64,000 nucleotides of DNA, from IMG/VR virus record IMGVR_UViG_3300038829_000114, one strand, 5' to 3'. This document shows, piece after piece, positions 1 to 64,000 of this stretch. Source of the stretch: a virus (lineage: Duplodnaviria; Heunggongvirae; Uroviricota; Caudoviricetes). Under the pieces are notes generated by a model. The model was not told the DNA's origin and did no database searches. It was given only the letters and a program-made list of their open reading frames with translations. The translations under genes and the position numbers were made by a program. How positions within the stretch are numbered: the first letter of the stretch is position 1; each line of letters opens with the position of its first letter.

Positions 1-605
1 TGTTTGGTACGTCTGTCCGTAGCAACAACTACATTCGATTGCGTATTTCTCCAGCGCGGGTACATAAGAACTTTTACCGTGAATGGTATATGTCTGAGCG
101 CCAAGATTACATCGAAGTCGATTTAAGTAACAACCAGTTTGCTGAACTCTTAACCCAAATGAACATGGGTGACGGTGTTCCCTGTACGATTCGCCGGTTG
201 AACGGTGAGCAAATTCCTGAGCCGCCAGTTTGCAAAGCCTTGACTCAGCAAGTGCATAGCGACTTTGAAGATGAAATGAAGAAAAAGGCGACAACAATTA
301 ACGATGCTGCTAAAGCCTTGAGTGCTGAACTAGATAACTCCAAGGTATCAGCGGCTACGAAAAATCAATTGAAGTCGTTACTCAATCAGGTTGTAATGGA
401 ATTTAACAGTAACATTCCATTTGCCTTAGATCAGTTTACTGAAGCCTCTGAAGAAGTTGTCGTACAAGCTAAGGCAGAGATCGAAGGATTTATGGTAAAT
501 GCTATCCAAAAAGCTGGTATGGAAGCAATCACATCTGGTAAAGCAATTATTGATGTTCCCTCGTTAAATCCGGGCTTAGACACCGATTTGACGGGAGTTA
601 AATAA
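1..605 (+). CDS. hypothetical protein, 5'-partial (reading frame open to the window edge; track ORF 39..605 starts at TTG)
   Basis: No stop codon in this frame from position 3 onward; 188+ aa with no recognisable domain. Confidence 0.45.
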   Translation, partial: FGTSVRSNNYIRLRISPARVHKNFYREWYMSERQDYIEVDLSNNQFAELLTQMNMGDGVPCTIRRLNGEQIPEPPVCKALTQQVHSDFEDEMKKKATTINDAAKALSAELDNSKVSAATKNQLKSLLNQVVMEFNSNIPFALDQFTEASEEVVVQAKAEIEGFMVNAIQKAGMEAITSGKAIIDVPSLNPGLDTDLTGVK

Positions 606-616
606 ACTGCTAAGAT
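588..616 (+). promoter_or_regulatory. sigma70-like promoter TTGACG-17-TAAGAT, overlapping the end of the upstream CDS
   Basis: -35 TTGACG at 588-593 and -10 TAAGAT at 611-616. It drives the ~420-nt noncoding stretch that follows. Confidence 0.4.
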
Positions 617-622
617 ATTAGT

Positions 623-1042
623 AAGATTAAAGACCACAGGGGTTTACGCCTCATATGTGGCAAATATTGTAGATAGAGACTACGGCCCTAAATTCGTAGT
701 CGCGGGCAAGAATCCTAGTCCGTAAAAAGTCCCAAGTAGAGTAACTCCGAACGGGCAGGGGGTTTCTTATCAAGAATGTGGTGAGAAACTAAATATAAAA
801 CCTCCGCCGCCACCGGGAAATGTGGTTAGGTAATACTAACAATTGGGGTTTAAGGTCGCAAGACTACCACCAAGGGTAAGGGCGAAAATCCCTCTATCTA
901 CTCTCCTCTTGGGCAAACACCACTGGACTGTGCTTAGTAAAATCTAAGAAACTCCTGGGGTACGTGGCCCAACATTCTGAAGCCCTTTGGACTCCATCCT
1001 TTCCCCTTTCACGTTATCGAGTCTGAAGGGCTTCCTCTTTTT
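623..1042 (+). ncRNA. candidate structured noncoding RNA (~420 nt) bounded by a promoter and a terminator; no ORF of 60 codons or more
   Basis: 450-bp gap without coding potential on either strand. Contains several local hairpins and ends in a hairpin plus T-run. Confidence 0.3.
977..1042 (+). terminator. intrinsic terminator-like compound hairpin (gaagccc…gggcttc) followed by CTCTTTTT
   Basis: Inverted repeat 979-985/1028-1034 with an inner stem ggactc/gagtc, then a T-run at 1035-1042. Confidence 0.4.
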
Positions 1043-1116
1043 GAGCTATCTAAAAAACTAACTTGCTTATAGAGACTCCTTTTGTTACAATATCTTTAAT
1101 TGAAAAGGATATACAC

Positions 1117-1419
1117 ATGGCCAAAGTCAAACAAGCACAAGTCGCTGAGATCATGGACAAAACCAAGACTGCTTACAGCCGGGACCGCTACGGCGAAACA
1201 GCTTGGCGTTCCAACATTGAGTCTCTATTGAAAGCAGGCTTCTCGGCTGAACATGTTGAATGGCTGATGTTGGCTAAGTATGCACGTTGGTCTGGTGACG
1301 CTTTCTCAAAGTTTGATGAAGCTACCGAAACCGAGCTTTTTGATGGTACCGAGCTTATGCAGTATTATCACAAGTGGGGTTTTGAGGATGACAACGACAA
1401 GCCAATTTTGCCTAAGTAA
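1117..1419 (+). CDS. hypothetical small protein
   Basis: ORF with RBS AAAGGA 8 nt upstream of ATG 1117 and a TGTTACAAT promoter at ~1087. The track start at 1063 has no RBS. Confidence 0.6.
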   Translation: MAKVKQAQVAEIMDKTKTAYSRDRYGETAWRSNIESLLKAGFSAEHVEWLMLAKYARWSGDAFSKFDEATETELFDGTELMQYYHKWGFEDDNDKPILPK

Positions 1420-1502
1420 CTCGAATAGAGATACCTAACACTACAATTTGATTTAATAGTCTCTATCAGTTAAAATATAAACACATTGAAAGGATGTAGA
1501 CA

Positions 1503-1793
1503 ATGCTTGAAACAATCGTTGATATGAATGAAGTCCCTGGTATTCTCCGCACGGCTGGTTCCACGATCTTTACCGTGAACTTTACCAAACGCAGTAACAA
1601 AGAACTCCGCACCATGAACTGTCGTATGGGCGTTAAAAAGGGTGTTAAGGGCGTGGGTTTGAACTATGACCCTAAAGACCATCGCTTGCTGCCTGTGTAT
1701 GACGTTCAAGCTAAGGACTACCGTATGATCGCTCTAGACTCTGTGAACTGGGTTAAGCTGCGCGGTCATACTTACTGTGTTCGAGGGCGCTAA
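1503..1793 (+). CDS. hypothetical protein
   Basis: TTGAAAGGA RBS before the ATG, and an AGAGAT…GTCTCTAT hairpin upstream. Confidence 0.6.
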   Translation: MLETIVDMNEVPGILRTAGSTIFTVNFTKRSNKELRTMNCRMGVKKGVKGVGLNYDPKDHRLLPVYDVQAKDYRMIALDSVNWVKLRGHTYCVRGR

Positions 1794-2023
1794 TGAAACC
1801 AACTTGGAAAAATACTTTTAACTCTAGCGTCTCCGAACAAGCACAATGGCGCTGGGGACACATGGAACCAGCGTGGAAAGGTGCTGTGGCCGCTGGATAC
1901 CCGTTTTTTACCTGGAATGGTTGGGTTTATGATACCGAGACTACCAAATGCACACAGGTACTAGTAACCGATCTGGATAGAGACTCCGAAACGCCACTAA
2001 AGGATGACTTGGCTGATAAGTAA
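1793..2023 (+). CDS. hypothetical protein (ATGA start overlapping the previous stop)
   Basis: ORF with start/stop overlap consistent with translational coupling. Confidence 0.5.
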   Translation: MKPTWKNTFNSSVSEQAQWRWGHMEPAWKGAVAAGYPFFTWNGWVYDTETTKCTQVLVTDLDRDSETPLKDDLADK

Positions 2024-2044
2024 CTAACGTGTTACAATGTCTCT

Positions 2045-2245
2045 ATGTGCGAACACAATACAGTAGAACTGTTTAAGGTCAAGTACAACCAGAGTACGGG
2101 GAAAACCCAATGCTTATACGTCTGCCAAGAATGTAAGCACACCTGTACTAAAGTTGTAAACCACCATACTCATTCTCGTAAATTCTATGGCGATGTTGCT
2201 ATCTACCGGGCGTTTGAAAAGTCTGCTATACTAAAGAAACAATGA
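2045..2245 (+). CDS. small Cys-rich (zinc-ribbon-like) protein
   Basis: CxxC…CxxC pairs (CQECKHTC). The start lies inside a GTCTCTATG motif after a TGTTACAAT promoter. Confidence 0.5.
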   Translation: MCEHNTVELFKVKYNQSTGKTQCLYVCQECKHTCTKVVNHHTHSRKFYGDVAIYRAFEKSAILKKQ

Positions 2246-2383
2246 TTCAATTTTTGCAACATTTAATGACAAGCCCGCCACACATTTGCCCTATTGAGGC
2301 AAGTGCTGTTCTTGCCGGTATTAGCGCCCTGGTTTATAAAGGCAAATTGATTCTAGCTTATCTTACTAGCTTTTGGCGCTAAC

Positions 2384-2412
2384 TTGACAAAGTAATATAA
2401 ACCTGCTAAAAT
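2384..2412 (+). promoter_or_regulatory. strong sigma70-like promoter TTGACA-17-TAAAAT; its 16-nt core cTTGACAAAGTAATA is identical to the promoter at 40522
   Basis: -35 at 2384-2389 and -10 at 2407-2412. Confidence 0.55.
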
Positions 2413-2419
2413 ATAAGTT

Positions 2420-2711
2420 TAGTTTCCCACGGCTCATGGCATTTGGTGAAATAACTTGAGCCTAAATAATAATCACCCGCCTGGAGTATTCAGTAACTCT
2501 CACTGGTTTACGGGGCGATAATACCTGAGAAGGGTGTAGGTAATTAAGGTAGCAGCCTCTACATTAGTTATCGAAAGCTGGGGTGGCCTAATAGCAGCCA
2601 CATGGTTAGAGATATAGCGTTTGAACTGCTTTTAGAGACAATGGGAATATCGTCTCTACAGTCTCGCCGGTAGTAATAACCACTGATTAGGTTATTACTG
2701 CCGGATTTTTT
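2420..2711 (+). ncRNA. candidate ~290-nt noncoding transcript or tRNA leader between the promoter and the terminator hairpin upstream of tRNA(CAT)
   Basis: No ORF. Bounded by the promoter at 2384-2412 and the terminator at 2667-2711. Multiple hairpins (gtggc/gccac, gtag/ctac). Confidence 0.3.
2667..2711 (+). terminator. rho-independent terminator (15-bp stem ccggtagtaataacc/ggttattactgccgg + TTTTTT)
   Basis: Near-perfect inverted repeat followed by a T-run, ending 3 nt before the tRNA. Confidence 0.55.
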
Positions 2712-2713
2712 AC

Positions 2714-2789
2714 GCGCCGGTAGCTAAATTGGTTCAAAGCACCGTGCTCATAACACGGGGATGTGGGGGTTCGAATCCCTCCCGGCGTA
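2714..2789 (+). tRNA. tRNA with anticodon CAT (elongator Met or, more likely, lysidine-dependent tRNA-Ile2); no encoded CCA
   Basis: Hand-folded cloverleaf: acceptor GCGCCGG/CCGGCGT (G1·U72), anticodon stem CCGTG/CACGG, loop CTCATAA, T-loop GTTCGAATC. Not an initiator (G29-T30-G31). C4-G69/C5-G68 match tRNA-Ile2 identity elements. Confidence 0.8.
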
Positions 2790-3080
2790 TAATTAAATCT
2801 GGGTTATGTGTTTCTCTGTGGCAGTTTTCACATAGTAACTGACATTTAGATATTTCGGTTACTAAGTTTTCCCAGGTTGTCCCTAAGCACATTCTTAAGT
2901 CCACACGAAATTTTTTTGTGTCTCTATCTAAGTGGTGAAATGTAAGGCTTGCTATATCTTTTAGAGACACTATCCCCAACAATTTGCAGTCTTTCCCATG
3001 TTTATGTACAATAGTTACATAACGTGAATTTAGTCAGAAAAACGACTATCTTTTTCTGACACTTTTGAAAGGGAAAAATA

Positions 3081-3371
3081 ATGACATCACATATCATCAC
3101 AGCAGACGGAACGCATAAGGATGCCAAGCCAGCCAACGGGAAAGACTGGCAGTTATACGAACTCCAAGCCATCGTGCGCGGCAACATCGAAATAATCGGC
3201 ATTAACCATCCTGAATGGCCCTACAACACGATGGTACTCAATGAGGAAGGTAAGCTAAATGGGTTGCCTCTCAATCGTGACGCCACGGTTATTAGTGGTC
3301 TCTATCCCGATGATGTGATTGTAGGTAACGTACTGCTCTGCAATACCGATGATGAAGGGAACATGATCTAA
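3081..3371 (+). CDS. hypothetical protein
   Basis: ORF with RBS GAAAGGGAAAAATAATG. Confidence 0.6.
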   Translation: MTSHIITADGTHKDAKPANGKDWQLYELQAIVRGNIEIIGINHPEWPYNTMVLNEEGKLNGLPLNRDATVISGLYPDDVIVGNVLLCNTDDEGNMI

Positions 3372-3518
3372 TGCTCGTTTATTGCGATCAATGCGGGCAC
3401 CCATTTTGGTTGAATATCCCCTATCTGCCTACTCAATACCTCTGCCGTTACTGTAATCCAGGTATTTGACATAGAGACGATTTTCTGGTAAACTAAAATC
3501 AAGTGAAAGGAACACCAA

Positions 3519-3737
3519 ATGATTTTTGTAATTCAAGACCATAATAATGATGTTGTTGACGTTCAAGAATTGGAACGTATTATGGACTTTGATAAGTACC
3601 TCTTAAAAGAGTACGCAATTGACGTTACCGAAGTGCTTGATGATGATGAGTATGCTAAATACGCTTTGGCATTAACTCGTCAACGGAAAACAAAGGTCTA
3701 TGGTTATACAGTATCGTCATGGAGTGTGTTCAAATGA
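3519..3737 (+). CDS. hypothetical acidic small protein
   Basis: ORF with RBS GAAAGGAACACCAAATG. Confidence 0.55.
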   Translation: MIFVIQDHNNDVVDVQELERIMDFDKYLLKEYAIDVTEVLDDDEYAKYALALTRQRKTKVYGYTVSSWSVFK

Positions 3738-3892
3738 TAATCACATACGAAACCTTGGTTACATTGCCGGGGAAACTCAAATTCAGCTTTAACGGGATGC
3801 TTGCGACTCGTTATCAAAACAATCAAGCCTTTTGCTACGAACTTTGTAACGATGGACGCTGGGAATTAACCGACAACTTTAAGGTGAACTAA
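3734..3892 (+). CDS. hypothetical 52-aa protein (ATGA overlap start); not in the ORF track
   Basis: Open frame read manually (MIITYETLVTLPGKLKF…FKVN*) that fills the gap between annotated ORFs. Confidence 0.35.
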   Translation: MIITYETLVTLPGKLKFSFNGMLATRYQNNQAFCYELCNDGRWELTDNFKVN

Positions 3893-3893
3893 C

Positions 3894-4136
3894 ATGGCTA
3901 AAAAACTCCACCTCACAACCATTACCGTTAAATTCCGCGTATTGGATGACAAGCCCTACGCCTATCAAAACGTCGAACAGCTTCTCTATGATATTACTGA
4001 GGGTAGTATGCTTGGTGATATTACGAACGAGAAACCTGTTTCTAAAGCGCTGAATCGTAAAGCGGCTACAACTGCATCTATCGACTTGGGTAATATTGAT
4101 GGTTCTTGGGTTGATCTGCTTTATGGAAACGACTAA
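3894..4136 (+). CDS. hypothetical protein
   Basis: ORF tightly packed against its neighbours. Confidence 0.55.
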   Translation: MAKKLHLTTITVKFRVLDDKPYAYQNVEQLLYDITEGSMLGDITNEKPVSKALNRKAATTASIDLGNIDGSWVDLLYGND

Positions 4137-4405
4137 TGTTTCTCGTACTCCAGCATGACAAACGTGGCTTTACAATCGCTACATACCATTTTTTCGGGGA
4201 TTACTCGGAGCTATGTCGTCTCTATGGGGACTTGGCTTATAAAACGATTGTAGAGGCAATTAAAGCCCTTGGCCCTGATTCTTATGTAGAGGGAGACAAG
4301 CTCGAAATCATTGAACAAATAGAGATAAATCAGGTATTCTATAAATATGAACACTTAACCGCAAGTTTGATTCGGTTATTCCGGCACTACAGTATTGGCA
4401 TTTGA
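4136..4405 (+). CDS. hypothetical protein
   Basis: ORF with ATGA overlap. Confidence 0.5.
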   Translation: MFLVLQHDKRGFTIATYHFFGDYSELCRLYGDLAYKTIVEAIKALGPDSYVEGDKLEIIEQIEINQVFYKYEHLTASLIRLFRHYSIGI

Positions 4406-4641
4406 CAAGTATCATTCTATCTGATACTATGTATTCATACGGTTGAGAAACCACCGGACAAGCGGGGAACTCTGTTTAGAGACTCCACCACATACTCATA
4501 CCTCCCCATTATATATTACCATGTGGTGTAACGCTTGTCAAACTGGAACACAACACCCCTCGAATAGAGACACTAAGATAACTAAATTGTTTTGGTGTTG
4601 TCTCTATAGTATAATTTATTCATAACGTGAAAGGGGACATT

Positions 4642-5190
4642 ATGGACATTCAATTTGTTGAGAACTTTGCTAAGGATACGTTAGCGGAGTATGCTCAGAA
4701 CTATCCGCAATTACAGGGCTATTCCTTTAGCTGGCTAAATAGCGTTCGCACAATGGGCAAATGCAGTTACATGAATCGCCAAATTAGTCTCAGCAAGCCT
4801 ATGGTTGCTGCTATTGTGGACCAATCTAAAATCGTGGACACGTTGTTTCACGAATTTGCTCACGCGATTGTTGGCCCCGGTGCTGGACATGGTTTTCTGT
4901 GGCAAATGAAAGCTAAAGAGCTTGGGGCTGTTCCAGAGGCTTGTTTTAATACAACTGGTGTTATTGACCCTTTGAAAGTCACTAAGTTTAAGTGGTATCT
5001 TGTTTGCCCGAATTGCGGTTACGTTACTGGTATTGTACGGGCGCGTAAACGTAGAACGGCTTGTAGTGACTGCTGCCGCAAATACAATTTTGGTAAGTTT
5101 ACGGAAAAGTTTATGTTCACAATGTACGAAGCTAGCTCTTATAGAGACTATGTGAACAATCAAAGTGCAAATGGCATTGTAACCGAGTAA
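4642..5190 (+). CDS. SprT-like zinc metallopeptidase with C-terminal zinc ribbon
   Basis: HEFAH (HExxH) motif with a downstream GHG, then CPNCGY…CSDCC. RBS GAAAGGGGA before ATG 4642. Confidence 0.7.
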   Translation: MDIQFVENFAKDTLAEYAQNYPQLQGYSFSWLNSVRTMGKCSYMNRQISLSKPMVAAIVDQSKIVDTLFHEFAHAIVGPGAGHGFLWQMKAKELGAVPEACFNTTGVIDPLKVTKFKWYLVCPNCGYVTGIVRARKRRTACSDCCRKYNFGKFTEKFMFTMYEASSYRDYVNNQSANGIVTE

Positions 5191-5215
5191 ACTAAAAGGA
5201 TACTAAGGAGTCTAT

Positions 5216-5425
5216 ATGCGATTAGGCCGTGTTGAAATAGTAATAGGTTACACTATTGACCTAGATAATTATGCAATGGTGGAAGCCGCTAAAAAGGCTG
5301 TTTTTACAGACCTGGATAATATGGGTGTTGGGATAAACCACGATGTTTATAGAGAAGTGCGAGTCGGGGAAGTCTCTATGCCAACTGAGGGCGACATTCC
5401 AAGCTGGCTATCAGACATCGACTAA
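5216..5425 (+). CDS. hypothetical protein
   Basis: ORF with RBS AAGGAG. Confidence 0.5.
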   Translation: MRLGRVEIVIGYTIDLDNYAMVEAAKKAVFTDLDNMGVGINHDVYREVRVGEVSMPTEGDIPSWLSDID

Positions 5426-5473
5426 TTGACAGAAACCTGATTACCTGTTACTATAACTTGAAAGGAATCTAGC

Positions 5474-5746
5474 ATGATCTCATTTGATGTGACAAAAGAA
5501 GAAGGCGAAAGTATTGACCGCATTGTCAGCCGTGTTGAAAAAGCACTAGGCAATGTGGACCGGGCGGGGCTGGTTATGGACATCTTAGCAACACATGCAA
5601 ACGGCTGTCCCCTAGATTTTGCTAAGCTCGAAGCCTTTCCCGCTACCGACTTCTTTCATGATGTTGGCGGCATTAGTCGGCATCTTAATCGGAGTACAGG
5701 TAAACTAGGCGGCTGCTTCTTACCACGGTGCGCCGTTAGTCAGTAA
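5474..5746 (+). CDS. hypothetical protein
   Basis: ORF with RBS TTGAAAGGAA. Confidence 0.5.
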   Translation: MISFDVTKEEGESIDRIVSRVEKALGNVDRAGLVMDILATHANGCPLDFAKLEAFPATDFFHDVGGISRHLNRSTGKLGGCFLPRCAVSQ

Positions 5747-6319
5747 ATGCAGAAAGGTTTGAAGCGATACGGGACAGCCCCTATAGAGACTATCCTACCT
5801 CTCATTAAAGCTAACAAAGCCCCTATCTTAGTCTTTGGTATCCCAGTCAGTGTCTCAAGCGTCCGTATGCGCGTATTCAAACGTGATAACGGTAAGTGTG
5901 TTGGCTGTGGAAAACAAGGCCACTTTTTCGGTTTAGAAAAATTCACTAAAGATAAGACTAACAACATGCACCTTAATCTCTATCACGTTTGCAAAGATGG
6001 TGGTGAGATGCTTATGACGTTAGATCATATTATCCCCGACTCAATGGGTGGGCATCGTACTGTTAAGAATGGTCGGTGTCTATGCTATCAATGCAACCAC
6101 ACACGGGCCAACTGTGTCAATTGGGGAATACCTAAAGATCAGTGGACTAAGTGCGAATGTCATAAATGTGACCCTGAACTCCATAAGGTTAAATCTGCAT
6201 TAGGTATTAAATCGAAACGCATATTAGTTGAAGCTGTGAAAGCACCTCAATTTTGCGATGAGTGGGTAGGTAGTTGGAATATACCTCTATTCGAGCAATT
6301 CAAAACTCTCAAGTTGTAA
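5747..6319 (+). CDS. HNH homing endonuclease (free-standing)
   Basis: CVGCG…LDHIIP…GG…N…CYQCN HNH/zinc-finger motif. ATG overlaps the upstream stop. Confidence 0.75.
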   Translation: MQKGLKRYGTAPIETILPLIKANKAPILVFGIPVSVSSVRMRVFKRDNGKCVGCGKQGHFFGLEKFTKDKTNNMHLNLYHVCKDGGEMLMTLDHIIPDSMGGHRTVKNGRCLCYQCNHTRANCVNWGIPKDQWTKCECHKCDPELHKVKSALGIKSKRILVEAVKAPQFCDEWVGSWNIPLFEQFKTLKL

Positions 6320-6370
6320 TAGAGACTACACCATGTTACAATGTATTTATCTTGAAAGGATGTGAACTAT

Positions 6371-6646
6371 ATGTCAGCAAAAGTAAATCTGGTTGCGACC
6401 GAATTTAAGTCTTATCTTGGAGTCACCTATGGCTTTCGTTTGTATGATGATTACGGCCAAACGTATGCCAACAACATAGACGCAGCGGAGTGGTCTGTGT
6501 TGGATGATATGAAGCTGTTACAATTTGCCCTTGAAAATACAAACGAAAATTCGGACTCTATTTTTGATAACGTCCGAGATATGGGCGAGGGTATTACGAT
6601 TAACGGCAACTACTACGATCATGAAGAGATTCAGCAGTACCTATAA
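6371..6646 (+). CDS. hypothetical acidic protein
   Basis: RBS CTTGAAAGGA; ATG at 6371 preferred over the track start at 6362. Confidence 0.5.
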   Translation: MSAKVNLVATEFKSYLGVTYGFRLYDDYGQTYANNIDAAEWSVLDDMKLLQFALENTNENSDSIFDNVRDMGEGITINGNYYDHEEIQQYL

Positions 6647-6867
6647 TGTTTATTATCAAAGCCATATTACTGTTTGTTTATTTCGTTGGGCTGTTCTTAG
6701 ACGCTTTCGTGGTATTAACTTACCTGTTAGAGAAAAACGTCTCTGCATGGAAAGCTACTCCGATAGCTCTATTTGCTGGAGCATTGTGGCCGGTGTGGTG
6801 TGGTCTCTATGTTTTTGGTATATTGAATAGAGATAACGTATACAAACTACTGGATAGGTATGTATGA
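6646..6867 (+). CDS. small membrane protein (2 TM)
   Basis: Hydrophobic segments; ATGA overlap. Confidence 0.5.
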   Translation: MFIIKAILLFVYFVGLFLDAFVVLTYLLEKNVSAWKATPIALFAGALWPVWCGLYVFGILNRDNVYKLLDRYV

Positions 6868-7475
6868 ACGGAACACCAGACATTAACCGTATGAAACACT
6901 TTGCTGAGATTGCTCACTTCGGGCAAACCTACAATGATGAAGTGCCCTATACCTACCATTTGGAGCAGGTACAGGCTGTTCTTGTAAGATTCGGTGTTAG
7001 AGAAACTGTTCTTCTTGTTGCCGGGACAGGGCACGACTTATTAGAAGATACGAGAAAATCCTACAACGACATTAAAGAGCGATTTGGATTTGAAGTTGCA
7101 GAACTTATTTATGCTGTGACAAACGAAGTTGGCCGCAATCGTAAGGAACGTGCTGCTAAGACTTATCCTAAGATCGCTGGTAACAATAACGCCACGATTC
7201 TAAAACTGGCAGACCGTATTGCTAACCTAGAGTATGGTTTAGCATCCGGCTCTAAGCAAGTCGAAATGTATCGTAGAGAGTATCCTGAGTTTCGTAAGGC
7301 TCTTTACAAAGACTTTGGAATACCCGATCATCCCTTAGTTGGTAATGACATTCTTATTCTCTCTAACATGTGGATTCATTTGGATACGCTGATGAAGTAT
7401 GATAGCACCCCGCGTCAAGCTGGTCCGAATGAAGCTGGGATACATCGTATCTCCGATTTGCAGAAAAATCGCTAG
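6864..7475 (+). CDS. HD-domain small alarmone ((p)ppGpp) hydrolase-like protein
   Basis: AHxGQ…PY…HL…VA…GHDLLEDT…FG…VA…V…VT matches the RelA/SpoT HD hydrolase motif pattern. Confidence 0.65.
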   Translation: MNGTPDINRMKHFAEIAHFGQTYNDEVPYTYHLEQVQAVLVRFGVRETVLLVAGTGHDLLEDTRKSYNDIKERFGFEVAELIYAVTNEVGRNRKERAAKTYPKIAGNNNATILKLADRIANLEYGLASGSKQVEMYRREYPEFRKALYKDFGIPDHPLVGNDILILSNMWIHLDTLMKYDSTPRQAGPNEAGIHRISDLQKNR

Positions 7476-7506
7476 TAGTGTAAACTAAAAGAAAGGATAT
7501 TAACAT

Positions 7507-7824
7507 ATGAAATTTACAGCAACAGATGACCAAATTGCACAACTAATGGCAAACGCTGTCAATGCAGCACGTCCGATGGGACTGGGTTATCTCCATTTTA
7601 AACCTGAAGACAAACCTGCAAGCGAATTCGGCAAAGCTGTAACTGCCAGGCAATGCTGCATTGATTACTACCAAGGGCGTATGACCAAACTGTACCTAGA
7701 TCACGTTGAAGGTAACACTTGGAAATTGCCCGATGGAAATCCACGCAGCGACTATCAATCGTGGAATTGGAAGTACCCAACATATCAAGCACTCGTGGAG
7801 TCTGTTGGCGCAAAAGTTGTTTAA
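7507..7824 (+). CDS. hypothetical protein
   Basis: ORF with RBS AAAGGA. Confidence 0.55.
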   Translation: MKFTATDDQIAQLMANAVNAARPMGLGYLHFKPEDKPASEFGKAVTARQCCIDYYQGRMTKLYLDHVEGNTWKLPDGNPRSDYQSWNWKYPTYQALVESVGAKVV

Positions 7825-7889
7825 AATCACGCAGCCGTCAGGCAGCGTCTAGGGAGCACTTCTTATTCCTTTCAGAGTGACTCCCTCAA

Positions 7890-7935
7890 ATAGAGACACC
7901 GGCTTTCCCTTTCACCGGTCGTCTCTATTTTTTTG
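7890..7935 (+). terminator. rho-independent terminator (ATAGAGACACCGG…CCGGTCGTCTCTAT + TTTTTTT)
   Basis: 17-bp stem with a 7-T run, immediately followed by a TGTTATACT promoter. Confidence 0.7.
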
Positions 7936-7950
7936 TTATACTAAGACATT

Positions 7951-8445
7951 ATGAATACACTACTAAAAATATTGTTTTTAGACTTCGACGGTGTTTTGAA
8001 TACAGACGCCGATGTAAGCCTAGATAGAGACGCCTTACGGGTTGATCTAATCGGTTTACTAAACACTGTCTTAACGGTTACGGGCGCTGTTGTCGTAGTC
8101 TCTAGTGATTGGCGGCTACACCATACCGTAGATCAATTGACCGACATGCTTAGAGCCAAAGGATTTACAGGCACAATCATTGGAGCTACCTCACGCCTAG
8201 ATTTTCAGATAATTGGATTTGATAGTGATGGGGACTCCATACACCAAAAAGTATCTCGCGCTGACTTAATCCTAGCTTGGTTAAAAGACAATGGAATGCT
8301 TGATGCTAAGGTTGCTATTGTTGACGATGTTGAACCAACCTGGGATGCGAACCATCCTTTGTTTAATCGAATTGTACTGACTGATGGTAAAATGGGATTG
8401 TCGCCTATTGATGCAGCCGATCTTATTAAGTTGTTGAAGGATTAG
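7951..8445 (+). CDS. HAD-superfamily phosphatase-like protein
   Basis: N-terminal FLDFDGVLNT (DxDG[VT] motif I). Paralogous to 31325..31807. Confidence 0.55.
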   Translation: MNTLLKILFLDFDGVLNTDADVSLDRDALRVDLIGLLNTVLTVTGAVVVVSSDWRLHHTVDQLTDMLRAKGFTGTIIGATSRLDFQIIGFDSDGDSIHQKVSRADLILAWLKDNGMLDAKVAIVDDVEPTWDANHPLFNRIVLTDGKMGLSPIDAADLIKLLKD

Positions 8446-8503
8446 TTGCGTAAATTTATTATTCGTGTTACAATATTAAAATAACTGAAAAGGAGTTATC
8501 TCT

Positions 8504-8926
8504 ATGTCACTATTCTGGTCCGTTTATCTCTATACAATATTAGAATCTATCCCCCCAATCATTTTCACAGGGATGTTTTTTAGTGGTGTCATAGCAGTAA
8601 TATTTGGTATAATGTGGGTGGTAAATGCTGATATGGTTAGTTCAGGGTTTACCAGTTATCAAGGGTCAGCCAATACCGGCAAAAAGGGATTAAAAACAAC
8701 CCTTACCATTTTCTGCCTTATAGGGTTCATCTCTATTTTTATTCCCAACGAAAAGCAACTAAAATGGCTTGTTGGTGCCTATATTGCCGACCAAGCCCTG
8801 ACTAACGATGAAATCAAAGACCAACTTAAACAACTCCCTGTAAAATCCCTTGACGTAGTTAATTCTGGTTTAGAGGGCTTAGCTGGGTTTGCTAAAGATT
8901 TAACAACCGTTTTGGACAAGGAGTAA
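8504..8926 (+). CDS. membrane protein (paralogue of 8930..9358)
   Basis: TM N-terminus; shared C-terminus …LAGFAKDLTTVLD. Confidence 0.6.
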   Translation: MSLFWSVYLYTILESIPPIIFTGMFFSGVIAVIFGIMWVVNADMVSSGFTSYQGSANTGKKGLKTTLTIFCLIGFISIFIPNEKQLKWLVGAYIADQALTNDEIKDQLKQLPVKSLDVVNSGLEGLAGFAKDLTTVLDKE

Positions 8927-8929
8927 ACC

Positions 8930-9358
8930 ATGTCATTCTTTCTTGCAACATTTTTATATTCGTTGGGCGTCAATATTGGTACAGCCCTTACTGCTTTAGT
9001 TTGTCTATGTATTGTTATCGCTTGTATCTCAGGTTTTTGTTTTATGTGTATTAGCGATGCGATTGATAAGGGTGTTCATGTATCGGATGATGATAAAGCT
9101 ATCTATAAAAAGTCGCTTACATTTATGAAGCGCTCTGTAATCTATTTTCTCCCCGTGCTTTTGTTCCTAGACTTTGCATGGCCTACGGAAAAAAATCTAC
9201 AGCTAATGCTCGGCGCTTATGTTGTGGATAGGACCATCGAACTCCCCGGCGTTAAAGATGAACTCAAACGCTTGCCAGGTGAGGCCCTAAAAACGGTAAA
9301 TGTAAGTTTGGAGTCGTTGGCTGGGTTTGCTAAAGACCTGACCAAAGTCATTGACTAA
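8930..9358 (+). CDS. membrane protein (tandem paralogue)
   Basis: Same architecture and C-terminal motif LAGFAKDLTKVID. Confidence 0.6.
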   Translation: MSFFLATFLYSLGVNIGTALTALVCLCIVIACISGFCFMCISDAIDKGVHVSDDDKAIYKKSLTFMKRSVIYFLPVLLFLDFAWPTEKNLQLMLGAYVVDRTIELPGVKDELKRLPGEALKTVNVSLESLAGFAKDLTKVID

Positions 9359-9361
9359 CTC

Positions 9362-9408
9362 TAATAGAGACACTATCAATACCTCGTGGTAAAGGTGTCT
9401 CTATTTTG
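9362..9408 (+). terminator. terminator-like hairpin TAGAGACAC…GTGTCTCTA + TTTTG
   Basis: 9-bp AGAGACAC stems with a T-run. Confidence 0.55.
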
Positions 9409-9440
9409 TTAAGATATAAACACTTGAAAGGAAGTACACA

Positions 9441-9761
9441 ATGAACAAACGAATTATGGCGGCATTAAACAGTGCTATCGCCCACTTTGAAGAAGTTGTT
9501 AATTGCTCGGATGCAGAAGTTTATCCAATCAACAACAAGATTTACAACGGGCTTGTGAATTTGAAAGCCAAACTCAAGGCTAAACAAAAGCCGCTGTGGG
9601 TTGTTGAACACTTACACCGTCATGGAACGTCTTATGTTGTATGCCGGGCTGACGAAATCCCTAGCTACGAACAGATGGTGAGTTTGTTCTCAGATTTTGA
9701 AGAAGACGAGAATGAAGAAGTTTCTTGTGTCTCTATTGATGAACCTGTAAAGGAATTTTAA
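9441..9761 (+). CDS. hypothetical protein
   Basis: RBS CTTGAAAGGAAG. Confidence 0.55.
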   Translation: MNKRIMAALNSAIAHFEEVVNCSDAEVYPINNKIYNGLVNLKAKLKAKQKPLWVVEHLHRHGTSYVVCRADEIPSYEQMVSLFSDFEEDENEEVSCVSIDEPVKEF

Positions 9762-9762
9762 T

Positions 9763-9891
9763 ATGTCAATCGGATCAGGAATTGCAGTTTTAGGAATTTG
9801 GGCTGGTGCGGCATATGCAGCATCTACTGGCACCCCTGAAGCAGTAGGCTTTGCTGCATTGGCTACTCTCTTTGTAGCGATGGCAAGCTAA
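9763..9891 (+). CDS. 42-aa hydrophobic peptide; not in the track
   Basis: Manual ORF MSIGSGIAVLGIWAGAAYAA… that fills a gap; TAATG overlap with the next gene. Confidence 0.35.
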   Translation: MSIGSGIAVLGIWAGAAYAASTGTPEAVGFAALATLFVAMAS

Positions 9892-10124
9892 TGACACGGC
9901 TCAAAACCATTAGAGAGATGACCAACGCGGATTTAATTGCTGCGCTTAATCAAATCTCTCACCTCGAATCCACAGGCTTATGGCCCAATGGAATGCCCTA
10001 CTGGGTTGAACTCGTAGGCAATGCCCTTAACATAGGCATTGACATGAATAAAGCCTGTGAGGAAATCTTTCGGGAAGCTGCCTATCGTTTCAAAGCTATG
10101 GCCGAACTTGACAAGGTTAGCTAA
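9891..10124 (+). CDS. hypothetical protein
   Basis: ORF. Confidence 0.5.
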   Translation: MTRLKTIREMTNADLIAALNQISHLESTGLWPNGMPYWVELVGNALNIGIDMNKACEEIFREAAYRFKAMAELDKVS

Positions 10125-10145
10125 GTTGTGCTATAGTAATCCCTT

Positions 10146-10481
10146 ATGGTCAAAGACAAAAGACAAGTAAGGGAACTAAAAGGCTTTCGGGCACGACCTT
10201 ACGCGCATGGCTGGGAACTACAAGCTAACTACGTTTATTTTGAGGGTAAAAACAGCGGTAAAAGTGTGTGGGAAGCTGATTCGTTTTTCAGCACCTTTGA
10301 AAACACTTGCTTAGCAATCATAGATAAGAAACTACAGCTACTATTAGATAACGAAGACCCCCAAAATCTCGTAAAAGCCATCCAAGAAGCTAAAGCCGAA
10401 GCTATCAAAGTAGCTCAAGAATTCAAAATTACATACCAAGAAGCTCACAAAGTGGTTAATAACGGGGCCGATACCGAATAG
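10146..10481 (+). CDS. hypothetical protein
   Basis: ORF. Confidence 0.55.
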   Translation: MVKDKRQVRELKGFRARPYAHGWELQANYVYFEGKNSGKSVWEADSFFSTFENTCLAIIDKKLQLLLDNEDPQNLVKAIQEAKAEAIKVAQEFKITYQEAHKVVNNGADTE

Positions 10482-10632
10482 AGACCCCTTAAAAAGGTCC
10501 TAAAATCCTTTTATTATCGTTTTCTCTCTATACCCCATACCTAGACCCCTCGGATAGAGATAACACCCAATTAAACTTGAATAAACGATTAAAACCCGGT
10601 ACAATGGTTTTAACATTGAAAAGGAGCCTAAC

Positions 10633-10914
10633 ATGGCACAATTACTTGTTAAATCGAAATTCACAGCCTGGTTGAAGCAAAAAGGGCGTAAGAAAGTTGG
10701 AAGCCCACGTTTGGCTGATTGCTGCCCGATTGCAACATACATTAACGAAACCTACGGCCATCGCCCTGTGATTGGTAAAATCGACTATAGGCTGATTGAT
10801 TCTGTTGGATGCCGTAAGCGCAAGCTACCTACTTGGGCTAAAGGTTTTATCCATCGTGTTGATATGCATGACAAATTCTCTATCACAGGCAAACAAGCCT
10901 TGGAGTTGCTTTAA
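10633..10914 (+). CDS. hypothetical protein
   Basis: RBS GAAAAGGAG; GGTACAAT promoter upstream. Confidence 0.55.
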   Translation: MAQLLVKSKFTAWLKQKGRKKVGSPRLADCCPIATYINETYGHRPVIGKIDYRLIDSVGCRKRKLPTWAKGFIHRVDMHDKFSITGKQALELL

Positions 10915-10959
10915 TAGAGACTCCATGTTACAATAATCTTAACTGAAAGGGAGTTACAA

Positions 10960-11277
10960 ATGCTTGTCAATAAAAACTATCTGCCGTTTATGGGTGTTGA
11001 ATACGATCAACTGGTATCATTCCCGTCAGGCAACTTTCGTGTAATTACTTACCAAGCCTACAATGCAATGGGCTTAATTGGTTCGGAGCATAACGGTATT
11101 GCTATACTCAATGAGGATGACCGTAACGTAGTGCTTGACCAACATAAGATTGTAAGCACTGGTTATTTTGGTGTAAACCAGGATGTTGTACAGGAATTTA
11201 AGCGCATTTGCAATTTATCGAAAAGTGCTTTTATTTCTTTTGTAAACAATCACCCTCGCGCACGATACGAGATTTAG
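10960..11277 (+). CDS. hypothetical protein
   Basis: TGTTACAAT promoter plus GAAAGGGAG RBS. Confidence 0.55.
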   Translation: MLVNKNYLPFMGVEYDQLVSFPSGNFRVITYQAYNAMGLIGSEHNGIAILNEDDRNVVLDQHKIVSTGYFGVNQDVVQEFKRICNLSKSAFISFVNNHPRARYEI

Positions 11278-11550
11278 ATGCTACACAGACGTAGAATTAA
11301 ACTTTTAGAGCCTGTTACTTTCCAACAGTTTGAACAACTTGTGGAGCAGGCACACGGCCATAGCAAATACGCTAAAGCATTATGGGGGCGTGGTTTTATC
11401 GAACAAATCCCTAACCCAAAGATTATGGACATTCCTTCCCCGGTTTGGTGCTTCATCGCTTTTGAAAAAGATATAGCTGTACTCAATCATTTGACAGCTA
11501 ATCATCTCTATGGTAAGATAAATAATCAAGTGACGAAAACACTTAACTGA
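11278..11550 (+). CDS. hypothetical protein
   Basis: ORF abutting the previous stop. Confidence 0.5.
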   Translation: MLHRRRIKLLEPVTFQQFEQLVEQAHGHSKYAKALWGRGFIEQIPNPKIMDIPSPVWCFIAFEKDIAVLNHLTANHLYGKINNQVTKTLN

Positions 11551-11562
11551 AAGGGAAAAAAC

Positions 11563-11925
11563 ATGAGACCTTATGAAGCAGGATTTGATCTGACGGGAAT
11601 CAGCGGCAGTAATTGGAAAAAGTTACTAAAACTCGTTGGCGCTTCCGAAACGCCTGTAAAATTTGGTCCAGACGAAAAAGACGAACATGGACTCTCTAAA
11701 CTGGGTTGGTTCTGGCAAGGCAAAAACGTCTTGATTGTCAGCGGTGTCAATCCTATAACTAGCGAACATTACACTTACGGAAAACGTAAGGACTGGTTTG
11801 ATTATGCCAGCTATATTGGTATATCTAGCCCGACCAAAGAGGGCCGGAAACTGGTTGTAGATTTTATTAAGAAAAATGCTACCAATATTAAGGGCTACAA
11901 CAAATCTCAACGGGAATACATCTAA
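11563..11925 (+). CDS. hypothetical protein
   Basis: RBS GAAAGGGAAAAAACATG. Confidence 0.55.
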   Translation: MRPYEAGFDLTGISGSNWKKLLKLVGASETPVKFGPDEKDEHGLSKLGWFWQGKNVLIVSGVNPITSEHYTYGKRKDWFDYASYIGISSPTKEGRKLVVDFIKKNATNIKGYNKSQREYI

Positions 11926-12000
11926 TAGAGACACCAAGTAATTTTAGTTGCCAAAATTTTAATAACTGATAAACTATTTGTAACTTAAAAGGAATTAACC

Positions 12001-12516
12001 ATGGGCGCTGATCTATACATTAAGAAAATTTTTGATGAAAACCAAAAACAATTTAAGCCTTTTTTTGACTCTGCTGTTGAGCTTCGGGACTCATTAGGTC
12101 GTGGTAGTGAAAACCCACTGGCGAAAAAGGCCCAAGAGATTGTTGGCTATTTTTATGACAAGATGTACGAGGTTGGTTATTTTCGTGATTCTTACAACGG
12201 AACGGCTGTGCTTTTTCTAATTAACCTGTCCTGGTGGGAAAATGTGAGTCCACTTATCAACAAAAGCGGTAACATCTCTGGCAAAAATCTAAAGACATTT
12301 CGTGATATGGTCACGCAAGGCTGGGCTAACTGTCAAGATGGTATTAACAACGATGCCAAGTTGTTAGAGCATCTAAAAGAGCATAGTTGTACGGTTGATG
12401 ATGGTGAAAACTCTGTTGCTGTTTGGCGGGAGTTTTTTACAAACAAATATAACAGGCTGATTGAGTTTATTGATACAGCAATCAAACTACGCACCTGTAT
12501 CCGAGCAAGCGTCTAA
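12001..12516 (+). CDS. hypothetical protein
   Basis: ORF with RBS AAAAGGAATTAACCATG. Confidence 0.6.
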   Translation: MGADLYIKKIFDENQKQFKPFFDSAVELRDSLGRGSENPLAKKAQEIVGYFYDKMYEVGYFRDSYNGTAVLFLINLSWWENVSPLINKSGNISGKNLKTFRDMVTQGWANCQDGINNDAKLLEHLKEHSCTVDDGENSVAVWREFFTNKYNRLIEFIDTAIKLRTCIRASV

Positions 12517-12603
12517 TACATCGAATAGAGATACCAAGTAATTTTAGTTGTCTCTATGGATTATTTACAGTAAACTATCAACTATAAACAAAAGGAAACA
12601 AAC

Positions 12604-12804
12604 ATGAAAAATCGTATTGCTATTGTGGTTGAGGGCGGGGTTGTCCAAGGTGTTTTTGCAGACTTCACGGACGATATTGAAGTCTCTATTGTTGACCACG
12701 ATACTCTTGATACAGGGGATTGTACCCAAGCCTATAGCGACCACTGTCAATCTCTTATTAAAGATATTGATGATGATAAGCTGGTAATGGCAACCGTTCT
12801 TTGA
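12604..12804 (+). CDS. hypothetical acidic protein
   Basis: ORF with RBS AAAAGGAAACAAACATG. Confidence 0.5.
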   Translation: MKNRIAIVVEGGVVQGVFADFTDDIEVSIVDHDTLDTGDCTQAYSDHCQSLIKDIDDDKLVMATVL

Positions 12805-12858
12805 TTTGACAAGTCTAATAGACTCTGATAAACTATTTTTACTTGAAAGGAAAACAAC

Positions 12859-13068
12859 ATGCCCCAATTTATTGTAAATGTTCGAGAAGTCCACGTTCAA
12901 CCTTACCTGATCGAAGCAGCTACCTTGGATGAAGCTATTACCAAGGTTGAAGAAGGTGAGGGTGATATTCTCGAAGCAGGTTTTGAATACTCCCATACGC
13001 TGGAAACAGATTCATGGGATGGTCATGAGGCAGAAAAATCCGAGCTAGACGAATTTGGTATGGAATAA
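12859..13068 (+). CDS. hypothetical acidic protein
   Basis: RBS CTTGAAAGGAAAAC. Confidence 0.5.
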   Translation: MPQFIVNVREVHVQPYLIEAATLDEAITKVEEGEGDILEAGFEYSHTLETDSWDGHEAEKSELDEFGME

Positions 13069-13370
13069 TGCGCCCGGAGTTTGTCAACACAATAGAGACC
13101 ACCCTTGAAAACTTTCGTTTGAGTCTCTATCATATGCCTTTTTCGTTCCATATAGACGATTGGGGTACTGTGGGGGCCTCTGTATTCGTTTATTTCGCGG
13201 CAAAACCGGATTTAAGGGTAGAGCTACCTAAATTCAAAAGAGTCTTAAAAAAGGCTGGATTTAGGGTTTCCTGGTATGACCGTTATCCAGCGGACCATAC
13301 TGATAAAACAATTAAAATGAGTGTAGATTTGATTAGTTGGGCTGGACCTATACTGAACCCCCAACTCTAA
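13068..13370 (+). CDS. hypothetical protein
   Basis: ATGA overlap. Confidence 0.5.
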   Translation: MRPEFVNTIETTLENFRLSLYHMPFSFHIDDWGTVGASVFVYFAAKPDLRVELPKFKRVLKKAGFRVSWYDRYPADHTDKTIKMSVDLISWAGPILNPQL

Positions 13371-13447
13371 TAGAGACACCTTAAACACATAGTTGCGTTA
13401 GTAGTCTCTATAGGTTACAATTTATTTATCTTGAAAGGATGGAAACA

Positions 13448-13714
13448 ATGAAAACGAAAGAACAGGAATTGGCTACAGCTATTGGTAACGGTGTGAATAT
13501 CATGTGCTTCAGCAATAAAGAGTTTTGCGAAGCTATGGACCGTGAACACCGAACACTACAACAAAGTTTTACTCGCCTTGCTGTAGCTTGGCTATACCAT
13601 CTTGCTAACAAACAAGAGTATCAGTACGACCTACGCAATGAAGCATCTGTAAAGGCAGGAAAGGCCGTTAAAGCTGCTTTGGGCGAATATGGTCCACCAC
13701 TACCCCACATTTAA
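13448..13714 (+). CDS. hypothetical protein
   Basis: RBS spacing favours ATG 13448 over the track start 13439. Confidence 0.5.
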   Translation: MKTKEQELATAIGNGVNIMCFSNKEFCEAMDREHRTLQQSFTRLAVAWLYHLANKQEYQYDLRNEASVKAGKAVKAALGEYGPPLPHI

Positions 13715-13728
13715 GAAAGGACGTTAAA

Positions 13729-13938
13729 ATGAAGCTAAAAGTCTATTTGGCAGCACTTAATGATGCTGTAAAGAAAAACCCTGAGATTCTTGAATTTGAC
13801 GTTGTATGCGCGTCCGATGATGAGGGTAACAGTTTTCAAAAAGCAAACTTTACGCCAACTATCGGGCAGTTTGATGGGCATGATTTTACTGAGGATGTTA
13901 AGTTAGTAAACAATCCTAACGCGGTGTGTATTAACTAA
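13729..13938 (+). CDS. hypothetical protein
   Basis: RBS AAGGACG. Confidence 0.5.
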   Translation: MKLKVYLAALNDAVKKNPEILEFDVVCASDDEGNSFQKANFTPTIGQFDGHDFTEDVKLVNNPNAVCIN

Positions 13939-14026
13939 TAACACTCTAATAGAGACACCTTAAAATCTTAGTTGTTATTAAGTGGTCTCTATGATAAAAT
14001 ATTCTTACTTGAAAGGATGTAAACAA

Positions 14027-14251
14027 ATGCTACCTAAATATCTAGTATTGCTTCAAGAGGGTGAACTACCAACGGATAGGTGGTACTTCCGTTGTGACGC
14101 TGAAAATTTTGAACAAGCTACGGAGTTGGCATTAGAAGATAATGCTGACATTAAAGATTTGCTTACTGTCATTGCAGTTTACGAAAAAGTAAATCAATCT
14201 TACTTAAAAAGGGGAATCGCATGCCAAAATACAAAAAAATTGAGGCTCTAG
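14027..14251 (+). CDS. hypothetical protein
   Basis: CTTGAAAGGATG RBS places the start at 14027. Confidence 0.5.
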   Translation: MLPKYLVLLQEGELPTDRWYFRCDAENFEQATELALEDNADIKDLLTVIAVYEKVNQSYLKRGIACQNTKKLRL

Positions 14252-14475
14252 CTAGTTGGACACAGCAAGACTTTGACCGGCGTGGTGCTAATGTTGACCA
14301 AGAGTGTGAAACGGTAGCAGAGGCCAAAGAACGCGCTAAGTATATGCTGACAACCGAATATCAAGACCTTATCGAAGCTAGTGGCGTTATGATGTACTCT
14401 CAAGTCGTTGCAGATGGAATAGTCCTAGCAGATTATTTTCATAAAGATCACCCCACTATCGTAAGGTTTGAATAA
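14221..14475 (+). CDS. hypothetical protein
   Basis: ORF overlapping the previous 3' end. Confidence 0.45.
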   Translation: MPKYKKIEALASWTQQDFDRRGANVDQECETVAEAKERAKYMLTTEYQDLIEASGVMMYSQVVADGIVLADYFHKDHPTIVRFE

Positions 14476-14476
14476 A

Positions 14477-14701
14477 ATGAAATTACTTGGCGAAGTCGGC
14501 TGCTATGTCCTAGACCTATATTGTAACCACTGTGAGCTTGAGGCTGAAGGTTATAGAAGGCGTACACAATTCACTGGCCAAACATTATCAGAGTGCCGGA
14601 AAGCTGCTAGGAAAGCTGGCTGGATTACAGGTCGAAAACAGGTTCTTTGTCCACAACACAAGACTAAGTTGACCACTCTAATAGAGACACTCTCAACCTA
14701 A
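14477..14701 (+). CDS. Cys-rich small protein (LLGEVGCYVLDLYCNxC family; paralogue of 18482..18688)
   Basis: Shared motifs LLGEVGCYVLDLYCN, QFTG, ARKAARKAGW, TGRK, VLCP. Confidence 0.55.
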   Translation: MKLLGEVGCYVLDLYCNHCELEAEGYRRRTQFTGQTLSECRKAARKAGWITGRKQVLCPQHKTKLTTLIETLST

Positions 14702-14736
14702 GTTGCAGAGTCTCTATAGATTTGTTATACTGACTC

Positions 14737-14775
14737 TGACGGTTGAGATACACCGGACGAAGAAAGGGGAAGTCT
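14737..14775 (+). repeat. conserved 39-nt element TGACGGTTGAGATACACCGGACGAAGAAAGGGGAAGTCT at the predicted 5' end of a transcript (copy 1 of 2)
   Basis: 36/39 identical to 18731-18769. Both copies follow a TGTTATA(C/A)T -10 box and a paralogous Cys-protein gene. Confidence 0.5.
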
Positions 14776-14949
14776 GTTGTCAACCCCCTAAAAATGATTA
14801 GTCTCTTCCATACTATTAATATAACAGAGAGACCACACCCTGTCAAATAGAGAATAAGGTGTCTCTATAAGAGGGGTTATCATGGAACTGTGGCATGGTG
14901 TCTCTATGTACGTTATAATCCTTAGTAACATTTTGAAAGGGAAAATCAA

Positions 14950-15606
14950 ATGAAAACTACATGGTCAGTAAAAACGGCGAAAGCCTACGTTAAAAATTTA
15001 AGTTTGCCTAGTAAGATGCCGGGGTATTCCTACTCTATCCCCGCACAAAACTGTAAGGTAGGCGGACAACTGCAAAAAATTGAAGGGTCCACTTGCTCTA
15101 AGTGTTATTGTTTGCGTGGCAATTATCGCTGGCCCGTAGTTGAAAATGCCTTGAAAGCCCGTCTAAAGGCTATTAAAAAAGCTAAATGGGTTGAAGCTAT
15201 GGCTTTCCTTATCAATAACTATGGTTCAAAAGGCGACACACATTTTAGATTCCATGACAGCGGGGACTTGCAAAGCATGGAACACCTTGAAAATATTGTC
15301 TCTATTGCCAAACTAACTCCCCTTGTAAAAATATGGCTTCCAACGAGAGAGTATAAACTCATTAGAGACTATCTAGCCTCTGGTAAAGTATTCCCCGACA
15401 ATCTTACTGTTAGAGTCTCTAGCCCCATGATTGACGTTTATCAAATTGGGTTTGTTAAAATGGGGGTAACTGTTTCAGGTGTTCATAGCAACGATTCTAA
15501 GGCCCAAGGGTTTAAGTGTATTGCTAAAGATCAAGGGAACCAATGTCTTGATTGCCGTGCTTGTTGGGACAAAAATGTTAAGATAGTGTCTTACCACAAA
15601 CACTAA
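14950..15606 (+). CDS. hypothetical protein (218 aa)
   Basis: ORF with RBS GAAAGGGAAAATCAAATG and a TATAAT -10 upstream. Confidence 0.6.
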   Translation: MKTTWSVKTAKAYVKNLSLPSKMPGYSYSIPAQNCKVGGQLQKIEGSTCSKCYCLRGNYRWPVVENALKARLKAIKKAKWVEAMAFLINNYGSKGDTHFRFHDSGDLQSMEHLENIVSIAKLTPLVKIWLPTREYKLIRDYLASGKVFPDNLTVRVSSPMIDVYQIGFVKMGVTVSGVHSNDSKAQGFKCIAKDQGNQCLDCRACWDKNVKIVSYHKH

Positions 15607-15628
15607 AAGATAGTAAAATAGAGACTAT

Positions 15629-15712
15629 GCGACTATGGTGAAACTGGTAGACACAACAGACTTAAAATCTGTCGATGGCAACATCATCCCGGTTCAAGTC
15701 CGGGTAGTCGCA
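15629..15712 (+). tRNA. tRNA-Leu (anticodon TAA), class II with long variable arm
   Basis: Acceptor GCGACTA/TAGTCGC, anticodon stem ACAGA/TCTGT, loop CTTAAAA, variable arm GATGGCAACATCATCC, T-arm CGGGTTCAAGTCCCG. Confidence 0.8.
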
Positions 15713-15747
15713 ACACTGTATGTTTTATACTATGAATCTTATTCAAT

Positions 15748-15761
15748 ATAGACACTGACTA
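15748..15761 (+). repeat. gene-junction motif TAGACACTGACTA directly abutting ATG 15762 (no SD)
   Basis: Member of a 9-copy motif family. Confidence 0.5.
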
Positions 15762-16169
15762 ATGGCATTAAACCTAACTCACATTACTAAAAAGCTATTC
15801 CCGGACGCTATTCATGAACCTAGTACAATAAACTATGGTCATTGTTATAACTGGGCTTTCGCTGCTTATCTCTATTACAAAGATAAAAAAACAGTGTCTC
15901 TATGGTCAGACCTAGAGTCATATCATGCGTTCATTAAGATAGATCAAAAATTCTATGACGCTGAAAGCCCTAAAGGGGTTTATGACCAATTAGACTTACA
16001 ATGCTATGTCCGGGCACATTGGAATAGAGATAGATTCATATTTGACAAAATGGATGAAATATACTTCCGTCACTATTGGGGACGCCGGGGTAGGTGTGGC
16101 TTTATGCCCTATGATACTTTCGTAAAAGCACTTAAGTTGCGTATATCGTCACCGTCTGATACAATGTAA
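15762..16169 (+). CDS. hypothetical protein
   Basis: ORF after the junction motif. Confidence 0.55.
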   Translation: MALNLTHITKKLFPDAIHEPSTINYGHCYNWAFAAYLYYKDKKTVSLWSDLESYHAFIKIDQKFYDAESPKGVYDQLDLQCYVRAHWNRDRFIFDKMDEIYFRHYWGRRGRCGFMPYDTFVKALKLRISSPSDTM

Positions 16170-16172
16170 ACT

Positions 16173-16478
16173 ATGTTTAAACCAATTAACTTAAAAGTGG
16201 GAGATACTGTCGAATGGCTATCACACAAACCGATTGTGGGCGATAGAGACGGTAAAACATATGTAGACCCTTTCCGTATGCGTGGAAAGGTTGTTAAAAT
16301 CTATGAGCCTTATAGAGAAACCTACATAGACGATGACTTGGAAGAAAATATTAACTATTCCCATGGTAAGGCATCTGTAGCCTTTCCTTATTCAAATTAC
16401 GGGCTTCATTCTGATAAGTGGCCCGCTCCCTTCATTATATTTCATGAAGACGAAGATACATACTGGAGAAAAGCATGA
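16173..16478 (+). CDS. hypothetical protein
   Basis: ORF. Confidence 0.55.
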   Translation: MFKPINLKVGDTVEWLSHKPIVGDRDGKTYVDPFRMRGKVVKIYEPYRETYIDDDLEENINYSHGKASVAFPYSNYGLHSDKWPAPFIIFHEDEDTYWRKA

Positions 16479-16675
16479 ATTATTTCTATGTAGGCCGTTC
16501 AGACTGTAAACCGATGACCGCTAAACAATCCGGGCTGGGCCGTCCATGCAAACACCGCAAATTCAAGTCCTATAAAAAAGCTGTGGAATTCCTTTCTAAT
16601 CACCCGCAACAACATCTGGTTGTAAAGGGTTATTTCTATCTTGATGCCCCTGAAGGCTTCAACCCTCAACTATAG
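16475..16675 (+). CDS. hypothetical basic protein
   Basis: ORF with ATGA overlap. Confidence 0.5.
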   Translation: MNYFYVGRSDCKPMTAKQSGLGRPCKHRKFKSYKKAVEFLSNHPQQHLVVKGYFYLDAPEGFNPQL

Positions 16676-16678
16676 AGA

Positions 16679-16690
16679 AGACACTGACTA
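16679..16690 (+). repeat. junction motif AGACACTGACTA, followed by an 11-codon mini-ORF whose TGA overlaps ATG 16723
   Basis: Motif family member. Confidence 0.45.
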
Positions 16691-16722
16691 ATGCCTAAAC
16701 ACAACTGGAGAAAAATATACCC

Positions 16723-16917
16723 ATGAGTGATTCAAATGTGTTAAACATAGCTTTATTAATAGTGCTTATTGTTATCTCTATCGCTTTAAGGATACAAGGG
16801 TTTCCTTTCTTTGATACCAAAAAACCCCTAAAAGCTACTACCCTATTTTGGGTATTATGGTTTGTTGGTATATTTGCAATCTGCCGGGGCTTCTGGTGGA
16901 TTGTAATAGGGTTTTAG
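16723..16917 (+). CDS. small membrane protein
   Basis: Two hydrophobic helices. Confidence 0.45.
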   Translation: MSDSNVLNIALLIVLIVISIALRIQGFPFFDTKKPLKATTLFWVLWFVGIFAICRGFWWIVIGF

Positions 16918-16920
16918 ACA

Positions 16921-17187
16921 ATGGGCCTAAAAGATGATTTAGAGACAATTAAGAACCTCCCAAAAGGGGCTTCGACAGTGCCTGACCATGGCCCAAAAAT
17001 CTTGTTTAATAATGCCCTACAACACCTAGAGACAGCTAAAGGGTTATTTGAACGGTGTGTAATACAGTTGCCGCAAGAACATATTATGATTCCAAGTATA
17101 ACTAATGCTAAGCTGGATATAGACGATATATTTGATAGAATTAGGTATGTTTCACGAATAGCTCGTTTTGATAGAGAAGATATCTAA
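16921..17187 (+). CDS. hypothetical protein
   Basis: ORF. Confidence 0.5.
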   Translation: MGLKDDLETIKNLPKGASTVPDHGPKILFNNALQHLETAKGLFERCVIQLPQEHIMIPSITNAKLDIDDIFDRIRYVSRIARFDREDI

Positions 17188-17432
17188 TGAATAACAAAAC
17201 CGACTGGATTGGTGATGACGGCCAACACAATAAAATAGTCACAAGATTCTCTAAAAGACGACTTAAAGACCACTCTTACCATGTTGTGCTTAATCCCATT
17301 GGAGAGGGGTATAATACTATCTGGGAAGCTCATTTAAACGGGTCGTCAAAAATCGCTCAAGGGCATACAGTTGATAAAGCAATTGAAAACCTGTTTGCCT
17401 ATTGGGATGCCCTGCCCCTTTGGGAAGACTAG
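17187..17432 (+). CDS. hypothetical protein
   Basis: ATGA overlap. Confidence 0.5.
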   Translation: MNNKTDWIGDDGQHNKIVTRFSKRRLKDHSYHVVLNPIGEGYNTIWEAHLNGSSKIAQGHTVDKAIENLFAYWDALPLWED

Positions 17433-17442
17433 ACACTGACTA
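17430..17442 (+). repeat. junction motif TAGACACTGACTA spanning the upstream stop TAG and abutting ATG 17442
   Basis: No room for an SD. Confidence 0.5.
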
Positions 17443-17639
17443 TGCAAATACTTTTTACTATCTATGCCATCGGTGCCTTATGGGTTCTGGTGGGTTCTAT
17501 AATTACTTCATTAGCCGAGGCCGGGGGCATATATAGAATCAAATGGTTTTTAATGGATCTGATCGTCTCTATATTTTGGCTCCCACTCTTTATCTATCTC
17601 TTTATTGATGAGTCTTTATTTGAGCATGATGTTTACTAG
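17442..17639 (+). CDS. small membrane protein
   Basis: Hydrophobic. Confidence 0.5.
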   Translation: MQILFTIYAIGALWVLVGSIITSLAEAGGIYRIKWFLMDLIVSIFWLPLFIYLFIDESLFEHDVY

Positions 17640-17649
17640 ACACTGACTA
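17637..17649 (+). repeat. junction motif TAGACACTGACTA (stop TAG + motif + ATG 17649)
   Basis: Identical arrangement to 17430. Confidence 0.5.
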
Positions 17650-17873
17650 TGCAACGTAAAATAACTAAAAAACTTTCCTACTTAGAAAACTTTGCTAGAG
17701 AAGAAACACGAAAGCAAAACCGCATAAAGAGATTGGGACTATGTAAGTGTGGAAAAAATCCACAGGCAGATAAATTACATACATGCCCTTTTGCTGAACA
17801 GATAAACGAAGATAAGGAATCTCTATGTAATTGCTGTGAAGATTGTACATACACTTGTGCAGAGAATGTTTAG
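17649..17873 (+). CDS. Cys-rich small protein
   Basis: CKCGKNP…CPF…CNCCEDCTYTC. Confidence 0.5.
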   Translation: MQRKITKKLSYLENFAREETRKQNRIKRLGLCKCGKNPQADKLHTCPFAEQINEDKESLCNCCEDCTYTCAENV

Positions 17874-17883
17874 ACACTGACTA
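17871..17883 (+). repeat. junction motif TAGACACTGACTA
   Basis: Motif family member. Confidence 0.45.
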
Positions 17884-17892
17884 AAGAATATC

Positions 17893-18150
17893 ATGACCAC
17901 AATATCAAAAAAACCTCCTGAATACTTAACAGATGCTTTAGTAGAGATTTTGGCAATTATGTTCAGTGAAATAGAGCTACGCACAAAGGTTAAAGAAGTC
18001 TCTATACCAATTCAATATAAATCCCGCATAGCCTATAAAATGATTGATAACACTCTCTGGGGCGCTAATGTCGTCTTTACTGATGGCGATGTGCTCCAAG
18101 TGTCAGATGAGCTAACCCCTCACATAGAGACACCTTCGACACTGACTTGA
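17893..18150 (+). CDS. hypothetical protein (its stop lies inside a GACACTGACTTGA motif copy)
   Basis: ORF. Confidence 0.5.
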   Translation: MTTISKKPPEYLTDALVEILAIMFSEIELRTKVKEVSIPIQYKSRIAYKMIDNTLWGANVVFTDGDVLQVSDELTPHIETPSTLT

Positions 18151-18210
18151 TAAATACATATCACCTTGTTACAATGTCTCTATGAATACAGAACTACAAA
18201 GGAAACTAAC

Positions 18211-18471
18211 ATGCTGCTAACAAAGAAAGCCTCAGTCCTAAAAGCCTTAGAAAAAATCACCTACGATCAAGTGGATGTTATTCATGGCCTTGCTGAATCC
18301 CGTGGTCTTGATGTAGAGTCTTTAGACATTAAAGACTATAAGGAACTCATTCAAGAAGAAGCTGAGTTTAGTTTCGATTGTGGGGATAAATCTGAATCAG
18401 ATCTAAAGTATTCCCTTGATCTCTATTCTATTGCCCTACGAATCCAAGACCCTCAGTACAAACAAGCATAA
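18211..18471 (+). CDS. hypothetical acidic protein
   Basis: Internal ATG with RBS AAAGGAAACTAACATG preferred over the track start 18166. Confidence 0.45.
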   Translation: MLLTKKASVLKALEKITYDQVDVIHGLAESRGLDVESLDIKDYKELIQEEAEFSFDCGDKSESDLKYSLDLYSIALRIQDPQYKQA

Positions 18472-18481
18472 GATCGTCTCT

Positions 18482-18688
18482 ATGACATTACTCGGAGAAG
18501 TTGGCTGCTACGTTCTTGATCTCTATTGTAATCAATGTCAAGTTGAGCATGTTCTTATTGATACCAGTAAACAATTCACAGGGCATACCCTAGCACAAGC
18601 ACGTAAAGCCGCTAGAAAGGCTGGCTGGGTTACTGGTAGAAAGAAAGTGCTATGCCCCGGACACAACCCATCTAATAGAGATACCTAA
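18482..18688 (+). CDS. Cys-rich small protein (paralogue of 14477..14701)
   Basis: MTLLGEVGCYVLDLYCNQC…ARKAARKAGWVTGRKKVLCP. The start lies inside a GTCTCTATG motif. Confidence 0.55.
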   Translation: MTLLGEVGCYVLDLYCNQCQVEHVLIDTSKQFTGHTLAQARKAARKAGWVTGRKKVLCPGHNPSNRDT

Positions 18689-18730
18689 CTCTCAATTTGA
18701 CAACACACCTCAACCCTGTTATAATGATCA

Positions 18731-18769
18731 TGACGGTTGAAATACACCGGAGGAAGAAAGGAGAAGTCT
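18731..18769 (+). repeat. conserved 39-nt leader element (copy 2)
   Basis: TGACGGTTGAAATACACCGGAGGAAGAAAGGAGAAGTCT, after the -10 box TGTTATAAT. Confidence 0.5.
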
Positions 18770-18936
18770 ATATAGAGACTCCTAAACAAAACAATTCTCT
18801 CCCATATTACTAGTATCCCATAGAATCACCAAATTGTCAAACCAACTTGACAGTATCTCTATTTGAGGTAACATAGAGACAATCCCACAACTTGACAACA
18901 CCTGTGGTACAATATCCTTACATTAAAGGAGTCTCT

Positions 18937-19089
18937 ATGACCGATTTGCGTACTAGAATTATTTATGAAATTTCTTGGGGAATGACTGTTGCGGAAATAG
19001 AAGAAAATAACAGTTTTATTGAGAGAGAAACAAAAAAAGTGTTTATGTCTCTAATGGAAATACTATCTATTGTAAAGGAGTCTCTATGA
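18937..19089 (+). CDS. hypothetical small protein
   Basis: Start context TAAAGGAGTCTCTATGAC, which is duplicated at 19073. Confidence 0.45.
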   Translation: MTDLRTRIIYEISWGMTVAEIEENNSFIERETKKVFMSLMEILSIVKESL

Positions 19090-19199
19090 CTATTTGGCGA
19101 TTTATCTGTAATTGTGGTAACATCTGGCAATCTAAGTACCCCTCCGATAACAAATGCCCGGAATGTGGTCACGCTGCTGCCCGTAAGGAAAAAGACTAA
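19086..19199 (+). CDS. 37-aa zinc-ribbon peptide (CNCG…CPECGH); not in the track
   Basis: Manual ORF with the identical start context TAAAGGAGTCTCTATGAC. Confidence 0.4.
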   Translation: MTIWRFICNCGNIWQSKYPSDNKCPECGHAAARKEKD

Positions 19200-19237
19200 A
19201 GTTGCAATATCTCTACTCCCCTGGTAAAATACCCACC

Positions 19238-19456
19238 ATGGAACCAGACTATAGAGACAAATCAGGTAAATACCACAAAATTTACCACCATATCTCCCGC
19301 TATTCAGGCGATACAACTATCTACCATATCGTCCTGCACTACTCTAAGGGAACTTGGCATGCCTCTTTCCAGAATTCTAGTCTCTATGGTAAGGGACCAT
19401 CTATGGAAACCGCTATAAACGATTTACTAGACTTTACCGACAAGGAGGGGGACTGA
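19238..19456 (+). CDS. hypothetical protein (the track start 19202 is a TTG codon; ATG 19238 is an alternative)
   Basis: ORF. Confidence 0.4.
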   Translation: MEPDYRDKSGKYHKIYHHISRYSGDTTIYHIVLHYSKGTWHASFQNSSLYGKGPSMETAINDLLDFTDKEGD

Positions 19457-19659
19457 TGCCTAAAAAGAAACAAACACGTCAAAAGCCTTTAAAATACCTT
19501 AAAAAGAGGGTCTCTAAGTATACCTGTGCCACATGTGATTCACCACTAGAGACTACTATATCGAAATCTAGTATCTCTATCCTTGTGACCCCATGTAAAA
19601 TCTGTTTATATAACCAGGCTGAAAAAAGCTATGTTGCGGGGAAATATTGGATGGTATGA
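19456..19659 (+). CDS. small basic Cys protein
   Basis: CATCDSP…CKIC. Confidence 0.45.
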   Translation: MPKKKQTRQKPLKYLKKRVSKYTCATCDSPLETTISKSSISILVTPCKICLYNQAEKSYVAGKYWMV

Positions 19660-19688
19660 GAATCTCTTAAGTTGACAAAAGACACTGA

Positions 19689-19702
19689 CTAAGCTACAAT
19701 AA
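19689..19702 (+). repeat. junction motif AAGACACTGACTAA lying in the spacer of a TTGACA-17-TACAAT promoter
   Basis: TTGACA 19682-87 and TACAAT 19705-10. Confidence 0.45.
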
Positions 19703-19717
19703 AGTAAGGAACATACT

Positions 19718-20119
19718 ATGGAACTAACTACATCTCAAGAATACATGCTAAAAGTCCTTGATGACACGGCTAAGTATTATAACTATCACAATAGGTCTGT
19801 AGTAGAACGACCATCGCTTAATAAAAGTCATTGTCTCTATCGTAGCCCTGATGGTAAAGCCTGTGCTATAGGTCGCCTTATCCCAAATAACATAGCATCT
19901 ATCTTAGACAGCTTTATGAGTTCTGGCGTTCAAGAATTTGATGTGTGGGATTTAATCAAAGACCTAGAGACTATCAAACCAGCGCCACAATCTTTCTGGA
20001 AGGATTTACAAGCATTCCATGATGGCGACGTATGCTGGGATGAAGCAGGCTTAACCGCTTTTGGTAATTCTCAATACGGTCATATCAAAAAACTTATTTT
20101 AAAAGGAACCTACGCATGA
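19718..20119 (+). CDS. hypothetical protein
   Basis: RBS TAAGGAAC. Confidence 0.55.
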   Translation: MELTTSQEYMLKVLDDTAKYYNYHNRSVVERPSLNKSHCLYRSPDGKACAIGRLIPNNIASILDSFMSSGVQEFDVWDLIKDLETIKPAPQSFWKDLQAFHDGDVCWDEAGLTAFGNSQYGHIKKLILKGTYA

Positions 20120-20304
20120 AATACATCCCCATATTAGCCTTAGTCGCTGTCTTGGGCTGTCAACAACAATTACCAAGTGTACAAGAAAATTGTATCCGCG
20201 TCCATACACTAGACCAAGAGATTTGTCATGTGGTCATAAATGGTATGAATTGTGTCTCTATGGATGGCTTCGAATCCGGGGCCATTACCTGCAATTGGAA
20301 ATAG
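20116..20304 (+). CDS. small lipoprotein
   Basis: Signal peptide MKYIPILALVAVLGC with a lipobox. Confidence 0.5.
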   Translation: MKYIPILALVAVLGCQQQLPSVQENCIRVHTLDQEICHVVINGMNCVSMDGFESGAITCNWK

Positions 20305-20325
20305 AGACTACACCCACTAACCATA

Positions 20326-20556
20326 TTGATAATGACTCTCAATAACGATATATATAAATTCAACATCCATATAGAGACTCCACAAGGTACTGAAGCTATC
20401 TTAGTCTCTATGGGCCAATTTGACTCTAAAATCGTGGGAACATGGTTATCCTATGCTGAGACCCAACTTCTAATCAAACGCCTTAAAAAAGCCTTAAAAA
20501 CGGCTCACAAGGGTACTCCCAATACCTACTGCGATTGTGGGGAGTGTTTATGGTGA
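20326..20556 (+). CDS. hypothetical protein
   Basis: ORF. Confidence 0.5.
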   Translation: MIMTLNNDIYKFNIHIETPQGTEAILVSMGQFDSKIVGTWLSYAETQLLIKRLKKALKTAHKGTPNTYCDCGECLW

Positions 20557-20570
20557 TTAGACAGTGACTA
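20557..20570 (+). repeat. junction motif variant TTAGACAGTGACTA
   Basis: Directly follows the stop at 20554-56. Confidence 0.4.
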
Positions 20571-20639
20571 TCATAGAGACAACTATCACGCAACTTAACC
20601 CTATGATACCTCACATAGAGATACCTTGGGGTATATTAT

Positions 20640-20669
20640 TTGACTTAGGGAACATTTATGGTGTATAAT
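20640..20669 (+). promoter_or_regulatory. sigma70-like promoter TTGACT-18-TATAAT
   Basis: Sequence match. Confidence 0.45.
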
Positions 20670-20778
20670 GGAGTGAACGAAGGAGTAGTCTCTATAAGCT
20701 AAGGGAACATGCACATTTATTAGGCAATTTGACAGGGAATAGTCTCTATGTTACAATCGTGGGGAGTAGTGTGGAAGA

Positions 20779-21267
20779 GTGTCGAAGAAGGAATCCAGGA
20801 TGTGGAAAAAGACCTCTCATGAACGAATTGCTCCTGGTTTATGGTTCACAATAGAGACTCCAAGTTATCTACATTTACGGGACTATGTTATGGAAATAGA
20901 CGATACATTGAAGCGAATATTTGAGTTAAACCATAAGAAGCTGGATAGTGGTTGTTGGGAGTGGTGTGGTTATCATAGTAAGGATTATGGTTATGCTTGT
21001 TTTTACTATAAGCATAGGATGGTCATGGTACATCGTTTGGGATATGGGATAGAGACTAAGGTAAGTGATCTAAAGGATGTACCTAAAGTATTGAAGCATA
21101 GTTGTGGTAATCGTGGTTGTGTAAATCCTAGTCATCTCTATAAGGCTATAAAGGGAGCTACGAAGCATAAGGTCTCTGGCAAGGATAGATATGAGGTAGA
21201 GAGACTAAGGGTGCAGAAGGCTTTTGATGAATATTTAAAGGCTGTAAAAGCGGGGGAAGAGGATTAG
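20779..21267 (+). CDS. HNH homing endonuclease (HNH_3-type)
   Basis: CWEWCG…HRLGY…KHSCGNRGCVNPSHL; homologous to 57286..57804. Confidence 0.65.
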   Translation: MSKKESRMWKKTSHERIAPGLWFTIETPSYLHLRDYVMEIDDTLKRIFELNHKKLDSGCWEWCGYHSKDYGYACFYYKHRMVMVHRLGYGIETKVSDLKDVPKVLKHSCGNRGCVNPSHLYKAIKGATKHKVSGKDRYEVERLRVQKAFDEYLKAVKAGEED

Positions 21268-21311
21268 TCGATGTCTAGGGTATTAAGAGATAGAATATGA
21301 GCTATTAGTCG

Positions 21312-21566
21312 ATGTCTAAAAGGTTATATGCTGATAGGAGAGCGCTGGATGGTGGTTTAGCTTCTGGCTGGCGGTATGTAAAGAAGGGTGGAAAAGTTAA
21401 ATTCGGTGGAGCTTACTATACAAATCCAAAACTCTGTAAAATTGTAGGTGAGTATGTATTTATAACGAATGTTGATTATTGGGGGCAAGATGTTGAGATT
21501 CACCGTGGGGCGTTTGGGTGTTCTGGATGGTTTTGTAAAGCGGTAATAGAGACGAGGAGTAATTAG
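21312..21566 (+). CDS. hypothetical protein
   Basis: ORF. Its start region is duplicated (TTAGTCGATGTCTA x2). Confidence 0.5.
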   Translation: MSKRLYADRRALDGGLASGWRYVKKGGKVKFGGAYYTNPKLCKIVGEYVFITNVDYWGQDVEIHRGAFGCSGWFCKAVIETRSN

Positions 21567-21567
21567 A

Positions 21568-21819
21568 ATGAAAACGATTAAGATATTAGAAGTTGGGGAT
21601 ATTGTTCGGGACGGGGATTTTATGAAGGATGTATTCCCTTACGATCTTGAGTCCGTCACTGTGATTAATGATTCTTTGGAGTGGCGGAGGATTGATAAGC
21701 AAGGTTTTTACGACGACTGGATTAAGCAAACCCTGACCGAGCAAGATTGTGAGCAGTGGGTTTTTATACGTTGTCCTAATAAGGAGTTGCCTCATGGGTT
21801 TGTGGAGATGGGAGAGTAG
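21568..21819 (+). CDS. hypothetical protein
   Basis: RBS GAGGAG. Confidence 0.5.
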   Translation: MKTIKILEVGDIVRDGDFMKDVFPYDLESVTVINDSLEWRRIDKQGFYDDWIKQTLTEQDCEQWVFIRCPNKELPHGFVEMGE

Positions 21820-21903
21820 GTATATCTAATAGAGATACTGTAGTGGGTGTGTTGTTGTAGTCTCTATAGCGTGGTAGAATATAAATAAATCGAGGAGTTA
21901 GAT

Positions 21904-22221
21904 ATGATTAAGCCAATTAGTCCAGACGATGTTGCTGGTAAAAAAGCAGCGACGATACCTGATGTTGTTTTTGAAGCTATTAATGATCTGATTGTAAAGA
22001 ATTGGGCTGGTACCAGGGCGACTATCCTTCAGAGCAAGATTGTTGAGAGTATTCTTAATAGAGACGATGCTATAACTGAAAAATCTATTTTTGAGCATCG
22101 TTGGTTGGATATTGAAGATATTTATAGGGAGGCTGGTTGGGATGTTAAGTATGACAAACCGGCTTATAACGAGAGCTACTCAGCTACGTTTATTTTTAAG
22201 AAGGTGGGTAAAGAGGAATAG
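21904..22221 (+). CDS. hypothetical protein
   Basis: RBS GAGGAG. Confidence 0.5.
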   Translation: MIKPISPDDVAGKKAATIPDVVFEAINDLIVKNWAGTRATILQSKIVESILNRDDAITEKSIFEHRWLDIEDIYREAGWDVKYDKPAYNESYSATFIFKKVGKEE

Positions 22222-22310
22222 CTCTTATAGAGACCCCTATGTAGGCGTAGTTGCGATATGGTCTATGGGATGGTAAGATAGAGACAACATAAAATAAGGA
22301 TAGAACTACT

Positions 22311-22625
22311 ATGTTTGATAAATTATTTAGTTTGGGGAATGGTTGGAGTGTTTTTTGGAGTGCGAGGCCGGAAATACTATTATGTTCCGTAGGTGTACTG
22401 TTCGTTATTGGTCTATTTACTTCTCCACTGTGGTATGCACGAACACCTTTTAAAAGTAACAGTATGCGTAATATTGAGGCGTCTATTTTAGCTTTTGCGG
22501 GTTCTCTAGTGATCGGGATGTTTTTCTTTTCAGCACTTTCTCCAGCATTATTAGTATCCTGTATAGTGGTTTTTTCGGGGGCTGTTGTTATCAAGCTGGG
22601 CGAAAAGGTGTTTAAAGCATCGTAA
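22311..22625 (+). CDS. membrane protein
   Basis: Three hydrophobic segments. Confidence 0.5.
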   Translation: MFDKLFSLGNGWSVFWSARPEILLCSVGVLFVIGLFTSPLWYARTPFKSNSMRNIEASILAFAGSLVIGMFFFSALSPALLVSCIVVFSGAVVIKLGEKVFKAS

Positions 22626-22711
22626 AGATAGCTCTTATAGAGACACCTATGTAGGTAGATTGTTAGTATTTAAGTAGTGTGGTAAGATAATGTATATAAA
22701 AGAGGTATACA

Positions 22712-23527
22712 ATGGTAAAAGTAATTAAATCACAGAAAGATCTAGATAAATTTTTAGAGGGCGCGGGTGACGAACCAGTTCTGTTAGAAGGGTTTACTGG
22801 AAAATTTATTGGGAAACAGTTTTGTATCTTGACTGGGAATTCCCGTGGTGTGTTTTGGGAGAATTCCAGTGGTGAGTTTAGGGAGAATTCCAGTGGTGTG
22901 TTTAGGGAGAATTCCAGTGGTGTGTTTAGGGAGAATTCCAGTGGTGTGTTTAGGGAGAATTCCAGTGGTGTGTTTAGGGAGAATTCCAGTGGTGAGTTTA
23001 GGGGGAATTCCCGTGGTGTGTTTTGTGGGAATTCCAGTGGTGAGTTTAGGGGGAATTCCCGTGGTGTTCTCTATGATTTCGCGCATGCTCATGTAATGAA
23101 CAACAACAAAATAGAGAAAATTTCCCCAAAAGCCTCTATAACCAAGGTATCTTACCCAAAATCAGTAAAAGGGTGGTTGTCTCTAAAGGGTATTAAACCA
23201 GATAAAAAAGGTAATGTAATCCTTTGGAAGACTGTAAGAACTGACGGTTCTGATTTCAGAACAGGCCAAATCAATTATCTTTCTGGTGTAGCAGTTGCGC
23301 CGGATTGGGATAAGGATGCAGGCATAGAGTGTGGTAACGGTTTACATTTGGCGGATAGCCAACAAGCTGCTATTATGTTTGTCCCTACTGGTGATGACTA
23401 TAGGCTATTAAAGGTAAAGGCTAATATAAAAGATATTGTTGTTTTTGGTGGCAATCCAGAATACCCTATGAAATGCCGGGCCAAGCAATGTGTGTTCGTA
23501 GAAGAAATTGATCCGAAGACTATTTAA
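22712..23527 (+). CDS. protein with about 11 tandem 8-aa repeats (NSSGVFRE) and a C-terminal globular domain
   Basis: 24-nt DNA repeats at 22838-23085 stay in frame; RBS AAAAGAGG. Confidence 0.6.
   Translation: MVKVIKSQKDLDKFLEGAGDEPVLLEGFTGKFIGKQFCILTGNSRGVFWENSSGEFRENSSGVFRENSSGVFRENSSGVFRENSSGVFRENSSGEFRGNSRGVFCGNSSGEFRGNSRGVLYDFAHAHVMNNNKIEKISPKASITKVSYPKSVKGWLSLKGIKPDKKGNVILWKTVRTDGSDFRTGQINYLSGVAVAPDWDKDAGIECGNGLHLADSQQAAIMFVPTGDDYRLLKVKANIKDIVVFGGNPEYPMKCRAKQCVFVEEIDPKTI
22838..23085 (+). repeat. 24-nt tandem repeat x ~11 (GGAGAATTCCAGTGGTGTGTTTAG) inside a CDS; each unit carries an EcoRI site
   Basis: Direct reading of near-identical units with occasional G/A and C/A variants. Confidence 0.85.
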
Positions 23528-23609
23528 TAGAGAGACTACAGCCACGAGTAAGTTGCATAAAAAAACAGTTATGATATAATAGTATTACAAACTCTAAAAA
23601 GGAGATAGT

Positions 23610-24236
23610 ATGCCCAAACCGAAACTGAATAAGCCCTTAATTACCAAGTTGATTAAGGAATTGAATAAAAACCCGCTTTTGTATTTACAAGAAGCCTATA
23701 TCACGAAGATAAACATTAATACAGGTTGTGAATATGATGAAGATGAGGATGCCTCCAAGCAAGAGATTGAAGATATTGCAGACCAGCTTACAAGTGGGGA
23801 GAACCATATTGAACTCGCAAAGCGTTTGTTAGAGATTGAACCAGCGAGTACATTTTGTAAAACGGCTTGTTGCTTGGCAGGTACGGTAGCGGTGATGGAA
23901 GCAGGGGAGAATAACGTTATAGGCGGATACTGTGTAGAAATAAAGGGGGATACTTTGGAAATACATGATTTTGCACAAGGAAAATTGGGATTGAGCGTAG
24001 ATGCAGCAAACACTTTATTTGCTGGTGATCCAGAATGTGATTGGCCGGAGCCATGGGCTGAGCGTTGGACCAAAGCTTTAAGAAACTATGGTGGTTATGA
24101 TATTAAAGAATTGAAGAAACTTCGTAAAGCACAAGTTAAGATTGCTTGTGATCTGTTGGAGACTTTGAAAGCAAAAGGTGAGAAGATTCTTTTGGATGTT
24201 GATCATGACCGCCATGCCGACTACAGCTCTCTATAA
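23610..24236 (+). CDS. hypothetical protein, family X (paralogue of 25910..26503)
   Basis: Shared motifs L(I)KELN(K/E)NPLLY and CC(L/I)AGT. Confidence 0.55.
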   Translation: MPKPKLNKPLITKLIKELNKNPLLYLQEAYITKININTGCEYDEDEDASKQEIEDIADQLTSGENHIELAKRLLEIEPASTFCKTACCLAGTVAVMEAGENNVIGGYCVEIKGDTLEIHDFAQGKLGLSVDAANTLFAGDPECDWPEPWAERWTKALRNYGGYDIKELKKLRKAQVKIACDLLETLKAKGEKILLDVDHDRHADYSSL

Positions 24237-24271
24237 TTATATAGAGACTACATAGTTTAAAATAAATATGG

Positions 24272-24772
24272 ATGGGCAAAAACCCTGTGATAAAACCAAA
24301 TGTAATATACAAAAAGATGACTTTGGTTACATGGGGTTGTGGAAATAGGCTAGAGACAACTAAATTCAAGGGTATTAAGAATGGGTTAGGTAACAAGCCT
24401 AAAGATGGTGGTTTGTGGACTTCACCATACCAGTCCGAGAATAGCTGGCGGAAGTGGGGGAAAGCAAATAAATACGGTAATTTTAATAGTAGGATTAAAA
24501 TGCGTTTTGAGGGTTGGTTGTTTGTTGTGGATGAGGAGAGGGATTTAGCTTACTTACCGAGGGAAAAATGGTACCTTAGAAACAATTCTAGTTACCCTTA
24601 TTTAAACTGCGTTAGTTTAGTAGATAGTTGTGTAGATGGAATATGGTTGACAGCGAGGGGGCAACGAGAGACGCATGGGTATTATTTTCGGCGGGATTAC
24701 GACTGGAATCTCTATGGGTGGGATTGTGAGACTGTTTTGCTGTTTAACTTAGATTGTGTGAAGCAGGTTTAA
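24272..24772 (+). CDS. hypothetical protein, family Y (paralogue of 29017..29508)
   Basis: Shared MTLVTWGCG…KPxDGGLWTSPY…WRKWGK…YGWDCETVLLFNLDCV. Confidence 0.55.
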   Translation: MGKNPVIKPNVIYKKMTLVTWGCGNRLETTKFKGIKNGLGNKPKDGGLWTSPYQSENSWRKWGKANKYGNFNSRIKMRFEGWLFVVDEERDLAYLPREKWYLRNNSSYPYLNCVSLVDSCVDGIWLTARGQRETHGYYFRRDYDWNLYGWDCETVLLFNLDCVKQV

Positions 24773-24773
24773 T

Positions 24774-25118
24774 ATGAACTACTGGGAAGAGTGTATAAAA
24801 GAGTCTTTTGATGAAGCTGGGATAGTAGCGACTGATGCCCAGGTTGCCATAGTAGTCTCTTGGGTGGAGGGTGGCCATGAGAACTATGGAATGGCACATG
24901 GTAATGATGTTATAGGGAACCCAAGGGATAGTGAGATAGAGACACTTAAAAAGCAATTGGAGATAGAGAAGGAGAAAAGACCATGCCCTGACTGTAAGGG
25001 TAGTGGGGAAGAGGTGACATATGGCGGTACTCGAATGAGCCGGACAACGTGTTTTAGGTGTAATGGAGAGGGTAAGTGCTTACGGTATAGTGGTCGGGTG
25101 ACTCCGTATTTGACTTGA
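24774..25118 (+). CDS. hypothetical protein with C-terminal zinc ribbon
   Basis: CPDCKGSG…CFRCNGEGKC. Confidence 0.5.
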   Translation: MNYWEECIKESFDEAGIVATDAQVAIVVSWVEGGHENYGMAHGNDVIGNPRDSEIETLKKQLEIEKEKRPCPDCKGSGEEVTYGGTRMSRTTCFRCNGEGKCLRYSGRVTPYLT

Positions 25119-25180
25119 AGATGAGTCTATGTTAGAATAGTCTCTATGGTATATTAGTGATAAATAAGATGGTATAAAAC

Positions 25181-25873
25181 GTGGCAACTAAAAAGAAAAA
25201 GACTAGTAACGTGCTTAAAAACATTACTTTTCACTACAGCGGTGTTGAGGTTGATTATGCAAGACATAGTGACTGTGAAAACCATGGCTGTGGAGATGAG
25301 GGTATTTGCCGATGCTCTACCCTACATGATGTTGAGGTTACGTCAATTGAACCTAAAGATGTCTTGGAACTGGTGTGTTATCAATTCGACATGGATAGAG
25401 ACTCTGATATACTTATCTATGGTATTGATCGTATTCTAAAGGTTCTCAAAGCTTATGAAAAGGATTCATACACAGTCACGATTTGCGGGGGTTACTATGG
25501 GGAAGAGATTGACGGCATATACCTAGAAAACTCAGATATGATCGAAGCTACTATTAAAGAGTTTCTGAGTTTAAGTACACTAAAAAAACAGGTTGAATAT
25601 CTATTACTACTTGAGTATGGACACCTTCTCGATAAGTTAAAAAAGTGTAGCTGGTCTATTAGTGAGGTGCCTACTAAGTCTATTGTTTTAGGTAACACCG
25701 CCCACTACAAGCGATTAGAGACTACTTTGGTTGACAGATATAATACTTATGACCTTATCCGAGGCGTGGTTAAGAAAAACGGTAACAAATACCATTTATA
25801 TGATGGATACCACAGGGTTGCTGCTATGAGTAATGTTGGGGCGAAAAAGATTAAGGTATTGGTTGCGAAATAG
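25181..25873 (+). CDS. ParB/Srx-like nuclease domain protein (GTG start)
   Basis: C-terminal YHLYDGYHRVAAM…KIKVLV (ParB-N DGxHR motif); N-terminal Cys cluster. Confidence 0.55.
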   Translation: MATKKKKTSNVLKNITFHYSGVEVDYARHSDCENHGCGDEGICRCSTLHDVEVTSIEPKDVLELVCYQFDMDRDSDILIYGIDRILKVLKAYEKDSYTVTICGGYYGEEIDGIYLENSDMIEATIKEFLSLSTLKKQVEYLLLLEYGHLLDKLKKCSWSISEVPTKSIVLGNTAHYKRLETTLVDRYNTYDLIRGVVKKNGNKYHLYDGYHRVAAMSNVGAKKIKVLVAK

Positions 25874-25909
25874 AGACTATTCTGTTAATATTATTAAACG
25901 AGGTAAAAC

Positions 25910-26503
25910 ATGGCACTAAACAAGAAACTAATTCAAAAATTGATAAATCATTTGAACGAGAATCCTTTGCTATATGAGCAGAAAGAGTATTTCACTGCGA
26001 TTGATTTAGCTACGGGGAATTATAGGGATTCTAAGCTTAAGTTTCTTAAGCATCAGATTCATGGCCTTGTGGATGCTATGGATAGATGCAAGATAACCCC
26101 ACAGCAAATGGCAGATAAGATTTTAGAGATTACACCTAAAGAAACGGTGTGTGGTTCAGCCTGTTGCATAGCCGGTACTATCTTCTCTATGAAAGCTGAT
26201 AGTAAGGGGGCTAAGCGAGAAGGTTCGGGTGGTGTTAGGCTTGATAACAACATCGTCTCTATTAGCAACTTTGCGGCTAAAGAGTTGGGACTTGTTGGTT
26301 TAGGGGCTGCGGACATTTTGTTTACATGTAACCCAGAAAGTAATTGGCCACAGCCTTATCGTAGTCGTTGGAAAAAAATTCCTTGTATTATGGACTCGTC
26401 TACCCTAAATGATATTCTAAAGATTCGTAAGAAACAGGTAAAGGTTGCTACGGATTTGTTAAAAGACTTGATGGAGAATGGTGAGCAAGTCTTGGTGGGG
26501 TAA
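25910..26503 (+). CDS. hypothetical protein, family X
   Basis: Paralogue of 23610..24236. Confidence 0.55.
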   Translation: MALNKKLIQKLINHLNENPLLYEQKEYFTAIDLATGNYRDSKLKFLKHQIHGLVDAMDRCKITPQQMADKILEITPKETVCGSACCIAGTIFSMKADSKGAKREGSGGVRLDNNIVSISNFAAKELGLVGLGAADILFTCNPESNWPQPYRSRWKKIPCIMDSSTLNDILKIRKKQVKVATDLLKDLMENGEQVLVG

Positions 26504-26576
26504 GTAGTATGAACGACCTGCAACTAGAGACTCCTGTCTGTTTGCATAAATTAAAAACTTATGTTAAACTATAAAA

Positions 26577-26792
26577 ATGAGTAAACAAAACAACACGACT
26601 GCCGACTTGGTTTTGCACCATGATGATAGGTGCGAAGCCAGATTGTGGGATGGTTATTGCAAAGTCTGTTGTATTCACCCTGATATGCAAAGTACAGCTT
26701 TATGGAATTACTGCCCAGTATGTAAGATACCTTTAAACAAATTGACTTGTTCGGCGTGCAAACAAACATTTAAAAGTGATAGAGACTACTAA
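26577..26792 (+). CDS. Cys-rich small protein
   Basis: CEARLWDGYCKVCC…CPVCK…CSACK. Confidence 0.45.
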   Translation: MSKQNNTTADLVLHHDDRCEARLWDGYCKVCCIHPDMQSTALWNYCPVCKIPLNKLTCSACKQTFKSDRDY

Positions 26793-26795
26793 ACC

Positions 26796-27083
26796 ATGAT
26801 AAAATCAGACCAAACAATCAAAGTAATTTTAGCTGCCGGGGATATACCCGATGGTGCTACAGTAACGAAAGTAACGGGTGAGCAGCAATTTACGTTAAAA
26901 CGAAATTTGAAGATTTATGGGGAGCATGGTGTAGAGATTACTAACACATCTGATAAAGTTTTGTTCATGGTCTCTAGTGGTGGTGTAATCAATACAATAG
27001 ATAAAGATAAGATGCTGTGTTGGCTTACTACGCCTAAGTGGTTGTTTGAGGTGGCCAGGGAAGAAGAAATGGAGGATAAATAA
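26796..27083 (+). CDS. hypothetical protein
   Basis: ORF. Confidence 0.5.
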   Translation: MIKSDQTIKVILAAGDIPDGATVTKVTGEQQFTLKRNLKIYGEHGVEITNTSDKVLFMVSSGGVINTIDKDKMLCWLTTPKWLFEVAREEEMEDK

Positions 27084-27084
27084 T

Positions 27085-27732
27085 ATGGAGTTCGTTTGTT
27101 ACATTGCTAAGACTCGTAAAGATAAATACAAGCCTTTTGTTGGTAAGATTGTGGAGAGTGAAGGGGATGATGATTCCTTCATCTTCGCTCTAGGTAATCT
27201 TACTGCGTGGGATACTCTAAAGGGGGCGCGTGAGGTTATGTTAAAAGAGGCTCCAAAAGACGCAAAAATATATCTAAACCCATATAAGGTGACCGATGGT
27301 ATTCTCTGGGTATCTGAGTTAGAGAAGAACGAGCAATTGGTTTATGATGAGGCTCTTGAGATTGCACCAGTAATCCCAGAAAAAGTTATTGAACCTGTTG
27401 TTCGCTGTGATAAGTACAAAGTTTATAGAGACACCTTAACCAAACTAGAGGGGTATGGCCTTTACTATAGCAGCCAAAATTCTGTGTATTTTGTAAAAGA
27501 GGTTGGCGTAAGTCGGTTGGTAAAGTTTACTGTCTATGATCTATTGCGCGGTGAAGTATCTACTCGTAAAAAGAGTGTAACTAAATTTTTACTTGCTGAC
27601 GGCGTTACTTTTGCAAATAAAATCAGCTTAGCTACGCCTGAGATGCTCAGAGTAGTTAGTGATGCTGTTTGGATTGATATTGGTGATTTGGATGCTAAAT
27701 ATAACCCTAACTATGGTAAGGTTTATGCCTAA
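27085..27732 (+). CDS. hypothetical protein
   Basis: RBS GGAGGATAAATAATATG places the start at 27085. Confidence 0.55.
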   Translation: MEFVCYIAKTRKDKYKPFVGKIVESEGDDDSFIFALGNLTAWDTLKGAREVMLKEAPKDAKIYLNPYKVTDGILWVSELEKNEQLVYDEALEIAPVIPEKVIEPVVRCDKYKVYRDTLTKLEGYGLYYSSQNSVYFVKEVGVSRLVKFTVYDLLRGEVSTRKKSVTKFLLADGVTFANKISLATPEMLRVVSDAVWIDIGDLDAKYNPNYGKVYA

Positions 27733-27916
27733 AAAAATAACAAAGACAGTTAAGCGAAGCGAGTTGACTAATCTAAAAATGGTCGCTGGGAATGAGAAGC
27801 GGTACTCTACAGTGATTATAGATGGATACGTTAAGGATTGGGTTGGTTTTGGTTGGGTTACGTTGGACAAAGCAACAGCAGCGGATAAGAAGAAATTTCC
27901 TACCGCTGTTTACTAG
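27725..27916 (+). CDS. hypothetical basic protein
   Basis: ATG overlaps the upstream 3' end. Confidence 0.4.
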   Translation: MPKKITKTVKRSELTNLKMVAGNEKRYSTVIIDGYVKDWVGFGWVTLDKATAADKKKFPTAVY

Positions 27917-28063
27917 AACACGCTAATTTTATTGACAAATTTTAGATAGTGTGTTAAAATGAGTTCAGCACCGGGGGCTTGGGGGTATAAGATAGCTCTT
28001 TTAGAGACACTAAACTACCTGATTTGCAAAATTGAGTAAACCTTGGTAAGATAGAGACACTAT

Positions 28064-28276
28064 ATGAAAAAACTTAAACTAAAAATTGGCGACAAGATTA
28101 CACACAATAAGACTGGCAAAGATGTTGTTGAGCATGTTCGTGGTTTTGTTGATGGAAACCAAGTTGTTACCCGTTTCTGGAACAGTGAGGGAAGCGTTTG
28201 GGAGTATGGTGTAAAGCATGTTTTTGTTTATCAGTTTATGTGTCAACACGGTTTAATTAAAGTGAGGCAGCGGTAG
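28064..28276 (+). CDS. hypothetical protein
   Basis: TTGACA-17-GTTAAAAT promoter upstream. Confidence 0.5.
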   Translation: MKKLKLKIGDKITHNKTGKDVVEHVRGFVDGNQVVTRFWNSEGSVWEYGVKHVFVYQFMCQHGLIKVRQR

Positions 28277-28281
28277 CTCGT

Positions 28282-28521
28282 ATGTTTTTTTACCAAAGAA
28301 CATTACCGAGTGGGAACAAACAATCAATTGAGTTTTTTAGTTATAGGTATTGCCGGTGCGTTGATTTTGGATTTACTGTATATAGTTTTTCCACACAACA
28401 TCAAAAGAGATTACTAGAACAAAAAGGGTTTACGTCTTTTAACAGATGTCTTGAGGCTGCAAAAGACCTTATTAATAAAACCTCACCAGATTCTGGGGTG
28501 TGGGAGCTTGTAGAACAATGA
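28282..28521 (+). CDS. hypothetical protein
   Basis: ORF. Confidence 0.4.
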   Translation: MFFYQRTLPSGNKQSIEFFSYRYCRCVDFGFTVYSFSTQHQKRLLEQKGFTSFNRCLEAAKDLINKTSPDSGVWELVEQ

Positions 28522-29000
28522 ATCAACTACCGCTTATAAGCCCTATAATCTCGTTTTTTGAGGGTTCTGGTACCGACCATAGGGGTAGACACCTAAAAAC
28601 GATTTTAAGCTATAATAACGAGATTATAGAGACTTCCCACGACATTATCCAATGGGTGTTCCCGCTACCGGAAGCTAGTAACCACAGCGATCATGCTCCA
28701 ATTCTCACGGAAGCTGACATTAAATCGTTTCGAGATAGTGCTAGTTTGCAGCGTCAGGCATGGGAAAATTCTGTTTGGTTTAGAAACTTTTTAATAGCTA
28801 CTACAGCTTGGCGGCGGCATAGAGACCACAACCACTTAAGAATTACACGGGCTATTCGATTTTTGACTTTGGTTGGATTAAAGAACAATGCTGATGTTTT
28901 ACACAGCACGGCCCTGCATTTGGCTTTTGATGTTGTATCGGACCAAACAAAAATATATTGGGAAGAAGCACTAAAAGAAAAACCTTCTTGGTTAGAATAG
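28518..29000 (+). CDS. OGFr-N-like conserved-region protein
   Basis: HDIIQWVFPLPEASNHSDHAPILTEAD resembles the OGFr_N core HxYIQWLFPL…E.S…AP.LT…E. Confidence 0.45.
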   Translation: MNQLPLISPIISFFEGSGTDHRGRHLKTILSYNNEIIETSHDIIQWVFPLPEASNHSDHAPILTEADIKSFRDSASLQRQAWENSVWFRNFLIATTAWRRHRDHNHLRITRAIRFLTLVGLKNNADVLHSTALHLAFDVVSDQTKIYWEEALKEKPSWLE

Positions 29001-29016
29001 TTAGCTTGGTGGTGTC

Positions 29017-29508
29017 ATGCAACTATCTATCAAAAATAGAGAGATGACTTTAGTTACCTACGGGTGTGGTGATAAACTATCGCGCCGGAAATTTAAGCCT
29101 ATAGAGAATGATACATACAGAAACAAACCAGACGGTGGGTTGTGGACTAGCCCGTATCGTTCCAAATGGGGTTGGCGCAAATGGGGAAAAGTAAACCAGT
29201 ATGGCGATTTTAAGACATCTTTTAAATTACGTTTTGAAGGTATGCTTGCTGTAGTTGATTCTAAGTGGCATATGGATAGACTACCGTGGACACTAGTAAA
29301 ACTTCCGAGTTTAGGTGGACGGGCTGTAACTTATTACACACTAGATTTTAAAAAAATTGCTGACATTGGTGTAGATGGCATCCACTTAACGGTTAGGGGT
29401 GAACAAGAGACTCGATATAGTATGGGCAGGATTGGTAAGAGTCTCTATGGCTGGGATTGCGAAACTGTGTTACTATTTAACTTAGATTGTGTTACACAAA
29501 TAAAGTAG
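29017..29508 (+). CDS. hypothetical protein, family Y
   Basis: Paralogue of 24272..24772. Confidence 0.55.
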   Translation: MQLSIKNREMTLVTYGCGDKLSRRKFKPIENDTYRNKPDGGLWTSPYRSKWGWRKWGKVNQYGDFKTSFKLRFEGMLAVVDSKWHMDRLPWTLVKLPSLGGRAVTYYTLDFKKIADIGVDGIHLTVRGEQETRYSMGRIGKSLYGWDCETVLLFNLDCVTQIK

Positions 29509-29514
29509 GTTGCT

Positions 29515-29820
29515 ATGCTAGAGTTAGGAACATTAACAGGATTCTACCGAGTTAAAGACCACTGCTTAGACCGTCTATTTGAGAGAATGGATCGTAGAAC
29601 AAGGTTGGATTTGGGGATAACTAAAGCGCCGCTGAATAAGACCGACCTCGTGCCAGCACTAAAAATTATGTTAAATGATTCTGTTGGTTTGAATGATCCT
29701 GAAAAATGCCGTCGCTTAAAAGAAACGTATGGCCACGGGCATACTTTTAGACAATACAAGAACTGGGTTTTTGTTATCGTTGATAATGTCAACGTAGTTA
29801 CATGTTATCAAGACCTATGA
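29515..29820 (+). CDS. hypothetical protein
   Basis: ORF. Confidence 0.5.
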   Translation: MLELGTLTGFYRVKDHCLDRLFERMDRRTRLDLGITKAPLNKTDLVPALKIMLNDSVGLNDPEKCRRLKETYGHGHTFRQYKNWVFVIVDNVNVVTCYQDL

Positions 29821-29859
29821 CTGTTTGCACAAAAATTTAAAGTGTGGTAGGATATACAA

Positions 29860-30237
29860 ATGAGTAGAAAAACACAGATCAATAAATTAAATAAAAAGCT
29901 ATCAAAATTTCTCAGCGAGTTATCCAAGGCTGAGCATGGCGAGACCGCTGCGATTACGGATGGAGACATAAACAGCCTACATGAAATTTTTAGTTTAATT
30001 GTGGAGCTTAAATATGAGGCTGATTGCGGCGGAGACCGTCCTGTAGAGTTCTCAATCACTGACAGGACTATATGCGAAAGCGACCATTTTCTGCCTGTAC
30101 CGTATCGACACAAAGACAAGGATGGGCATTGCTTCGCCGTTGTATCAAATGTGGAAATAGCTGCTAGTAGATTACGAGGGGTCTCGCACTATCTAAGAGA
30201 TAAGGCTACTGAAATACCGCCGCCAGAGGAAGCATGA
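29860..30237 (+). CDS. hypothetical protein
   Basis: ORF. Confidence 0.5.
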   Translation: MSRKTQINKLNKKLSKFLSELSKAEHGETAAITDGDINSLHEIFSLIVELKYEADCGGDRPVEFSITDRTICESDHFLPVPYRHKDKDGHCFAVVSNVEIAASRLRGVSHYLRDKATEIPPPEEA

Positions 30238-30476
30238 AAAAACAAGTTTTGACAGACACAGAATGGGCTGTTATCTGCACAATTCATATAGAACCTAAAT
30301 ATAGGTTTCAATATGAAGAAGCTCGTTGGGCTAAGCGTATGCAAGAAAAAGGTTTACTAAAATTTATTGGCGACAAAAATTATAAGGTTACTGCTAGGGC
30401 CGAACGTCTTTACGATAGGTATAACCAAGAAAATTTCTTAAATATCTCAAGTAGAGCTACTAAGAAAGCAGAGTAG
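30234..30476 (+). CDS. hypothetical protein
   Basis: ATGA overlap. Confidence 0.5.
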   Translation: MKKQVLTDTEWAVICTIHIEPKYRFQYEEARWAKRMQEKGLLKFIGDKNYKVTARAERLYDRYNQENFLNISSRATKKAE

Positions 30477-30520
30477 AAAAATCTGTTGCCTGGTGTTATA
30501 GTATTTGAAAGGACACAGCA

Positions 30521-31075
30521 ATGCAAACCATTTATCAAAAATTTCGTGCGGAGAAGGTTGGTAAGGAATTTAAGTTCCAAAAATATCCTGACTGTTTAGG
30601 AAGCGGGAGCTATGGTAGCGTTTTTGCTGTTGACGATACTAAAGTTGTTAAAGTAACTTGTGATAAAAGGGAAATTTGGCCTGCCAGAAAAATTCAGAAA
30701 ACAAAGTTTAAACATGTATGGGAAATATACAACATCTCTACTTTGAACATAAATGGTATAGCTTATTTTGCTATTGTCGGAGAGCGTTTAAGTTTACCAA
30801 ATTCAATTGGCAGAGGTTTGCTATCTCAAGCAACCAGCATATCAAACAGAGCTTTTGAGATGAGGGTTACTATAGAGAAAACAGCACAATACCGTTTGTG
30901 TGACCTAAACAAACGGAAAAAACATATAGTATTAGAAACGGCGACACAACATTTGGCTGGGATTAAAGAGGCAAAGAAAAAAATCAGTAAAAATAGTTGG
31001 GATTTTCACTCTGGTAATTGTTTGTTTGACAAGTCTGGAAATCTTAAACTCTTTGATATTTTGGTTGCTGATTAA
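30521..31075 (+). CDS. protein-kinase-like protein (compact)
   Basis: Gly-loop GSGSYGSV plus VVKV lysine, and a degenerate catalytic/DFG-like region HSGNCLFD…LKLFDI. Confidence 0.4.
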   Translation: MQTIYQKFRAEKVGKEFKFQKYPDCLGSGSYGSVFAVDDTKVVKVTCDKREIWPARKIQKTKFKHVWEIYNISTLNINGIAYFAIVGERLSLPNSIGRGLLSQATSISNRAFEMRVTIEKTAQYRLCDLNKRKKHIVLETATQHLAGIKEAKKKISKNSWDFHSGNCLFDKSGNLKLFDILVAD

Positions 31076-31314
31076 TGTTATTTGAAAACAACCTTTACAA
31101 AACCGGGTACTACGCAAATTACCGTGGTAATGCTTCTGGGTGTCACGTTGTAGACTTTAAGACACATAAAGCAATTTGCGGTTATAAACCAGCATCCAGT
31201 ATGATGTTTCAATGGTGCGCTTACCATGTTGTAGAGGATTATGTCCGGTGCAGAAAATGCTTAGATCGACTTGATAAAGACCGTAGAGAACGAAATAAAA
31301 TGTTAGTTATTTAG
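31075..31314 (+). CDS. small Cys protein
   Basis: ORF with ATGA overlap. Confidence 0.45.
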   Translation: MLFENNLYKTGYYANYRGNASGCHVVDFKTHKAICGYKPASSMMFQWCAYHVVEDYVRCRKCLDRLDKDRRERNKMLVI

Positions 31315-31324
31315 GGGAATAGAT

Positions 31325-31807
31325 TTGTCCAACGATAATAAATACTGTTTCCTAGATATGGACGGCGTTCTCGTTACAGCGGCGTCCTGTGCTTTAGCTG
31401 GTGGCGCTCATTACACACGGCCAAAATGCGTTGTAATAGAGAAACTAAGGCTTTTTGACGACTTTGTTCGGGAAACAGGATGTAGGGTGGTTTTATCATC
31501 TTCATGGCGTATAAACCAATTTGAAGGTATTAAAACGATGTTTAAAGAGTTGGGTGCCAGCTTTGAGCTACATGACAAGACACCTTCAGGCTCCGAGATG
31601 GTGGGTAGTCTCTATATAGGTAGACTTCGAGGCAATGAGATTAGAGAGTGGATGGATAAGCACAATGTAACGTCACAGAATGTCGTTATTTTTGATGATT
31701 CTGATGACATGGATGATCTACTAGATAGACTGGTACAAACGACCTGGGAAAACGGTTTAGAGACTCCACACATAGAGACAGCTAGGCGTTTGCTTGGGTT
31801 TGCTTAA
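31325..31807 (+). CDS. HAD-superfamily phosphatase-like protein (TTG start)
   Basis: CFLDMDGVLV motif I; paralogue of 7951..8445. RBS AGGGGA before the TTG. Confidence 0.55.
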   Translation: MSNDNKYCFLDMDGVLVTAASCALAGGAHYTRPKCVVIEKLRLFDDFVRETGCRVVLSSSWRINQFEGIKTMFKELGASFELHDKTPSGSEMVGSLYIGRLRGNEIREWMDKHNVTSQNVVIFDDSDDMDDLLDRLVQTTWENGLETPHIETARRLLGFA

Positions 31808-31848
31808 AAACATTGTGTGTGATATTATGGGGGAGTAAGGATAAAAAT

Positions 31849-32130
31849 ATGGACATTAAAGATAAAAGCCCTGCTGAATTGGCTGAGTTAATAGACACAA
31901 GCGGATACACTCTCGGTATCTGTACTGGTCTCGAACAAGCTGCTGGATTTCTTCTAAAAGAGTCTGGAGAGCTTTTTAAACACAATCAGGACAAGTTAGC
32001 TAATCAGCTAAGAGAATTTTCTACCAAAATTGCTAAGTTGGCAGATAAGCAAAGAAAATTATATGATGAAGAATTTCAACCTGGCCGCAACGAGTGTTAC
32101 AAAGAATTAGAAAAAGCTGCGTGGAAATAA
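31849..32130 (+). CDS. hypothetical protein
   Basis: RBS GGGGGAGTAAGG before ATG 31849. Confidence 0.5.
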   Translation: MDIKDKSPAELAELIDTSGYTLGICTGLEQAAGFLLKESGELFKHNQDKLANQLREFSTKIAKLADKQRKLYDEEFQPGRNECYKELEKAAWK

Positions 32131-32274
32131 ATCTGATCTATACAGGTTTAAAGCTAAATTTAAGCGTGACGTTGACAAATACACTAACTCCCTCTAAAAG
32201 ATATATCTAAAACATTTTGTAGAAACCTTTAGTATATTGAGGTATACTGGTTTTATTACTTAAAGGAGATTCAA

Positions 32275-32532
32275 ATGCCTGTACGAAAAGCAAAGCGATA
32301 CGATTTTAAAAACCTTGGCTTAACCGTTATGGTTGAGCCTGGTGGTGTTGGAGAAACTGTTTCAACACTATTCAAAGCAGATGATAACGACGAAACCAAT
32401 GCAGCTTTCAGTGCTCTTGAAAGTCTTATCTTGGCCTGTGCCTGTGAGGGTATTGACATTGGCTCTAAGAAATTTCGGAGCGCAATTGCTACGGCCCATG
32501 ACGCAATCATAAACAACCTGGAAGGAAACTAA
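32275..32532 (+). CDS. hypothetical protein
   Basis: RBS AAAGGAG. Confidence 0.5.
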   Translation: MPVRKAKRYDFKNLGLTVMVEPGGVGETVSTLFKADDNDETNAAFSALESLILACACEGIDIGSKKFRSAIATAHDAIINNLEGN

Positions 32533-32533
32533 C

Positions 32534-32707
32534 ATGGAAACTTGGGTACTGGTTATTATGGTTTATATACACCGACAAGGCTCTGTAGCTGTCTCTGTTG
32601 AATCTGTTCCTGGTTTTAAATCTGAGGCGTCTTGTAAGGTTGCTGAGAGTTTGGTTGCAAGCGAGTTTAAATCGGGTATTACGGACACTTTTTGTACGAA
32701 ACAGTAA
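32534..32707 (+). CDS. 57-aa protein; not in the track
   Basis: Manual ORF with RBS GGAAGGAAACTAACATG. Confidence 0.4.
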   Translation: METWVLVIMVYIHRQGSVAVSVESVPGFKSEASCKVAESLVASEFKSGITDTFCTKQ

Positions 32708-32736
32708 ATTTATTACATTACGAGGATATAAAATAT

Positions 32737-33057
32737 ATGAATATTTTCAAATCTATTTTTCATTTAGAGGCATCTACAACTATTTCAGTAACAGTTGCTG
32801 TAATCAGCTATTTACTGACTGTTGTCTATGCCTCTTATGTTCTTACAAAAGAGAAAGATTCTTTACTAGGCCATGTTATATTGGTACCTATCGCTAGTTT
32901 TGTTTTCTCTATAGCGATTTTTGTGTTTGTAAAGCTATATGGTGCTGTTATTATATTTTCGATTGTTATTTTTATCAGCGCACTATTAATGTTTGCCACA
33001 AAATATCTAACCCAGAGATTAACAGGTAAAAAAGAGAGTCCCTCTTTTAGAGGGTAA
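32737..33057 (+). CDS. membrane protein
   Basis: RBS GAGGATATAAAATATATG; three TM segments. Confidence 0.5.
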   Translation: MNIFKSIFHLEASTTISVTVAVISYLLTVVYASYVLTKEKDSLLGHVILVPIASFVFSIAIFVFVKLYGAVIIFSIVIFISALLMFATKYLTQRLTGKKESPSFRG

Positions 33058-33121
33058 GATTCTGCACCGTTGAAAAAAGTGTTGATGTAGGGTAAACTAA
33101 AAGTAAATAAAGGATGGTTAT

Positions 33122-33454
33122 ATGCCAAAGAAAGAAAAGTTAGAGATTCAAAAATGCTTGGTTCTGAGTACGGCACACATTGACTATAAAGCGATCAGCC
33201 CGAACAGTTTCCACGGTGACATTCTCGACTGCGGTGAAGATGTTCGAGTAAGCGTTCACGAATATGGCTGGTTCTGTTTCCTTTATCACGAAATGTCTAG
33301 CTACGAAACAAAAGGTGGTAAGTTTCCTAACGTGGCAAAGTGGTTTGTACCCATCCTCAAGTATTGCTTGAAGAATAAGATTTATATGGTTAATTTTGAC
33401 CAAGATGGCACCACTTACGATATGTTTAAAAACTACGAGAGTACCTGGGGTTAA
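33122..33454 (+). CDS. hypothetical protein
   Basis: RBS AAAGGATGG. Confidence 0.55.
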   Translation: MPKKEKLEIQKCLVLSTAHIDYKAISPNSFHGDILDCGEDVRVSVHEYGWFCFLYHEMSSYETKGGKFPNVAKWFVPILKYCLKNKIYMVNFDQDGTTYDMFKNYESTWG

Positions 33455-33457
33455 ACC

Positions 33458-33793
33458 ATGAGTACAGCGTATAGAATTGCAAAAGAGGCGGCTGATAAGG
33501 GTATTAAGGTAGAACTGTTACCTAACAACGTTTTTAGGGTTTATGGGTTTTCTAAGTCTGGTTATGCGGATATAAACGACGAGATAGATTATTCTGTAAC
33601 CGTAAAATGCCGATACAAAAGCGAACATACGGTAATTGAATTTGATGGGCTTGCTGAAATTGCGTATGACTGGTACAAACGGTATAGAGATGTTGCTACT
33701 TTTAGTGAACCAGACCCAAGTTGGCTACCGGTTTTTATTGAAAGAGGTTGGGTTACTGTTGCAAGCCAGCCCGTATATACGACACATCGTTAA
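33458..33793 (+). CDS. hypothetical protein
   Basis: ORF. Confidence 0.55.
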   Translation: MSTAYRIAKEAADKGIKVELLPNNVFRVYGFSKSGYADINDEIDYSVTVKCRYKSEHTVIEFDGLAEIAYDWYKRYRDVATFSEPDPSWLPVFIERGWVTVASQPVYTTHR

Positions 33794-33819
33794 GACACTA
33801 ACTTAGGAGATTATTACCA

Positions 33820-34065
33820 ATGTCGCTAACAAATATTGAGTTTGAACTTGTTCTAACGGCTGTTGGCCGTGTAGGAACATATGACCCCGACGAGTCTCTT
33901 TACTGCATTGAAGAGATGTTGACAGCTAAATCCTACGATAAATTACATGGCTTTTTATCTTGGTGCCACAAAAATGGAAAAAGTTTTGGGCATGGAAACC
34001 TAGATAAAATATTCCAAGAGTATAAGAAAAATAGCTCTAATCGAGCTAGTAAAAAACTTAAGTAG
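33820..34065 (+). CDS. hypothetical protein
   Basis: RBS TAGGAGA. Confidence 0.5.
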   Translation: MSLTNIEFELVLTAVGRVGTYDPDESLYCIEEMLTAKSYDKLHGFLSWCHKNGKSFGHGNLDKIFQEYKKNSSNRASKKLK

Positions 34066-34116
34066 TCATCCAATATCGTTAGTGTTATTATATAAATAAC
34101 TAAAGGAAACAAAATT

Positions 34117-34662
34117 ATGTCAACACGCTGCCACATTGCTTTGTACGAAAAACAAAATGCTCCAAGCAACTCCACCCTAGACAATTACTCGGTGTTACTC
34201 TACCGACATTGTGACGGTTATCCCGGTTCTGTAACCAAAAGTGGGCGCTGTAGAGACATCGGCGTATTGTCAGATATTGTAACGTTTCTACACCGTTTTA
34301 ATCGACAACGTGGTGTTAATGACGTTGAATATGCTGGCGCTTGGTTGATGCACCATTTGCTTGAAATACACGTTAAAGACATGCGGAAATTTGTGGATGC
34401 AAATAGCGTTAAAAAAGACGGTAAAGATTTTCTTGGCCATGGTGTATGTCAAAAAGGCGGGCACCATGGAGACATTGAGTATTTTTACGCAATTTTTCAA
34501 AATCCAGATAACTATAATGAAATTGTAGTTCACGTATTTGAGGCAAATCTGTGGGACGATGTAAGCCTGCGTGACGGTTTGAAATTAGCACAAACAATTC
34601 GTATCAACACAGAGAACGAGAAACCTCTTGTTCACACTGAAATTTTGAGAGCGAGTGAATAA
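34117..34662 (+). CDS. hypothetical protein
   Basis: RBS AAAGGAAAC. Confidence 0.55.
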   Translation: MSTRCHIALYEKQNAPSNSTLDNYSVLLYRHCDGYPGSVTKSGRCRDIGVLSDIVTFLHRFNRQRGVNDVEYAGAWLMHHLLEIHVKDMRKFVDANSVKKDGKDFLGHGVCQKGGHHGDIEYFYAIFQNPDNYNEIVVHVFEANLWDDVSLRDGLKLAQTIRINTENEKPLVHTEILRASE

Positions 34663-34840
34663 TATGGAAAACTTTAACGATCTTATTTTGTATTGCATGC
34701 GTAAAGACATTGCTTTTCACTATAGCCCAGACGGTCATGGAAGCGTTCGTTGGCGACTTGAATATGCTGGGCGGGCATACTACGATACAACCTTAGAACG
34801 AGCTTTAGCTCAAGTTAAAGCTGACGATGCTTGTTTGTAA
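34655..34840 (+). CDS. hypothetical protein
   Basis: ORF. Confidence 0.45.
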   Translation: MNNMENFNDLILYCMRKDIAFHYSPDGHGSVRWRLEYAGRAYYDTTLERALAQVKADDACL

Positions 34841-34882
34841 TTAGTCGGTGTCTATGGTATACTACTATAATAGGAGTGAGTA

Positions 34883-35152
34883 ATGAAACGTTTTTTAGCT
34901 ATTTTGTTAATCTGTTTTATGACTGTTGCTTGTGGCGACGGTATGGTAATTAAGGGTATTTATCGAGACACCTATGGAATTTTCTCAGAACCCGAAATCA
35001 AAGATGAGTGTGTTGTTTATAAAACAGTTACAGGCAACATTATCTGGTCCATCCTGTTGATTGAAACAATCATTATTCCTGTGTGGTTGATTGGCTGGGA
35101 TTTATATGAACCAGTTGGAATTAAACCCGAATGTAAGAACAGCTTGTTTTAA
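34883..35152 (+). CDS. lipoprotein
   Basis: MKRFLAILLICFMTVAC signal peptide with a lipobox. Confidence 0.5.
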   Translation: MKRFLAILLICFMTVACGDGMVIKGIYRDTYGIFSEPEIKDECVVYKTVTGNIIWSILLIETIIIPVWLIGWDLYEPVGIKPECKNSLF

Positions 35153-35173
35153 GTATTTAAAAGGAGAATTAAA

Positions 35174-35545
35174 ATGGGATTAGACGTACATTTACACATC
35201 GAAGGCGTTAAGCCAGCGGACGAGAATTTTAATAAGAAACTAAAGGTTTTAAAAGCGTGTCATGAAGCTGGTGTGGAAGCTCCAGAAGAAATTTTAGAGT
35301 TTTTTGAGGTAGGCTCGACAGAAGAATATTTTCACGAGAATGTTGATGATGGTGGAGTGACTGTAAAAATCTCTGATCGTGATGTTTTGCGCGGGATTGA
35401 TCGTAAACCAAATGTTGAAAAAGGTTTTGAAAGCTGTGTCAGTTCGCTGCCAGAACACAACTACAGAAACGGGTTTTATATTGACTTGGAAAAAATACCT
35501 AAAGACATTAAATTGTTAAGGGTTTTTACAAGTAATAGTTATTAA
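35174..35545 (+). CDS. hypothetical acidic protein
   Basis: RBS AAAGGAGAA. Confidence 0.55.
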   Translation: MGLDVHLHIEGVKPADENFNKKLKVLKACHEAGVEAPEEILEFFEVGSTEEYFHENVDDGGVTVKISDRDVLRGIDRKPNVEKGFESCVSSLPEHNYRNGFYIDLEKIPKDIKLLRVFTSNSY

Positions 35546-35557
35546 TACCAGAGATAT

Positions 35558-35572
35558 AAGACAGTGACTAAT
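35558..35572 (+). repeat. junction motif TAAGACAGTGACTAATAT immediately before ATG 35575; the only copy outside the 15.7-20.6 kb cluster
   Basis: Motif family member. Confidence 0.4.
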
Positions 35573-35574
35573 AT

Positions 35575-35829
35575 ATGAAAATAATTTTAATTTTCTTTGC
35601 TCTTTATGCTTATGTTGTTATAACCCAGCTAATGGTTTTGTTGTATCTATGTGGTACAGAAAAACCTACATTAAAAGCATATCTAGGTATTGTCATCGGA
35701 TGGCCAGTTATTCCTTTGGGATGGCTTATCTACACGGCAACAAGACCTGTTGATAGATCGCTTGAGACTATTTTCAGGCTGTCCTTAAAACACTTTGGTA
35801 AGAATGTTGAATACAAACCTAAAATGTAA
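35575..35829 (+). CDS. membrane protein
   Basis: Two TM segments. Confidence 0.5.
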   Translation: MKIILIFFALYAYVVITQLMVLLYLCGTEKPTLKAYLGIVIGWPVIPLGWLIYTATRPVDRSLETIFRLSLKHFGKNVEYKPKM

Positions 35830-35895
35830 TTTGCAAATTTTTTGTTGGCGTGTTAAGATAATAAAACTGAATAAACAAAATAGGAGATAATACAT

Positions 35896-36687
35896 ATGCG
35901 TTTATTTTTGCTTGCTTTGATTGTTGTTATTGGCGGTGGTTGTTCTACGGTTGCGCCGGACCCTGGTTTTGAGGCCGTTATTGTACATAAGCCTGCCTTT
36001 ATTGGTAAAGGCGGTGTCGATAAAAATACTGTAAAAACAGGACGCACATATACGTGGATCACCTCTGAAAATATTGTGGTGAACATGCAACCACAGCTTT
36101 TCCAATTAAAATTTGATGACTTTATGACTAGTGACGGGGTTCCTTTGGATTTCGATGCAGCAATCCGTTTGCGGGTATCCGACGCTGTTTTGTTGGTGGA
36201 GAAATTTGGGCATAATTGGTACGATAATAACGTAGCAAATGAGTTAGCGCAACAAGCCCGACAAGCCGTGCGTAAACGAGGTTTGAACGAAACAGCTATT
36301 CAAACAACTGCTATTGATGCTATTGATAGCGAAGTTACTGAGAAAATGAAGGCATACTTTCAAACTATCGGACTACCAGTTATGCTTGAAAGTTTTTCTG
36401 TCGGAAAAGCTAATCCACCAGATTCTGTTAAAGACCAACGCATTGCCACTGCTGCACAGCAACAACGTATAATCACCGAACAAGAACGTAAGTTGGCAGA
36501 AGATAAGCGTAAGATGGCTGAAGAGAGTCGGGCTGCTGCTGACAATGCCTACCGTGAAAAAATGAAAATGTCCCCAGACCAGTTTCTTCAGCTTGAAGCT
36601 ATTAAAATGATGAATGAAGTTTGTAATGGTGGCAAATGCACGTTTATCAGTGACTCCGTTACGCCAACTTTTAACGTAAATAAGTGA
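35896..36687 (+). CDS. SPFH/band-7 (stomatin/prohibitin-like) domain lipoprotein
   Basis: Signal peptide plus Cys, then SPFH-like core (…FDAAIRLRVSDAVLLVEKFG…) and a coiled-coil C-terminal region. Confidence 0.65.
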   Translation: MRLFLLALIVVIGGGCSTVAPDPGFEAVIVHKPAFIGKGGVDKNTVKTGRTYTWITSENIVVNMQPQLFQLKFDDFMTSDGVPLDFDAAIRLRVSDAVLLVEKFGHNWYDNNVANELAQQARQAVRKRGLNETAIQTTAIDAIDSEVTEKMKAYFQTIGLPVMLESFSVGKANPPDSVKDQRIATAAQQQRIITEQERKLAEDKRKMAEESRAAADNAYREKMKMSPDQFLQLEAIKMMNEVCNGGKCTFISDSVTPTFNVNK

Positions 36688-36816
36688 AAAAACAAAACAC
36701 ATATTGGTGTCCACATTGTAAGAAAACAATGTTAAGAGACTACACAGCAAGGCGCAAACGTTCTTTTTGCGAAGCTACTGGAAAAGATGTCTGGATTTAC
36801 AAAAAGGTAAGAAAGC

Positions 36817-37182
36817 ATGCTCTCTAAATTTATAGTTGGTGGAAACAACACTCCGTTATCCATTTATGATAGCCCTAAGCGTTTATGTGCGCCTGGAGAG
36901 ATATACGTCTGTACCAAACCATTTTTGACACTAGCTAACAAAGTATACACTCCAGGCGATTTGTTTGTTGTCGTGGAAAGGACTTGGGAGTCTCCCTACG
37001 GATGGTACTCGTCTTTAGGTAATCTAAAGATAAAATGTAAATATATGACCAGTGTTTGGGGCGGTTTTGAGGCTATGATTATCGACGGATACTTTGTAGC
37101 ATGGCATAAAAACTCTATCAAAAATCTCCTTATTAAGCGTGTAGACGAGTTAAAAAATATGTTAGAGCTTATTGGAGAATAA
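36817..37182 (+). CDS. hypothetical protein
   Basis: ORF. Confidence 0.5.
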   Translation: MLSKFIVGGNNTPLSIYDSPKRLCAPGEIYVCTKPFLTLANKVYTPGDLFVVVERTWESPYGWYSSLGNLKIKCKYMTSVWGGFEAMIIDGYFVAWHKNSIKNLLIKRVDELKNMLELIGE

Positions 37183-37184
37183 TT

Positions 37185-37598
37185 ATGGGAACACGGGCAG
37201 ACTTTTACATTAAAACTAAGGATAAAGATTCAGACGATTTTGATTACGAGTGGTTAGGTAGTATTGGATGGGACGGATACCCTAGTGGCATAGATAAATC
37301 AATACTGAAGGCCACTAGAATAAAAGATTATCGCATTTTAGTAAAAGATTATATAGTTCAAGAGGGCGGTACTCTGCCTGAGCAAGGATGGCCATGGCCT
37401 TGGAAAACGTCTGCAACAACAGATTATGCCTATATTCTCTACAGAGGTAAGGTTTGGGCTTCTTGCTTTGGCGGGCTATTATTTGATCCGTTAAAGAGAG
37501 AACCAATGCCGCCTGAGTATCCAGATATGTCTGAGATTCAGAAGGTTGCACAAGCAGGTTCCCAACGATCTGGTTTGATAGCTATATCACAGATTTGA
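37185..37598 (+). CDS. hypothetical protein
   Basis: ORF. Confidence 0.5.
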   Translation: MGTRADFYIKTKDKDSDDFDYEWLGSIGWDGYPSGIDKSILKATRIKDYRILVKDYIVQEGGTLPEQGWPWPWKTSATTDYAYILYRGKVWASCFGGLLFDPLKREPMPPEYPDMSEIQKVAQAGSQRSGLIAISQI

Positions 37599-37646
37599 CA
37601 TTAACCAATTAATTTGTTATTATAATACAAAATAAAGGAGATTAGC

Positions 37647-37982
37647 ATGGGTGATCGTGCAAACGTTTTAGTTAAAGCAGATGATAAAGATTCCGGTGTA
37701 TATATCTATACACATTGGTCAGGAGAAGAACTTCCAAAACTTGTCCAAAAAGCATTGGCTAAGGAATGGCGGTGGGATGATGCCCAGTATTTGACTCGTA
37801 TTATCTATGATACAGTTGTTGGAAAAGAGTTTGGTACAGAGACCGGTTTTGGTATCTCAACGCAAGTTGGCGATGGGGATGATCGGGTCATTGAAGTAAA
37901 TTCAGACGCCGAGACCGTTAAACTAAACAAGAAAACCTACTCCTTTCAAGAGTATGTAGATTTAAAAAATCCTAAGTGGTAA
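37647..37982 (+). CDS. hypothetical protein
   Basis: RBS AAAGGAGATTAGCATG. Confidence 0.55.
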   Translation: MGDRANVLVKADDKDSGVYIYTHWSGEELPKLVQKALAKEWRWDDAQYLTRIIYDTVVGKEFGTETGFGISTQVGDGDDRVIEVNSDAETVKLNKKTYSFQEYVDLKNPKW

Positions 37983-37983
37983 C

Positions 37984-38241
37984 ATGGCTTTTTTATCAGA
38001 GTTAAAAAACGCTTTGGAGGACGCTCTTGCAGAGGCTAGAAATCTGCCTGAATCTCCACTACGCTCTAAGCTAGAACGGTTAAAAACCGTTTTTGAATTG
38101 TGGTCAACAACCAACACATTTCAAATGCCTGTTAAGGACAGTTTAGAAATTGATAGCTTTAAACATATTCCACCAATTCGTTTAAAAGATGGCGAACCTA
38201 CGGTTGGCGCTATATATGGGAATTTCGACAATGACATCTAA
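37984..38241 (+). CDS. hypothetical protein
   Basis: ORF. Confidence 0.45.
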   Translation: MAFLSELKNALEDALAEARNLPESPLRSKLERLKTVFELWSTTNTFQMPVKDSLEIDSFKHIPPIRLKDGEPTVGAIYGNFDNDI

Positions 38242-38770
38242 CCGGCCAATCATAGAGAATAAGCAACCAACATGGCTGACAAAATCTGAGGGCATAATTT
38301 TTGGAAGCCGTTGGTTACAAGCACCTCTGTATGTTGGACTTATTATAGCTCAGTGTGTTTATGTATTTAAGTTTATAGTAGAGTTGGTACATCTAGTTGG
38401 CTCAGCTAAGACACTGACTGAGAATGAGGTCATGCTATCCGTTCTTGCTTTAGTTGATATTGTTATGATTGCAAACCTGTTATTAATGGTTATTGTCGGC
38501 GGTTATGAAACTTTCGTAAGCCGACTTTATTTAGAGAAACATCCTGACAACCCAGAATGGTTAAGCCACGTTGACGCAGGCATTCTAAAAATAAAATTAG
38601 CTATGTCTCTAATAGGTATATCCTCAATTCATCTACTAAAAACATTTATTAACGTAAACAACATGACTAATTCAGCAATTTTCTGGCAAGTGGTTATTCA
38701 TGTAGTATTTATTTTTTCAGCTTATTTTCTCGCCAAAGTAGAACAAGTAACAAACCAAAAAGGATCATAG
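38189..38770 (+). CDS. YqhA/UPF0114-family membrane protein (the true start may be an internal ATG near 38231)
   Basis: FGSRWLQAPLYVGLIIAQCVYVFKFIVELVHLV is similar to the E. coli YqhA N-terminus ASRWLLAPVYFGL…. Confidence 0.6.
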   Translation: MANLRLALYMGISTMTSNRPIIENKQPTWLTKSEGIIFGSRWLQAPLYVGLIIAQCVYVFKFIVELVHLVGSAKTLTENEVMLSVLALVDIVMIANLLLMVIVGGYETFVSRLYLEKHPDNPEWLSHVDAGILKIKLAMSLIGISSIHLLKTFINVNNMTNSAIFWQVVIHVVFIFSAYFLAKVEQVTNQKGS

Positions 38771-38771
38771 T

Positions 38772-39701
38772 ATGTGGGACAACATTCGTAGAATTAATTC
38801 GTCTGATAAAAATGTAGCAAAGTTTGTTTTTGAGATGGGTACTGCTGTGGCGGAATCAGTGCTATACAAATACCCTACCTATGAAGATCGAACGGTTATT
38901 TGTTGCTCAACAATGAGTGGTTGTCCAATTGGTTGTCGCTTTTGTGGTGCAGGTGATAACTTTGTTCGATCATTAAATGCCGATGAGATTATATCGCAGC
39001 CAGTATACTTGCTAGATCAAACAGGTGTTGACCCAAACGCTATGACGCGGCTACAGATTATGTTTATGTCTATGGGTGAACCTATGCTTAATCTAAAGCA
39101 CCTTATCCCGGCGCTGGAGACACTGTATGCCAAATATCCAAAGGCAGCATTGCTTGTATCCACATCTGGTCCTGATATTGATTACAGCGATTTTAATGAG
39201 GTATCTAAAGCCATCCCAACAATCGGTCTACAATTCTCTGTGCATGAATCTACAGATGAAGCTAGAGATAAGTTGATCCCGTTTAGTAAGAAGCTGTCTT
39301 TGACACAAATTTCTACTGTAGGCAAGGATTGGTATAAAGCTACTGGCCGTCAACCGTTCTTTAACTATTGCGTACATGAAAACAACAATACATATGCAGA
39401 TGTAAACCGATTGTCTCATTTGTTTGACCCGTCTGTTTGGCAAGCTACAATATCTGTGATTTGTGAGCGTAACGAATCCATTGCTGCCGCGAACGAACGC
39501 CAGCGGGGGCTTGCCTCTGACTTTATGAGTAAGATGTTAAATAATAACTACTCTGTTCGTATGTTTGATCCTGCTGGACAAGATGATATTGGCGGCGGCT
39601 GCGGGCAGCTTTGGTTTGTGCAAGACTGGATGAAGAAAAATCCACACTTGGCCAAGCCATCTGTCGGTTATGGATTGCCGATGGTACATACCCCGGCGTA
39701 A
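38772..39701 (+). CDS. RlmN/Cfr-family radical-SAM RNA methyltransferase-like protein
   Basis: CX3CX2C (CPIGCRFC). Also MSMGEPMLN, STSG, S(V)HESTDEARDKLIP and the C-terminal GGGCGQL conserved-Cys motif, colinear with RlmN. Confidence 0.7.
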   Translation: MWDNIRRINSSDKNVAKFVFEMGTAVAESVLYKYPTYEDRTVICCSTMSGCPIGCRFCGAGDNFVRSLNADEIISQPVYLLDQTGVDPNAMTRLQIMFMSMGEPMLNLKHLIPALETLYAKYPKAALLVSTSGPDIDYSDFNEVSKAIPTIGLQFSVHESTDEARDKLIPFSKKLSLTQISTVGKDWYKATGRQPFFNYCVHENNNTYADVNRLSHLFDPSVWQATISVICERNESIAAANERQRGLASDFMSKMLNNNYSVRMFDPAGQDDIGGGCGQLWFVQDWMKKNPHLAKPSVGYGLPMVHTPA

Positions 39702-39747
39702 ATGTTATCAAAAAGTAAATAACTATACTAATTAGTGAGGATTTAAT

Positions 39748-40020
39748 ATGAGTAAAAAAGGAAAACCAAAGGAGCTAAAATTTCTGTTAGCTGTGACAGA
39801 AAAACTCAATAATAAAAACGATCTTGGTAATTTAATAGAATCTGGTTCATCAGATTTTGAATTGGGAGAACCTGGTCAATCTCCAGAGGATGTGGCAGAA
39901 AGACTTGCTGGTAACGAGCCGGAATCTATCTTTGTATATGAGATTTCAATTAAAAGAGTGGAGAGCTTCGGCGTTGAAAGTGAGCCTGTTCTAATTCCGT
40001 GTGGAGTTGATTATGAGTAA
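39748..40020 (+). CDS. hypothetical acidic protein
   Basis: RBS GTGAGGA. Confidence 0.5.
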   Translation: MSKKGKPKELKFLLAVTEKLNNKNDLGNLIESGSSDFELGEPGQSPEDVAERLAGNEPESIFVYEISIKRVESFGVESEPVLIPCGVDYE

Positions 40021-40258
40021 GAAAAAACTGAAAGCCAATCTACAATATTATGCTTTTACAGTGGTTGATGATGAGCTAGATAATAATATTTTTTCAGTAT
40101 TGTCTGAGGAAGACGGTTGGTGGGGAGAGACTGAAGAAGATGCCGTAAAAGAGTTGTTAGATAATCAAGAGGTAGAGAAAGATACTAAGATTGAAGTCTA
40201 TAAACTTGGTGCAGAGTTGGTAGGTAAATTTAAGTTTAGATTAACTAAAACGGAGTAG
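40013..40258 (+). CDS. hypothetical acidic protein
   Basis: RBS GGAG before ATG 40013. Confidence 0.5.
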   Translation: MSKKKLKANLQYYAFTVVDDELDNNIFSVLSEEDGWWGETEEDAVKELLDNQEVEKDTKIEVYKLGAELVGKFKFRLTKTE

Positions 40259-40262
40259 TTTT

Positions 40263-40517
40263 ATGGAAAAAGTTATTGGAACGTGTTCAGAATGTCATGG
40301 TAGGGTTTGTATTAGTTTTCCTTGGCATTCTGTGTTACCACAAATCCCACGTTGTATTGATTGTGGGGCTACTATGGCGAAACCACATGGGCCGGTGATA
40401 CCAATGGTACCACGAGAAGACCATTATAAGGATGAGACCCCACATCCGGGATGGTCAAAAGAGCTAAGCCCGTGGGAGTGGCCGGAAATAACGTTTTTTC
40501 AGAAAACGTGGTGTTAG
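40263..40517 (+). CDS. zinc-ribbon protein
   Basis: CSECHGRVC…CIDCG. Confidence 0.5.
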   Translation: MEKVIGTCSECHGRVCISFPWHSVLPQIPRCIDCGATMAKPHGPVIPMVPREDHYKDETPHPGWSKELSPWEWPEITFFQKTWC

Positions 40518-40521
40518 CCAC

Positions 40522-40550
40522 TTGACAAAGTAATAAAAGTTTGCTAATAT
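40522..40550 (+). promoter_or_regulatory. sigma70-like promoter TTGACA-17-TAATAT; duplicate of the promoter at 2384
   Basis: Core CTTGACAAAGTAATA is identical to 2383-2397. Confidence 0.55.
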
Positions 40551-40555
40551 AGTCT

Positions 40556-40813
40556 TATATGATATTTTGATCCGATGGACGTTTAAGTTAATAGCTACTC
40601 TGTGTACAAAGGGTAGCTAGTCTTGGCAATGAGATAGACATTAACATTGCCCGCAGGTTAAAGGTTAGGTTTTGAATCCTTTCTCCTGCGTGACCAAAAA
40701 ACCACCATTCCACTTAAAATTGAAGAAACAATCCTTTTGTGGGATACCTTTGTCTAGGGTTCGACAAAATTTAAATTATGTGATATTATTAAGAGCAATA
40801 ATAGGAGAACAAT
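40556..40813 (+). promoter_or_regulatory. long (~260 nt) structured 5' leader or ncRNA preceding the DUF1399 gene
   Basis: Three consecutive 6-7-bp stem-loops (tagctac/gtagcta; ggcaatg/cattgcc; cgcagg/cctgcg), an A-tract, and no ORF. Confidence 0.35.
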
Positions 40814-41449
40814 ATGATTTGGATTATTAGCGGCGCTATTCTTATTTTTGGAGTTGTGATTTGGGCAATGGCTGTATCGACAGAGCCTGAAAAAGTAACG
40901 GACTATGATTTGGTTAAGAGAATTAATAGGATTGACTTTAAGCCTATTGAAAAACTGCTTGAGAAGAAGAAAAATTGGGATCGAGCTAAAATTGACATCA
41001 ACATCGTTGAGTATAAAAAATTCTTGTTTTTGGTTGGTGCGAACTTAGGGCACACAATCGTACCGTTTAATGATGACGTAGATGAAGTTTGGCATATGCA
41101 CTTGCTAGACTCCGCAAAATACCGCCTGGATTGTATTAATGTCTTTGGACGCATTATTGACCACAATCCTCACTTATATGTTGGGATACCTAAACAGGTT
41201 GATGGACATAAAAAAACACAGCAGCTTTATAAAAACATGTCTCCTTCAGTTAGGGCTACATTAGACTCCCGCCATTATAACAGCAGGAGAAATACCACTG
41301 ACGACTACAGTACAACCTATATTCCAAGTAGCTGTAGTTCTGACAGTCCTAGCAAGGCAGCGTCATGTGGTGCCTCTTGTAACAGCGGCGCTTCTTGTGG
41401 TGGAGCATCTTGCGGAGGTGGGGGTTGCGGCGGCGGTTGCGGTGCATAA
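40814..41449 (+). CDS. DUF1399 (glycine-rich-domain protein)-like membrane-anchored protein with a Cys/Gly/Ser-rich C-terminal tail
   Basis: VPFNDDVDEVWHMHLLDSAKYRLDC…IDHNP resembles the DUF1399 core (DIDLIWHTHQL…Y..DC). Tail SCGASCNSGASCGGASCGGGGCGGGCGA. Confidence 0.55.
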   Translation: MIWIISGAILIFGVVIWAMAVSTEPEKVTDYDLVKRINRIDFKPIEKLLEKKKNWDRAKIDINIVEYKKFLFLVGANLGHTIVPFNDDVDEVWHMHLLDSAKYRLDCINVFGRIIDHNPHLYVGIPKQVDGHKKTQQLYKNMSPSVRATLDSRHYNSRRNTTDDYSTTYIPSSCSSDSPSKAASCGASCNSGASCGGASCGGGGCGGGCGA

Positions 41450-41838
41450 TGAAATACGATAAATATATAGGCCATCCTGTAGACGTTTATTTTAATCTAC
41501 ATAAACGGGTATGGAGTGTGCGGTCTCGAAAAACCAATAAGATTATTTTACACACACCACAAGCCGCAGTCAAAGATGTAAAGTTTGTTGTCAGGGAATC
41601 TGGGCGCAAACGTGTTTTAAAAGAAAAAAGAAAAAACGTACACGCTTTTGTTCGTGGAATTTTAGCTGATTTTCACAATAACACTGACGGGAGTGTTACC
41701 CACTTTACGAGGGTTCATTATAACCCTTTCCGAGCAGGGTATTTTTTTACCGAAATAACAAACCCAGTACATAACGCTAGCTTGGTTGTTATGGGCAAAT
41801 TTGAAGACGCAGATTGTTGGGCAACCGGACTTACATAA
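41449..41838 (+). CDS. hypothetical protein
   Basis: TAATG overlap start. Confidence 0.5.
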   Translation: MKYDKYIGHPVDVYFNLHKRVWSVRSRKTNKIILHTPQAAVKDVKFVVRESGRKRVLKEKRKNVHAFVRGILADFHNNTDGSVTHFTRVHYNPFRAGYFFTEITNPVHNASLVVMGKFEDADCWATGLT

Positions 41839-41849
41839 GGAGAATTTTT

Positions 41850-42056
41850 ATGTTACACGAAGTAAAACCCGGATCATTTGTATTACCTTTTGAAATATGT
41901 GCTGTTTTTAAAAGTGGTGATAAGGTATTAAACTGGACATATACAAAAAATGGGGTAACTCACAGCGATTATTTTGAAACGGAAACAGAGCGCGACAATG
42001 CGCTGGATGTTTTAGTTAAAGCAGTAAACGACTCACAACCTATGAAAATTGAGTAG
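41850..42056 (+). CDS. hypothetical protein
   Basis: RBS TAAGGAGAA. Confidence 0.5.
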   Translation: MLHEVKPGSFVLPFEICAVFKSGDKVLNWTYTKNGVTHSDYFETETERDNALDVLVKAVNDSQPMKIE

Positions 42057-42116
42057 GTTGCACAAAAAATAAACTTGTGTTACTATACATAAAGTAACAA
42101 AACAAAGGAGTTACAT

Positions 42117-42446
42117 ATGTTGAATAAGATTTATCATTTGCGTCGTAAGGATGAGAACGGAATTAGCAACCAAGGCGGTGTCACGATTGTCGCAAAGCTG
42201 TTGCCTAACCACCGTACAGTATTTGCCTCGTTTGCTGTTTGCAATGGCAACGATAATTTCTCCCGTAAGATTGGGCGAAGTATTGCTGAAGGCCGCTTAA
42301 AGAACGGTATTGGCTTTAAGGTTTCACATCGCCGTGACCAAAAACTTATCGAAGATATTTTGTTTGCTAAGAACTTTAAACTAGTTGGTATCAGCCGCGC
42401 TCAGGAAGAAACTCTTAGCGAAGCATTGTTCGCTGCTGGGTTATGA
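42117..42446 (+). CDS. hypothetical protein
   Basis: RBS AAAGGAG. Confidence 0.55.
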   Translation: MLNKIYHLRRKDENGISNQGGVTIVAKLLPNHRTVFASFAVCNGNDNFSRKIGRSIAEGRLKNGIGFKVSHRRDQKLIEDILFAKNFKLVGISRAQEETLSEALFAAGL

Positions 42447-42448
42447 TA

Positions 42449-42478
42449 TTGACAACAATAGTTATTATCTGATATAAT
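42449..42478 (+). promoter_or_regulatory. sigma70-like promoter TTGACA-18-TATAAT for the tRNA-Arg pair
   Basis: -35 at 42449-54 and -10 at 42473-78; the first tRNA begins 9 nt later. Confidence 0.55.
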
Positions 42479-42486
42479 AATTGTAG

Positions 42487-42555
42487 GCCCATGGTAATAG
42501 GATACAGGCGAATCTTCTAAATTTGCCGTTGGACGTTCGAGTCGTCTCGTGGGCA
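42487..42555 (+). tRNA. tRNA-Arg (anticodon TCT), compact with a short D-arm
   Basis: Acceptor GCCCATG/CGTGGGC (one G·U pair), anticodon stem CGAAT/ATTTG, loop CTTCTAA, T-arm GGACG-TTCGAGT-CGTCT. Confidence 0.6.
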
Positions 42556-42559
42556 ACAT

Positions 42560-42630
42560 GGCCTAGCTATCTGGATGTAGGCGCGAATTTCCTAAATTTG
42601 CTGCGGTAGGTTCAAATCCTATCTAGGCCG
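42560..42630 (+). tRNA. tRNA-Arg (anticodon CCT)
   Basis: Acceptor GGCCTAG/CTAGGCC (perfect), anticodon stem CGAAT/ATTTG, loop TTCCTAA, T-arm GTAGG-TTCAAAT-CCTAT. Confidence 0.65.
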
Positions 42631-42648
42631 AATTAAAGTAGGTAAAAA

Positions 42649-42984
42649 ATGGTAGACATCGTAGAACCAAAATTACTCTGGGAACTCCTAGTCCCAACAA
42701 TACATAGTGAGACGGGTAAACCAATCCGTACTCGTTTCCACAGAGTATGGGACACCAAAGTTCGTGCCATATCTGGCGGATTAACAATCTTACAGCCTGC
42801 TAAGGGTCAGTGGATTTCCATGGAAGGTGAGTTGTTTAGTGAACGAATGATACCTGTCCGCATTATGTGTACTTGGAGTGAGATTAATAAAATATCTGAC
42901 ATGACAGCAGCCTACTACAAACAAAAAGCTGTTATGTTTTATAAACTTACTCAAGATGTACACATTAAACATTACACAAGCTGA
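42649..42984 (+). CDS. hypothetical protein
   Basis: ORF. Confidence 0.55.
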   Translation: MVDIVEPKLLWELLVPTIHSETGKPIRTRFHRVWDTKVRAISGGLTILQPAKGQWISMEGELFSERMIPVRIMCTWSEINKISDMTAAYYKQKAVMFYKLTQDVHIKHYTS

Positions 42985-42992
42985 GGTGGTAT

Positions 42993-43256
42993 ATGGACTG
43001 GGATTATTACAAAATTGGTGGTGAAAAGTGTTCAGAGAAAGACCCTAACCTGCAAAGAGCCGAGGGTTACATTGGTAACTTTAAATTAGAGCTTGATAGA
43101 ACAAACAACACTAAATTTGTTGGTTACATTAATGGTTGCCCTGAAATTTCTGGCGACACTTTAGATATTGCAAAAAAACATCTTGTTGCACAAGCTATAG
43201 TTCTATCGCTAGTTACACTAGACGCGCTTAAAGAATACTACTTGACAATACAATAA
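42993..43256 (+). CDS. hypothetical protein
   Basis: RBS GAGGTGG. Confidence 0.5.
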   Translation: MDWDYYKIGGEKCSEKDPNLQRAEGYIGNFKLELDRTNNTKFVGYINGCPEISGDTLDIAKKHLVAQAIVLSLVTLDALKEYYLTIQ

Positions 43257-43270
43257 AAACCTGCTATACT
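43242..43270 (+). promoter_or_regulatory. sigma70-like promoter TTGACA-17-(TG)TATACT
   Basis: -35 at 43242-47 and an extended -10 at 43262-70. Confidence 0.5.
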
Positions 43271-43276
43271 CTGTAA

Positions 43277-43745
43277 CTGACAATTTGGTGTTTGGTTGAA
43301 CAAGGGGTCGCCAGCCCCTAAAACATGTAACCATCGGCTGAAAAGCATGATGGAGACAGTAGCAAAAACCAACGAAGCATAAAGCTAAAAAAACAACGGT
43401 TGTACAACCGTTAGTTTCGTAAGAACCGGGCAAATCGACTAATACTTGATGGCTGTATCCGGTTGGAGGGAACCGTACCTCCCCTTCGCACAGAGTGGGC
43501 GTGATTAACCTGCTTGAAGGTGGCTGAATAATGCGCTGTGGTAGGAAGCTTGAGGGTAATCAATAGTCCCTTAACACCCGGTTGTCGTTTAATAGTTTTA
43601 GCGAACCTTACTAGGGTGTAGCGTGGAGACAGGACTAGTGACCTGAAAGAGTAACCACAACTAAAACTATTTGGGCGGAAACTAAGCCCTGGAGACACTC
43701 ACGCTTTATGCCACTCTGTCGTGTCTCTAGGGCTTTTTGTTTTTT
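43277..43745 (+). ncRNA. candidate ~470-nt structured noncoding RNA (alternatively a replication-origin-like region), bounded by a promoter and a strong terminator
   Basis: 530-bp gap with no ORF. Hairpins ggggtcgccagcccc and aacaacggttgtacaaccgtt. Ends in the stem GCCCTGGAGACAC…GTGTCTCTAGGGC + TTTTTGTTTTTT. Confidence 0.4.
43686..43745 (+). terminator. rho-independent terminator (13-bp stem built from the GGAGACAC/GTGTCTC motif + T-run)
   Basis: Perfect inverted repeat followed by TTTTTGTTTTTT. Confidence 0.7.
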
Positions 43746-43790
43746 GACGTAAAAATAATTTCTGGTATAATGTAATAACTGGAGATTCAA

Positions 43791-44177
43791 ATGACAAAAA
43801 AACATCCTCTACAACCGCTTGAACTTGATAAGAACGGTGTGCTTCGATTTAAACAAAACAAAATTGTAAATACGCTTCTCGAATGCGCCAGCGCGGGTAA
43901 GAAGCTAGACCTTAACGACATTGCTATGATAGATTTTTCACAGGAAGATAGGGCGCAGTTCGCTCAGTTAATCGGCTATTCCCTGTCTGGTTATGGTGAT
44001 CTATCTTATGTGGATAATGAGACTTACGATGCCGCTGATAAAACATACAGAGAAGGTTTAACAGAGTCCGAAGCTCGTATTAAAGACCTTGAAGAAAAAC
44101 TTGCTTCAGTCAGGGAGCAGGTCAGAGACTTGGCTCCAACATTGTTTAGAATATCCCCAGACGATTTGGAGGAATAA
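43791..44177 (+). CDS. hypothetical protein
   Basis: RBS CTGGAGA. Confidence 0.55.
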   Translation: MTKKHPLQPLELDKNGVLRFKQNKIVNTLLECASAGKKLDLNDIAMIDFSQEDRAQFAQLIGYSLSGYGDLSYVDNETYDAADKTYREGLTESEARIKDLEEKLASVREQVRDLAPTLFRISPDDLEE

Positions 44178-44473
44178 TGAATACTGCATATATGTATACC
44201 TGGACTGAATACGAACGTGGTTGGGGACAGCGGCCTGATGGAGCATCTCTCCATGTTTCTGAAGATGTTGCAAAAAAATATATAAAGGATTATTGGGACA
44301 GACAGCCCAAGAAAGTTCCTGATGACTATTCAAAAGAAGACCAGTCAACTCCTATGAAAGTCAAAGTATCTGACCAACTTTTTGAACAGATTAGTAAAAC
44401 AGGTTCTCTTATGCTATGGCAAGGCGAGTTTAACAAGTTGAGAACAGCAGAAGAGATTTTAAAGGTTCTATAA
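44177..44473 (+). CDS. hypothetical protein
   Basis: ATGA overlap. Confidence 0.5.
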   Translation: MNTAYMYTWTEYERGWGQRPDGASLHVSEDVAKKYIKDYWDRQPKKVPDDYSKEDQSTPMKVKVSDQLFEQISKTGSLMLWQGEFNKLRTAEEILKVL

Positions 44474-44474
44474 T

Positions 44475-44732
44475 ATGAGATGTATTTTAATGGTTGCTTT
44501 ACTTTTAACGTCAAGCTCATGCAGTCCCAGGATTAGTAGCTACCCTGACGAGTTTGGTTTAGCTAACGGCGAGTGTTTTGTGTTAGAGACTCCTATAGAA
44601 ACAGTAAAATGTCAGAATATTGGCTGGTTTACAGGTGCCGACGCAATCCTATCTTTTCCAGTTCTTATGGAGTGTGACAATAACAAAAGATATTTTAATC
44701 CCGTAAACTTTACAATAGAGACATGTAATTAA
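44475..44732 (+). CDS. secreted or lipoprotein-like small protein
   Basis: MRCILMVALLLTSSSCS signal peptide. Confidence 0.5.
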   Translation: MRCILMVALLLTSSSCSPRISSYPDEFGLANGECFVLETPIETVKCQNIGWFTGADAILSFPVLMECDNNKRYFNPVNFTIETCN

Positions 44733-44733
44733 G

Positions 44734-44997
44734 ATGGACGAGCCAAACGACGACATGCCAAAATCTATGTTTTGGAGACCTAACCAGCACGATCCTATAG
44801 AGATTAAATTTATACCCGCAGACAACGCTATAACTTTTAGTCACCATACAGACCATGGTATTAAAAAAGGATGTTGTATTTGCGGCAAGGTTTACTGTGA
44901 TCATTTACAAAACAAACATTTAGAGAAAATTAGCTCCGATTGGATAAACAATTTTTTCTCGGCAATAGAAGGCAAAAAAGGTAGTGTAAAATGGTAG
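44734..44997 (+). CDS. hypothetical protein
   Basis: ORF. Confidence 0.5.
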   Translation: MDEPNDDMPKSMFWRPNQHDPIEIKFIPADNAITFSHHTDHGIKKGCCICGKVYCDHLQNKHLEKISSDWINNFFSAIEGKKGSVKW

Positions 44998-45230
44998 TAG
45001 AAATTTGGGAAGGTGAGTATTTAAATCCAGAGCATGTTAGTGCTATAAACTCGTCTACTTACGAACGTGGTGAGAAAAAAGATTGGTCTTATAGCATTAG
45101 TATTAAACTACAAAGTTCTAAAGAAATTAGCTACTCCTGGAAAACCAAACAAGATAGAGACCATATGCGACAAAAAATTGTTGATTTATGTAATATGTTG
45201 AGTTTGCCGAAAACTGATTTGCAATCTTAG
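44991..45230 (+). CDS. hypothetical protein
   Basis: ORF. Confidence 0.45.
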   Translation: MVVEIWEGEYLNPEHVSAINSSTYERGEKKDWSYSISIKLQSSKEISYSWKTKQDRDHMRQKIVDLCNMLSLPKTDLQS

Positions 45231-45252
45231 CATGTTAGTGGTAATATAATGT

Positions 45253-46332
45253 ATGGAAACTGCATTACAAAAAGCACTGCGCTCTGGGGAAACTCCAGAA
45301 CAACTAAAAGAACGACTTGGGGTCGGATTCTATGTTCATCCCTCTTTGCCTTTAGTTGGATTTAAATATTCACAGATTGATAGTCCAAAGGCAGACCCAG
45401 TGGTTTTAGCCTCTCGTGGTACTGTGCTCGAAAAAGATACTTGGAATTTAGTTGCACAACCTTTTTTCAGATTCTTCAATTATGGTGAGCAGGAGACTGA
45501 TAAAAAGTTTGTTTTTCCAGGCTCATCTGCGTTTGCGAAAGAAGACGGCTCTTTAATGATCGTCTATAATTATAATGAAAACTGGCATGTTAATACGTCT
45601 GGTTCTTTCGGTATTCAAGAATGTGGGTTCTCAGGTAAAACTTGGGGCCAGTTATTCTGGGAGACCTCAAAACTGGATAAATCTAAACTAGACCCAAAGA
45701 ATACCTATATCTTTGAACTATGCACTGTTTGGAACAAGATCGTCCGTATGTACCCAGAACCTAAAACTCCTTTAACCGGGGTCATAGAGACGGCTACGTT
45801 ACATGACTATCCAAATCCTTGGGTAAAAGCTGTTGGGGAAGAGTTAGGTGTTGGGTATCCAGCACTAGTATATTTTTCCTCAATACAAGAGGTCCACGAC
45901 TGCTTAACCCAAACTTCAGCTAAAGACCCTACTTTTGAAGGTTTGGTATTGCGGGATATGAATGGGCTTCGAGTTAAGATCAAGACGGATACTTATTTAG
46001 CTCTACACCACATGGCAGATAATGGTAATTTAGGTAATCCTAAATATATTGTTAAGTATCTCCTAAAAGGTGAGAAGGATGAGATTATTACATACTTTCC
46101 TGAGCTAAAAGCTAAGATAGAGGATGTAGAAGCCACTTTAAACACTCATAAACAGGCTTTATTAGCGCTTTGGGAAGAAACTAAGGGTATCGTGGCCCAG
46201 AAGGACTTTGCCCTTGCTATTGTTGGAAATACGCCTTTTACGGGCATTCTGTTTAATGCACGTAAGACAGGTGCCGATCCTGCTAAGATTTGGCACGAGT
46301 CAGATGAATTGATTGTTAAAGTTTTGTACTAA
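45253..46332 (+). CDS. RNA ligase 1 (T4 RnlA-like) family nucleotidyltransferase
   Basis: Motif I FAKEDGSL (KxDG, identical to the T4 Rnl1 TKEDGSL), motif IV EGLVLR, motif V RVKIKT. Confidence 0.65.
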   Translation: METALQKALRSGETPEQLKERLGVGFYVHPSLPLVGFKYSQIDSPKADPVVLASRGTVLEKDTWNLVAQPFFRFFNYGEQETDKKFVFPGSSAFAKEDGSLMIVYNYNENWHVNTSGSFGIQECGFSGKTWGQLFWETSKLDKSKLDPKNTYIFELCTVWNKIVRMYPEPKTPLTGVIETATLHDYPNPWVKAVGEELGVGYPALVYFSSIQEVHDCLTQTSAKDPTFEGLVLRDMNGLRVKIKTDTYLALHHMADNGNLGNPKYIVKYLLKGEKDEIITYFPELKAKIEDVEATLNTHKQALLALWEETKGIVAQKDFALAIVGNTPFTGILFNARKTGADPAKIWHESDELIVKVLY

Positions 46333-46616
46333 TGGGGATCAAGCTAAAATCTAAGGCTGAAAGAGCTATTAGGATACTACTGGCAGGTCACCCTATAGTA
46401 CATGATGGTCGGGAGTATTACCTTGGAGATGATAATAACCTCGTACACAAAGCAGTGAAATTCAGCTTAGGTAGTAAAAAAGGCCCTGAAACTGTCTATC
46501 TAAACGTTCATGTAGACTTGAAATGGTTCTTAGATATGGTGGAGTCTCTATCTGAGGATTATTACATAGGCGCGATGGCTAACGTCACGCTAACTGAGAT
46601 GAATAGGGGCGGTTGA
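46332..46616 (+). CDS. hypothetical protein
   Basis: ORF. Confidence 0.5.
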   Translation: MGIKLKSKAERAIRILLAGHPIVHDGREYYLGDDNNLVHKAVKFSLGSKKGPETVYLNVHVDLKWFLDMVESLSEDYYIGAMANVTLTEMNRGG

Positions 46617-46660
46617 CATATTGTAGTCTCTATGTTACTATATGGAAATAGGAGATTTAT

Positions 46661-46912
46661 ATGCGAAAAGAATATGTCACATTTGAAGGTAAGGTTACAA
46701 CCAGTGCGAGGGCTTATGCAAAATCATGGAAAACCGCTACCGAGAAAATAGCAAAGCTGTTTGGCGAGGATGTTGTTTGTATGGGCTTCGATCCATCCAT
46801 TGCTTTAGCTGTTAAGTATAAAGACGCTCTGGGGTATGATTGTCTCGCAGCATCTGTTACAATCCCAAAACTAATGTCGAAAAAATTATTAGAAAACTGT
46901 TCTAAAAAGTAG
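46661..46912 (+). CDS. hypothetical protein
   Basis: RBS TAGGAGA. Confidence 0.5.
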   Translation: MRKEYVTFEGKVTTSARAYAKSWKTATEKIAKLFGEDVVCMGFDPSIALAVKYKDALGYDCLAASVTIPKLMSKKLLENCSKK

Positions 46913-46919
46913 GTATATC

Positions 46920-47123
46920 ATGACACTCCCAAAAGTATATGTTTTTATCGGGGCTGACGGATACGTGCTGTCGGTCAGTAGTGACAAACCCGTTGAGGTT
47001 ATTCAAGTTGACTACTCGCCAATGGCTACTCTTGACAAGCATGCTACACTAAAGCTTGAACAAGAAATGCGAAAAAATACAGTGTTTACAAAATCGTTTT
47101 ACGGAGATACTAAAAATGTCTGA
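46920..47123 (+). CDS. hypothetical protein
   Basis: ORF. Confidence 0.45.
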   Translation: MTLPKVYVFIGADGYVLSVSSDKPVEVIQVDYSPMATLDKHATLKLEQEMRKNTVFTKSFYGDTKNV

Positions 47124-48159
47124 ATGGAAAGTTAGCGTTGAAGCTATTGAAATATTTGACCACCCCAATGCAGACCGCATGCAAATTGGGAAAGTTGGTA
47201 CTTATCAGGTAGTTGTGCAGAAAAACTTGTACAAGACTGGGGATATTGTTGCGTTTGCGCCGGAAAAGTCTATTCTTCCACAATCTTTGAAAGAGCCTTG
47301 GGAAAAATACCTTACCGGCACTAACAAAGATCGGGTCAAGGGAGTGCGCTTACGTGGGGAATTTTCGTGTGGTATTATCATCCCGTTGACTACTGTCCAA
47401 GAAAAACTTGGCTATGTTCCTGAAGTCGGCGTAGACATTTCAGAAAAACTCTCAATCCGTAAATTTGAGCCACCTGTCCCTGTCGCTTTAATGGGCAGCG
47501 TTCAGAAGTTTCCAGAGTTTATCAACAACACTTTGGCCGGTGCTCATGACTGTGAACACTTTAGAACATATGTAAACGAGTTTGTTGCCGGTGAACGTGT
47601 AATAGTACAAGAAAAATTGCATGGTAGCCAGTTAATTTGTACTGCCGATGCCGGGGGTAATAACCCAACAATAACGTCTAAAGGTTTGCGTAAAGACGAT
47701 CTTTGTATTAAAGAGAGCGAAGCCAACTCTTACTGGCAAGCTTTCCATAACTGCAAACTACAAGATGTGCTGTTCGAGGCGGCTTTAACACACTCCCCGA
47801 CTAAAGTTATACGAGTGTTTGGTGAATTGGTGCCTTGCCAAAAGGGTTATGCCTATGGCTTGACAAAACCTGAAGTTCGTATTTTTGACATCCGGGTTGA
47901 TGGGCAATCTATTCCGTATGACCAAGCTCCGCCAAGCGCAAAGAAAATCTGGGTTCCATTGCTCTATGACGGGCCTTTTGAAGAAGTTAAGATACTGCCT
48001 CTTTGTGAGGGTAACGAGCAGGTCTCTGGCAAAGAATACCATATCCGTGAGGGCTGTGTTGTTTCTCCATATATAGACAGGTATGCTAAGGACCGAACAC
48101 GCCTGCGTTTGAAGGTTATTAATCCTAAGTACAAGGATGAAGACGATGCGTTCAACTAA
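47116..48159 (+). CDS. Rnl2-family (KxHG) RNA ligase-like nucleotidyltransferase with an N-terminal extra domain
   Basis: Motif I QEKLHGSQ (T4 Rnl2 has EKIHGTN), motif IV REGCVV, motif V LKVINPKYK. ATG 47116 overlaps the previous stop. Confidence 0.6.
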   Translation: MSEWKVSVEAIEIFDHPNADRMQIGKVGTYQVVVQKNLYKTGDIVAFAPEKSILPQSLKEPWEKYLTGTNKDRVKGVRLRGEFSCGIIIPLTTVQEKLGYVPEVGVDISEKLSIRKFEPPVPVALMGSVQKFPEFINNTLAGAHDCEHFRTYVNEFVAGERVIVQEKLHGSQLICTADAGGNNPTITSKGLRKDDLCIKESEANSYWQAFHNCKLQDVLFEAALTHSPTKVIRVFGELVPCQKGYAYGLTKPEVRIFDIRVDGQSIPYDQAPPSAKKIWVPLLYDGPFEEVKILPLCEGNEQVSGKEYHIREGCVVSPYIDRYAKDRTRLRLKVINPKYKDEDDAFN

Positions 48160-48160
48160 G

Positions 48161-48346
48161 ATGACTGAATCCGAATTGAGGTTGCTACGGGAGAAAGCAT
48201 CTCTTGAAAAGGCTTGTCTCTTTTTGGACCTAAAGACTCTACAGTTGTATGGTTTGATGACAGAAGAGGATTTACTGACGCAGATAGCTTTGCTAAAAGA
48301 CGAAAGTGTAAAACAACTCTTAATTGACAATGGCGCTATGGTGTGA
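48161..48346 (+). CDS. hypothetical protein
   Basis: ORF. Confidence 0.4.
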   Translation: MTESELRLLREKASLEKACLFLDLKTLQLYGLMTEEDLLTQIALLKDESVKQLLIDNGAMV

Positions 48347-48352
48347 TAGTAT

Positions 48353-48652
48353 ATGAGCATGGAAAACAAACTTAAAGCAATAATGAAGTTCTGTGCGCCG
48401 TTCATGGCTATGAACGCCTACGAAGACTTAAAAGAAGGTGTTACTGGCAAAAAAACAGGATTCCTAGAATCCCTGTTTGTCGGGATGGGCACTTACTATG
48501 CTTTAAACGAGAGCGAAAAACAGCCTCAGCCGGTTAGCCAAACTGCCGACGAGCCTGAAACACCTCATGTTGACGTTCCCTACGTTCCTAGCCGTCCTGT
48601 TGCTGTCTCTAGCAACCCTGCCGGGAAACACATTAAAGATTTTCTAAAGTAA
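48353..48652 (+). CDS. hypothetical protein
   Basis: ORF. Confidence 0.5.
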   Translation: MSMENKLKAIMKFCAPFMAMNAYEDLKEGVTGKKTGFLESLFVGMGTYYALNESEKQPQPVSQTADEPETPHVDVPYVPSRPVAVSSNPAGKHIKDFLK

Positions 48653-48737
48653 TACCTCTTTCCGAGGTATCAAACAAATCTTGTTGTTTGGGGATAAGGT
48701 CTCTGTTACTATAAAAGTATACAAGGAGATTTGTATG

Positions 48738-48920
48738 GAACAGAAAATATTCGAAGTTGAGGTTGTGGTTAAAGGCTCGTTTAAGATACGAGCAGTTTCA
48801 GAAGCGGATTTCAACGCAAAAACGACTGCTGCACTGTTGTTATTAAATTTAAACACGTTGGGCGCAGATTTTGAAGTTGAGTCTGAAGAAGGTACTGCCG
48901 AGTTATTCTTGAAAGAGTAG
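48738..48920 (+). CDS. hypothetical 60-aa protein
   Basis: Strong RBS CAAGGAGATTTGTATG. Confidence 0.45.
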   Translation, partial: EQKIFEVEVVVKGSFKIRAVSEADFNAKTTAALLLLNLNTLGADFEVESEEGTAELFLKE

Positions 48921-48925
48921 TTAGT

Positions 48926-48954
48926 TTGACAGTACCCTACAAATGATGTAGAAT
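48926..48954 (+). promoter_or_regulatory. sigma70-like promoter TTGACA-17-TAGAAT for the radical-SAM operon
   Basis: -35 at 48926-31 and -10 at 48949-54. Confidence 0.5.
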
Positions 48955-48995
48955 AGTAAAAGTGTTTATTTGTTTAAAACAAAAGGAATATCAAA

Positions 48996-49250
48996 ATGTT
49001 AGATGAGACTGCTCTCCAAGATTTGTTTAAGAAGGCTATTAAGATCGGGCGTATCAGTATTGACGTGTCTCCGTCTGGGGAAGATATTATGTACAGTGCA
49101 AATGCCACCTGGCTCACTCCTGGGATGGGCGGTATCTCTGCCAACGTAAAAGCCAGTGGTGCCAGCACAGTATTATCGGAGTGCTTAACAAGCCTAATAA
49201 CAGACTATGAAACTAAAAAAGCCCTTTTAGTTAAGGCAGTAACGGAGTAG
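48996..49250 (+). CDS. 84-aa protein encoded immediately upstream of the radical-SAM enzyme (candidate substrate or partner; Gly/Ser-rich middle region, no Cys)
   Basis: RBS AAAAGGAATATCAAAATG; first gene after the promoter. Confidence 0.5.
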   Translation: MLDETALQDLFKKAIKIGRISIDVSPSGEDIMYSANATWLTPGMGGISANVKASGASTVLSECLTSLITDYETKKALLVKAVTE

Positions 49251-49254
49251 TTTT

Positions 49255-50898
49255 ATGCCTAGCGAATCAAGAACTCTACAAACAAAGATTAACGGAGTAC
49301 AGATTTACAAGTCTTCGTTCAATCCAAAAACTGGAATGATCGTCAGAGAAACTGTTGAAGGTCTTGATGACTTTGACATGACTCTTACACGATATGTTGG
49401 CTGGAAAAGCGGGGAGTTAGCCCCAACATTTGAACGTGGTGAGTATTTTTGGAATTACGATAAAGACAGAGAGTTTGGAACCAAGGCTTTTCAAGGTTTT
49501 TCGAGATCGAGAACAGAGAAAGCGTTTTCTGTGGTGCCTGAGACTGTAGATATTAAGATCACAGAATGGTGCGATTTTGGTTGTTCTTACTGCTACATGG
49601 ATAGTACAACTACAGCCAAAAAGACAGACGCTATCACACTTGTAAAAAATATTGTGAAAGGCTTCGACCATGCCCCGTATCAATTTGCGTTCGGTGGGGG
49701 CGAACCTTGTTCGTACAAAGACCTCCCAAAGCTTTTGAAAGTAACACGGGAGCTTGGGGTTGTACCTAATTTTACAACCGCTGGTCATATTTTTCGAGAA
49801 GATGTGATTAAAGCTGCAAACAAATATTGTGGCGGCGTTGCTTTAACATACCACCGTTTTAAGGGAGTTGACTTTTTCAAGGAAACGTATGCTAAATGGC
49901 GTGGCGCTCTTAATATCCAAATGAATATTCATGTTATCGCTGATGATGATGTTATTAAGTCGCTGTCTGAGTTAGAGACTATTCAGGCCGAGCTTGGTGG
50001 TACATTTAATATTGTTTTGTTGGCTTACTATCCAAACGTTGGTCGTGCTGATTATAGCCGCGTTATGGATAAGAAAGTTTTTAACGATACCTTACCATCT
50101 GTTATTCGCAAGATGCAACGCAGGCCAGCGGATTTTAGAATTGCTTTTTCTGAGGGCTTACTACCTTATTTCAACTCTCGTGATATTGTGGACATGCAAA
50201 TGGCTACGACACAAGAGGGCAGATTTTCTTGTTATATTGACAACTATGGTCGTATGAGTACCAGTAGCTTTTCAAAGCCTGATATTAAGACACCGACTGT
50301 TTTTGATAAGAGAGCACAAGAGCTTTGGAATAGCCTACAGATGCCGTGGCAGAAACAATCTATCTGTTACGGTTGTCCAAAGTCTTCTAAGTGTAACGCT
50401 CCTGATCTAACACACATGTTGTACTGTGCGTACTCTCCTCTAAACAAAGGTGGAGACCACATTAACGATTACAATCCTTATAATGTTTCAGATCGGCGCA
50501 ACCCAAACAGATTTAACACACAGATTACCGCTATTGGTAGTTTTGTAACGAACTCGTCTTCGGTTATTTGTGCGTTTCCAAAAGAAGTTTTAGACAGCCC
50601 GCAGGTTAGGGCGGTCATTGAAAAATACGGTTTCGATTTGGACCACGTTGGAGATGTTTGGTATCGTGGGTCTTGTGGGTCAATTGCTTCATCTGCGGCT
50701 AAAAAAAGACTCTTAAAAAGTGAGTTGAGTTCGGAAGAATATGGGGAACGTGTTGCTGGCCAAATTGACGTGGACGATGGTAATGTCTATGTTGTGTATG
50801 GCGATGAATATACATCGACAGAGACAATTTTCCTCGATCTTTTAAAAGAAGTTTTGGGCGGAGAGTTGAAATATGTTGTCCATGATGATTTTAACTAA
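49255..50898 (+). CDS. radical-SAM enzyme with SPASM/twitch-like C-terminal Cys cluster (547 aa)
   Basis: CX3CX2C at aa 106-113 (CDFGCSYC), then FAFGGGEP. Late cluster CYGCPKSSKCN…YCAY. RBS ACGGAG. Confidence 0.75.
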   Translation: MPSESRTLQTKINGVQIYKSSFNPKTGMIVRETVEGLDDFDMTLTRYVGWKSGELAPTFERGEYFWNYDKDREFGTKAFQGFSRSRTEKAFSVVPETVDIKITEWCDFGCSYCYMDSTTTAKKTDAITLVKNIVKGFDHAPYQFAFGGGEPCSYKDLPKLLKVTRELGVVPNFTTAGHIFREDVIKAANKYCGGVALTYHRFKGVDFFKETYAKWRGALNIQMNIHVIADDDVIKSLSELETIQAELGGTFNIVLLAYYPNVGRADYSRVMDKKVFNDTLPSVIRKMQRRPADFRIAFSEGLLPYFNSRDIVDMQMATTQEGRFSCYIDNYGRMSTSSFSKPDIKTPTVFDKRAQELWNSLQMPWQKQSICYGCPKSSKCNAPDLTHMLYCAYSPLNKGGDHINDYNPYNVSDRRNPNRFNTQITAIGSFVTNSSSVICAFPKEVLDSPQVRAVIEKYGFDLDHVGDVWYRGSCGSIASSAAKKRLLKSELSSEEYGERVAGQIDVDDGNVYVVYGDEYTSTETIFLDLLKEVLGGELKYVVHDDFN

Positions 50899-51521
50899 TG
50901 ATTAGATTTTTGGGCGAACTTCCGAGAGAATGTTATATTGCCGTGTCTGGTGGTCCTGATAGCATGGCTGTGTTAGATTTCTTGGCGCATGATGGAAAAC
51001 GAGATATTACTGTACTACACGTAAATCACGGAACTGCGTTTGGTAACTTAGAGGGTATGCCGGTAACAGGAAGATACTGTGACAGGAACAGAATTAAGTG
51101 GTCGAACACTTTTATTGATACACAGCCGGAGTCTAATAAAGAAAATTACTGGCGGGAAAAGAGATATGAATTTTTTAATAAGTTTACAGATAAGCCACTA
51201 ATTACATGCCACACGCTTGATGATTGTATTGAGACCTGGTTTTTTGGTGCCTGTCATGGAACACCTAAACTAATCCCATATCGTAGAGGACATATTATTA
51301 GACCGTTCTTAGTGACTCCGAAAAACGAGCTTGTTAGGTGGTGCGATGATCATGGCGTCCCATTTGCTGTTGACCCAAGTAACTCAGACCCGGCCTACAT
51401 GCGGTCGTTAATCCGTACAGAAATGGTACCAACAGTTTTAAAAGTAAACCCTGGTATCAGTAAGGTTATAAAGCGCAAAGTGGAAGAAGACTTTGCAGCT
51501 ACAGAAACGTGTGCTGTTTAA
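50898..51521 (+). CDS. tilS: tRNA(Ile)-lysidine synthetase (TilS) catalytic-domain-like PP-loop ATPase
   Basis: PP-loop SGGPDS. Also VLHVNHG, HTLDDCIETWFF, IIRPFLV…DPSN…Y.R..IR, colinear with the TilS N-terminal domain. ATGA overlap with the rSAM gene. Confidence 0.65.
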   Translation: MIRFLGELPRECYIAVSGGPDSMAVLDFLAHDGKRDITVLHVNHGTAFGNLEGMPVTGRYCDRNRIKWSNTFIDTQPESNKENYWREKRYEFFNKFTDKPLITCHTLDDCIETWFFGACHGTPKLIPYRRGHIIRPFLVTPKNELVRWCDDHGVPFAVDPSNSDPAYMRSLIRTEMVPTVLKVNPGISKVIKRKVEEDFAATETCAV

Positions 51522-51928
51522 AAACGGTTTTGACGCTTAAACTTTTTATACTCGTTCTTAAAGTCTGACCAGTTCTTGGATGGAACTAAAAGAAATGCTC
51601 TAGTGACGGGACTCACAGCTACGTAAGTTTTACCATCTATTTGAACCTCTTCAGTATTAAATACATCAAGATCGCGTAAACGTTTTAAAAATGATTTTAT
51701 GGTCGTAACTGGGTAGTTAACTTTATCAGCGAGTGTAGCAGGTTCCTGGGCCATCGAAATGTCTTTAATTATCTCCCCCGCTATAGTAAATTGTTTTTCG
51801 CTATGTATAAACTCACCGCCAGCATCATATTCAGCCCCATCTGCCTTAATTTCGTGTTTTTCTGGGTAGAGGTATGCTTGGATATCCAAAAACTCTTTTG
51901 TGGGCTTTAAACGTTTAAAATCAATCAT
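51518..51928 (-). CDS. hypothetical protein
   Basis: ORF convergent with tilS. Confidence 0.5.
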   Translation of the reverse strand: MIDFKRLKPTKEFLDIQAYLYPEKHEIKADGAEYDAGGEFIHSEKQFTIAGEIIKDISMAQEPATLADKVNYPVTTIKSFLKRLRDLDVFNTEEVQIDGKTYVAVSPVTRAFLLVPSKNWSDFKNEYKKFKRQNRF

Positions 51929-51993
51929 AGAGACTATATAAACCAGTAGTTAGGGTTAGCTATATATCCCTAACTTAGAGAAAATAAAAAAGA

Positions 51994-54900
51994 TTAGTAA
52001 ACAACGGTCTCTTTACCGAAAAGAAGTTCGTATATATCTTCTGGAATCTGGCGTTTGTATTTACGGGCAATTTTCATAGCCAACACACCCTGTTTAGGAG
52101 TAAGTTGTTGGAGCAAGCCAAGTTTTTTACCAATGTCTGCATCTAATTTATTAAAACCCATTCCATCTAACTCCCTAGCTCCGTCGCAGTATCCAGCAAG
52201 CAGTCGAATAGCAATATGAGCAGCTTTCAATTGGGCATCAGTAATCTTAACAGCCTCTTCTTCAAGCTCTTTGCGATCTAACTTGATTGGTTCTGGAACA
52301 GGAATGATAGGCTGTGATCGGGTAGTCTCTAAGTCTTCATCAAGAGCTTTGTCAATAATCTCTTGTTTTTCAATAATAGTCTTAGCCATGGTTGCGTCAA
52401 TAGAGCCTTCCAAAACCAAGTGTTGAACTAATACTGGGGTCATTTTTGTAACGTGACGAACGCGATCCTCTGCTTGAGAAACGTTGCCTGGAACCCAATC
52501 TTCTTCAATCATTAGAATATGGCTTGATACCGCCAAATTAATACCTACCCCGGCAGCACCAATTGTTCCAATAAACAGGTTGCAAGTAGGATCGTTTTGA
52601 AACCGCTCAATCTCTTCCTGACGCTTGGTTACAGGAGTATCTCCAGTAATTACAGCAGCATTAGGAAACTCAGCCCGAATAATAGAGACTACCTCTTTGT
52701 GGTGAGCAAACACAACAAGTTTATAATTAGGGTCGTTGTCATCAAAAATATCTGAGATATAGTCAACAACCAGCGGAGCCTTGGCGATAGCTGTCTCTCT
52801 ACGAACTGCCGAGATTTCTTCAAAAGACAGCTTAACACCATCTTGTAAAGATTTTACAGCATTTGCATATTCAGTTGGATCATCTGACACCTTGGCTAAT
52901 TCAACAGCAGCTTTAAGAGAGTCTAAACGTTCTGTATATTGAGACTCTTTTTTAAGAGCTTTTAGGCATGTTTTATCAGCAGGTATTTCGATAACCTGAC
53001 GCTGCTTGAGAGGCATTTCTGGGAACACTTCTTCAAATGTACGCCGGATCATAATAGAGGCGCGGAGTTTTGTTTGAAGCTCATCTAGGTTTGAAGCACC
53101 GTCATAATGATGGCCATATTGATCTGTATAGCCATTGCAGTAGCGTTTACTGAAATAGTAGAAAGATTTCCAGGTATTTGAATCAAGCGAATTGACCAAC
53201 GTCCACAATTCTTTCGGACGGTTTACAATAGGCGTACCTGTCATGTAAATCTTTTTCTTGGCTGGAATAGGTTTGATTTCCCATTCATATGTTTTTGGGG
53301 CCAACTTACCCAAAATATTCTGGGTTCTTTTTGTTTTATAATTTTTACAGTTAGAAACCAACACCCCGTTGGCAAAATAATTATTATTATCCGCTATCTC
53401 TATGTTGTAAACAAATTTATTTTCTCCACCACTAATTCTAAATTTTCCAATACTTCCTTGTTCTTGAATCGAACAACTCTCCACCCTAGAAAATTTAGTA
53501 TAGACTCTTTCCGTTTGTCCAGAAATCTCCACTTTTTTGTGTCGTGGCTTCTTCCATCTATCTCTACTGCTAACATTTTCTCTGGAATTCCTATATCTAC
53601 TTTGTAGCAGTGAGGAAGACTTGGAAATTTTCCTTTTGCTGGAGACGTTTGAATTATATACTCTGTGTTTTCCATTAAATTTAGCTTTTCCGCTAAAAGT
53701 TTTTGAGGAACCGTAAGCTGGCCGTTCCCACCGCGACTTAAAAAGGTTCTCCCTACCATTTTCTTCCGCATTTTTTCTACTGATTCTGGGTTCGACATTG
53801 GGTTGTTTTTTTTCATTCTTTCCGATGATTTTGGGTTTGGCTTTCCTGTAATAGCTGCCACCGCTTTTTTTATAGCTTTTCTCGAATGATCTCGTCGTCC
53901 TGGCAACGTCATCATCCACACACCACGACAATGGTTTGAACAAAATCTTCTTTTGTAAATCCCCTTTGAATAGTGAGGTTTTACTAAAAACTGCTTTTTG
54001 CAGGTTTCGCACTCCAAGCTTATTTTTGGCTTCAAAGTTGCCAACCGTATTTTTTCTCTCACTTCTGGTTGAGAATTCGTCCACTTCGCGGAACATTTTA
54101 GAGAACAAAATCTTCGAGTGTTTTTCCCTAGCTTTTCTGCGGTAAAAATCTTTTGGCAAAAACCACAGGTTTTCTCTATTTTTGATCTTCCGCGCTTCGA
54201 CATAATCTTGCCTTGTTAGTGAATAAATTTTATGGTTAGATGTACAACCAAATTCCCCATACTTATGTTTTACAGACACTAAATCTTCGTACAAAGGATT
54301 AGAAAATCTGGTTAGTATATCTTTATATTCAAGACAATTTTTATTATGATTAAAGGATAACACTTTTAAGCTGAGATTTTTTGTTACAATATCCCCTATT
54401 TTTTTTGTACCCTTATCAGTATAGACTTCAGTATCATATGGAAAACAATAATGGGCTTCGTCTAGGATTAACAAATCCCAATCTATGCCATCAATTATAG
54501 TCTTATGTCTGGACACTAAATCATAATTTATAATGACAATATCAGTATCTGGGAAGGTGTCCCCCGTGACTACACCTATATTTCGTTTTGTAACTAACCA
54601 TTTGTTGGCTTCGTTTCTCCAATTGAGCTTCACAGTTGCTGGGCAAATTATAAGAATTTTACGAATGGTTTGTACGTTGTTGATAATACCAAGAGCTTGA
54701 ATAGTCTTCCCAAGTCGCATAGCATCAGCTAAGAGAATGTTTGGCTTGGCGATACCAAAAGCAATGCCAGCTTTTTGATAGGGATAGTATTCTAAACCTT
54801 TGGGTCTGATAAAATCTACAGCCGATTCGACGGCTTGGGACATCTCGATAGTTTTATAGAACTCTTCTAAACGCTTTTTTACATCATCAGAAGCATAATT

Positions 54901-55050
54901 AACGAGTTTGTAAGCTCTATCAGCATCGTAGGTGTACCAGTATTTTTGCGCCCCGTCCCACCAGAAATCGGCGGATTTGGGGATATGTTTCTCAGAATAC
55001 TGGGAAACAACATAATAGCGGCGTTTGATATCGTCGTACTTTAATTCCAT
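51994..55050 (-). CDS. SNF2-family DEAH-box helicase interrupted by an in-frame intein (1018-aa precursor; about 652 aa after splicing)
   Basis: GKT Walker A, LILDEAH motif II immediately followed by a Cys; C-terminal helicase motifs (TGTPIVN, FAHH, QAEDRVRHV). Confidence 0.8.
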   Translation of the reverse strand: MELKYDDIKRRYYVVSQYSEKHIPKSADFWWDGAQKYWYTYDADRAYKLVNYASDDVKKRLEEFYKTIEMSQAVESAVDFIRPKGLEYYPYQKAGIAFGIAKPNILLADAMRLGKTIQALGIINNVQTIRKILIICPATVKLNWRNEANKWLVTKRNIGVVTGDTFPDTDIVIINYDLVSRHKTIIDGIDWDLLILDEAHYCFPYDTEVYTDKGTKKIGDIVTKNLSLKVLSFNHNKNCLEYKDILTRFSNPLYEDLVSVKHKYGEFGCTSNHKIYSLTRQDYVEARKIKNRENLWFLPKDFYRRKAREKHSKILFSKMFREVDEFSTRSERKNTVGNFEAKNKLGVRNLQKAVFSKTSLFKGDLQKKILFKPLSWCVDDDVARTTRSFEKSYKKSGGSYYRKAKPKIIGKNEKKQPNVEPRISRKNAEENGRENLFKSRWERPAYGSSKTFSGKAKFNGKHRVYNSNVSSKRKISKSSSLLQSRYRNSRENVSSRDRWKKPRHKKVEISGQTERVYTKFSRVESCSIQEQGSIGKFRISGGENKFVYNIEIADNNNYFANGVLVSNCKNYKTKRTQNILGKLAPKTYEWEIKPIPAKKKIYMTGTPIVNRPKELWTLVNSLDSNTWKSFYYFSKRYCNGYTDQYGHHYDGASNLDELQTKLRASIMIRRTFEEVFPEMPLKQRQVIEIPADKTCLKALKKESQYTERLDSLKAAVELAKVSDDPTEYANAVKSLQDGVKLSFEEISAVRRETAIAKAPLVVDYISDIFDDNDPNYKLVVFAHHKEVVSIIRAEFPNAAVITGDTPVTKRQEEIERFQNDPTCNLFIGTIGAAGVGINLAVSSHILMIEEDWVPGNVSQAEDRVRHVTKMTPVLVQHLVLEGSIDATMAKTIIEKQEIIDKALDEDLETTRSQPIIPVPEPIKLDRKELEEEAVKITDAQLKAAHIAIRLLAGYCDGARELDGMGFNKLDADIGKKLGLLQQLTPKQGVLAMKIARKYKRQIPEDIYELLFGKETVVY
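53350..54447 (-). mobile_element. intein (366 aa) inserted in helicase motif II
   Basis: N-terminal block CFPYDTEV…TSNH (TxxH); C-terminal blocks VYNIEIADNNNYFANGVLVSN followed by the extein Cys. The central 380 codons are open but low-complexity K/R-rich. Confidence 0.65.
53400..54203 (-). mobile_element. homing-endonuclease gene nested inside the intein but in a different reading frame: 2x Zn-ribbon, NUMOD3-like repeats, C-terminal DUF559/Vsr-like PD-(D/E)xK nuclease
   Basis: Own SD (AAGG) 8 nt before the ATG. Motifs RRFCSLKCSAKW / RRFCSNHCRGVW and AVEIDGRSHD…GWRVVRF. Frame offset from the intein confirmed by codon phase (55050 vs 54203). Confidence 0.6.
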
Positions 55051-55088
55051 AAATATTATAATACCACAGTGATGGTATTACCGCAAAT

Positions 55089-55289
55089 TTAATTGTATTC
55101 TGGAACCTCTGTAATAGTAAAGTTGCAACCAGGCTTTATACAGAACCACTGTTTATCAGCTTTATTATATTTCCAGTCTTTTAAGCCAAGGCCATTATGA
55201 TGTTTGGACGCATTCTCCAAAGAGCTAAAAATTCCGATAGGAGTAGAGGGATCGTCTATATTTTCCAAGCACAGCAACCATTTAGACAT
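55089..55289 (-). CDS. hypothetical small protein
   Basis: ORF. Confidence 0.4.
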   Translation of the reverse strand: MSKWLLCLENIDDPSTPIGIFSSLENASKHHNGLGLKDWKYNKADKQWFCIKPGCNFTITEVPEYN

Positions 55290-55451
55290 TCTAATAACCT
55301 CTCTAAAAATAAAGTGTACAACCAGGGATTTTAACTCCCTGGCTTAATACAGGATTCCTTGTATTGCTACAGGGTTGACCACACCTAGCCTGTATAAACG
55401 TCAACTCTCACTGTAGTATCCTACAGCTTGTACACTGACGCCATTATATCG

Positions 55452-55862
55452 TTAAATAGAGATTATGTCAACCGGCCACTTACGGTCAATAATTTTAATT
55501 GTCTCAGATTCTATACCAAACTCTTTACGAAGAAAACCCATGGCCTCTTTTTCACTAAAATCTTTACAAGAAAAAACATCCATAGAGAATCTGTTTCTTA
55601 AGGGCCAGGTGTGTATGGATATATGAGAGGTCGTTACCATACAGAAGCCTGAAATACCACCGTCATCGGCATCGGTATTTAGCTTGGTAGTGTCTGTTGG
55701 GACGTATAGAAATTGAGGGTAGAGGAGTATTTCCATCTTTAAAATTCCGACTAGTTTAATTAAGATGTCAGACATCTTCGATATGTCGGAAAGTATCTGA
55801 TTGTCTTTTACAAAAGCATCTAATACAATGTGTTTACCGGCAGACAAACCATGTTCGTGCAT
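55452..55862 (-). CDS. S-adenosylmethionine decarboxylase proenzyme (small pyruvoyl-dependent type)
   Basis: TSHISIHTWP with the Ser processing site, GKHIVLD, DVFSC. Confidence 0.65.
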   Translation of the reverse strand: MHEHGLSAGKHIVLDAFVKDNQILSDISKMSDILIKLVGILKMEILLYPQFLYVPTDTTKLNTDADDGGISGFCMVTTSHISIHTWPLRNRFSMDVFSCKDFSEKEAMGFLRKEFGIESETIKIIDRKWPVDIISI

Positions 55863-55938
55863 CTCTAAAGTACCTCCAGGTAGTACATGAGTATTTGTAG
55901 AGACTAATTATAGCACAATAATCTAAAAATAATTTTGG

Positions 55939-55967
55939 TTGACTTTGTTCTATACTACTGGTATACT
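55939..55967 (+). promoter_or_regulatory. sigma70-like promoter TTGACT-17-TATACT in a divergent intergenic region
   Basis: Sequence match; precedes 55985. Confidence 0.5.
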
Positions 55968-55984
55968 CTAAAAGAGGTATTGCT

Positions 55985-56584
55985 ATGCGTGATGACTATG
56001 TAATGACTTTGTTATGTGCTTATTCCAAACGATACGATCAGATAAGTAAATTCCACCACGACTTTAGGCAATACATACTCAAAGCGCCGGGGTCTCAGCA
56101 TAAGCATCAAGCCTGGGAAGGTGGGTATATAGATCACTTAACGGAGTGTTTTCGTATTGCCAGAGCAACATATACTGCATTAAAACAAATCCGTCCATTA
56201 CCGTTTGATATAAGCAGTGTTTTTGATGTGCTGTATTTTCATGACGTTAGTAAACTTTTTCTATATACAGATGCAAAAACTCCTTTAGGCGTCAATGTAG
56301 CTATCTCTGTTACTAATCCAGTGGAAAAATTGGTTGCAGAATCTTACTCAATAGTATTTACCCAAGAAGAAATTAATGCTATTTGCTATATTCACGGCGA
56401 ACCAGATTATCTCTATGACAAAGAAACCCGCATTCTAAATGAGCTTGGAGCCTTCTGCCACTCATGTGATGTACTGTCTGCCAGAATGTGGTATAATCAT
56501 CCTACTAAAGAAGAATTACAACCATCAACTGAGAACATAAAGGTGGAACTAACATCCGACAAAGAACCTATTGCCGGATGTTAA
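55985..56584 (+). CDS. possible HD-domain phosphohydrolase
   Basis: H…(YFHD) HD dyad; weak. Confidence 0.4.
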   Translation: MRDDYVMTLLCAYSKRYDQISKFHHDFRQYILKAPGSQHKHQAWEGGYIDHLTECFRIARATYTALKQIRPLPFDISSVFDVLYFHDVSKLFLYTDAKTPLGVNVAISVTNPVEKLVAESYSIVFTQEEINAICYIHGEPDYLYDKETRILNELGAFCHSCDVLSARMWYNHPTKEELQPSTENIKVELTSDKEPIAGC

Positions 56585-56599
56585 GTCGGTGTCTTAGTT

Positions 56600-56872
56600 G
56601 TGGAAAAAGAAATTTCTGCTATACTGTTTAAGATTGACCCAGTAGGTATAAATTATGAGCACAATACAGACGAGTATGATTACGAAGCTAAACTTATTAA
56701 TGATAGACTAAAATTTGGTGGTTTTGAGGGCGTAAACGATTTTAGTTTATTTATCTGCGGCGTGTTTTATAGAAGTTTTAATGGGCATTTAGAATTTAAA
56801 CCAGAGCATTGTTTGACAGCAGCATATGAAATTTGGAACCTAATACACAAGGAGTGTTACCATGGTGTTTAA
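56600..56872 (+). CDS. hypothetical protein (GTG start)
   Basis: ORF. Confidence 0.4.
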   Translation: MEKEISAILFKIDPVGINYEHNTDEYDYEAKLINDRLKFGGFEGVNDFSLFICGVFYRSFNGHLEFKPEHCLTAAYEIWNLIHKECYHGV

Positions 56873-57308
56873 CTTTACAGCGTTTAAGAGAAGTATGGAC
56901 GAGGCAGCACGGGCTATTGATGCAGCTTTTTCCGAAACAACCCGCGACCTTAAATCTGACTTAACAGACATAGCTAAGTCTATAACAAAAGAAACAGGTC
57001 ACAAAGCAAAAATACTTGTCTATAAATCCCATTATTTTAATGGCGACCGTGACAACTCTTTTATACACGGCAAAGAGATTTTAAGAGAGACAGAATTAAT
57101 TGGGGAGATATCTTTTGACGACCCAGATGACGCTCATTACGATAACTTCCTGTACGTTCTTATTACTGCTCGTGGAATAGCCTACAATCACCACATAGGG
57201 GTTTCTAGTGTGTACGACCAAAAAATAAAGAGTCTTTCAGAAATAAAAGACCTATACCTAAAAGGTTTTCAACAGGTACGGAAAAATGCTAGCAAAAAGA
57301 ATTCCTAA
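56862..57308 (+). CDS. hypothetical protein
   Basis: ORF. Confidence 0.5.
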   Translation: MVFNFTAFKRSMDEAARAIDAAFSETTRDLKSDLTDIAKSITKETGHKAKILVYKSHYFNGDRDNSFIHGKEILRETELIGEISFDDPDDAHYDNFLYVLITARGIAYNHHIGVSSVYDQKIKSLSEIKDLYLKGFQQVRKNASKKNS

Positions 57309-57804
57309 AAAAATATCAGAGAGCCACGTAAACAAATTTTGGGATCGCGTAACTAAGACAGCGACTTGCTGGCTTTGGACCGGGGAGTTAACTGGTGATG
57401 GTTACGGGCGTTTTCATATGGATAATAATAACCGTTACCGGGCGCACCGAGTATCTTATGTATTAGCTGGTAAAGAGTTAAGTCCAAAAGATTTACTACG
57501 TCACAAATGCGACAATCCTGCATGTGTCAGACCAAGCCACCTTAAGCCTGTGGATAAGGCCCAAAATGCTTGGGACGCTATTAGAAAAGGCCGTGATACA
57601 ACTACAATAACTTTACATAAACAGACATCAAAATATCGCGGTGTTTGGCTTAATAAAAATAGTAACAAATGGATGTCTAGAATCACATCCAGAGGAGTAT
57701 CTAAATATCTGGGAACATTTAAAAATGAAAAAGATGCCGCCAATGCTTATAACAAAGCCGCTAGAAAAATACATGGAAGAAAAGCTGTTTTAAATGTCGT
57801 GTGA
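57286..57804 (+). CDS. HNH-AP2 homing endonuclease
   Basis: CWLWTG…HRVSY…HKCDNPACVRPSHL plus AP2-like YRGV…W…I…G…LGTF…EKDAANAYNKAA. Confidence 0.7.
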   Translation: MLAKRIPKKISESHVNKFWDRVTKTATCWLWTGELTGDGYGRFHMDNNNRYRAHRVSYVLAGKELSPKDLLRHKCDNPACVRPSHLKPVDKAQNAWDAIRKGRDTTTITLHKQTSKYRGVWLNKNSNKWMSRITSRGVSKYLGTFKNEKDAANAYNKAARKIHGRKAVLNVV

Positions 57805-57967
57805 AACTAAAGAAAAAATTGAGACTGTGACAAAACTTGTTTGTCCATATTGTGCCAAGCCATTAAGTGTATGGACGGCCTTTGGCGAGTACCATTTCAA
57901 ATGTGACGTATGTAATTACACGCAAACAGAATTAGACCAAAAAATCAAAACCGTTACTGACAAATGA
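57794..57967 (+). CDS. 57-aa zinc-ribbon protein; not in the track
   Basis: Manual ORF: CPYC…CDVC. Confidence 0.35.
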   Translation: MSCETKEKIETVTKLVCPYCAKPLSVWTAFGEYHFKCDVCNYTQTELDQKIKTVTDK

Positions 57968-58045
57968 CCATTTTAGGAATTATGATTTGTGTAGTTGTTG
58001 GCATTGCAGCCTTAGACGTATTCTACTTTAAAAAAAGAGGTTAGT

Positions 58046-58504
58046 ATGCCAACAGTGTATCTTGCAGGACCAATAAAAGGGCTGTCATATAGTGATGTTG
58101 TGGGTTGGCGTGATATTATTACAACCTCTCTCGCCCATTTTAAAATAAATACAACCAGCCCAATGAGAAATAAAGAATATCTCCAAGGTACGGGTGTTCT
58201 TGACGCCGCCTATGAGCAGCATATTCTTAGCACACAAAAATCTATTATGACGAGAGATTTTTTTGATTGTACGCATGCTGATATGGTCGTAGTTAATTTG
58301 CTCGGCTACTCTGGGGTGTCTATAGGAACTATTATGGAGATAGCCTGGGCATATGAAAAAAGAATTCCGGTGGTCTGTATTATAGAAGACGGCGGAAATC
58401 TACATGATCACCCGATGGTACGAGAAGCTATTAGTTATAGAGTTCGTAATATTGAAGATGCTATAATGATTGTTAAGTCTGTGCTAGTTCCTTATGCTAA
58501 GTAA
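58046..58504 (+). CDS. nucleoside 2-deoxyribosyltransferase / Rcl-like protein
   Basis: N-terminal VYLAGPI… and GTIMEIAWAYEKRIPVV. Confidence 0.5.
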   Translation: MPTVYLAGPIKGLSYSDVVGWRDIITTSLAHFKINTTSPMRNKEYLQGTGVLDAAYEQHILSTQKSIMTRDFFDCTHADMVVVNLLGYSGVSIGTIMEIAWAYEKRIPVVCIIEDGGNLHDHPMVREAISYRVRNIEDAIMIVKSVLVPYAK

Positions 58505-58567
58505 TATAATAACATGGGCTGTGATAGGGATTCCCGCTATACTTATCAAAAGTATGAGGAGATTTAA

Positions 58568-59077
58568 ATGAGTAAACCTTGGGTACACGCGAAGTCCTCT
58601 GCCAGAAAACATGGTGGAAAGCCGGATGATTATATAGACATCCACAACATGATGGATTCAAGTAAGGGCCTGATTGCTGATGTTAGGCATAGAGCGCTTT
58701 TCCACCACGCTTACGGACCTTTCATAATGGAAAAAATTTTTGGAGTTATGAAAACAAACTCTGAAGGTAAAGAATATAGCGTCAGAGATGTTGCCGAAGA
58801 ACATATCCTTGAGGATTTGGGGACAATACCAACTTTTCAGGATTATTTAAAAACAATGGAGATCGAGACATGGATGGGTGGGGTGTCTAAGAAAATAAAA
58901 TACCTATCAGCAGATAATTTAGAGCCTGTTGATGAGTTGCCAAGGATACCTGCATGCCCTTTACCGAGTATATCCGATCCACCAATATTTGACGATGCTT
59001 CGAAAAGCGACATCTTTCTAGATGGAGCCTCAAATTTAAGAGATAAACTTACAAACAAAACCAGATACTTCGACTAG
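58568..59077 (+). CDS. hypothetical protein
   Basis: RBS GAGGAG. Confidence 0.5.
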   Translation: MSKPWVHAKSSARKHGGKPDDYIDIHNMMDSSKGLIADVRHRALFHHAYGPFIMEKIFGVMKTNSEGKEYSVRDVAEEHILEDLGTIPTFQDYLKTMEIETWMGGVSKKIKYLSADNLEPVDELPRIPACPLPSISDPPIFDDASKSDIFLDGASNLRDKLTNKTRYFD

Positions 59078-59087
59078 GAGGAACACT

Positions 59088-59561
59088 ATGTCAACATTTA
59101 AGAAAATAACAGATCAGCAAAAAGCCTTGCAAGAGACAATATCTAAAGATGGCAAACAGGCCCTTGCCGAGGAGTTTAAAAAGTTTTTTAACCTGTTCCC
59201 TCAAGTTAAAACGATAAAGTGGGACCAGTTTACGCCCCATTTTAATGATGGCGACTCATGCGTGTTTGGTGTTAATGATTTCTGGATTTTCACTGGTACA
59301 GAAGACGAGGATGGCTATGAAGGAAGCGGTAGCTTAAGCTGGTATAACGTAGATGATATATTAAAAAATAACTACAAATCCCAGAGTGAGGTTTTAGTAG
59401 ATACCTTAAAAAGCTTGTCTAAATCAGATAAAAAGTGGTACGTTGATTTTGTAAAAGGTATACATGAAAACAATGACCTATTCGAGGCTGTCTTTGGCGA
59501 CCATGCTACAGTAATTGCCTCAATAAATGGGTTTACTGTTGAAGAATGTAGCCACGATTAG
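59088..59561 (+). CDS. hypothetical protein
   Basis: RBS AGGAGGAA. Confidence 0.5.
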   Translation: MSTFKKITDQQKALQETISKDGKQALAEEFKKFFNLFPQVKTIKWDQFTPHFNDGDSCVFGVNDFWIFTGTEDEDGYEGSGSLSWYNVDDILKNNYKSQSEVLVDTLKSLSKSDKKWYVDFVKGIHENNDLFEAVFGDHATVIASINGFTVEECSHD

Positions 59562-59563
59562 TC

Positions 59564-59989
59564 ATGGATAGAAGACACTTTCTAAAATTATTGGCTGGGG
59601 TTGGTATCGCTGCTGCTTTGCCTCCAATAGAGACTCCGGCACAACAAAAACCTTGTGTTGACGTATCTCCAGGAACATACATAAAAGATGGGTCTGTTTA
59701 CTTTTTCGGAGGCGGTACATTTGTTTTTGACAATATCTATATTGACAAAGCTACTTTAATTTGCCATGAAGATACGGTATTAGTTTTGAAAAACAGTGTT
59801 ACTATTTCTGGGTGTGAGATATCTCTTGGTAAAGCTGCTTTAACGTTGCAGGGTCATAACAACACAATCATTAATACAGTATTTAATGATGGTAACTTTC
59901 GTATATCGCCAAATTTAAAAACACCTAGAAGATCCGCGTCATTGCCATACTATAGGCAATACGAACAGCAAGAAAAATATTATGGGTAG
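59564..59989 (+). CDS. Tat-signal-peptide protein (predicted exported, beta-rich)
   Basis: MDRRHFLKLLAGVGIAAALPP matches the twin-arginine consensus (RRxFLK) followed by an h-region and AxA-like site. Confidence 0.55.
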   Translation: MDRRHFLKLLAGVGIAAALPPIETPAQQKPCVDVSPGTYIKDGSVYFFGGGTFVFDNIYIDKATLICHEDTVLVLKNSVTISGCEISLGKAALTLQGHNNTIINTVFNDGNFRISPNLKTPRRSASLPYYRQYEQQEKYYG

Positions 59990-60428
59990 ACCAGTGTTTG
60001 CATCAAAAAAAAGTTGTGATAGTACATCCCAAACCGTATCATTCAAAGCAGTAGACAAGAATGGAAAATCAGTTAAGATAGGAGACTACGTTATCTCTCA
60101 TAGAGAACACGTAACATCCGATGGTTATCTACGTAGAGGCTATCCTAAGAAAATTAGGATTATTTGCCTAGTGGTTTATAACCATGTAACATTTGGATTT
60201 GAGTTCAGACAAGTATGCGTACATCCTGACGACCAAAAATATGTGGAGTTATACCAATATAGGGCAATGTATAACGTTGATCTAAGTGTTGACTGGGATA
60301 ATGAACTACAGAATTATAGAGACGACTTCAGGGTAAGTGAGATAGAGTTGATTGAAGATAGTTTCTTAATAGAGTATGCAGCAAACAACGAATTTGATTT
60401 CAGGGGTAGATTAAAAGATACTCAATGA
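59982..60428 (+). CDS. hypothetical protein
   Basis: ORF. Confidence 0.5.
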   Translation: MGRPVFASKKSCDSTSQTVSFKAVDKNGKSVKIGDYVISHREHVTSDGYLRRGYPKKIRIICLVVYNHVTFGFEFRQVCVHPDDQKYVELYQYRAMYNVDLSVDWDNELQNYRDDFRVSEIELIEDSFLIEYAANNEFDFRGRLKDTQ

Positions 60429-60751
60429 CCTACGCTATTATACTAAGTCTGATGGCGGGTTTGTTAGTAACCTTTGCACAAGCTTATATTAGTTACGACA
60501 AAGGTATCCAAACCAGTTCTTACTATTATCCAGTGGGGTTGTCTTTGAACGTAATCGGAGGAATATTTTGGTATTTTATAGCCAAAAATACTCCAGAAAA
60601 AACAACCCTGTTCGCCAGCCTGATTTGGGATATTTTTTTAGTAATGTCTTTCATGCTCGTCCCAATACTCTTATTCGGAGTAACGATAACAAAATATCAG
60701 ATGATAGGGATCGGGCTGATTGTGATAGGAATACTTTTTCTTAAGTTTTAG
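60425..60751 (+). CDS. small membrane protein (4 TM)
   Basis: Hydrophobic. Confidence 0.5.
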   Translation: MTYAIILSLMAGLLVTFAQAYISYDKGIQTSSYYYPVGLSLNVIGGIFWYFIAKNTPEKTTLFASLIWDIFLVMSFMLVPILLFGVTITKYQMIGIGLIVIGILFLKF

Positions 60752-61200
60752 ATATCAAAATTGACTTTGTTGCTCTGCCTGATACTAACATATCCTGCAT
60801 CAAACGCACCTACAACTACGTGATCAACGAAATATACTCCAATAACCTTTGAAGCATTGATCATATATTCTGTTAAACGTTCGTCAGATTCAGATACCTC
60901 TAACGATCCAGAGGGGTGATTATGTACCAAAATGACTTTATAGGCACTGCACACTAAAGCGGCAGAAAAAACGTCTCTAGCTGCTGAACGGCATTCATCA
61001 ATAGTTCCTTTAGAGACCATGTGGATACCGATCAATTCATTATCGACTGTTAAATAGAGGGCGTAAGTAACCTCGTGAGGGAGGTCTCTGAGAATAGGGT
61101 TTATAACCGTATATACGTCTATAGGCTGGTTTATTTTGGTCGGGCCATCCGAAGTACCCGGAACGACCTCTTTCACCATTTTTAGCTTAATTTCGTACAT
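60748..61200 (-). CDS. RadC-like JAB/MPN-domain protein
   Basis: HNHPSGSLEVSESDERLT (JAMM-like H-x-H-P-S…D). Own promoter TTGACA-17-TATACT on the - strand. Confidence 0.65.
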   Translation of the reverse strand: MYEIKLKMVKEVVPGTSDGPTKINQPIDVYTVINPILRDLPHEVTYALYLTVDNELIGIHMVSKGTIDECRSAARDVFSAALVCSAYKVILVHNHPSGSLEVSESDERLTEYMINASKVIGVYFVDHVVVGAFDAGYVSIRQSNKVNFDI

Positions 61201-61223
61201 TATGCGTGTCTCCTATGTTTAAT

Positions 61224-61252
61224 AGTATAACCTAACGCATAATGTTTGTCAA
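61224..61252 (-). promoter_or_regulatory. sigma70-like promoter (- strand) TTGACA-17-TATACT for the RadC-like gene
   Basis: Reverse complement of 61224-61252. Confidence 0.5.
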
Positions 61253-61267
61253 ATAGCGGGTATTATG

Positions 61268-61312
61268 TGAAAAACCCCTTATTGCCGAAAGGAGATAAAG
61301 GCAACAAGGGGT
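61268..61312 (-). terminator. rho-independent terminator on the - strand (CCCCTTGTTGCC…GGCAATAAGGGG + TTTTT)
   Basis: Inverted repeat 61275-86/61300-11 and an A-run on + (a T-run on -). Confidence 0.55.
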
Positions 61313-61400
61313 CGGAGGTTTTGTATCAAGAATCTATCTTGTACAAAGCTGTAGCTCAACGTCCACAGCGACTACATAATAGCAAAAAAGACACATTTTG

Positions 61401-61748
61401 TCAAGAGTTGATGTCTATAGACTGGGTGTGCGATAATAACTCCTGAAAAACCTTATAAACAAGATGTCTTACGTCTTTGCTAATGAACTCCAGCTCAAGT
61501 TGTGGGAGCCTAACCTCTAAGTTATTCTCATAGAGAAACTCCAAGTCAATTTTATAACGATTATCTCCAATATCGATATAGATAGTAAATAGTGATTCCC
61601 CGCCTATATCTTTGGTGGCATAAACTAGTTCAGAACTGTTGTTTTTCAGTTCTGCTACCAACTGGTCTCTAAAGAACGCAGCAGCGAGTTGGTTATACTG
61701 AGTGGTTAATAATCCAATATCAAGGGCAATGTTCTCAAATTTTTCCAT
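61401..61748 (-). CDS. hypothetical protein
   Basis: ORF followed by the terminator. Confidence 0.5.
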   Translation of the reverse strand: MEKFENIALDIGLLTTQYNQLAAAFFRDQLVAELKNNSSELVYATKDIGGESLFTIYIDIGDNRYKIDLEFLYENNLEVRLPQLELEFISKDVRHLVYKVFQELLSHTQSIDINS

Positions 61749-61815
61749 TTAATCCTCCACAGGTGGTATTAACACACTTATGTGGATTTAGAGACAATAA
61801 ACACTATACTAAGAT

Positions 61816-62172
61816 ATGGCCAAAGCTAAAAAACCAGTAAAAAATAAGCTAAAAGAAGAGTCTTTTGAAGTTAAAAAAGTAATACCTAAAGATATATATC
61901 ATAAGGCCCTGTGTTGGATAGCTATTTTGTCTCTAACGGTTGTGTGTATTAATCAACAAATGGATATAAACGACTTGAAGATGGGCATGTCTTACCTAGT
62001 ATTAAGAGACACAGATATCCAACTGAAAATGACCACAAATGATGAGTGGATGGCTGGGGCAGAGGGTGCTATATTCGTTTTAAATGAAAAACTAACTGTA
62101 CAAGAATCTTTAATGCAAGCAATAGCTGGGCAACTGGCAGGAGACTATGATGGTAAAAAAGATACCAAGTAA
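61816..62172 (+). CDS. hypothetical protein
   Basis: ORF. Confidence 0.5.
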   Translation: MAKAKKPVKNKLKEESFEVKKVIPKDIYHKALCWIAILSLTVVCINQQMDINDLKMGMSYLVLRDTDIQLKMTTNDEWMAGAEGAIFVLNEKLTVQESLMQAIAGQLAGDYDGKKDTK

Positions 62173-62374
62173 AGCTGATACCGTATCAGTACAACGTTTT
62201 AAGTGTTTTCAAGCCCCTAACATGGTTTCCTTAGAGAAATCATTAAATGGATGGTTAGAGACTAATCCATACGTATTTAATGTGAATGTTACAATGGGTG
62301 TGGCTGACAACATGTTTGGCGCAATACTCCACTATAGTGACCTAGTTGAAACCAAAGAACCGGTGAGCAACTGA
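62147..62374 (+). CDS. hypothetical protein
   Basis: ORF. Confidence 0.45.
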   Translation: MMVKKIPSKADTVSVQRFKCFQAPNMVSLEKSLNGWLETNPYVFNVNVTMGVADNMFGAILHYSDLVETKEPVSN

Positions 62375-62375
62375 T

Positions 62376-62717
62376 ATGAACGAGGATATCCCGACACAAG
62401 CAGTCTCTATAATAACAAAAGACAAGACTGTTACAAATGATGAGAATGCTTCTACAACAACTGGTGTCGAGGTTAACGTTCCATCAGTAAAAAAACCAAC
62501 AGCTTTGGAGAGAGTAACAGCGTTTCTTAACGACCCTAATACCAAGCCAGAGGACGTACAAAACCTATCTCCGGAAGATAGGAGTATTTTAGGGAGACTA
62601 GTAGGGCTTGGAATGCGGAAGACTCACCAAAAGCCTAAGAATTGGGCAAAAAAGAAACGTGACAAACGAAAAGCGCAACGTAGAGCCAGAAAAACACAGC
62701 GGGCACATAGAAAATAG
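62376..62717 (+). CDS. hypothetical protein with a highly basic C-terminal tail
   Basis: …KKKRDKRKAQRRARKTQRAHRK. Confidence 0.5.
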   Translation: MNEDIPTQAVSIITKDKTVTNDENASTTTGVEVNVPSVKKPTALERVTAFLNDPNTKPEDVQNLSPEDRSILGRLVGLGMRKTHQKPKNWAKKKRDKRKAQRRARKTQRAHRK

Positions 62718-62776
62718 ACTGTTTTTGACAAAAGTGTCTCTATTTGTTATCATATAGCAGTAGAGGATTGAAAAAA

Positions 62777-63127
62777 ATGGGTAGAACACATAGAGAAATT
62801 GAGGAAGTAATCCAACAGGTTTCTTATAAAAATTGGCGATTTATCGTAGGGTGCGACCTGGGCGGAAGAGATTATCTACAGGTTTCATGGCAGGGAGAAG
62901 ACGTTACATCCGGAATTATCACAGAACAAAAAAGTAGAAAATGGTGGTTATCTCCACACATGACTAATACCGAATTGGTTACTACTGCATATAAAGCTGT
63001 GATGGCTGCGGAAGAGCACGAGGTCAGAGAGTACTTTCGCTATAAAGGGGCACAGGTGTTTAACCCACATTTTGACGTAGACGAGCTAGTCCAGTTTTCG
63101 AAAACCGTAAGATTAGATTCGAGGTAA
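62777..63127 (+). CDS. hypothetical protein
   Basis: RBS GAGGATTGAAAAAAATG places the start at 62777. Confidence 0.5.
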   Translation: MGRTHREIEEVIQQVSYKNWRFIVGCDLGGRDYLQVSWQGEDVTSGIITEQKSRKWWLSPHMTNTELVTTAYKAVMAAEEHEVREYFRYKGAQVFNPHFDVDELVQFSKTVRLDSR

Positions 63128-63131
63128 TATT

Positions 63132-63830
63132 ATGTTAGATGTTAGGAATATGTTAGATTTGCTTGAAGTAAATACCCATCGGGTAGGTTTAAATTCCATA
63201 GTTGGCCAACCAAATTCTGGTAAATCAACACTAGCAATGCGATTGGCTATTAATTATGCGGCTGAATACGGTGTCAACACAGCCTTCTGTTCTTCAGAAT
63301 CTACCTTAGAGAATTTTGAGAGTGAGGTCCACGCTTATAACATGAACTATATCGGAGATAATAAAGATCGTGCGGCTGTCTGTAATAGGCTCCATTTTTG
63401 GGGAAGTTTAGAGACAACTCTAAACGGACTCCCAGATTTCGACTTTTTCTCATTACATGGTAGGCTGGGTGTTCATAAGATTGGCTGCGTATTTATAGAC
63501 GGTAACCAATCAGGGTCACTGCTCTATGATACAAATGTCGAAAACGTTGAGTTTTTATGTTCTAGATACACAGTTTGGGTGGTTAACCAACAGAGTAGAA
63601 TTCCGGTAGAGATTGACAAAGATACTATTCGTCGGCATACTGTCTCATTAACATCAAAAATGAATTATGTTTATCAAGTAGAGAAAGCGTATCAAAGTGA
63701 CGGTATAGTTGTATCAGCATTAAAAAACCGTTCGGGCAGAGCATTACGTGTTAGTCTTGAACGAGATGTTTTTGAACATAGAAAAGAAGGAACATCGTAC
63801 CGGCTAAAATCTTTAGTGGGTATAGAATGA
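63132..63830 (+). CDS. RecA/DnaB-superfamily P-loop ATPase
   Basis: Walker A GQPNSGKST, Walker B-like VFIDGNQ, Arg-finger-like KNRSGRA. Confidence 0.55.
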   Translation: MLDVRNMLDLLEVNTHRVGLNSIVGQPNSGKSTLAMRLAINYAAEYGVNTAFCSSESTLENFESEVHAYNMNYIGDNKDRAAVCNRLHFWGSLETTLNGLPDFDFFSLHGRLGVHKIGCVFIDGNQSGSLLYDTNVENVEFLCSRYTVWVVNQQSRIPVEIDKDTIRRHTVSLTSKMNYVYQVEKAYQSDGIVVSALKNRSGRALRVSLERDVFEHRKEGTSYRLKSLVGIE

Positions 63831-64000
63831 CCACAGTAATAGCAATAAAAGACAAAAAAACGGTTTACATTGGATCAGATTCACAAGCTACTTCTGGCGA
63901 TGTTTATCACGAGCTTGGGTATGCAAAAGTTTTTGAGCAAGGGCCATTAATCGTGGGTTTTTCTGGTAGTTTAAGAGCACCAAATGTTTTAATACATGGG
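63827..64000 (+). CDS. HslV / proteasome-beta-like peptidase, 3'-partial at the window edge
   Basis: MTTVIAIKDKKTVYIGSDSQATSGD…VGFSGS parallels the HslV N-terminus, including Thr1. Confidence 0.6.
   Translation, partial: MTTVIAIKDKKTVYIGSDSQATSGDVYHELGYAKVFEQGPLIVGFSGSLRAPNVLIHG

Follow-up and report, generated by a model that had tools for sequence, protein, structure and literature searches.

The 64,000-nucleotide stretch of tailed-phage DNA analysed here (the window) carries on its plus strand a conserved structured RNA, the core of which is 308 nt long (43279-43586) and closed by a helix named P1. This core is very probably related to manA RNA (RF01745), and would represent a previously unannotated long form of it. 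Two of its loops remain self-complementary in homologues while their bases change. The complete chain of claims, from a stand-alone RNA gene through kinship with manA to a molecule that associates with itself, is considered reasonably probable.

Homologues and covariation of the RNA core

Pattern scans of phage, metagenome and Bacteroidales contigs retrieved 118 loci with 69 distinct variants, which come from very large phages of gut, rumen, sediment and groundwater and from Bacteroidales chromosomes. Since the homologues were gathered with exact patterns, the sampling is biased, and the invariance of the three most conserved motifs, CGUAAGAA, GCAAAUCG and GAUGGCUGUAUC, which the patterns required, is partly by construction. 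A family profile (nhmmer) matches 43283-43576 with E=8e-64, and the window holds a single copy. Of the 8 kb around the locus, only sequence within the RNA resembles any GenBank phage at the DNA level (74.5% identity to a 735-kb uncultured phage), and no close relative of the window copy was found among the fetched loci, where the best identity was about 75%.

A model of 77 base pairs was evaluated on an alignment of 42 sequences (A2), in which it was 92.5% paired versus 35-48% when the partners were slid, and its covariation score was 0.634 versus 0.10-0.14. The observed values were reached in 0 of 500 shuffles, a count that is not a probability, the aligned sequences being phylogenetically related. 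Compensatory changes were found for 62 of the 77 proposed pairs, and RNAalifold predicted 52 pairs of which 43 were compensatory. Several G-U pairs that are invariant or frequent (A2 columns 119:289, 120:288 and 32:39) are compatible with the plus strand only, and the window copy forms every helix of the family. Folding had been proposed as a check by an earlier, sequence-only reading of this DNA; single-sequence z-scores of -3.08 for the plus strand and -2.66 for the minus strand were not decisive, and it was the covariation among homologues that decided. Among the options listed in that reading, a phage noncoding RNA is strongly supported by this conserved and covarying plus-strand structure between a promoter and a terminator.

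The plus strand is purine-rich at this locus, which leaves frames open on the minus strand. Two mechanical minus-strand ORFs, 43411-43698 (95 aa) and 43218-43433 (71 aa), overlap the stretch, which had been described as ORF-free and as the longest of its kind. Neither description holds: if ORFs of 50 aa or more are counted on both strands, the longest uncovered stretches are 2246-2733 and 638-1062. It is very improbable that a small protein encoded by either of these two ORFs explains the conservation. Many homologues do have long stop-free minus-strand frames (median 75 codons), and a blastp cluster of such ORFs covers 32 loci, but length differences between homologues distribute as 16/15/13 modulo 3, so that no frame is kept, the substitutions in helices are compensatory, the promoter and terminator face the opposite direction, and the open frames result from the purine richness of the plus strand. 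A conserved small ORF was sought across the homologues with a negative result.

The chance that conservation reflects an element acting as DNA, either a replication origin or another cluster of protein-binding palindromes, is vanishingly small. Such an element would be in keeping with the palindromes (GGTTGTACAACC) and A-rich tracts that this noncoding gap contains, and an origin had been entertained on sight of the sequence. The cumulative GC skew, however, shows a steady rise over 20-51 kb that is not broken by an inflection at 43 kb, and reading the sequence by eye revealed neither iterons nor tandem repeats. The same element is found inside tRNA arrays and in bacterial chromosomes. The conservation is of the RNA type, with compensatory pairs and with G-U pairs on the plus strand only, which are meaningless in duplex DNA.

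Promoter, terminator and flanking regions

The conserved plus-strand RNA lies in a 534-nt gap (43257-43790) in a chain of plus strand genes. At its 5′ edge, a sigma-70-type promoter on the plus strand (43242-43270) consists of the -35 element TTGACA (43242-43247), a 17-nt spacer and TATACT (43265-43270), and the TG upstream of TATACT makes it an extended -10, TGcTATACT (43262-43270). The promoter, which the sequence-only reading had described correctly, agrees with the consensus at 11 of 12 positions and ranks among the top three promoter-like sites within 7 kb. Judged from the spacing, transcription is predicted to start at about 43276-43278, 1-3 nt ahead of the first paired base of P1.

An intrinsic terminator is predicted at the 3′ edge on the same strand (43684-43745). 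Its arms AGCCCUGGAGACAC (43684-43697) and GUGUCUCUAGGGCU (43720-43733) form a G+C-rich stem of 14 bp including one G-U, or 15 bp in the MFE fold, which encloses a 22-nt loop and is followed by the tail UUUUUGUUUUUU ending at 43745. A terminator with a T-run had been noticed here before and is present, its stem being 14-15 bp and not 13 bp. It was missed by the terminator scan for the sole reason that the loop exceeds 8 nt. A spurious 'mir-70' alignment in the Rfam search follows the terminator stem. With its ends read from these consensus motifs, the locus is a stand-alone noncoding RNA gene of about 465 nt on the plus strand, extending from its own predicted sigma-70 promoter to its own predicted terminator.

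Between core and terminator, positions 43587-43676 of the plus strand hold a lineage-specific 3′ extension, a long hairpin whose closing stem, centred on AAUAGUUUUAG / CUAAAACUAUU, has 15 bp in the MFE fold (fold z-score -2.9), for which no similarity was detected in any fetched locus and no match in Rfam. Nor did any fetched locus match the region upstream of the RNA.

The succession of promoter, structured domain, terminator and ORF is reminiscent of a transcriptional riboswitch, and manA itself was originally put forward as a candidate riboswitch of 5′ UTRs (Weinberg et al. 2010, PMC2864571). A role as cis-acting riboswitch or attenuator, in which the core would sense a ligand and control terminator read-through into the genes from 43791, could also draw on a GGAGACA repeat at about 43627-43633, which by eye resembles the 5′ arm of the terminator and could compete with it. 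Such a role is nevertheless improbable here: the gene downstream (43791 onward) has its own near-consensus promoter (43744-43771, 11/12), and neither the 95-nt spacer nor the terminator is conserved. For the family as a whole, the cis-regulatory option raised earlier is unlikely, as many homologues lie inside tRNA arrays, between tRNA genes and without a downstream ORF, and the Bacteroidales copies sit between one divergent and one convergent gene.

Architecture of the core

All elements of the stand-alone RNA described below are on the plus strand. The 5′ strand of P1, GACAAUUUGGUGUU (43279-43292), pairs with AACACCCGGUUGUC (43573-43586) over 14 positions with one U-C mismatch, and 11 of 11 counted pairs are compensatory across homologues. 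A Bacteroidetes-type promoter, 'TTTG ... TAATTTG', considered upstream of the homologues was discarded, as it is the P1 5′ strand and pairs with CAAATTA at the 3′ end. P1 is followed by a first junction module (43293-43324) made of UGGUUGAACAA, the P3 hairpin and UAAAAC. Here P3 (43303-43308 with 43314-43319, loop CGCCA) is 97% paired and P2 (43295-43297 with 43322-43324) 98% paired, both with covariation. The P4 hairpin (43332-43352) ends in a GAAA tetraloop that is part of the conserved CUGAAAAG.

The 5′ strands of P5 and P6 (43362-43387) flank the conserved CAUAAAGCUAAA. P5 is a long interrupted helix with its 3′ side at approximately 43531-43549 and P6 pairs 43383-43387 with 43521-43525; both are based on per-sequence duplex predictions and on the covarying A2 columns 94:319, 112:299 and 116-120:288-292. 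P5 supersedes a pairing of the 5′ end with GUUACAG drawn by eye, that segment pairing past the second GAAUAA. Together CAUAAAGCUAAA and GGUGGCUGAAUAAUG (43519-43533) constitute a second copy of the GAAUAA/UAA junction module.

The P7 hairpin (43393-43415) presents loop A, UGUACA (43401-43406), a candidate homotypic kissing loop. The two hairpins quoted in the sequence-only reading both exist and are conserved, covarying helices, ggggtcgccagcccc being P3 (43303-43319) and aacaacggttgtacaaccgtt being P7. The most conserved single-stranded segments follow at 43416-43463, with CGUAAGAA at 43419-43426, GCAAAUCG, and GAUGGCUGUAUC at 43448-43459, and are framed by P8 (43425-43430 with 43458-43463). 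The P9 hairpin, GGAGG...CCUCC (43465-43482), is 99% paired and compensatory at 5 of 5 pairs. P10 (43483-43487 with 43516-43520) encloses P10a (43493-43499 with 43509-43515), the two together spanning 43483-43520. The terminal hairpin P11, GAGGG-UAAUCAAUAGU-CCCUU (43552-43572), adjoins the P1 3′ strand; it is 98.6% paired, and compensatory changes occur in 4 of its 5 pairs. Its loop AUCAA (43559-43563) forms a pseudoknot (PK) with UUGAU (43446-43450), in which the pair types CG29/AU5/GC2/UA1 and UA38/CG2/AU1/GC1 were counted. This covarying pseudoknot replaced a helix 'P8a' (AUCGA with UUGAU), which never varies.

At the locus no Rfam family reached its threshold; for GOLLD, ROOL, other large Rfam RNAs, tmRNA, RNase P and group I/II introns there was no match at gathering score in the window and none at E up to 10 within 43150-43850. 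The previous judgement, which saw neither tmRNA nor RNase P nor a group I/II intron here, agrees with these Rfam results and with the finding of no tmRNA by ARAGORN. A resemblance of the core to the S-domain of RNase P RNA, through GCAAACCG..GAUGGC and a GNRA hairpin, was considered. RNase P was rejected, there being no P4-type sequence and no Rfam RNase P match even at E up to 10.

A probable long form of manA RNA

The Rfam search suggested earlier as a check left the locus below threshold for every family and pointed to manA at sub-threshold level. The score of the window was 12.2 bits, over 43494-43580 only, but in many homologues RF01745 spans the whole element below threshold, with 37.9 bits (E=2e-8 in a 421-nt search) for the homologue L058, 33 bits for L083 and 16-27 bits for others. 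The manA gathering score of 55.2 bits was not reached by any member, all lying at 12-38 bits, whereas canonical manA controls obtained 56.7-122.2 bits with the same tool. In the cmscan alignment to manA there are insertions of 102 and 96 nt, and the stems of the central three-stem region of manA are deleted. Inversely, a model of 118 positions, R1, built only from P1-P4 and P11 of the long-form family, finds 12 Rfam-type manA loci at the manA coordinates, with E from 1.4e-6 to 8e-3 in 276 kb. These matches in both directions, from RF01745 to the family and from R1 to manA, indicate that the RNA is a long-form relative of manA.

The consensus scaffold retained from manA comprises P1, UG(A/G)CUGAAYAA with the P3 hairpin and UAARG, a GNRA-capped hairpin, and a terminal hairpin by P1. 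The manA order of closing helix, UGaCUGAAUAA, hairpin and UAAgG with a short enclosing helix is represented in the window (43279-43324) by P1, UGGUUGAACAA, P3, UAAAAC and P2, and aligns to the manA model in L058. The manA terminal hairpin GGGUA..AAUCCC, which the closing helix's 3′ strand follows immediately, has its counterpart in P11 (43552-43586), where the segment GGGUAnnnAnnAAUCCC is common with canonical manA. Both forms are borne by phages, and canonical manA copies also adjoin tRNA or tmRNA genes.

The long form differs from manA in its core of 308 nt compared to about 170-200 nt, thus with some 120 extra nt, and in a distance from UAAGG to the terminal hairpin of approximately 255 nt compared to 95 nt. 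A multi-helix domain of about 200 nt and a second junction appear to be inserted into the manA scaffold; the part absent from manA holds the second GAAUAA/UAA junction, P5-P10, the segments CGUAAGAA / ACAAAUCG / GAUGGCUGUAUC and the two palindromic loops, and the long form is without the extra 5′ hairpin of manA. The sources differ as well: canonical manA is from marine cyanophages and Photobacterium, but the long form is from Bacteroidota phages and chromosomes of gut, rumen and sediment, from a contig of a Saccharibacteria MAG and from the sigma-70-type phage of the window.

Self-complementary loops and proposed self-assembly

In the window copy the centre of loop A, GUAC, is self-complementary, and a self-complementary central GNNC is found in 42 of 42 aligned sequences and, by motif extraction, in 63 of 69 unique variants. 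The adjacent columns 139:140 of this loop are complementary in 100% of the sequences although the bases change (GC25, UA8, GU5, CG3, AU1). Loop B, CGUGAUUAA (43500-43508), has the core UGAUUA (43502-43507), which is self-complementary with one G-U and makes it a candidate second homotypic kissing loop. Different lineages have different palindromes at this one position, the cores in homologues being UAGCUA, UAAUUA, UGAUCA, UCAUGA, GUCAUGAC, CGCG, GCGC, AGCU and GACG. The centre pair of loop B is GC in 20 sequences, AU in 19 and other in 3, the second shell is 83% paired, and complementarity at the outer palindrome position extends to only 71% of sequences. In composition-keeping shuffles the individual loop-B palindromes were not significant; what speaks for them is limited to the mean (5.15 versus 3.29 nt) and the column counts. 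A kissing core of four bases is weak by itself.

Retroviral RNAs dimerise at palindromic kissing loops, of which the HIV-1 DIS and the GACG tetraloops of MoMuLV are examples. As at those sites, the loop core in this family is self-complementary and varies by lineage yet stays palindromic, and some members have a GACG tetraloop at the loop-B position as in MoMuLV. The retroviral RNAs and their biology are unrelated, and unlike them the long form has two such loops per molecule within a large folded domain.

For two loops that stay self-complementary while their sequence changes, pairing between copies is the only explanation offered, and this covariation makes self-association through the palindromic loops rather more probable than its absence. 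The folded monomer would expose the two self-complementary cores, UGUACA in loop A and UGAUUA in loop B, and each loop would pair with the identical loop of another copy, giving two different two-fold contacts per molecule. Such contacts could close an RNA-only homo-oligomer, a ring or cage, like those of manA, ROOL and GOLLD seen by cryo-EM. manA RNAs form 8-, 10- and 60-mer cages via kissing loops (preprint July 2026, bioRxiv 10.64898/2026.07.01.735769); these oligomers were seen by cryo-EM in canonical manA, for which the preprint lists the structures PDB 23NP, 23OO, 24QD and others. That the oligomer is a closed cage and not a dimer or a fibre is put forward tentatively.

An alternative of rather low probability is a structured RNA acting in trans, either as a monomer or together with proteins, for instance as a ribozyme, a protein sponge or scaffold or a tRNA binder, with palindromic loops that serve otherwise or only dimerise. 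The long near-invariant single-stranded segments (CGUAAGAA, ACAAAUCG, GAUGGCUGUAUC and UGAAUAA twice) are typical of active sites and of ligand or protein pockets, the pseudoknot of the P11 loop with CUGAU could merely compact one molecule, and RNA ligases and a PP-loop enzyme are among the neighbours of the RNA in the window. On the other side, the covariation of adjacent loop bases is not satisfiable inside one molecule and the nearest relatives of known structure are RNA-only oligomers. Nor does any protein family co-occur with the RNA across lineages: clustering of neighbour proteins gave no common partner, only lineage-specific synteny. A synteny search with the downstream RNA ligase returned one locus (L119), in which the RNA is absent.

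Genomic context and relation to other phage RNAs

At least 3 tRNA genes lie within 5 kb of the RNA in 25 of 69 variants, and 244 of 267 nearby tRNAs are co-oriented with it. The window has a single tRNA, a tRNA-Arg(UCU) on the plus strand (42487-42555), outside the RNA and 727 nt upstream of it, which has its own 12/12 consensus promoter (42449-42478). No tRNAs adjoin the Bacteroidales chromosomal copies and those of a megaphage-like group, and the tRNA link is therefore not family-wide. Its placement within phage tRNA islands and next to RNA-repair genes allows the guess that the RNA scaffolds or sequesters translation-related cargo during infection; any link to tRNA or translation is doubtful.

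In one locus (L054), GOLLD RNA is located 200 nt upstream of the family member. ROOL and GOLLD, which belong to phage tRNA islands, make RNA-only cages via intermolecular loop contacts (PMC12286853), whereas oligomers of the long-form RNA are only predicted. Like GOLLD (RF02032) and ROOL, it is a large ornate phage or prophage RNA, in part of its variants in or beside tRNA islands, but it is about half their size or less and has no sequence or structure match to them. A distinct class of self-assembling RNA may possibly be represented here, a 'long manA' of about 310 nt with two kissing loops, which would build a polyhedral or ring-shaped RNA-only shell made alongside phage tRNA sets and also in some gut Bacteroidales.

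Implications

ROOL, GOLLD and, as of July 2026, manA form natural RNA-only cages, cellular objects of a new and unexplained sort that all come from phage tRNA islands. The locus adds to them a larger manA relative that is missed by current Rfam models and is widespread, with 69 distinct variants. The manA family appears broader than annotated, and its original cis-regulatory label is ill-suited to the long-form branch. The gene seems clean and stand-alone, in a phage with ordinary sigma-70 promoters, which would make knock-out and expression studies feasible. The sequences themselves indicate the likely intermolecular contacts, namely two loops that are palindromic despite changing bases. If the proposed assembly is true, the long form would join ROOL, GOLLD and manA as the fourth type of natural RNA cage, with interfaces that are readable from sequence covariation and hence reprogrammable.

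A noncoding locus with its own promoter and terminator

The locus opens with a near-consensus sigma-70 promoter on the + strand (TTGACA at 43242-43247, a 17-nt spacer and TGcTATACT to 43270), which matches 11 of 12 consensus positions and is within the top three promoter-like sites of the 7 kb scanned. It closes with a + strand terminator whose stem is built from AGCCCUGGAGACAC (43684-43697) and GUGUCUCUAGGGCU (43720-43733), after which UUUUUGUUUUUU extends to 43745. Both edges had been proposed in the sequence-only reading and were located in the sequence, as were the two perfect hairpins quoted there. Its description of the locus as the longest ORF-free stretch is valid only in part: a 534-nt gap (43257-43790) does interrupt a long run of + strand genes, but mechanical ORFs of 95 aa and 71 aa, both on the minus strand, overlap it, and longer stretches exist elsewhere when ORFs on any strand are counted. 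Further stretches without plausible ORFs, of 425-490 nt, were seen at 638-1062, 2246-2733 and 18472-18962, none with an Rfam match at gathering score; one ORF-poor stretch ends at a tRNA-Met (2714-2789).

The locus is noncoding. Minus-strand stop-free frames are long in many homologues (median 75 codons) because the + strand is purine-rich, and homologue length differences over the putative ORF are spread 16/15/13 over the residues modulo 3, so that no reading frame is maintained. A small ORF conserved across homologues, named earlier as a finding that would speak against an RNA, was looked for and no kept frame was seen; an antisense peptide encoded in these frames is by the same evidence very improbable. 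Cumulative GC skew climbs smoothly from 20 to 51 kb without inflection near 43 kb. The locus is not a replication origin, one of the options first considered, and the probability of a DNA element or origin acting here is close to nil.

A conserved fold on the + strand

The GenBank comparison set comprised 50,697 phage records, and with 8 kb around the locus as query the sole DNA match fell inside the noncoding stretch (43298-43483, 74.5% identity to a 735-kb uncultured phage). Exact-pattern scans with patterns from shared motifs gave 118 loci, including IMG/VR contigs (many of 195-287 kb), 90 metagenome contigs and 8 genome-bin contigs (Bacteroidales, Alistipes, Muribaculaceae and one Saccharibacteria bin). 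These carry 69 distinct core sequences, 48 of them mutually less than 93% identical. Since the patterns demanded GTAAGAA...CAAA...GATGGCTGTATC, the invariance of these motifs is partly by construction; the homologue set is biased by the patterns, and the family is surely wider than the sample. The window holds a single copy (43283-43576; nhmmer, E=8e-64). Two tandem copies, 3-66 and 78-373, were found in one fetched locus (L035), the second truncated at the contig end.

RNAalifold predicted 52 pairs from 45 sequences, 43 of them with compensatory double changes, and the model was extended by covariation scans and per-sequence duplex predictions to 77 pairs in a final alignment of 42 sequences and 358 columns. 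Standard pairs make up 92.5% of this model; sliding the partners by 1-3 columns lowers this to 35-48% and takes the covariation score from 0.634 to 0.10-0.14. Double changes occur in 62 of the 77 pairs. For P4 and P5, which are imperfectly aligned, the counts give too low or too blurred a picture of the support. None of 500 shuffles reached the observed values; shuffle counts are not probabilities, since shuffles ignore relatedness, and the slid-partner control, which preserves relatedness, is equally clear. The strand is fixed by G-U pairs that are invariant or frequent (columns 119:289, U-G in 42/42; 120:288; 32:39) and would be C-A mismatches on the opposite strand, and also by the promoter, terminator and tRNA co-orientation. 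The data thus demonstrate a conserved, intricately folded + strand RNA, in agreement with the earlier option of a phage ncRNA.

In the window copy, with all helices on the + strand, P1 (43279-92 with 43573-86) closes the domain, and promoter spacing predicts a transcription start 1-3 nt 5' of it. The junction segment after P1, consisting of UGGUUGAACAA, P3 (43303-08 with 43314-19) and UAAAAC, is enclosed by P2 (43295-97 with 43322-24), and is followed by the GAAA-capped P4 (43332-39 with 43344-52) and the long interrupted P5 (about 43362-80 with 43531-49). P6 (43383-87 with 43521-25) is flanked on one side by CAUAA and on the other by GAAUAAUG, a second copy of the GAAUAA/UAA junction, which may resemble the UAA/GAN internal-loop motif. 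Inside P6 lie P7 (43393-400 with 43407-15; loop A, UGUACA), CGUAAGAA, P8 (43425-30 with 43458-63) around GCAAAUCG...GAUGGCUGUAUC, P9 (43465-69 with 43478-82) and P10 (43483-87 with 43516-20), which encloses P10a (43493-99 with 43509-15; loop B, CGUGAUUAA). P11 (43552-56 with 43568-72) abuts the P1 3' strand, and its loop (43559-63) forms a covarying five-pair pseudoknot with UUGAU (43446-50); family variants are CUGAU/AGUCAG, AUGAU/AAUCAU, GCGAU/AUUCGC, CAGAU/AAUCUG and UUGAU/AAUCAA. This pairing may occur within one molecule or between molecules, both being compatible with the sequence.

Two features 3' of the core, a 90-nt hairpin (43587-43676) and the terminator, are lineage-specific. In the megaphage-like locus L001 (3330-3590), and likewise in L003, L004 and L006, about 250 nt 3' of the core are also conserved, with CCUUCAGAAAG, CUAUCUUGUAACUGGUAACGGUUACGAAGUCAAGUUACAAAG and GGAUCCGAUAAGAC...GACCUGGAGGAAGACAGGUG as motifs and a terminator at the end; this part may belong to the same transcript, as a 3' domain peculiar to that lineage.

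Relation to manA

No Rfam 15 family reached threshold in the window, which bears out the earlier impression that tmRNA, RNase P and group I/II features are absent, and the only non-trivial match at E up to 10 was manA (RF01745; 12.2 bits). manA was the single recurring family in 20 homologous loci, the match spanning the whole element, with 37.9 bits in L058 (E=2e-8, 421-nt search) and 33 in L083, while a dozen further loci scored 16-27; every one of these manA scores was below the 55.2-bit cut-off. Canonical manA controls fetched from viral contigs gave 56.7-122.2 bits in Rfam. In the cmscan alignment the element shares with manA the closing helix, UGACUGAAUAA, a hairpin, UAAGG, a GNRA hairpin and a terminal hairpin before the closing strand, but two insertions of 102 and 96 nt are required. 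Inversely, a covariance model of 118 positions, built from the P1-P4 and P11 segments of the long-form family alone, recovered these canonical controls at the manA positions (E=1.4e-6 to 8e-3 across 276 kb). With matches in both directions, the family is a long-form relative of manA; by the Rfam criterion it lies outside RF01745. Both ends of the RNA display manA ancestry or convergence.

In 2010, manA entered the literature as a candidate riboswitch, with examples from marine metagenomes, cyanophages and two gamma-proteobacteria (PMC2864571). In a July 2026 cryo-EM preprint, manA RNAs shorter than 200 nt assemble into octamers, decamers and a 60-subunit icosahedral-like cage, built of pentamers that kissing loops between molecules and a GNRA-receptor contact hold together (bioRxiv 10.64898/2026.07.01.735769). 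The other RNA cages known from nature, ROOL and GOLLD, likewise have their genes close to phage tRNA islands, and neither has a known function (PMC12286853).

Palindromic loops and proposed self-association

Loop A is a YGNNCA hexaloop with central GNNC variants GGCC, GUAC, GCGC, GAUC, GGUC and GGCU. Its adjacent middle bases are complementary in 42/42 aligned sequences (GC25, UA8, GU5, CG3, AU1), its outer pair is G-C or G-U in 42/42, and 63 of 69 variants conform to the pattern by motif extraction. Because neighbouring bases within one hairpin loop cannot pair, the only structural reading is antiparallel pairing between the A loops of two separate molecules. The position of loop B in P10a is fixed and its palindrome differs by lineage (UAGCUA, UAAUUA, UGAUCA, UGAUUA in the window, UCAUGA, GUCAUGAC, CGCG, GCGC, AGCU), with a GACG tetraloop in some homologues. 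The pair at its centre reads GC20/AU19/other 3 in the 42 aligned sequences, with complementarity of 83% one shell further out. In composition-keeping shuffles the loops are individually not significant and the mean alone stands out (5.15 versus 3.29 nt), so the evidence for self-complementarity is weaker than for loop A.

We infer that the RNA is made as a stand-alone transcript and that its copies would self-associate via loops A and B, giving the two different two-fold contacts per protomer that a closed ring or cage would require; a dimer or an open polymer would also be possible. A functional RNA acting as a monomer or bound to protein is a less probable reading that still carries some weight; no protein family accompanied the RNA across lineages when neighbour proteins were compared.

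Genomic context

The RNA lies 727 nt downstream of a tRNA-Arg(UCU) (42487-42555, +; found by ARAGORN, absent from the Rfam gathering scan list) whose promoter (42449-42478, +; TTGACA-18-TATAAT) is a perfect 12/12. Both are within a + strand RNA-metabolism island (38772-51521) that includes a radical-SAM-like protein (38772-39701), a T4 Rnl1-family RNA ligase (45253-46332; PF09511), a second RNA ligase with a PHA02142 OB domain (47056-48159), a large candidate radical-SAM-like ORF (49255-50898) and a PP-loop/TilS-like ATPase (50898-51521; PF01171 at 4e-31). The nearest protein relatives are from very large uncultured phages and marine gamma-proteobacterial phages. Nearby, by eye, an intein-like insert seems to split a 1018-aa SNF2-like helicase (51994-55050, -) just past its DEAH-type motif ('LILDEAHY|CFPYDTEV ... 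NGVLVSN|CKNYKT'), and a 211-aa ORF (40814-41449) with a weak GRDP-like Pfam match has an unusual Gly/Cys/Ser-rich C-terminal tail, SCGASCNSGASCGGASCGGGGCGGGCGA.

One group of the family is chromosomal and consists of copies from Alistipes and other Bacteroidales, many identical contigs from the human gut among them. Here the RNA is placed between a divergent gene, by eye mannose-1-phosphate guanylyltransferase-like, and a convergent gene, by eye GH95 fucosidase-like. This arrangement rules out a 5'-UTR role in that group; a cis-acting attenuator in this particular phage is unlikely. No tRNAs were found near the RNA in another group, the megaphage-like Bacteroidota phages (L001-L012).

At least 3 tRNA genes lie within 5 kb in 25 of the 69 variants, in arrays that reach 36 tRNAs plus a tmRNA, and 244 of 267 nearby tRNAs are on the strand of the RNA. 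Suppressor-type tRNAs occur in the very large arrays around the RNA in L043 (the one with 36 tRNAs and tmRNA; anticodon CUA), L011 (CUA) and L025 (UUA), which suggests phages with reassigned stop codons. A DUF3800-V RNA (L055, 228-324; 55 bits, cut-off 37.4) abuts the 3' end of one manA-like RNA. In L054 a GOLLD RNA (310-796; 165 bits), whose linker contains a tRNA, is 200 nt upstream of the manA-like RNA (992-1304) on the same strand, presumably two cage-type RNAs side by side. Canonical manA copies likewise abut tRNA or permuted tmRNA genes. Several viral contigs (L124, 2433-2843; L132, 1-304; L140, 1-591; L121) have canonical manA immediately beside a permuted (two-piece, alpha-type) tmRNA gene, an association of which we know no earlier description. 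As a guess, the RNA may have a role linked to the cargo of tRNAs and translation functions that large phages carry.

Follow-up and report, generated by a model that had tools for sequence, protein, structure and literature searches.

Inteins whose endonuclease is encoded out of frame or antisense have been described, as a rare architecture, in two preprints. The cases of Gosselin, Arsenault & Gogarten (bioRxiv 10.1101/2025.01.02.630785) are an endonuclease VII-like gene in 'frame 3', an antisense LAGLIDADG gene, and an antisense Vsr-like gene, and the host genes encode actinophage terminase, polymerase, capsid, and ThyX. A cyanobacterial dnaX intein carries a +2 LAGLIDADG ORF (Phillips et al., bioRxiv 10.64898/2026.09.14.751524). 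In fractured genes, split inteins flank a free-standing gene for a Vsr-like (EDxHD) or GIY-YIG endonuclease; the host gene is split into two ORFs, the first closed by a stop that follows Int-N and the second opened by a start of its own ahead of Int-C, so that the products must be joined by trans-splicing (Dassa et al. 2009, PMC2677866). The prototype EDxHD homing endonuclease is I-Bth0305I (Taylor et al. 2011, PMC3239194; PDB 3r3p). [quoted passage not shown] 2025, PMC11855218).

Here we analyzed a 64,000-nucleotide stretch of DNA (the window; IMG/VR record IMGVR_UViG_3300038829_000114). It comes from an uncultured large phage that has RNA ligases, radical-SAM enzymes, AdoMetDC, and three tRNAs, and that has no close relative. 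An earlier note on this DNA had described an SNF2 helicase gene interrupted by an intein, with a homing endonuclease gene nested in another frame. Its limits for the helicase ORF and the nested ORF were confirmed, and those for the intein (C202 to N567, with Cys568 as the +1 residue) agreed exactly with ours. The features of the locus are as follows.

51994..55050, minus strand: ORF of the SNF2-family helicase precursor, intein included, 1018 aa
54448..55050, minus strand: N-extein, aa 1–201, ending in the Walker-B/motif II sequence ...LILDEAHY
53350..54447, minus strand: class-1 intein in the helicase frame, 366 aa, C202...VLVSN567 (TIGR01445 and TIGR01443)
54160..54447, minus strand: Hint N-terminal splicing lobe, aa 202–297 (TIGR01445; beta strands at aa 208–297 in the AF2 model, pLDDT 56–81)
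53497..54159, minus strand: K/S/R-rich spacer in the helicase frame, aa 298–518, stop-free and without a confident fold
53350..53496, minus strand: Hint C-terminal splicing lobe, aa 519–567, blocks F/G ...VYNIEIADNNNYFANGVLVSN (TIGR01443)
51994..53349, minus strand: C-extein, aa 568–1018 plus stop, beginning CKNYKTKRTQ
54211..54214, minus strand: weak Shine-Dalgarno-like AAGG, 7 nt 5′ of the nested ATG (54201–54203)
53400..54203, minus strand: nested gene for a predicted homing endonuclease, 267 aa, +1 frame relative to the helicase/intein
54093..54167, minus strand: zinc ribbon 1, C13-x2-C16 ... C33-S-x2-C37, conserved Cys
53928..54011, minus strand: zinc ribbon 2, C65-x2-C68 ... C88-S-x2-C92, invariant Cys
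53403..53711, minus strand: predicted EDxHD/Vsr-fold nuclease domain, aa 165–267, with E214, D216, H220, and D229

The SNF2 identity of the host was backed by Pfam matches to SNF2-rel_dom (6.9e-29) and Helicase_C (aa 763–864). The intein is located after DEAHY of motif II, between Tyr201 and Cys568. The NCBIfam models for the intein N-terminus (TIGR01445; aa 202–276, first residue Cys202) and C-terminus (TIGR01443; aa 546–568) scored 33.3 and 24.0 bits against cut-offs of 24.5 and 15.6, respectively, and the Pfam model Intein_splicing gave a sub-threshold match on aa 212–567 (25.8 bits). Block B TxxH was present as T270-S-N-H273 in ...GCTSNHKIY, and the C-terminal junction VLVSN567|C568 has the terminal Asn and Cys as the +1 extein residue. 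The penultimate residue of inteins is usually His; it is Ser here, and VSN|C is kept in dozens of relatives. In the AF2 model, the exteins reached a pLDDT of 85–95 (85–94 in the N-extein), and the C-terminal Hint lobe, which is kept in all related loci, formed strands at aa 519–530 and 546–552. The helicase precursor presumably undergoes protein splicing. The spacer between the lobes contains 36 K, 28 S, and 24 R among 220 residues. Its helicase-frame translation had no family match in Pfam, and aa 299–518 were modelled as unstructured with a pLDDT of ~30, in line with the earlier statement that the centre of the helicase frame has no recognizable endonuclease fold. The length once given for this stretch, ~380 codons, was too large; we measured ~220 codons (aa 298–518).

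In contrast to the spacer, the nested ORF encodes a protein with a confident nuclease fold. It matched DUF559 in Pfam (E=1.3e-11), and the AF2 model of its product had a pLDDT of 91.1. Because a PDB sequence search with this protein gave marginal matches only, including a weak one to 3hrl, a fold comparison was needed. The top Foldseek match in the PDB was 3r3p_B (probability 1.00, TM(target) 0.64, E=2.5e-3), the catalytic domain of I-Bth0305I; identity over the nuclease domain was 23%. In alignments of 27 and 46 sequences, E214, D216, G217, and H220 were invariant and D229 was present in at least 90%; the catalytic residues were equated with those of I-Bth0305I by motif and fold rather than by residue-level superposition. 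The nested protein has 90 homologues at 32–61% identity. Each of the residues Cys13, 16, 33, and 37 of zinc ribbon 1 is shared by at least 90% of 27 homologues, and aa 8–23 of this ribbon formed a beta hairpin in the AF2 model. Over zinc ribbon 2 (aa 65–93), zf-FCS scored 20.7 bits, just under its cut-off of 22.4. The helix motif SERMKxNNPM was also conserved in the N-terminal region. The two zinc ribbons and the DUF559/Vsr-like nuclease proposed earlier are borne out by the cysteines shared with homologues and by the family match, fold match, and EDxHD residues, respectively, whereas the 'NUMOD3-like' repeats proposed alongside them found no support, since no NUMOD domain was matched by Pfam in the nested protein. 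The nested product thus belongs to the EDxHD (I-Bth0305I/Vsr-fold) homing endonucleases and has two zinc ribbons at its N-terminus.

The nested ORF overlaps the Hint-coding sequence by ~15 codons at its 5′ side and ~32 codons at its 3′ side, and its stop codon falls within intein block F. Over the 267 nested codons, the helicase frame had no stops against 19.0 expected from codon-order shuffles, and none of 20,000 shuffles was stop-free. The third frame had 29 stops against 25 expected. The earlier note had put the expected number at ~12, which was too low, but its point that the off-frame openness is far from chance stands. T-ending nested codons occurred in 0/92 cases before an AA/AG/GA codon and in 55/174 cases elsewhere (Fisher p=3e-12). 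When 75 unique loci were pooled, these values were 0/5931 and 3660/12790; 15.6 host-frame stops were expected per locus and none was seen in any of them, while the third frame had a mean of 22.6. A chance origin of the open helicase frame is excluded, and these results support that selection keeps the intein/helicase frame open.

To describe constraint on the two frames, we measured the substitution phase over the whole family in place of lineage-specific dN/dS, because, when metagenome contigs were scanned for loci closely related to the window's own allele, the allele itself was not recovered and the matches were only two distant loci. Substitutions between relatives at endonuclease codon positions 1:2:3 numbered 3325:2456:6001, as pairwise counts that are phylogenetically non-independent. 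The least variable site class was the wobble position of the host frame; thus, the host frame showed no codon periodicity. Across the related loci, protein-level purifying selection thus acts in the endonuclease frame only, and constraint is relaxed on the host frame that overlaps it. The extreme stop avoidance, the confident nuclease fold in the nested frame only, and the substitution peak at the nested third position support the dual-coding reading first put forward in the earlier note.

We examined how widely this layout occurs. The +1 nesting with an open host frame was found in the cultured Vibrio phages CP-T1 and 1.088.O and Pseudomonas phage MR14, in 80/80 IMG/VR loci (a count that covers 80 loci among at least 316 relatives), and in 22/27 bacterial genome loci; isolate bacteria with this nesting include Longilinea arvoryzae KOME-1 and Azospirillum canadense DS2. 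In all, more than 100 phage and bacterial loci share the overlapping layout with a host frame without stops. The insertion site was always the Walker-B "DE" of SNF2 or DExH helicases, helicase-methylases, or DnaX-like clamp loaders, and endonuclease relatives diverged to ~30% identity were still in the same phase. What had been called a rare snapshot of invasion by a homing endonuclease gene is thus old, widespread, and conserved; the nested layout is a stable design, neither a sequencing error nor a rare accident. Endonuclease and Hint-N identities were correlated (Mantel r=0.51, p=5e-4), which suggests that the two are co-inherited. There are also free-standing homologues of about the same size. 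A search at E≤1e-30 gave 816 related protein clusters, of which the best 150 were all ≤434 aa, so that none of these 150 is fused in frame to a long host protein. It is about an even chance that the zinc-ribbon EDxHD clade, a few free-standing copies apart, is in effect obligately overprinted in the +1 frame of inteins at the Walker-B motif of many different P-loop NTPases.

The window's own allele occurred once in the protein collection, as P0091, which is identical to the precursor and encoded on a single 107.5-kb JGI contig. The earlier note had asked how homologous helicases compare; the majority of orthologues are ~650 aa and intein-less, and none was found with an empty mini-intein. The intein-less orthologues are continuous over the insertion site, reading DEAHY[A/I/L]KNxKAQRT where the precursor has DEAHY|intein|CKNYKTKRTQ; at the nucleotide level, this site is GAYGARGCNCAYTAY|NNNAARAAY (orthologues such as P0092–P0094). 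Some related SNF2 helicases (P0162, P0167, and P0171) have canonical inteins with an in-frame endonuclease. The shorter homologues P0155, P0188, and P0195 were considered as carriers of empty mini-inteins and rejected: these proteins are N-terminally truncated, and their inteins are full-size (355–412 aa) and of the same type as the helicase intein.

The nested gene has an ATG, as claimed before, whereas the Shine-Dalgarno sequence claimed with it is only the weak AAGG with a 7-nt spacer. This AAGG is weak evidence because an SD-like motif was present in ~40% of related loci and absent from ~60%. A scan for promoters and terminators around the nested start detected no promoter-like site just upstream, and RNA folding at the start gave nothing above background (z=0.27). 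On the other hand, in 57/75 loci, against ~35% expected, the first zinc-ribbon Cys is preceded by an ATG at a distance of no more than 12 codons, and free-standing homologues start at a position equivalent to the nested start. Independent initiation at the internal ATG, giving a separate protein, is the most likely route judging from these sequence comparisons.

Taken together, the locus is probably a composite mobile element in which one DNA stretch is read in two frames, as a spliceable intein and as a nested homing endonuclease. In the helicase frame, the class-1 intein between Tyr201 and Cys568 has its Hint lobes parted by a ~220-codon unstructured basic spacer, which the ribosome would read through because the frame is kept stop-free, and the precursor would splice into a normal SNF2 helicase of ~652 aa (DEAHY-C-KN). 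The +1 frame encodes the full 267-aa EDxHD endonuclease with two zinc ribbons, a helical linker, and the Vsr-fold nuclease, most likely translated alone from the internal ATG. With its presumed cleavage specificity and active homing, the endonuclease would, in co-infected cells, cleave helicase alleles that lack the intein close to their DEAH-box codons, and recombinational repair would then copy the intein and the endonuclease gene into the cut allele. The price of the open host frame is a synonymous restriction only, namely no T-ending codon before AA/AG/GA.

Other explanations were weighed against this composite element. Two compensating indels arising in sequencing or assembly could mask an ordinary intein with an in-frame endonuclease; the exact sequence is on a single metagenomic contig, and one related short contig (L007) has a frame switch within the endonuclease. 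However, the same phase and stop-free host frame recur in more than 100 independent loci, among them loci of bacterial isolates and of cultured phages whose genomes came from different groups. The avoidance of T spans the whole 800 nt, a signature that indels cannot create; the nested ORF starts with an ATG of its own and terminates within block F; and no in-frame version was found in the best 150 of the 816 related protein clusters. The indel alternative of the earlier note is refuted by this recurrence in cultured phages, isolate genomes, and metagenomic loci, and we assign it almost no probability. Programmed +1 ribosomal frameshifting could instead fuse the N-extein and Hint-N to the endonuclease or, if a −1 shift followed, make a canonical intein, and would fit the universal same-strand +1 phase of the family, the ~60% of loci without an SD-like motif, and the lack of a promoter or RNA structure at the nested start. 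Against this stand the enrichment of an ATG just before the first zinc ribbon (57/75 vs 35%) and the equivalent start of free-standing homologues; moreover, the junctions are unconserved at the nucleotide level, no shared slippery motif was noticed by eye, and 800 nt of open host frame would be unneeded if ribosomes left and re-entered. We know of no precedent for two efficient frameshifts within one gene, and frameshifting is very unlikely.

It is somewhat less improbable, though still unlikely, that the locus is a decaying relic in which the endonuclease gene or the whole intein is nonfunctional and heading to a mini-intein or pseudogene. Homing-cycle theory expects the endonuclease to decay once fixed, block G has Ser in place of the penultimate His, and most orthologous helicases are intein-less. 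Yet all invariant zinc-ribbon Cys and E214/D216/H220/D229 are intact, the nested protein was modelled with a pLDDT of 91, and the endonuclease frame is under family-wide purifying selection. No empty mini-intein relatives were found among the shorter helicase homologues checked, and the scattered occurrence of the intein, with most orthologues lacking it, is more in keeping with active mobility than with decay. The K/R/S-rich spacer might also be a selected functional domain, for example in nucleic-acid binding or conditional splicing control, given that it is strongly basic (K36 and R24 of 220) and that its hydrophobic fraction is slightly below that of the other frames (0.215 vs 0.240). This difference is small, and the pLDDT of ~30 with no confident structure and the host-frame wobble position, the least variable class, with no codon periodicity there argue against such a role. 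The composition is automatic because a K/R/E-rich endonuclease is read one base earlier, and a selected spacer function is highly improbable.

The helicase intein resembles those of the 2025 and 2026 preprints (bioRxiv 10.1101/2025.01.02.630785; 10.64898/2026.09.14.751524) in that a contiguous intein with an open host frame holds, between its splicing lobes, an endonuclease read in another frame, that the in-frame translation is without a recognizable fold, and that purifying selection acts on the endonuclease frame; invasion of the intein by a free-standing endonuclease gene is the proposed origin for both. In contrast to them, it belongs to a type whose EDxHD endonuclease carries twin zinc ribbons and is encoded in the +1 frame of the same strand, fixed in phase in more than 100 loci and always placed at the Walker-B DE of helicases, helicase-methylases, and clamp loaders. 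Out-of-frame intein endonucleases have thus already been reported for other nuclease families, and the zinc-ribbon EDxHD +1 type is new. Fractured genes also have this endonuclease family between intein N and C lobes in phage DNA-metabolism genes, with a 3′ overlap of the endonuclease with intein-C coding sequence of 6–69 bp (PMC2677866) against ~100 bp here. Unlike in fractured genes, the helicase host frame is in one ORF, with no stops across the intein or in the >100 loci, and the intein is contiguous (cis-splicing). The nested endonuclease is close in size to I-Bth0305I (~266 aa) and, like it, has a C-terminal Vsr-fold domain with E/D/H/D, which follows an N-terminal region that may bind DNA; both are housed in self-splicing elements of phage genes for DNA metabolism. 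I-Bth0305I is, however, in a group I intron (recA) without overlap with protein-coding sequence, and its N-terminal region has NUMOD2/HTH motifs where the nested endonuclease has CxxC...CSxxC zinc ribbons. The ShiLan-type insertion shares an endonuclease ORF hidden in an alternative frame, a stop-free host frame, and being missed by annotation, but its nuclease is HNH rather than EDxHD, and it is without splicing domains, so that the insert remains in the host protein; the helicase insert should be removed by protein splicing because Hint N and C lobes flank it. As in canonical bifunctional inteins, a homing endonuclease breaks the Hint domain at the usual place, and the intein lies at a catalytic motif of an ATPase that serves replication or repair, whereas the endonuclease is a separate gene product in the +1 frame instead of a LAGLIDADG or HNH domain in the Hint frame of the same polypeptide.

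More than 100 phase-locked loci in several host protein families provide a data set on how inteins acquire endonucleases and bear on the 'splicing first' and fractured-gene models, for which only a handful of out-of-frame cases, called rare, had been available. For the study of overlapping genes, they offer ~800 nt in two frames, one of which is bound only by 'no stops', with a quantifiable codon signature. If the zinc-ribbon EDxHD clade is indeed obligately overprinted, inteins with out-of-frame encoding are ancient and successful but have largely escaped annotation, and their layout was possibly selected for separating a dimeric nuclease from the Hint fold; ribosome traffic on the host gene possibly throttles endonuclease translation, which would be another selected benefit. 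In that case, the layout would in addition stand as a natural intermediate, open to experiment, that links mini-inteins, fractured genes, and canonical inteins, and the cultured Vibrio phages with the same layout put experiments within reach. Use as a module in engineered nucleases has been suggested for the EDxHD nuclease domain, and inteins that tolerate large spacers at ATPase motifs may be of interest to protein engineers.

A DNA-level search of GenBank phages with the whole helicase gene gave no match. In three GenBank phage records that we checked, the stretch was annotated only as helicase or with another host-gene label, and in several metagenomic contigs gene callers had split the host gene or hidden the endonuclease. 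As for the phase itself, we considered that +1 is favoured for giving a more hydrophilic spacer; since the hydrophilicity effect is small, the fixed phase is more simply due to common ancestry.

The helicase gene of the window is interrupted by an intein, within which a second ORF lies in another frame:

51994..55050, − strand: SNF2-family helicase ORF of 1018 aa (Pfam SNF2-rel_dom, 6.9e-29; Helicase_C)
54447..53350, − strand: intein of 366 aa (C202..N567), directly after DEAHY of motif II; the next residue is Cys568
53400..54203, − strand: nested ORF of 267 aa, inside the helicase ORF and shifted by +1 nucleotide

Two curated NCBIfam intein models matched the helicase ORF above their cut-offs, one for the N-terminal region (aa 202-276, 33.3 bits vs a cut-off of 24.5) and one for the C-terminal region (aa 546-568, 24.0 bits vs 15.6), and Pfam Intein_splicing gave a sub-threshold match (25.8 bits). 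Block B (T270-S-N-H273), the terminal Asn, and the +1 Cys were all present. A 107.5-kb JGI metagenome contig encodes an identical helicase protein. Helicase orthologues at 40–48% identity are mostly ~650 aa long and without an intein. Intein-less orthologues are continuous over the insertion site (DEAHY[A/I/L]KNxKAQRT), which defines the insertion point and shows the sporadic distribution of the intein.

The nested ORF matched Pfam DUF559 (1.3e-11). Its product has 90 homologues of 32–61% identity in the protein collection and 816 related representative clusters at E ≤ 1e-30. In the alignments, the cysteines of two zinc ribbons (CxxC...CSxxC) are invariant or at least 90% conserved, a SERMKxNNPM/GGNG segment is conserved, E214, D216, G217, and H220 are invariant, and D229 occurs in at least 90% of sequences. 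The AlphaFold2 model (46-sequence alignment) had a mean pLDDT of 91.1, and its top PDB fold match was 3r3p_B, the catalytic domain of I-Bth0305I (probability 1.00, target TM 0.64). The EDxHD/Vsr-like homing endonucleases, of which I-Bth0305I is the prototype (PMC3239194), were discovered between the halves of split inteins in 'fractured genes' (PMC2677866). Judged by conservation and predicted fold, the nested ORF is a genuine gene for a homing endonuclease. The ORFs, the intein models, DUF559, and the fold match confirm the claim of an earlier note that such a gene lies inside an open-frame intein; its label 'NUMOD3-like' gained no support from any Pfam match.

Over the nested ORF of the window, the host (helicase/intein) frame contains 0 stops vs 19.0 expected, and none of 20,000 codon-order shuffles was stop-free in this frame; the third frame has 29 stops. 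Since a host-frame stop arises only where an endonuclease codon ending in T precedes a codon beginning with AA, AG, or GA, T-ending codons are missing from these positions (0/92 vs 55/174 elsewhere, p = 3e-12). Each of 75 unique related loci likewise has 0 host-frame stops vs 15.6 expected per locus, with a mean of 22.6 third-frame stops and T-ending codons at 0/5931 vs 3660/12790 positions. Substitutions among related loci at endonuclease codon positions 1:2:3 were 3325:2456:6001, counts that come from non-independent pairs in a pattern that is uniform all the same, and the least variable site class is the host-frame wobble position, so that protein-level selection acts on the endonuclease frame. 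The helicase frame is held open by selection over the nested ORF.

In the AlphaFold2 model of the whole precursor, pLDDT was 85–95 for the exteins, 56–81 for the Hint-N lobe (aa 208-297), and ~30 for the K/S/R-rich spacer (aa 299-518). The helicase frame over the nested ORF is thus predicted to encode no folded domain, and one DNA would specify either a confidently modelled nuclease or an unstructured linker, depending on the frame. Structured sequence is read in both frames only at either end, in ~15 codons of Hint-N and ~32 of Hint-C, and the endonuclease stop codon sits within block F. The stop-free helicase frame, together with a nuclease fold in the +1 frame only, supports the dual-coding reading of the earlier note. 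Its alternative, a pair of compensating indels, is refuted by the same +1 nesting in other genomes, as follows.

A tblastn search of GenBank phages with the nested protein matched 41 records; the 30 matches listed were in Vibrio phages and Pseudomonas phage MR14, each within one annotated host CDS, labelled helicase in several and generically named in others. In the cultured Vibrio phages CP-T1 and 1.088.O and in MR14, the homologue is a complete ORF of 241–261 aa that overlaps an open helicase ORF in its +1 frame; the intein is inserted as DE|C...HN|CHH, and stop-avoidance statistics hold as in the window. These three records annotate the host CDS only, leaving the endonuclease invisible. Among 316 relatives in an IMG/VR scan, all 80 retained loci have a stop-free host ORF with the endonuclease in its +1 frame (host-frame open stretches, 489 to >2900 codons; third-frame stops, 8–42 each). 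The nested layout also holds for 22 of 27 loci from bacterial genomes, among them those of the isolates Longilinea arvoryzae KOME-1 and Azospirillum canadense DS2. L117 (1322-5680) and L118 (2873-5143), both called as 'free-standing' genes, are really nested, the host helicase having been split or dropped by the gene caller; the host frame is open for 1453 and 757 codons, respectively. The nested layout is neither an artefact nor rare, and a widespread, phase-locked family replaces the 'rare snapshot' of invasion previously proposed. The window element bears on intein/homing-endonuclease biology and on genome annotation.

The only exceptions were the free-standing L004/L005, L006, L107, L110, and L119 and two loci that could not be cleanly classified: L106, with two host-frame stops, and L007 (204-1921 of a short 2-kb metagenomic contig), with the endonuclease split over two frames. 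In L007, the N-terminal half of the endonuclease is in one frame and the C-terminal half is in frame with Hint-N, and the Hint-C/SNF2 part starts an overlapping ORF of its own; the locus is either a genuine fractured/decaying allele or the result of a single assembly indel. L004 (4001-4948), L005, and L006 (4001-4837) have 42–45% identity to the nested endonuclease and lie directly downstream of intein-less SNF2 helicase genes, also with DEAHY; they resemble the nested gene in a free-standing, intronless-homing-type state, beside a like target. L119 (3501-4433) adjoins a DNA_pol_B_exo2 gene on a plasmid-like contig (relaxase, NikA/MobC), indicating that the family is not confined to phages.

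Host-frame flanks of the related loci had Hint ends everywhere. The 74 delimited inteins (L001-L087; 278–440 aa) are always inserted at the Walker-B motif, after DE in 57, after DE+2 residues (DEAH) in 10, and after DE+3 (DEAHY) in 7, the last including the window (at 54445-54462) and L009. The host proteins include SNF2 helicases, ResIII/DEAD helicases, helicase-N6/N4-methylase fusions, ~2900-aa helicases, and DnaX-like clamp loaders. The three registers suggest that the insertion site has repeatedly shifted by a small distance or that ectopic homing has occurred from the Walker-B motif of one ATPase to that of an unrelated one. For the constant +1 phase, the best explanation is that it arose once and then spread from one Walker-B site to others; preference for this phase because of a more hydrophilic spacer was considered, and the effect was only small. 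Endonuclease identity correlated with that of the first 80, non-overlapping Hint-N residues (Mantel r = 0.51, p = 5e-4), which fits joint transfer of the intein and its endonuclease as a unit.

In 57 of the 75 unique loci (vs ~35% expected), an ATG precedes the first zinc-ribbon cysteine by no more than 12 codons, and roughly 40% have an SD-like motif before the nested start (AAGG with a 7-nt spacer in the window). No promoter-like site or RNA structure was found at the start in the window, so that independent initiation is still something we infer. Production of the endonuclease by programmed frameshifting instead of from its own start is unlikely. The best 150 of the 816 related clusters are all ≤434 aa, too short for any of these to be a full host protein with the endonuclease fused in frame. 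We predict from sequence that the window element splices, is translated separately, cleaves, and homes. Ribosomes on helicase mRNA would pass through the stop-free spacer, and the Hint lobes would join, splice out, and restore DEAHY-C-KN. The free EDxHD endonuclease, made separately from the +1 ORF, would cut alleles that lack the intein, close to their DEAH-box codons, when such genomes co-infect, and the composite element would be copied during repair. Nuclease expression may be held low because the gene is nested under ribosome traffic on the host gene.

Out-of-frame or antisense endonuclease genes within contiguous inteins were reported in 2025-26 (bioRxiv 10.1101/2025.01.02.630785; 10.64898/2026.09.14.751524): actinophage inteins with an endonuclease VII-like gene in frame 3 and LAGLIDADG and Vsr-like genes antisense (the former), and cyanobacterial dnaX inteins with a +2 LAGLIDADG ORF (the latter). 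Their authors considered the architecture rare and predicted that it is under-detected. An analogous hidden HNH gene occurs in a non-splicing insertion (PMC11855218). EDxHD genes were already known in group I introns, free-standing, between split-intein halves, and antisense in inteins. The window element belongs to this recently recognised kind, but its variant is new: full-text searches of incomplete coverage found no account of contiguous inteins at helicase/clamp-loader Walker-B sites that carry an EDxHD gene on the same strand in the +1 frame, and an earlier account is possible.

Some host proteins have two inteins: the SNF2 helicases P0198/P0199 (1322-1323 aa) carry an additional LAGLIDADG-type intein upstream of the one with the nested endonuclease, and a clamp-loader-like ORF (L066, 1876-5481) has an apparent second one that ends in ...THN|T shortly before the Walker-B intein. 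On the L117 contig, a family-A DNA polymerase (7454-7978) has its own intein and HNH_3 endonuclease domain; thus several intein types coexist in one phage genome. The window further contains:

38772-39701 and 49255-50898, + strand: two radical-SAM proteins
45253-46332 and 47056-48159, + strand: two RNA ligases (Rnl1-like; RNA_ligase/PHA02142 type)
50898-51521: PP-loop ORF, TilS-like by eye
55452-55862, − strand: S-adenosylmethionine decarboxylase
2714, 15628, and 42487: tRNA-Met, tRNA-Leu, and tRNA-Arg

No close relative of the window was found in GenBank, and the best matches for this neighbourhood were weak ones to Microcystis and Rhodothermus phages. In its gene content, the window looks like part of a large uncultured phage that encodes RNA repair.
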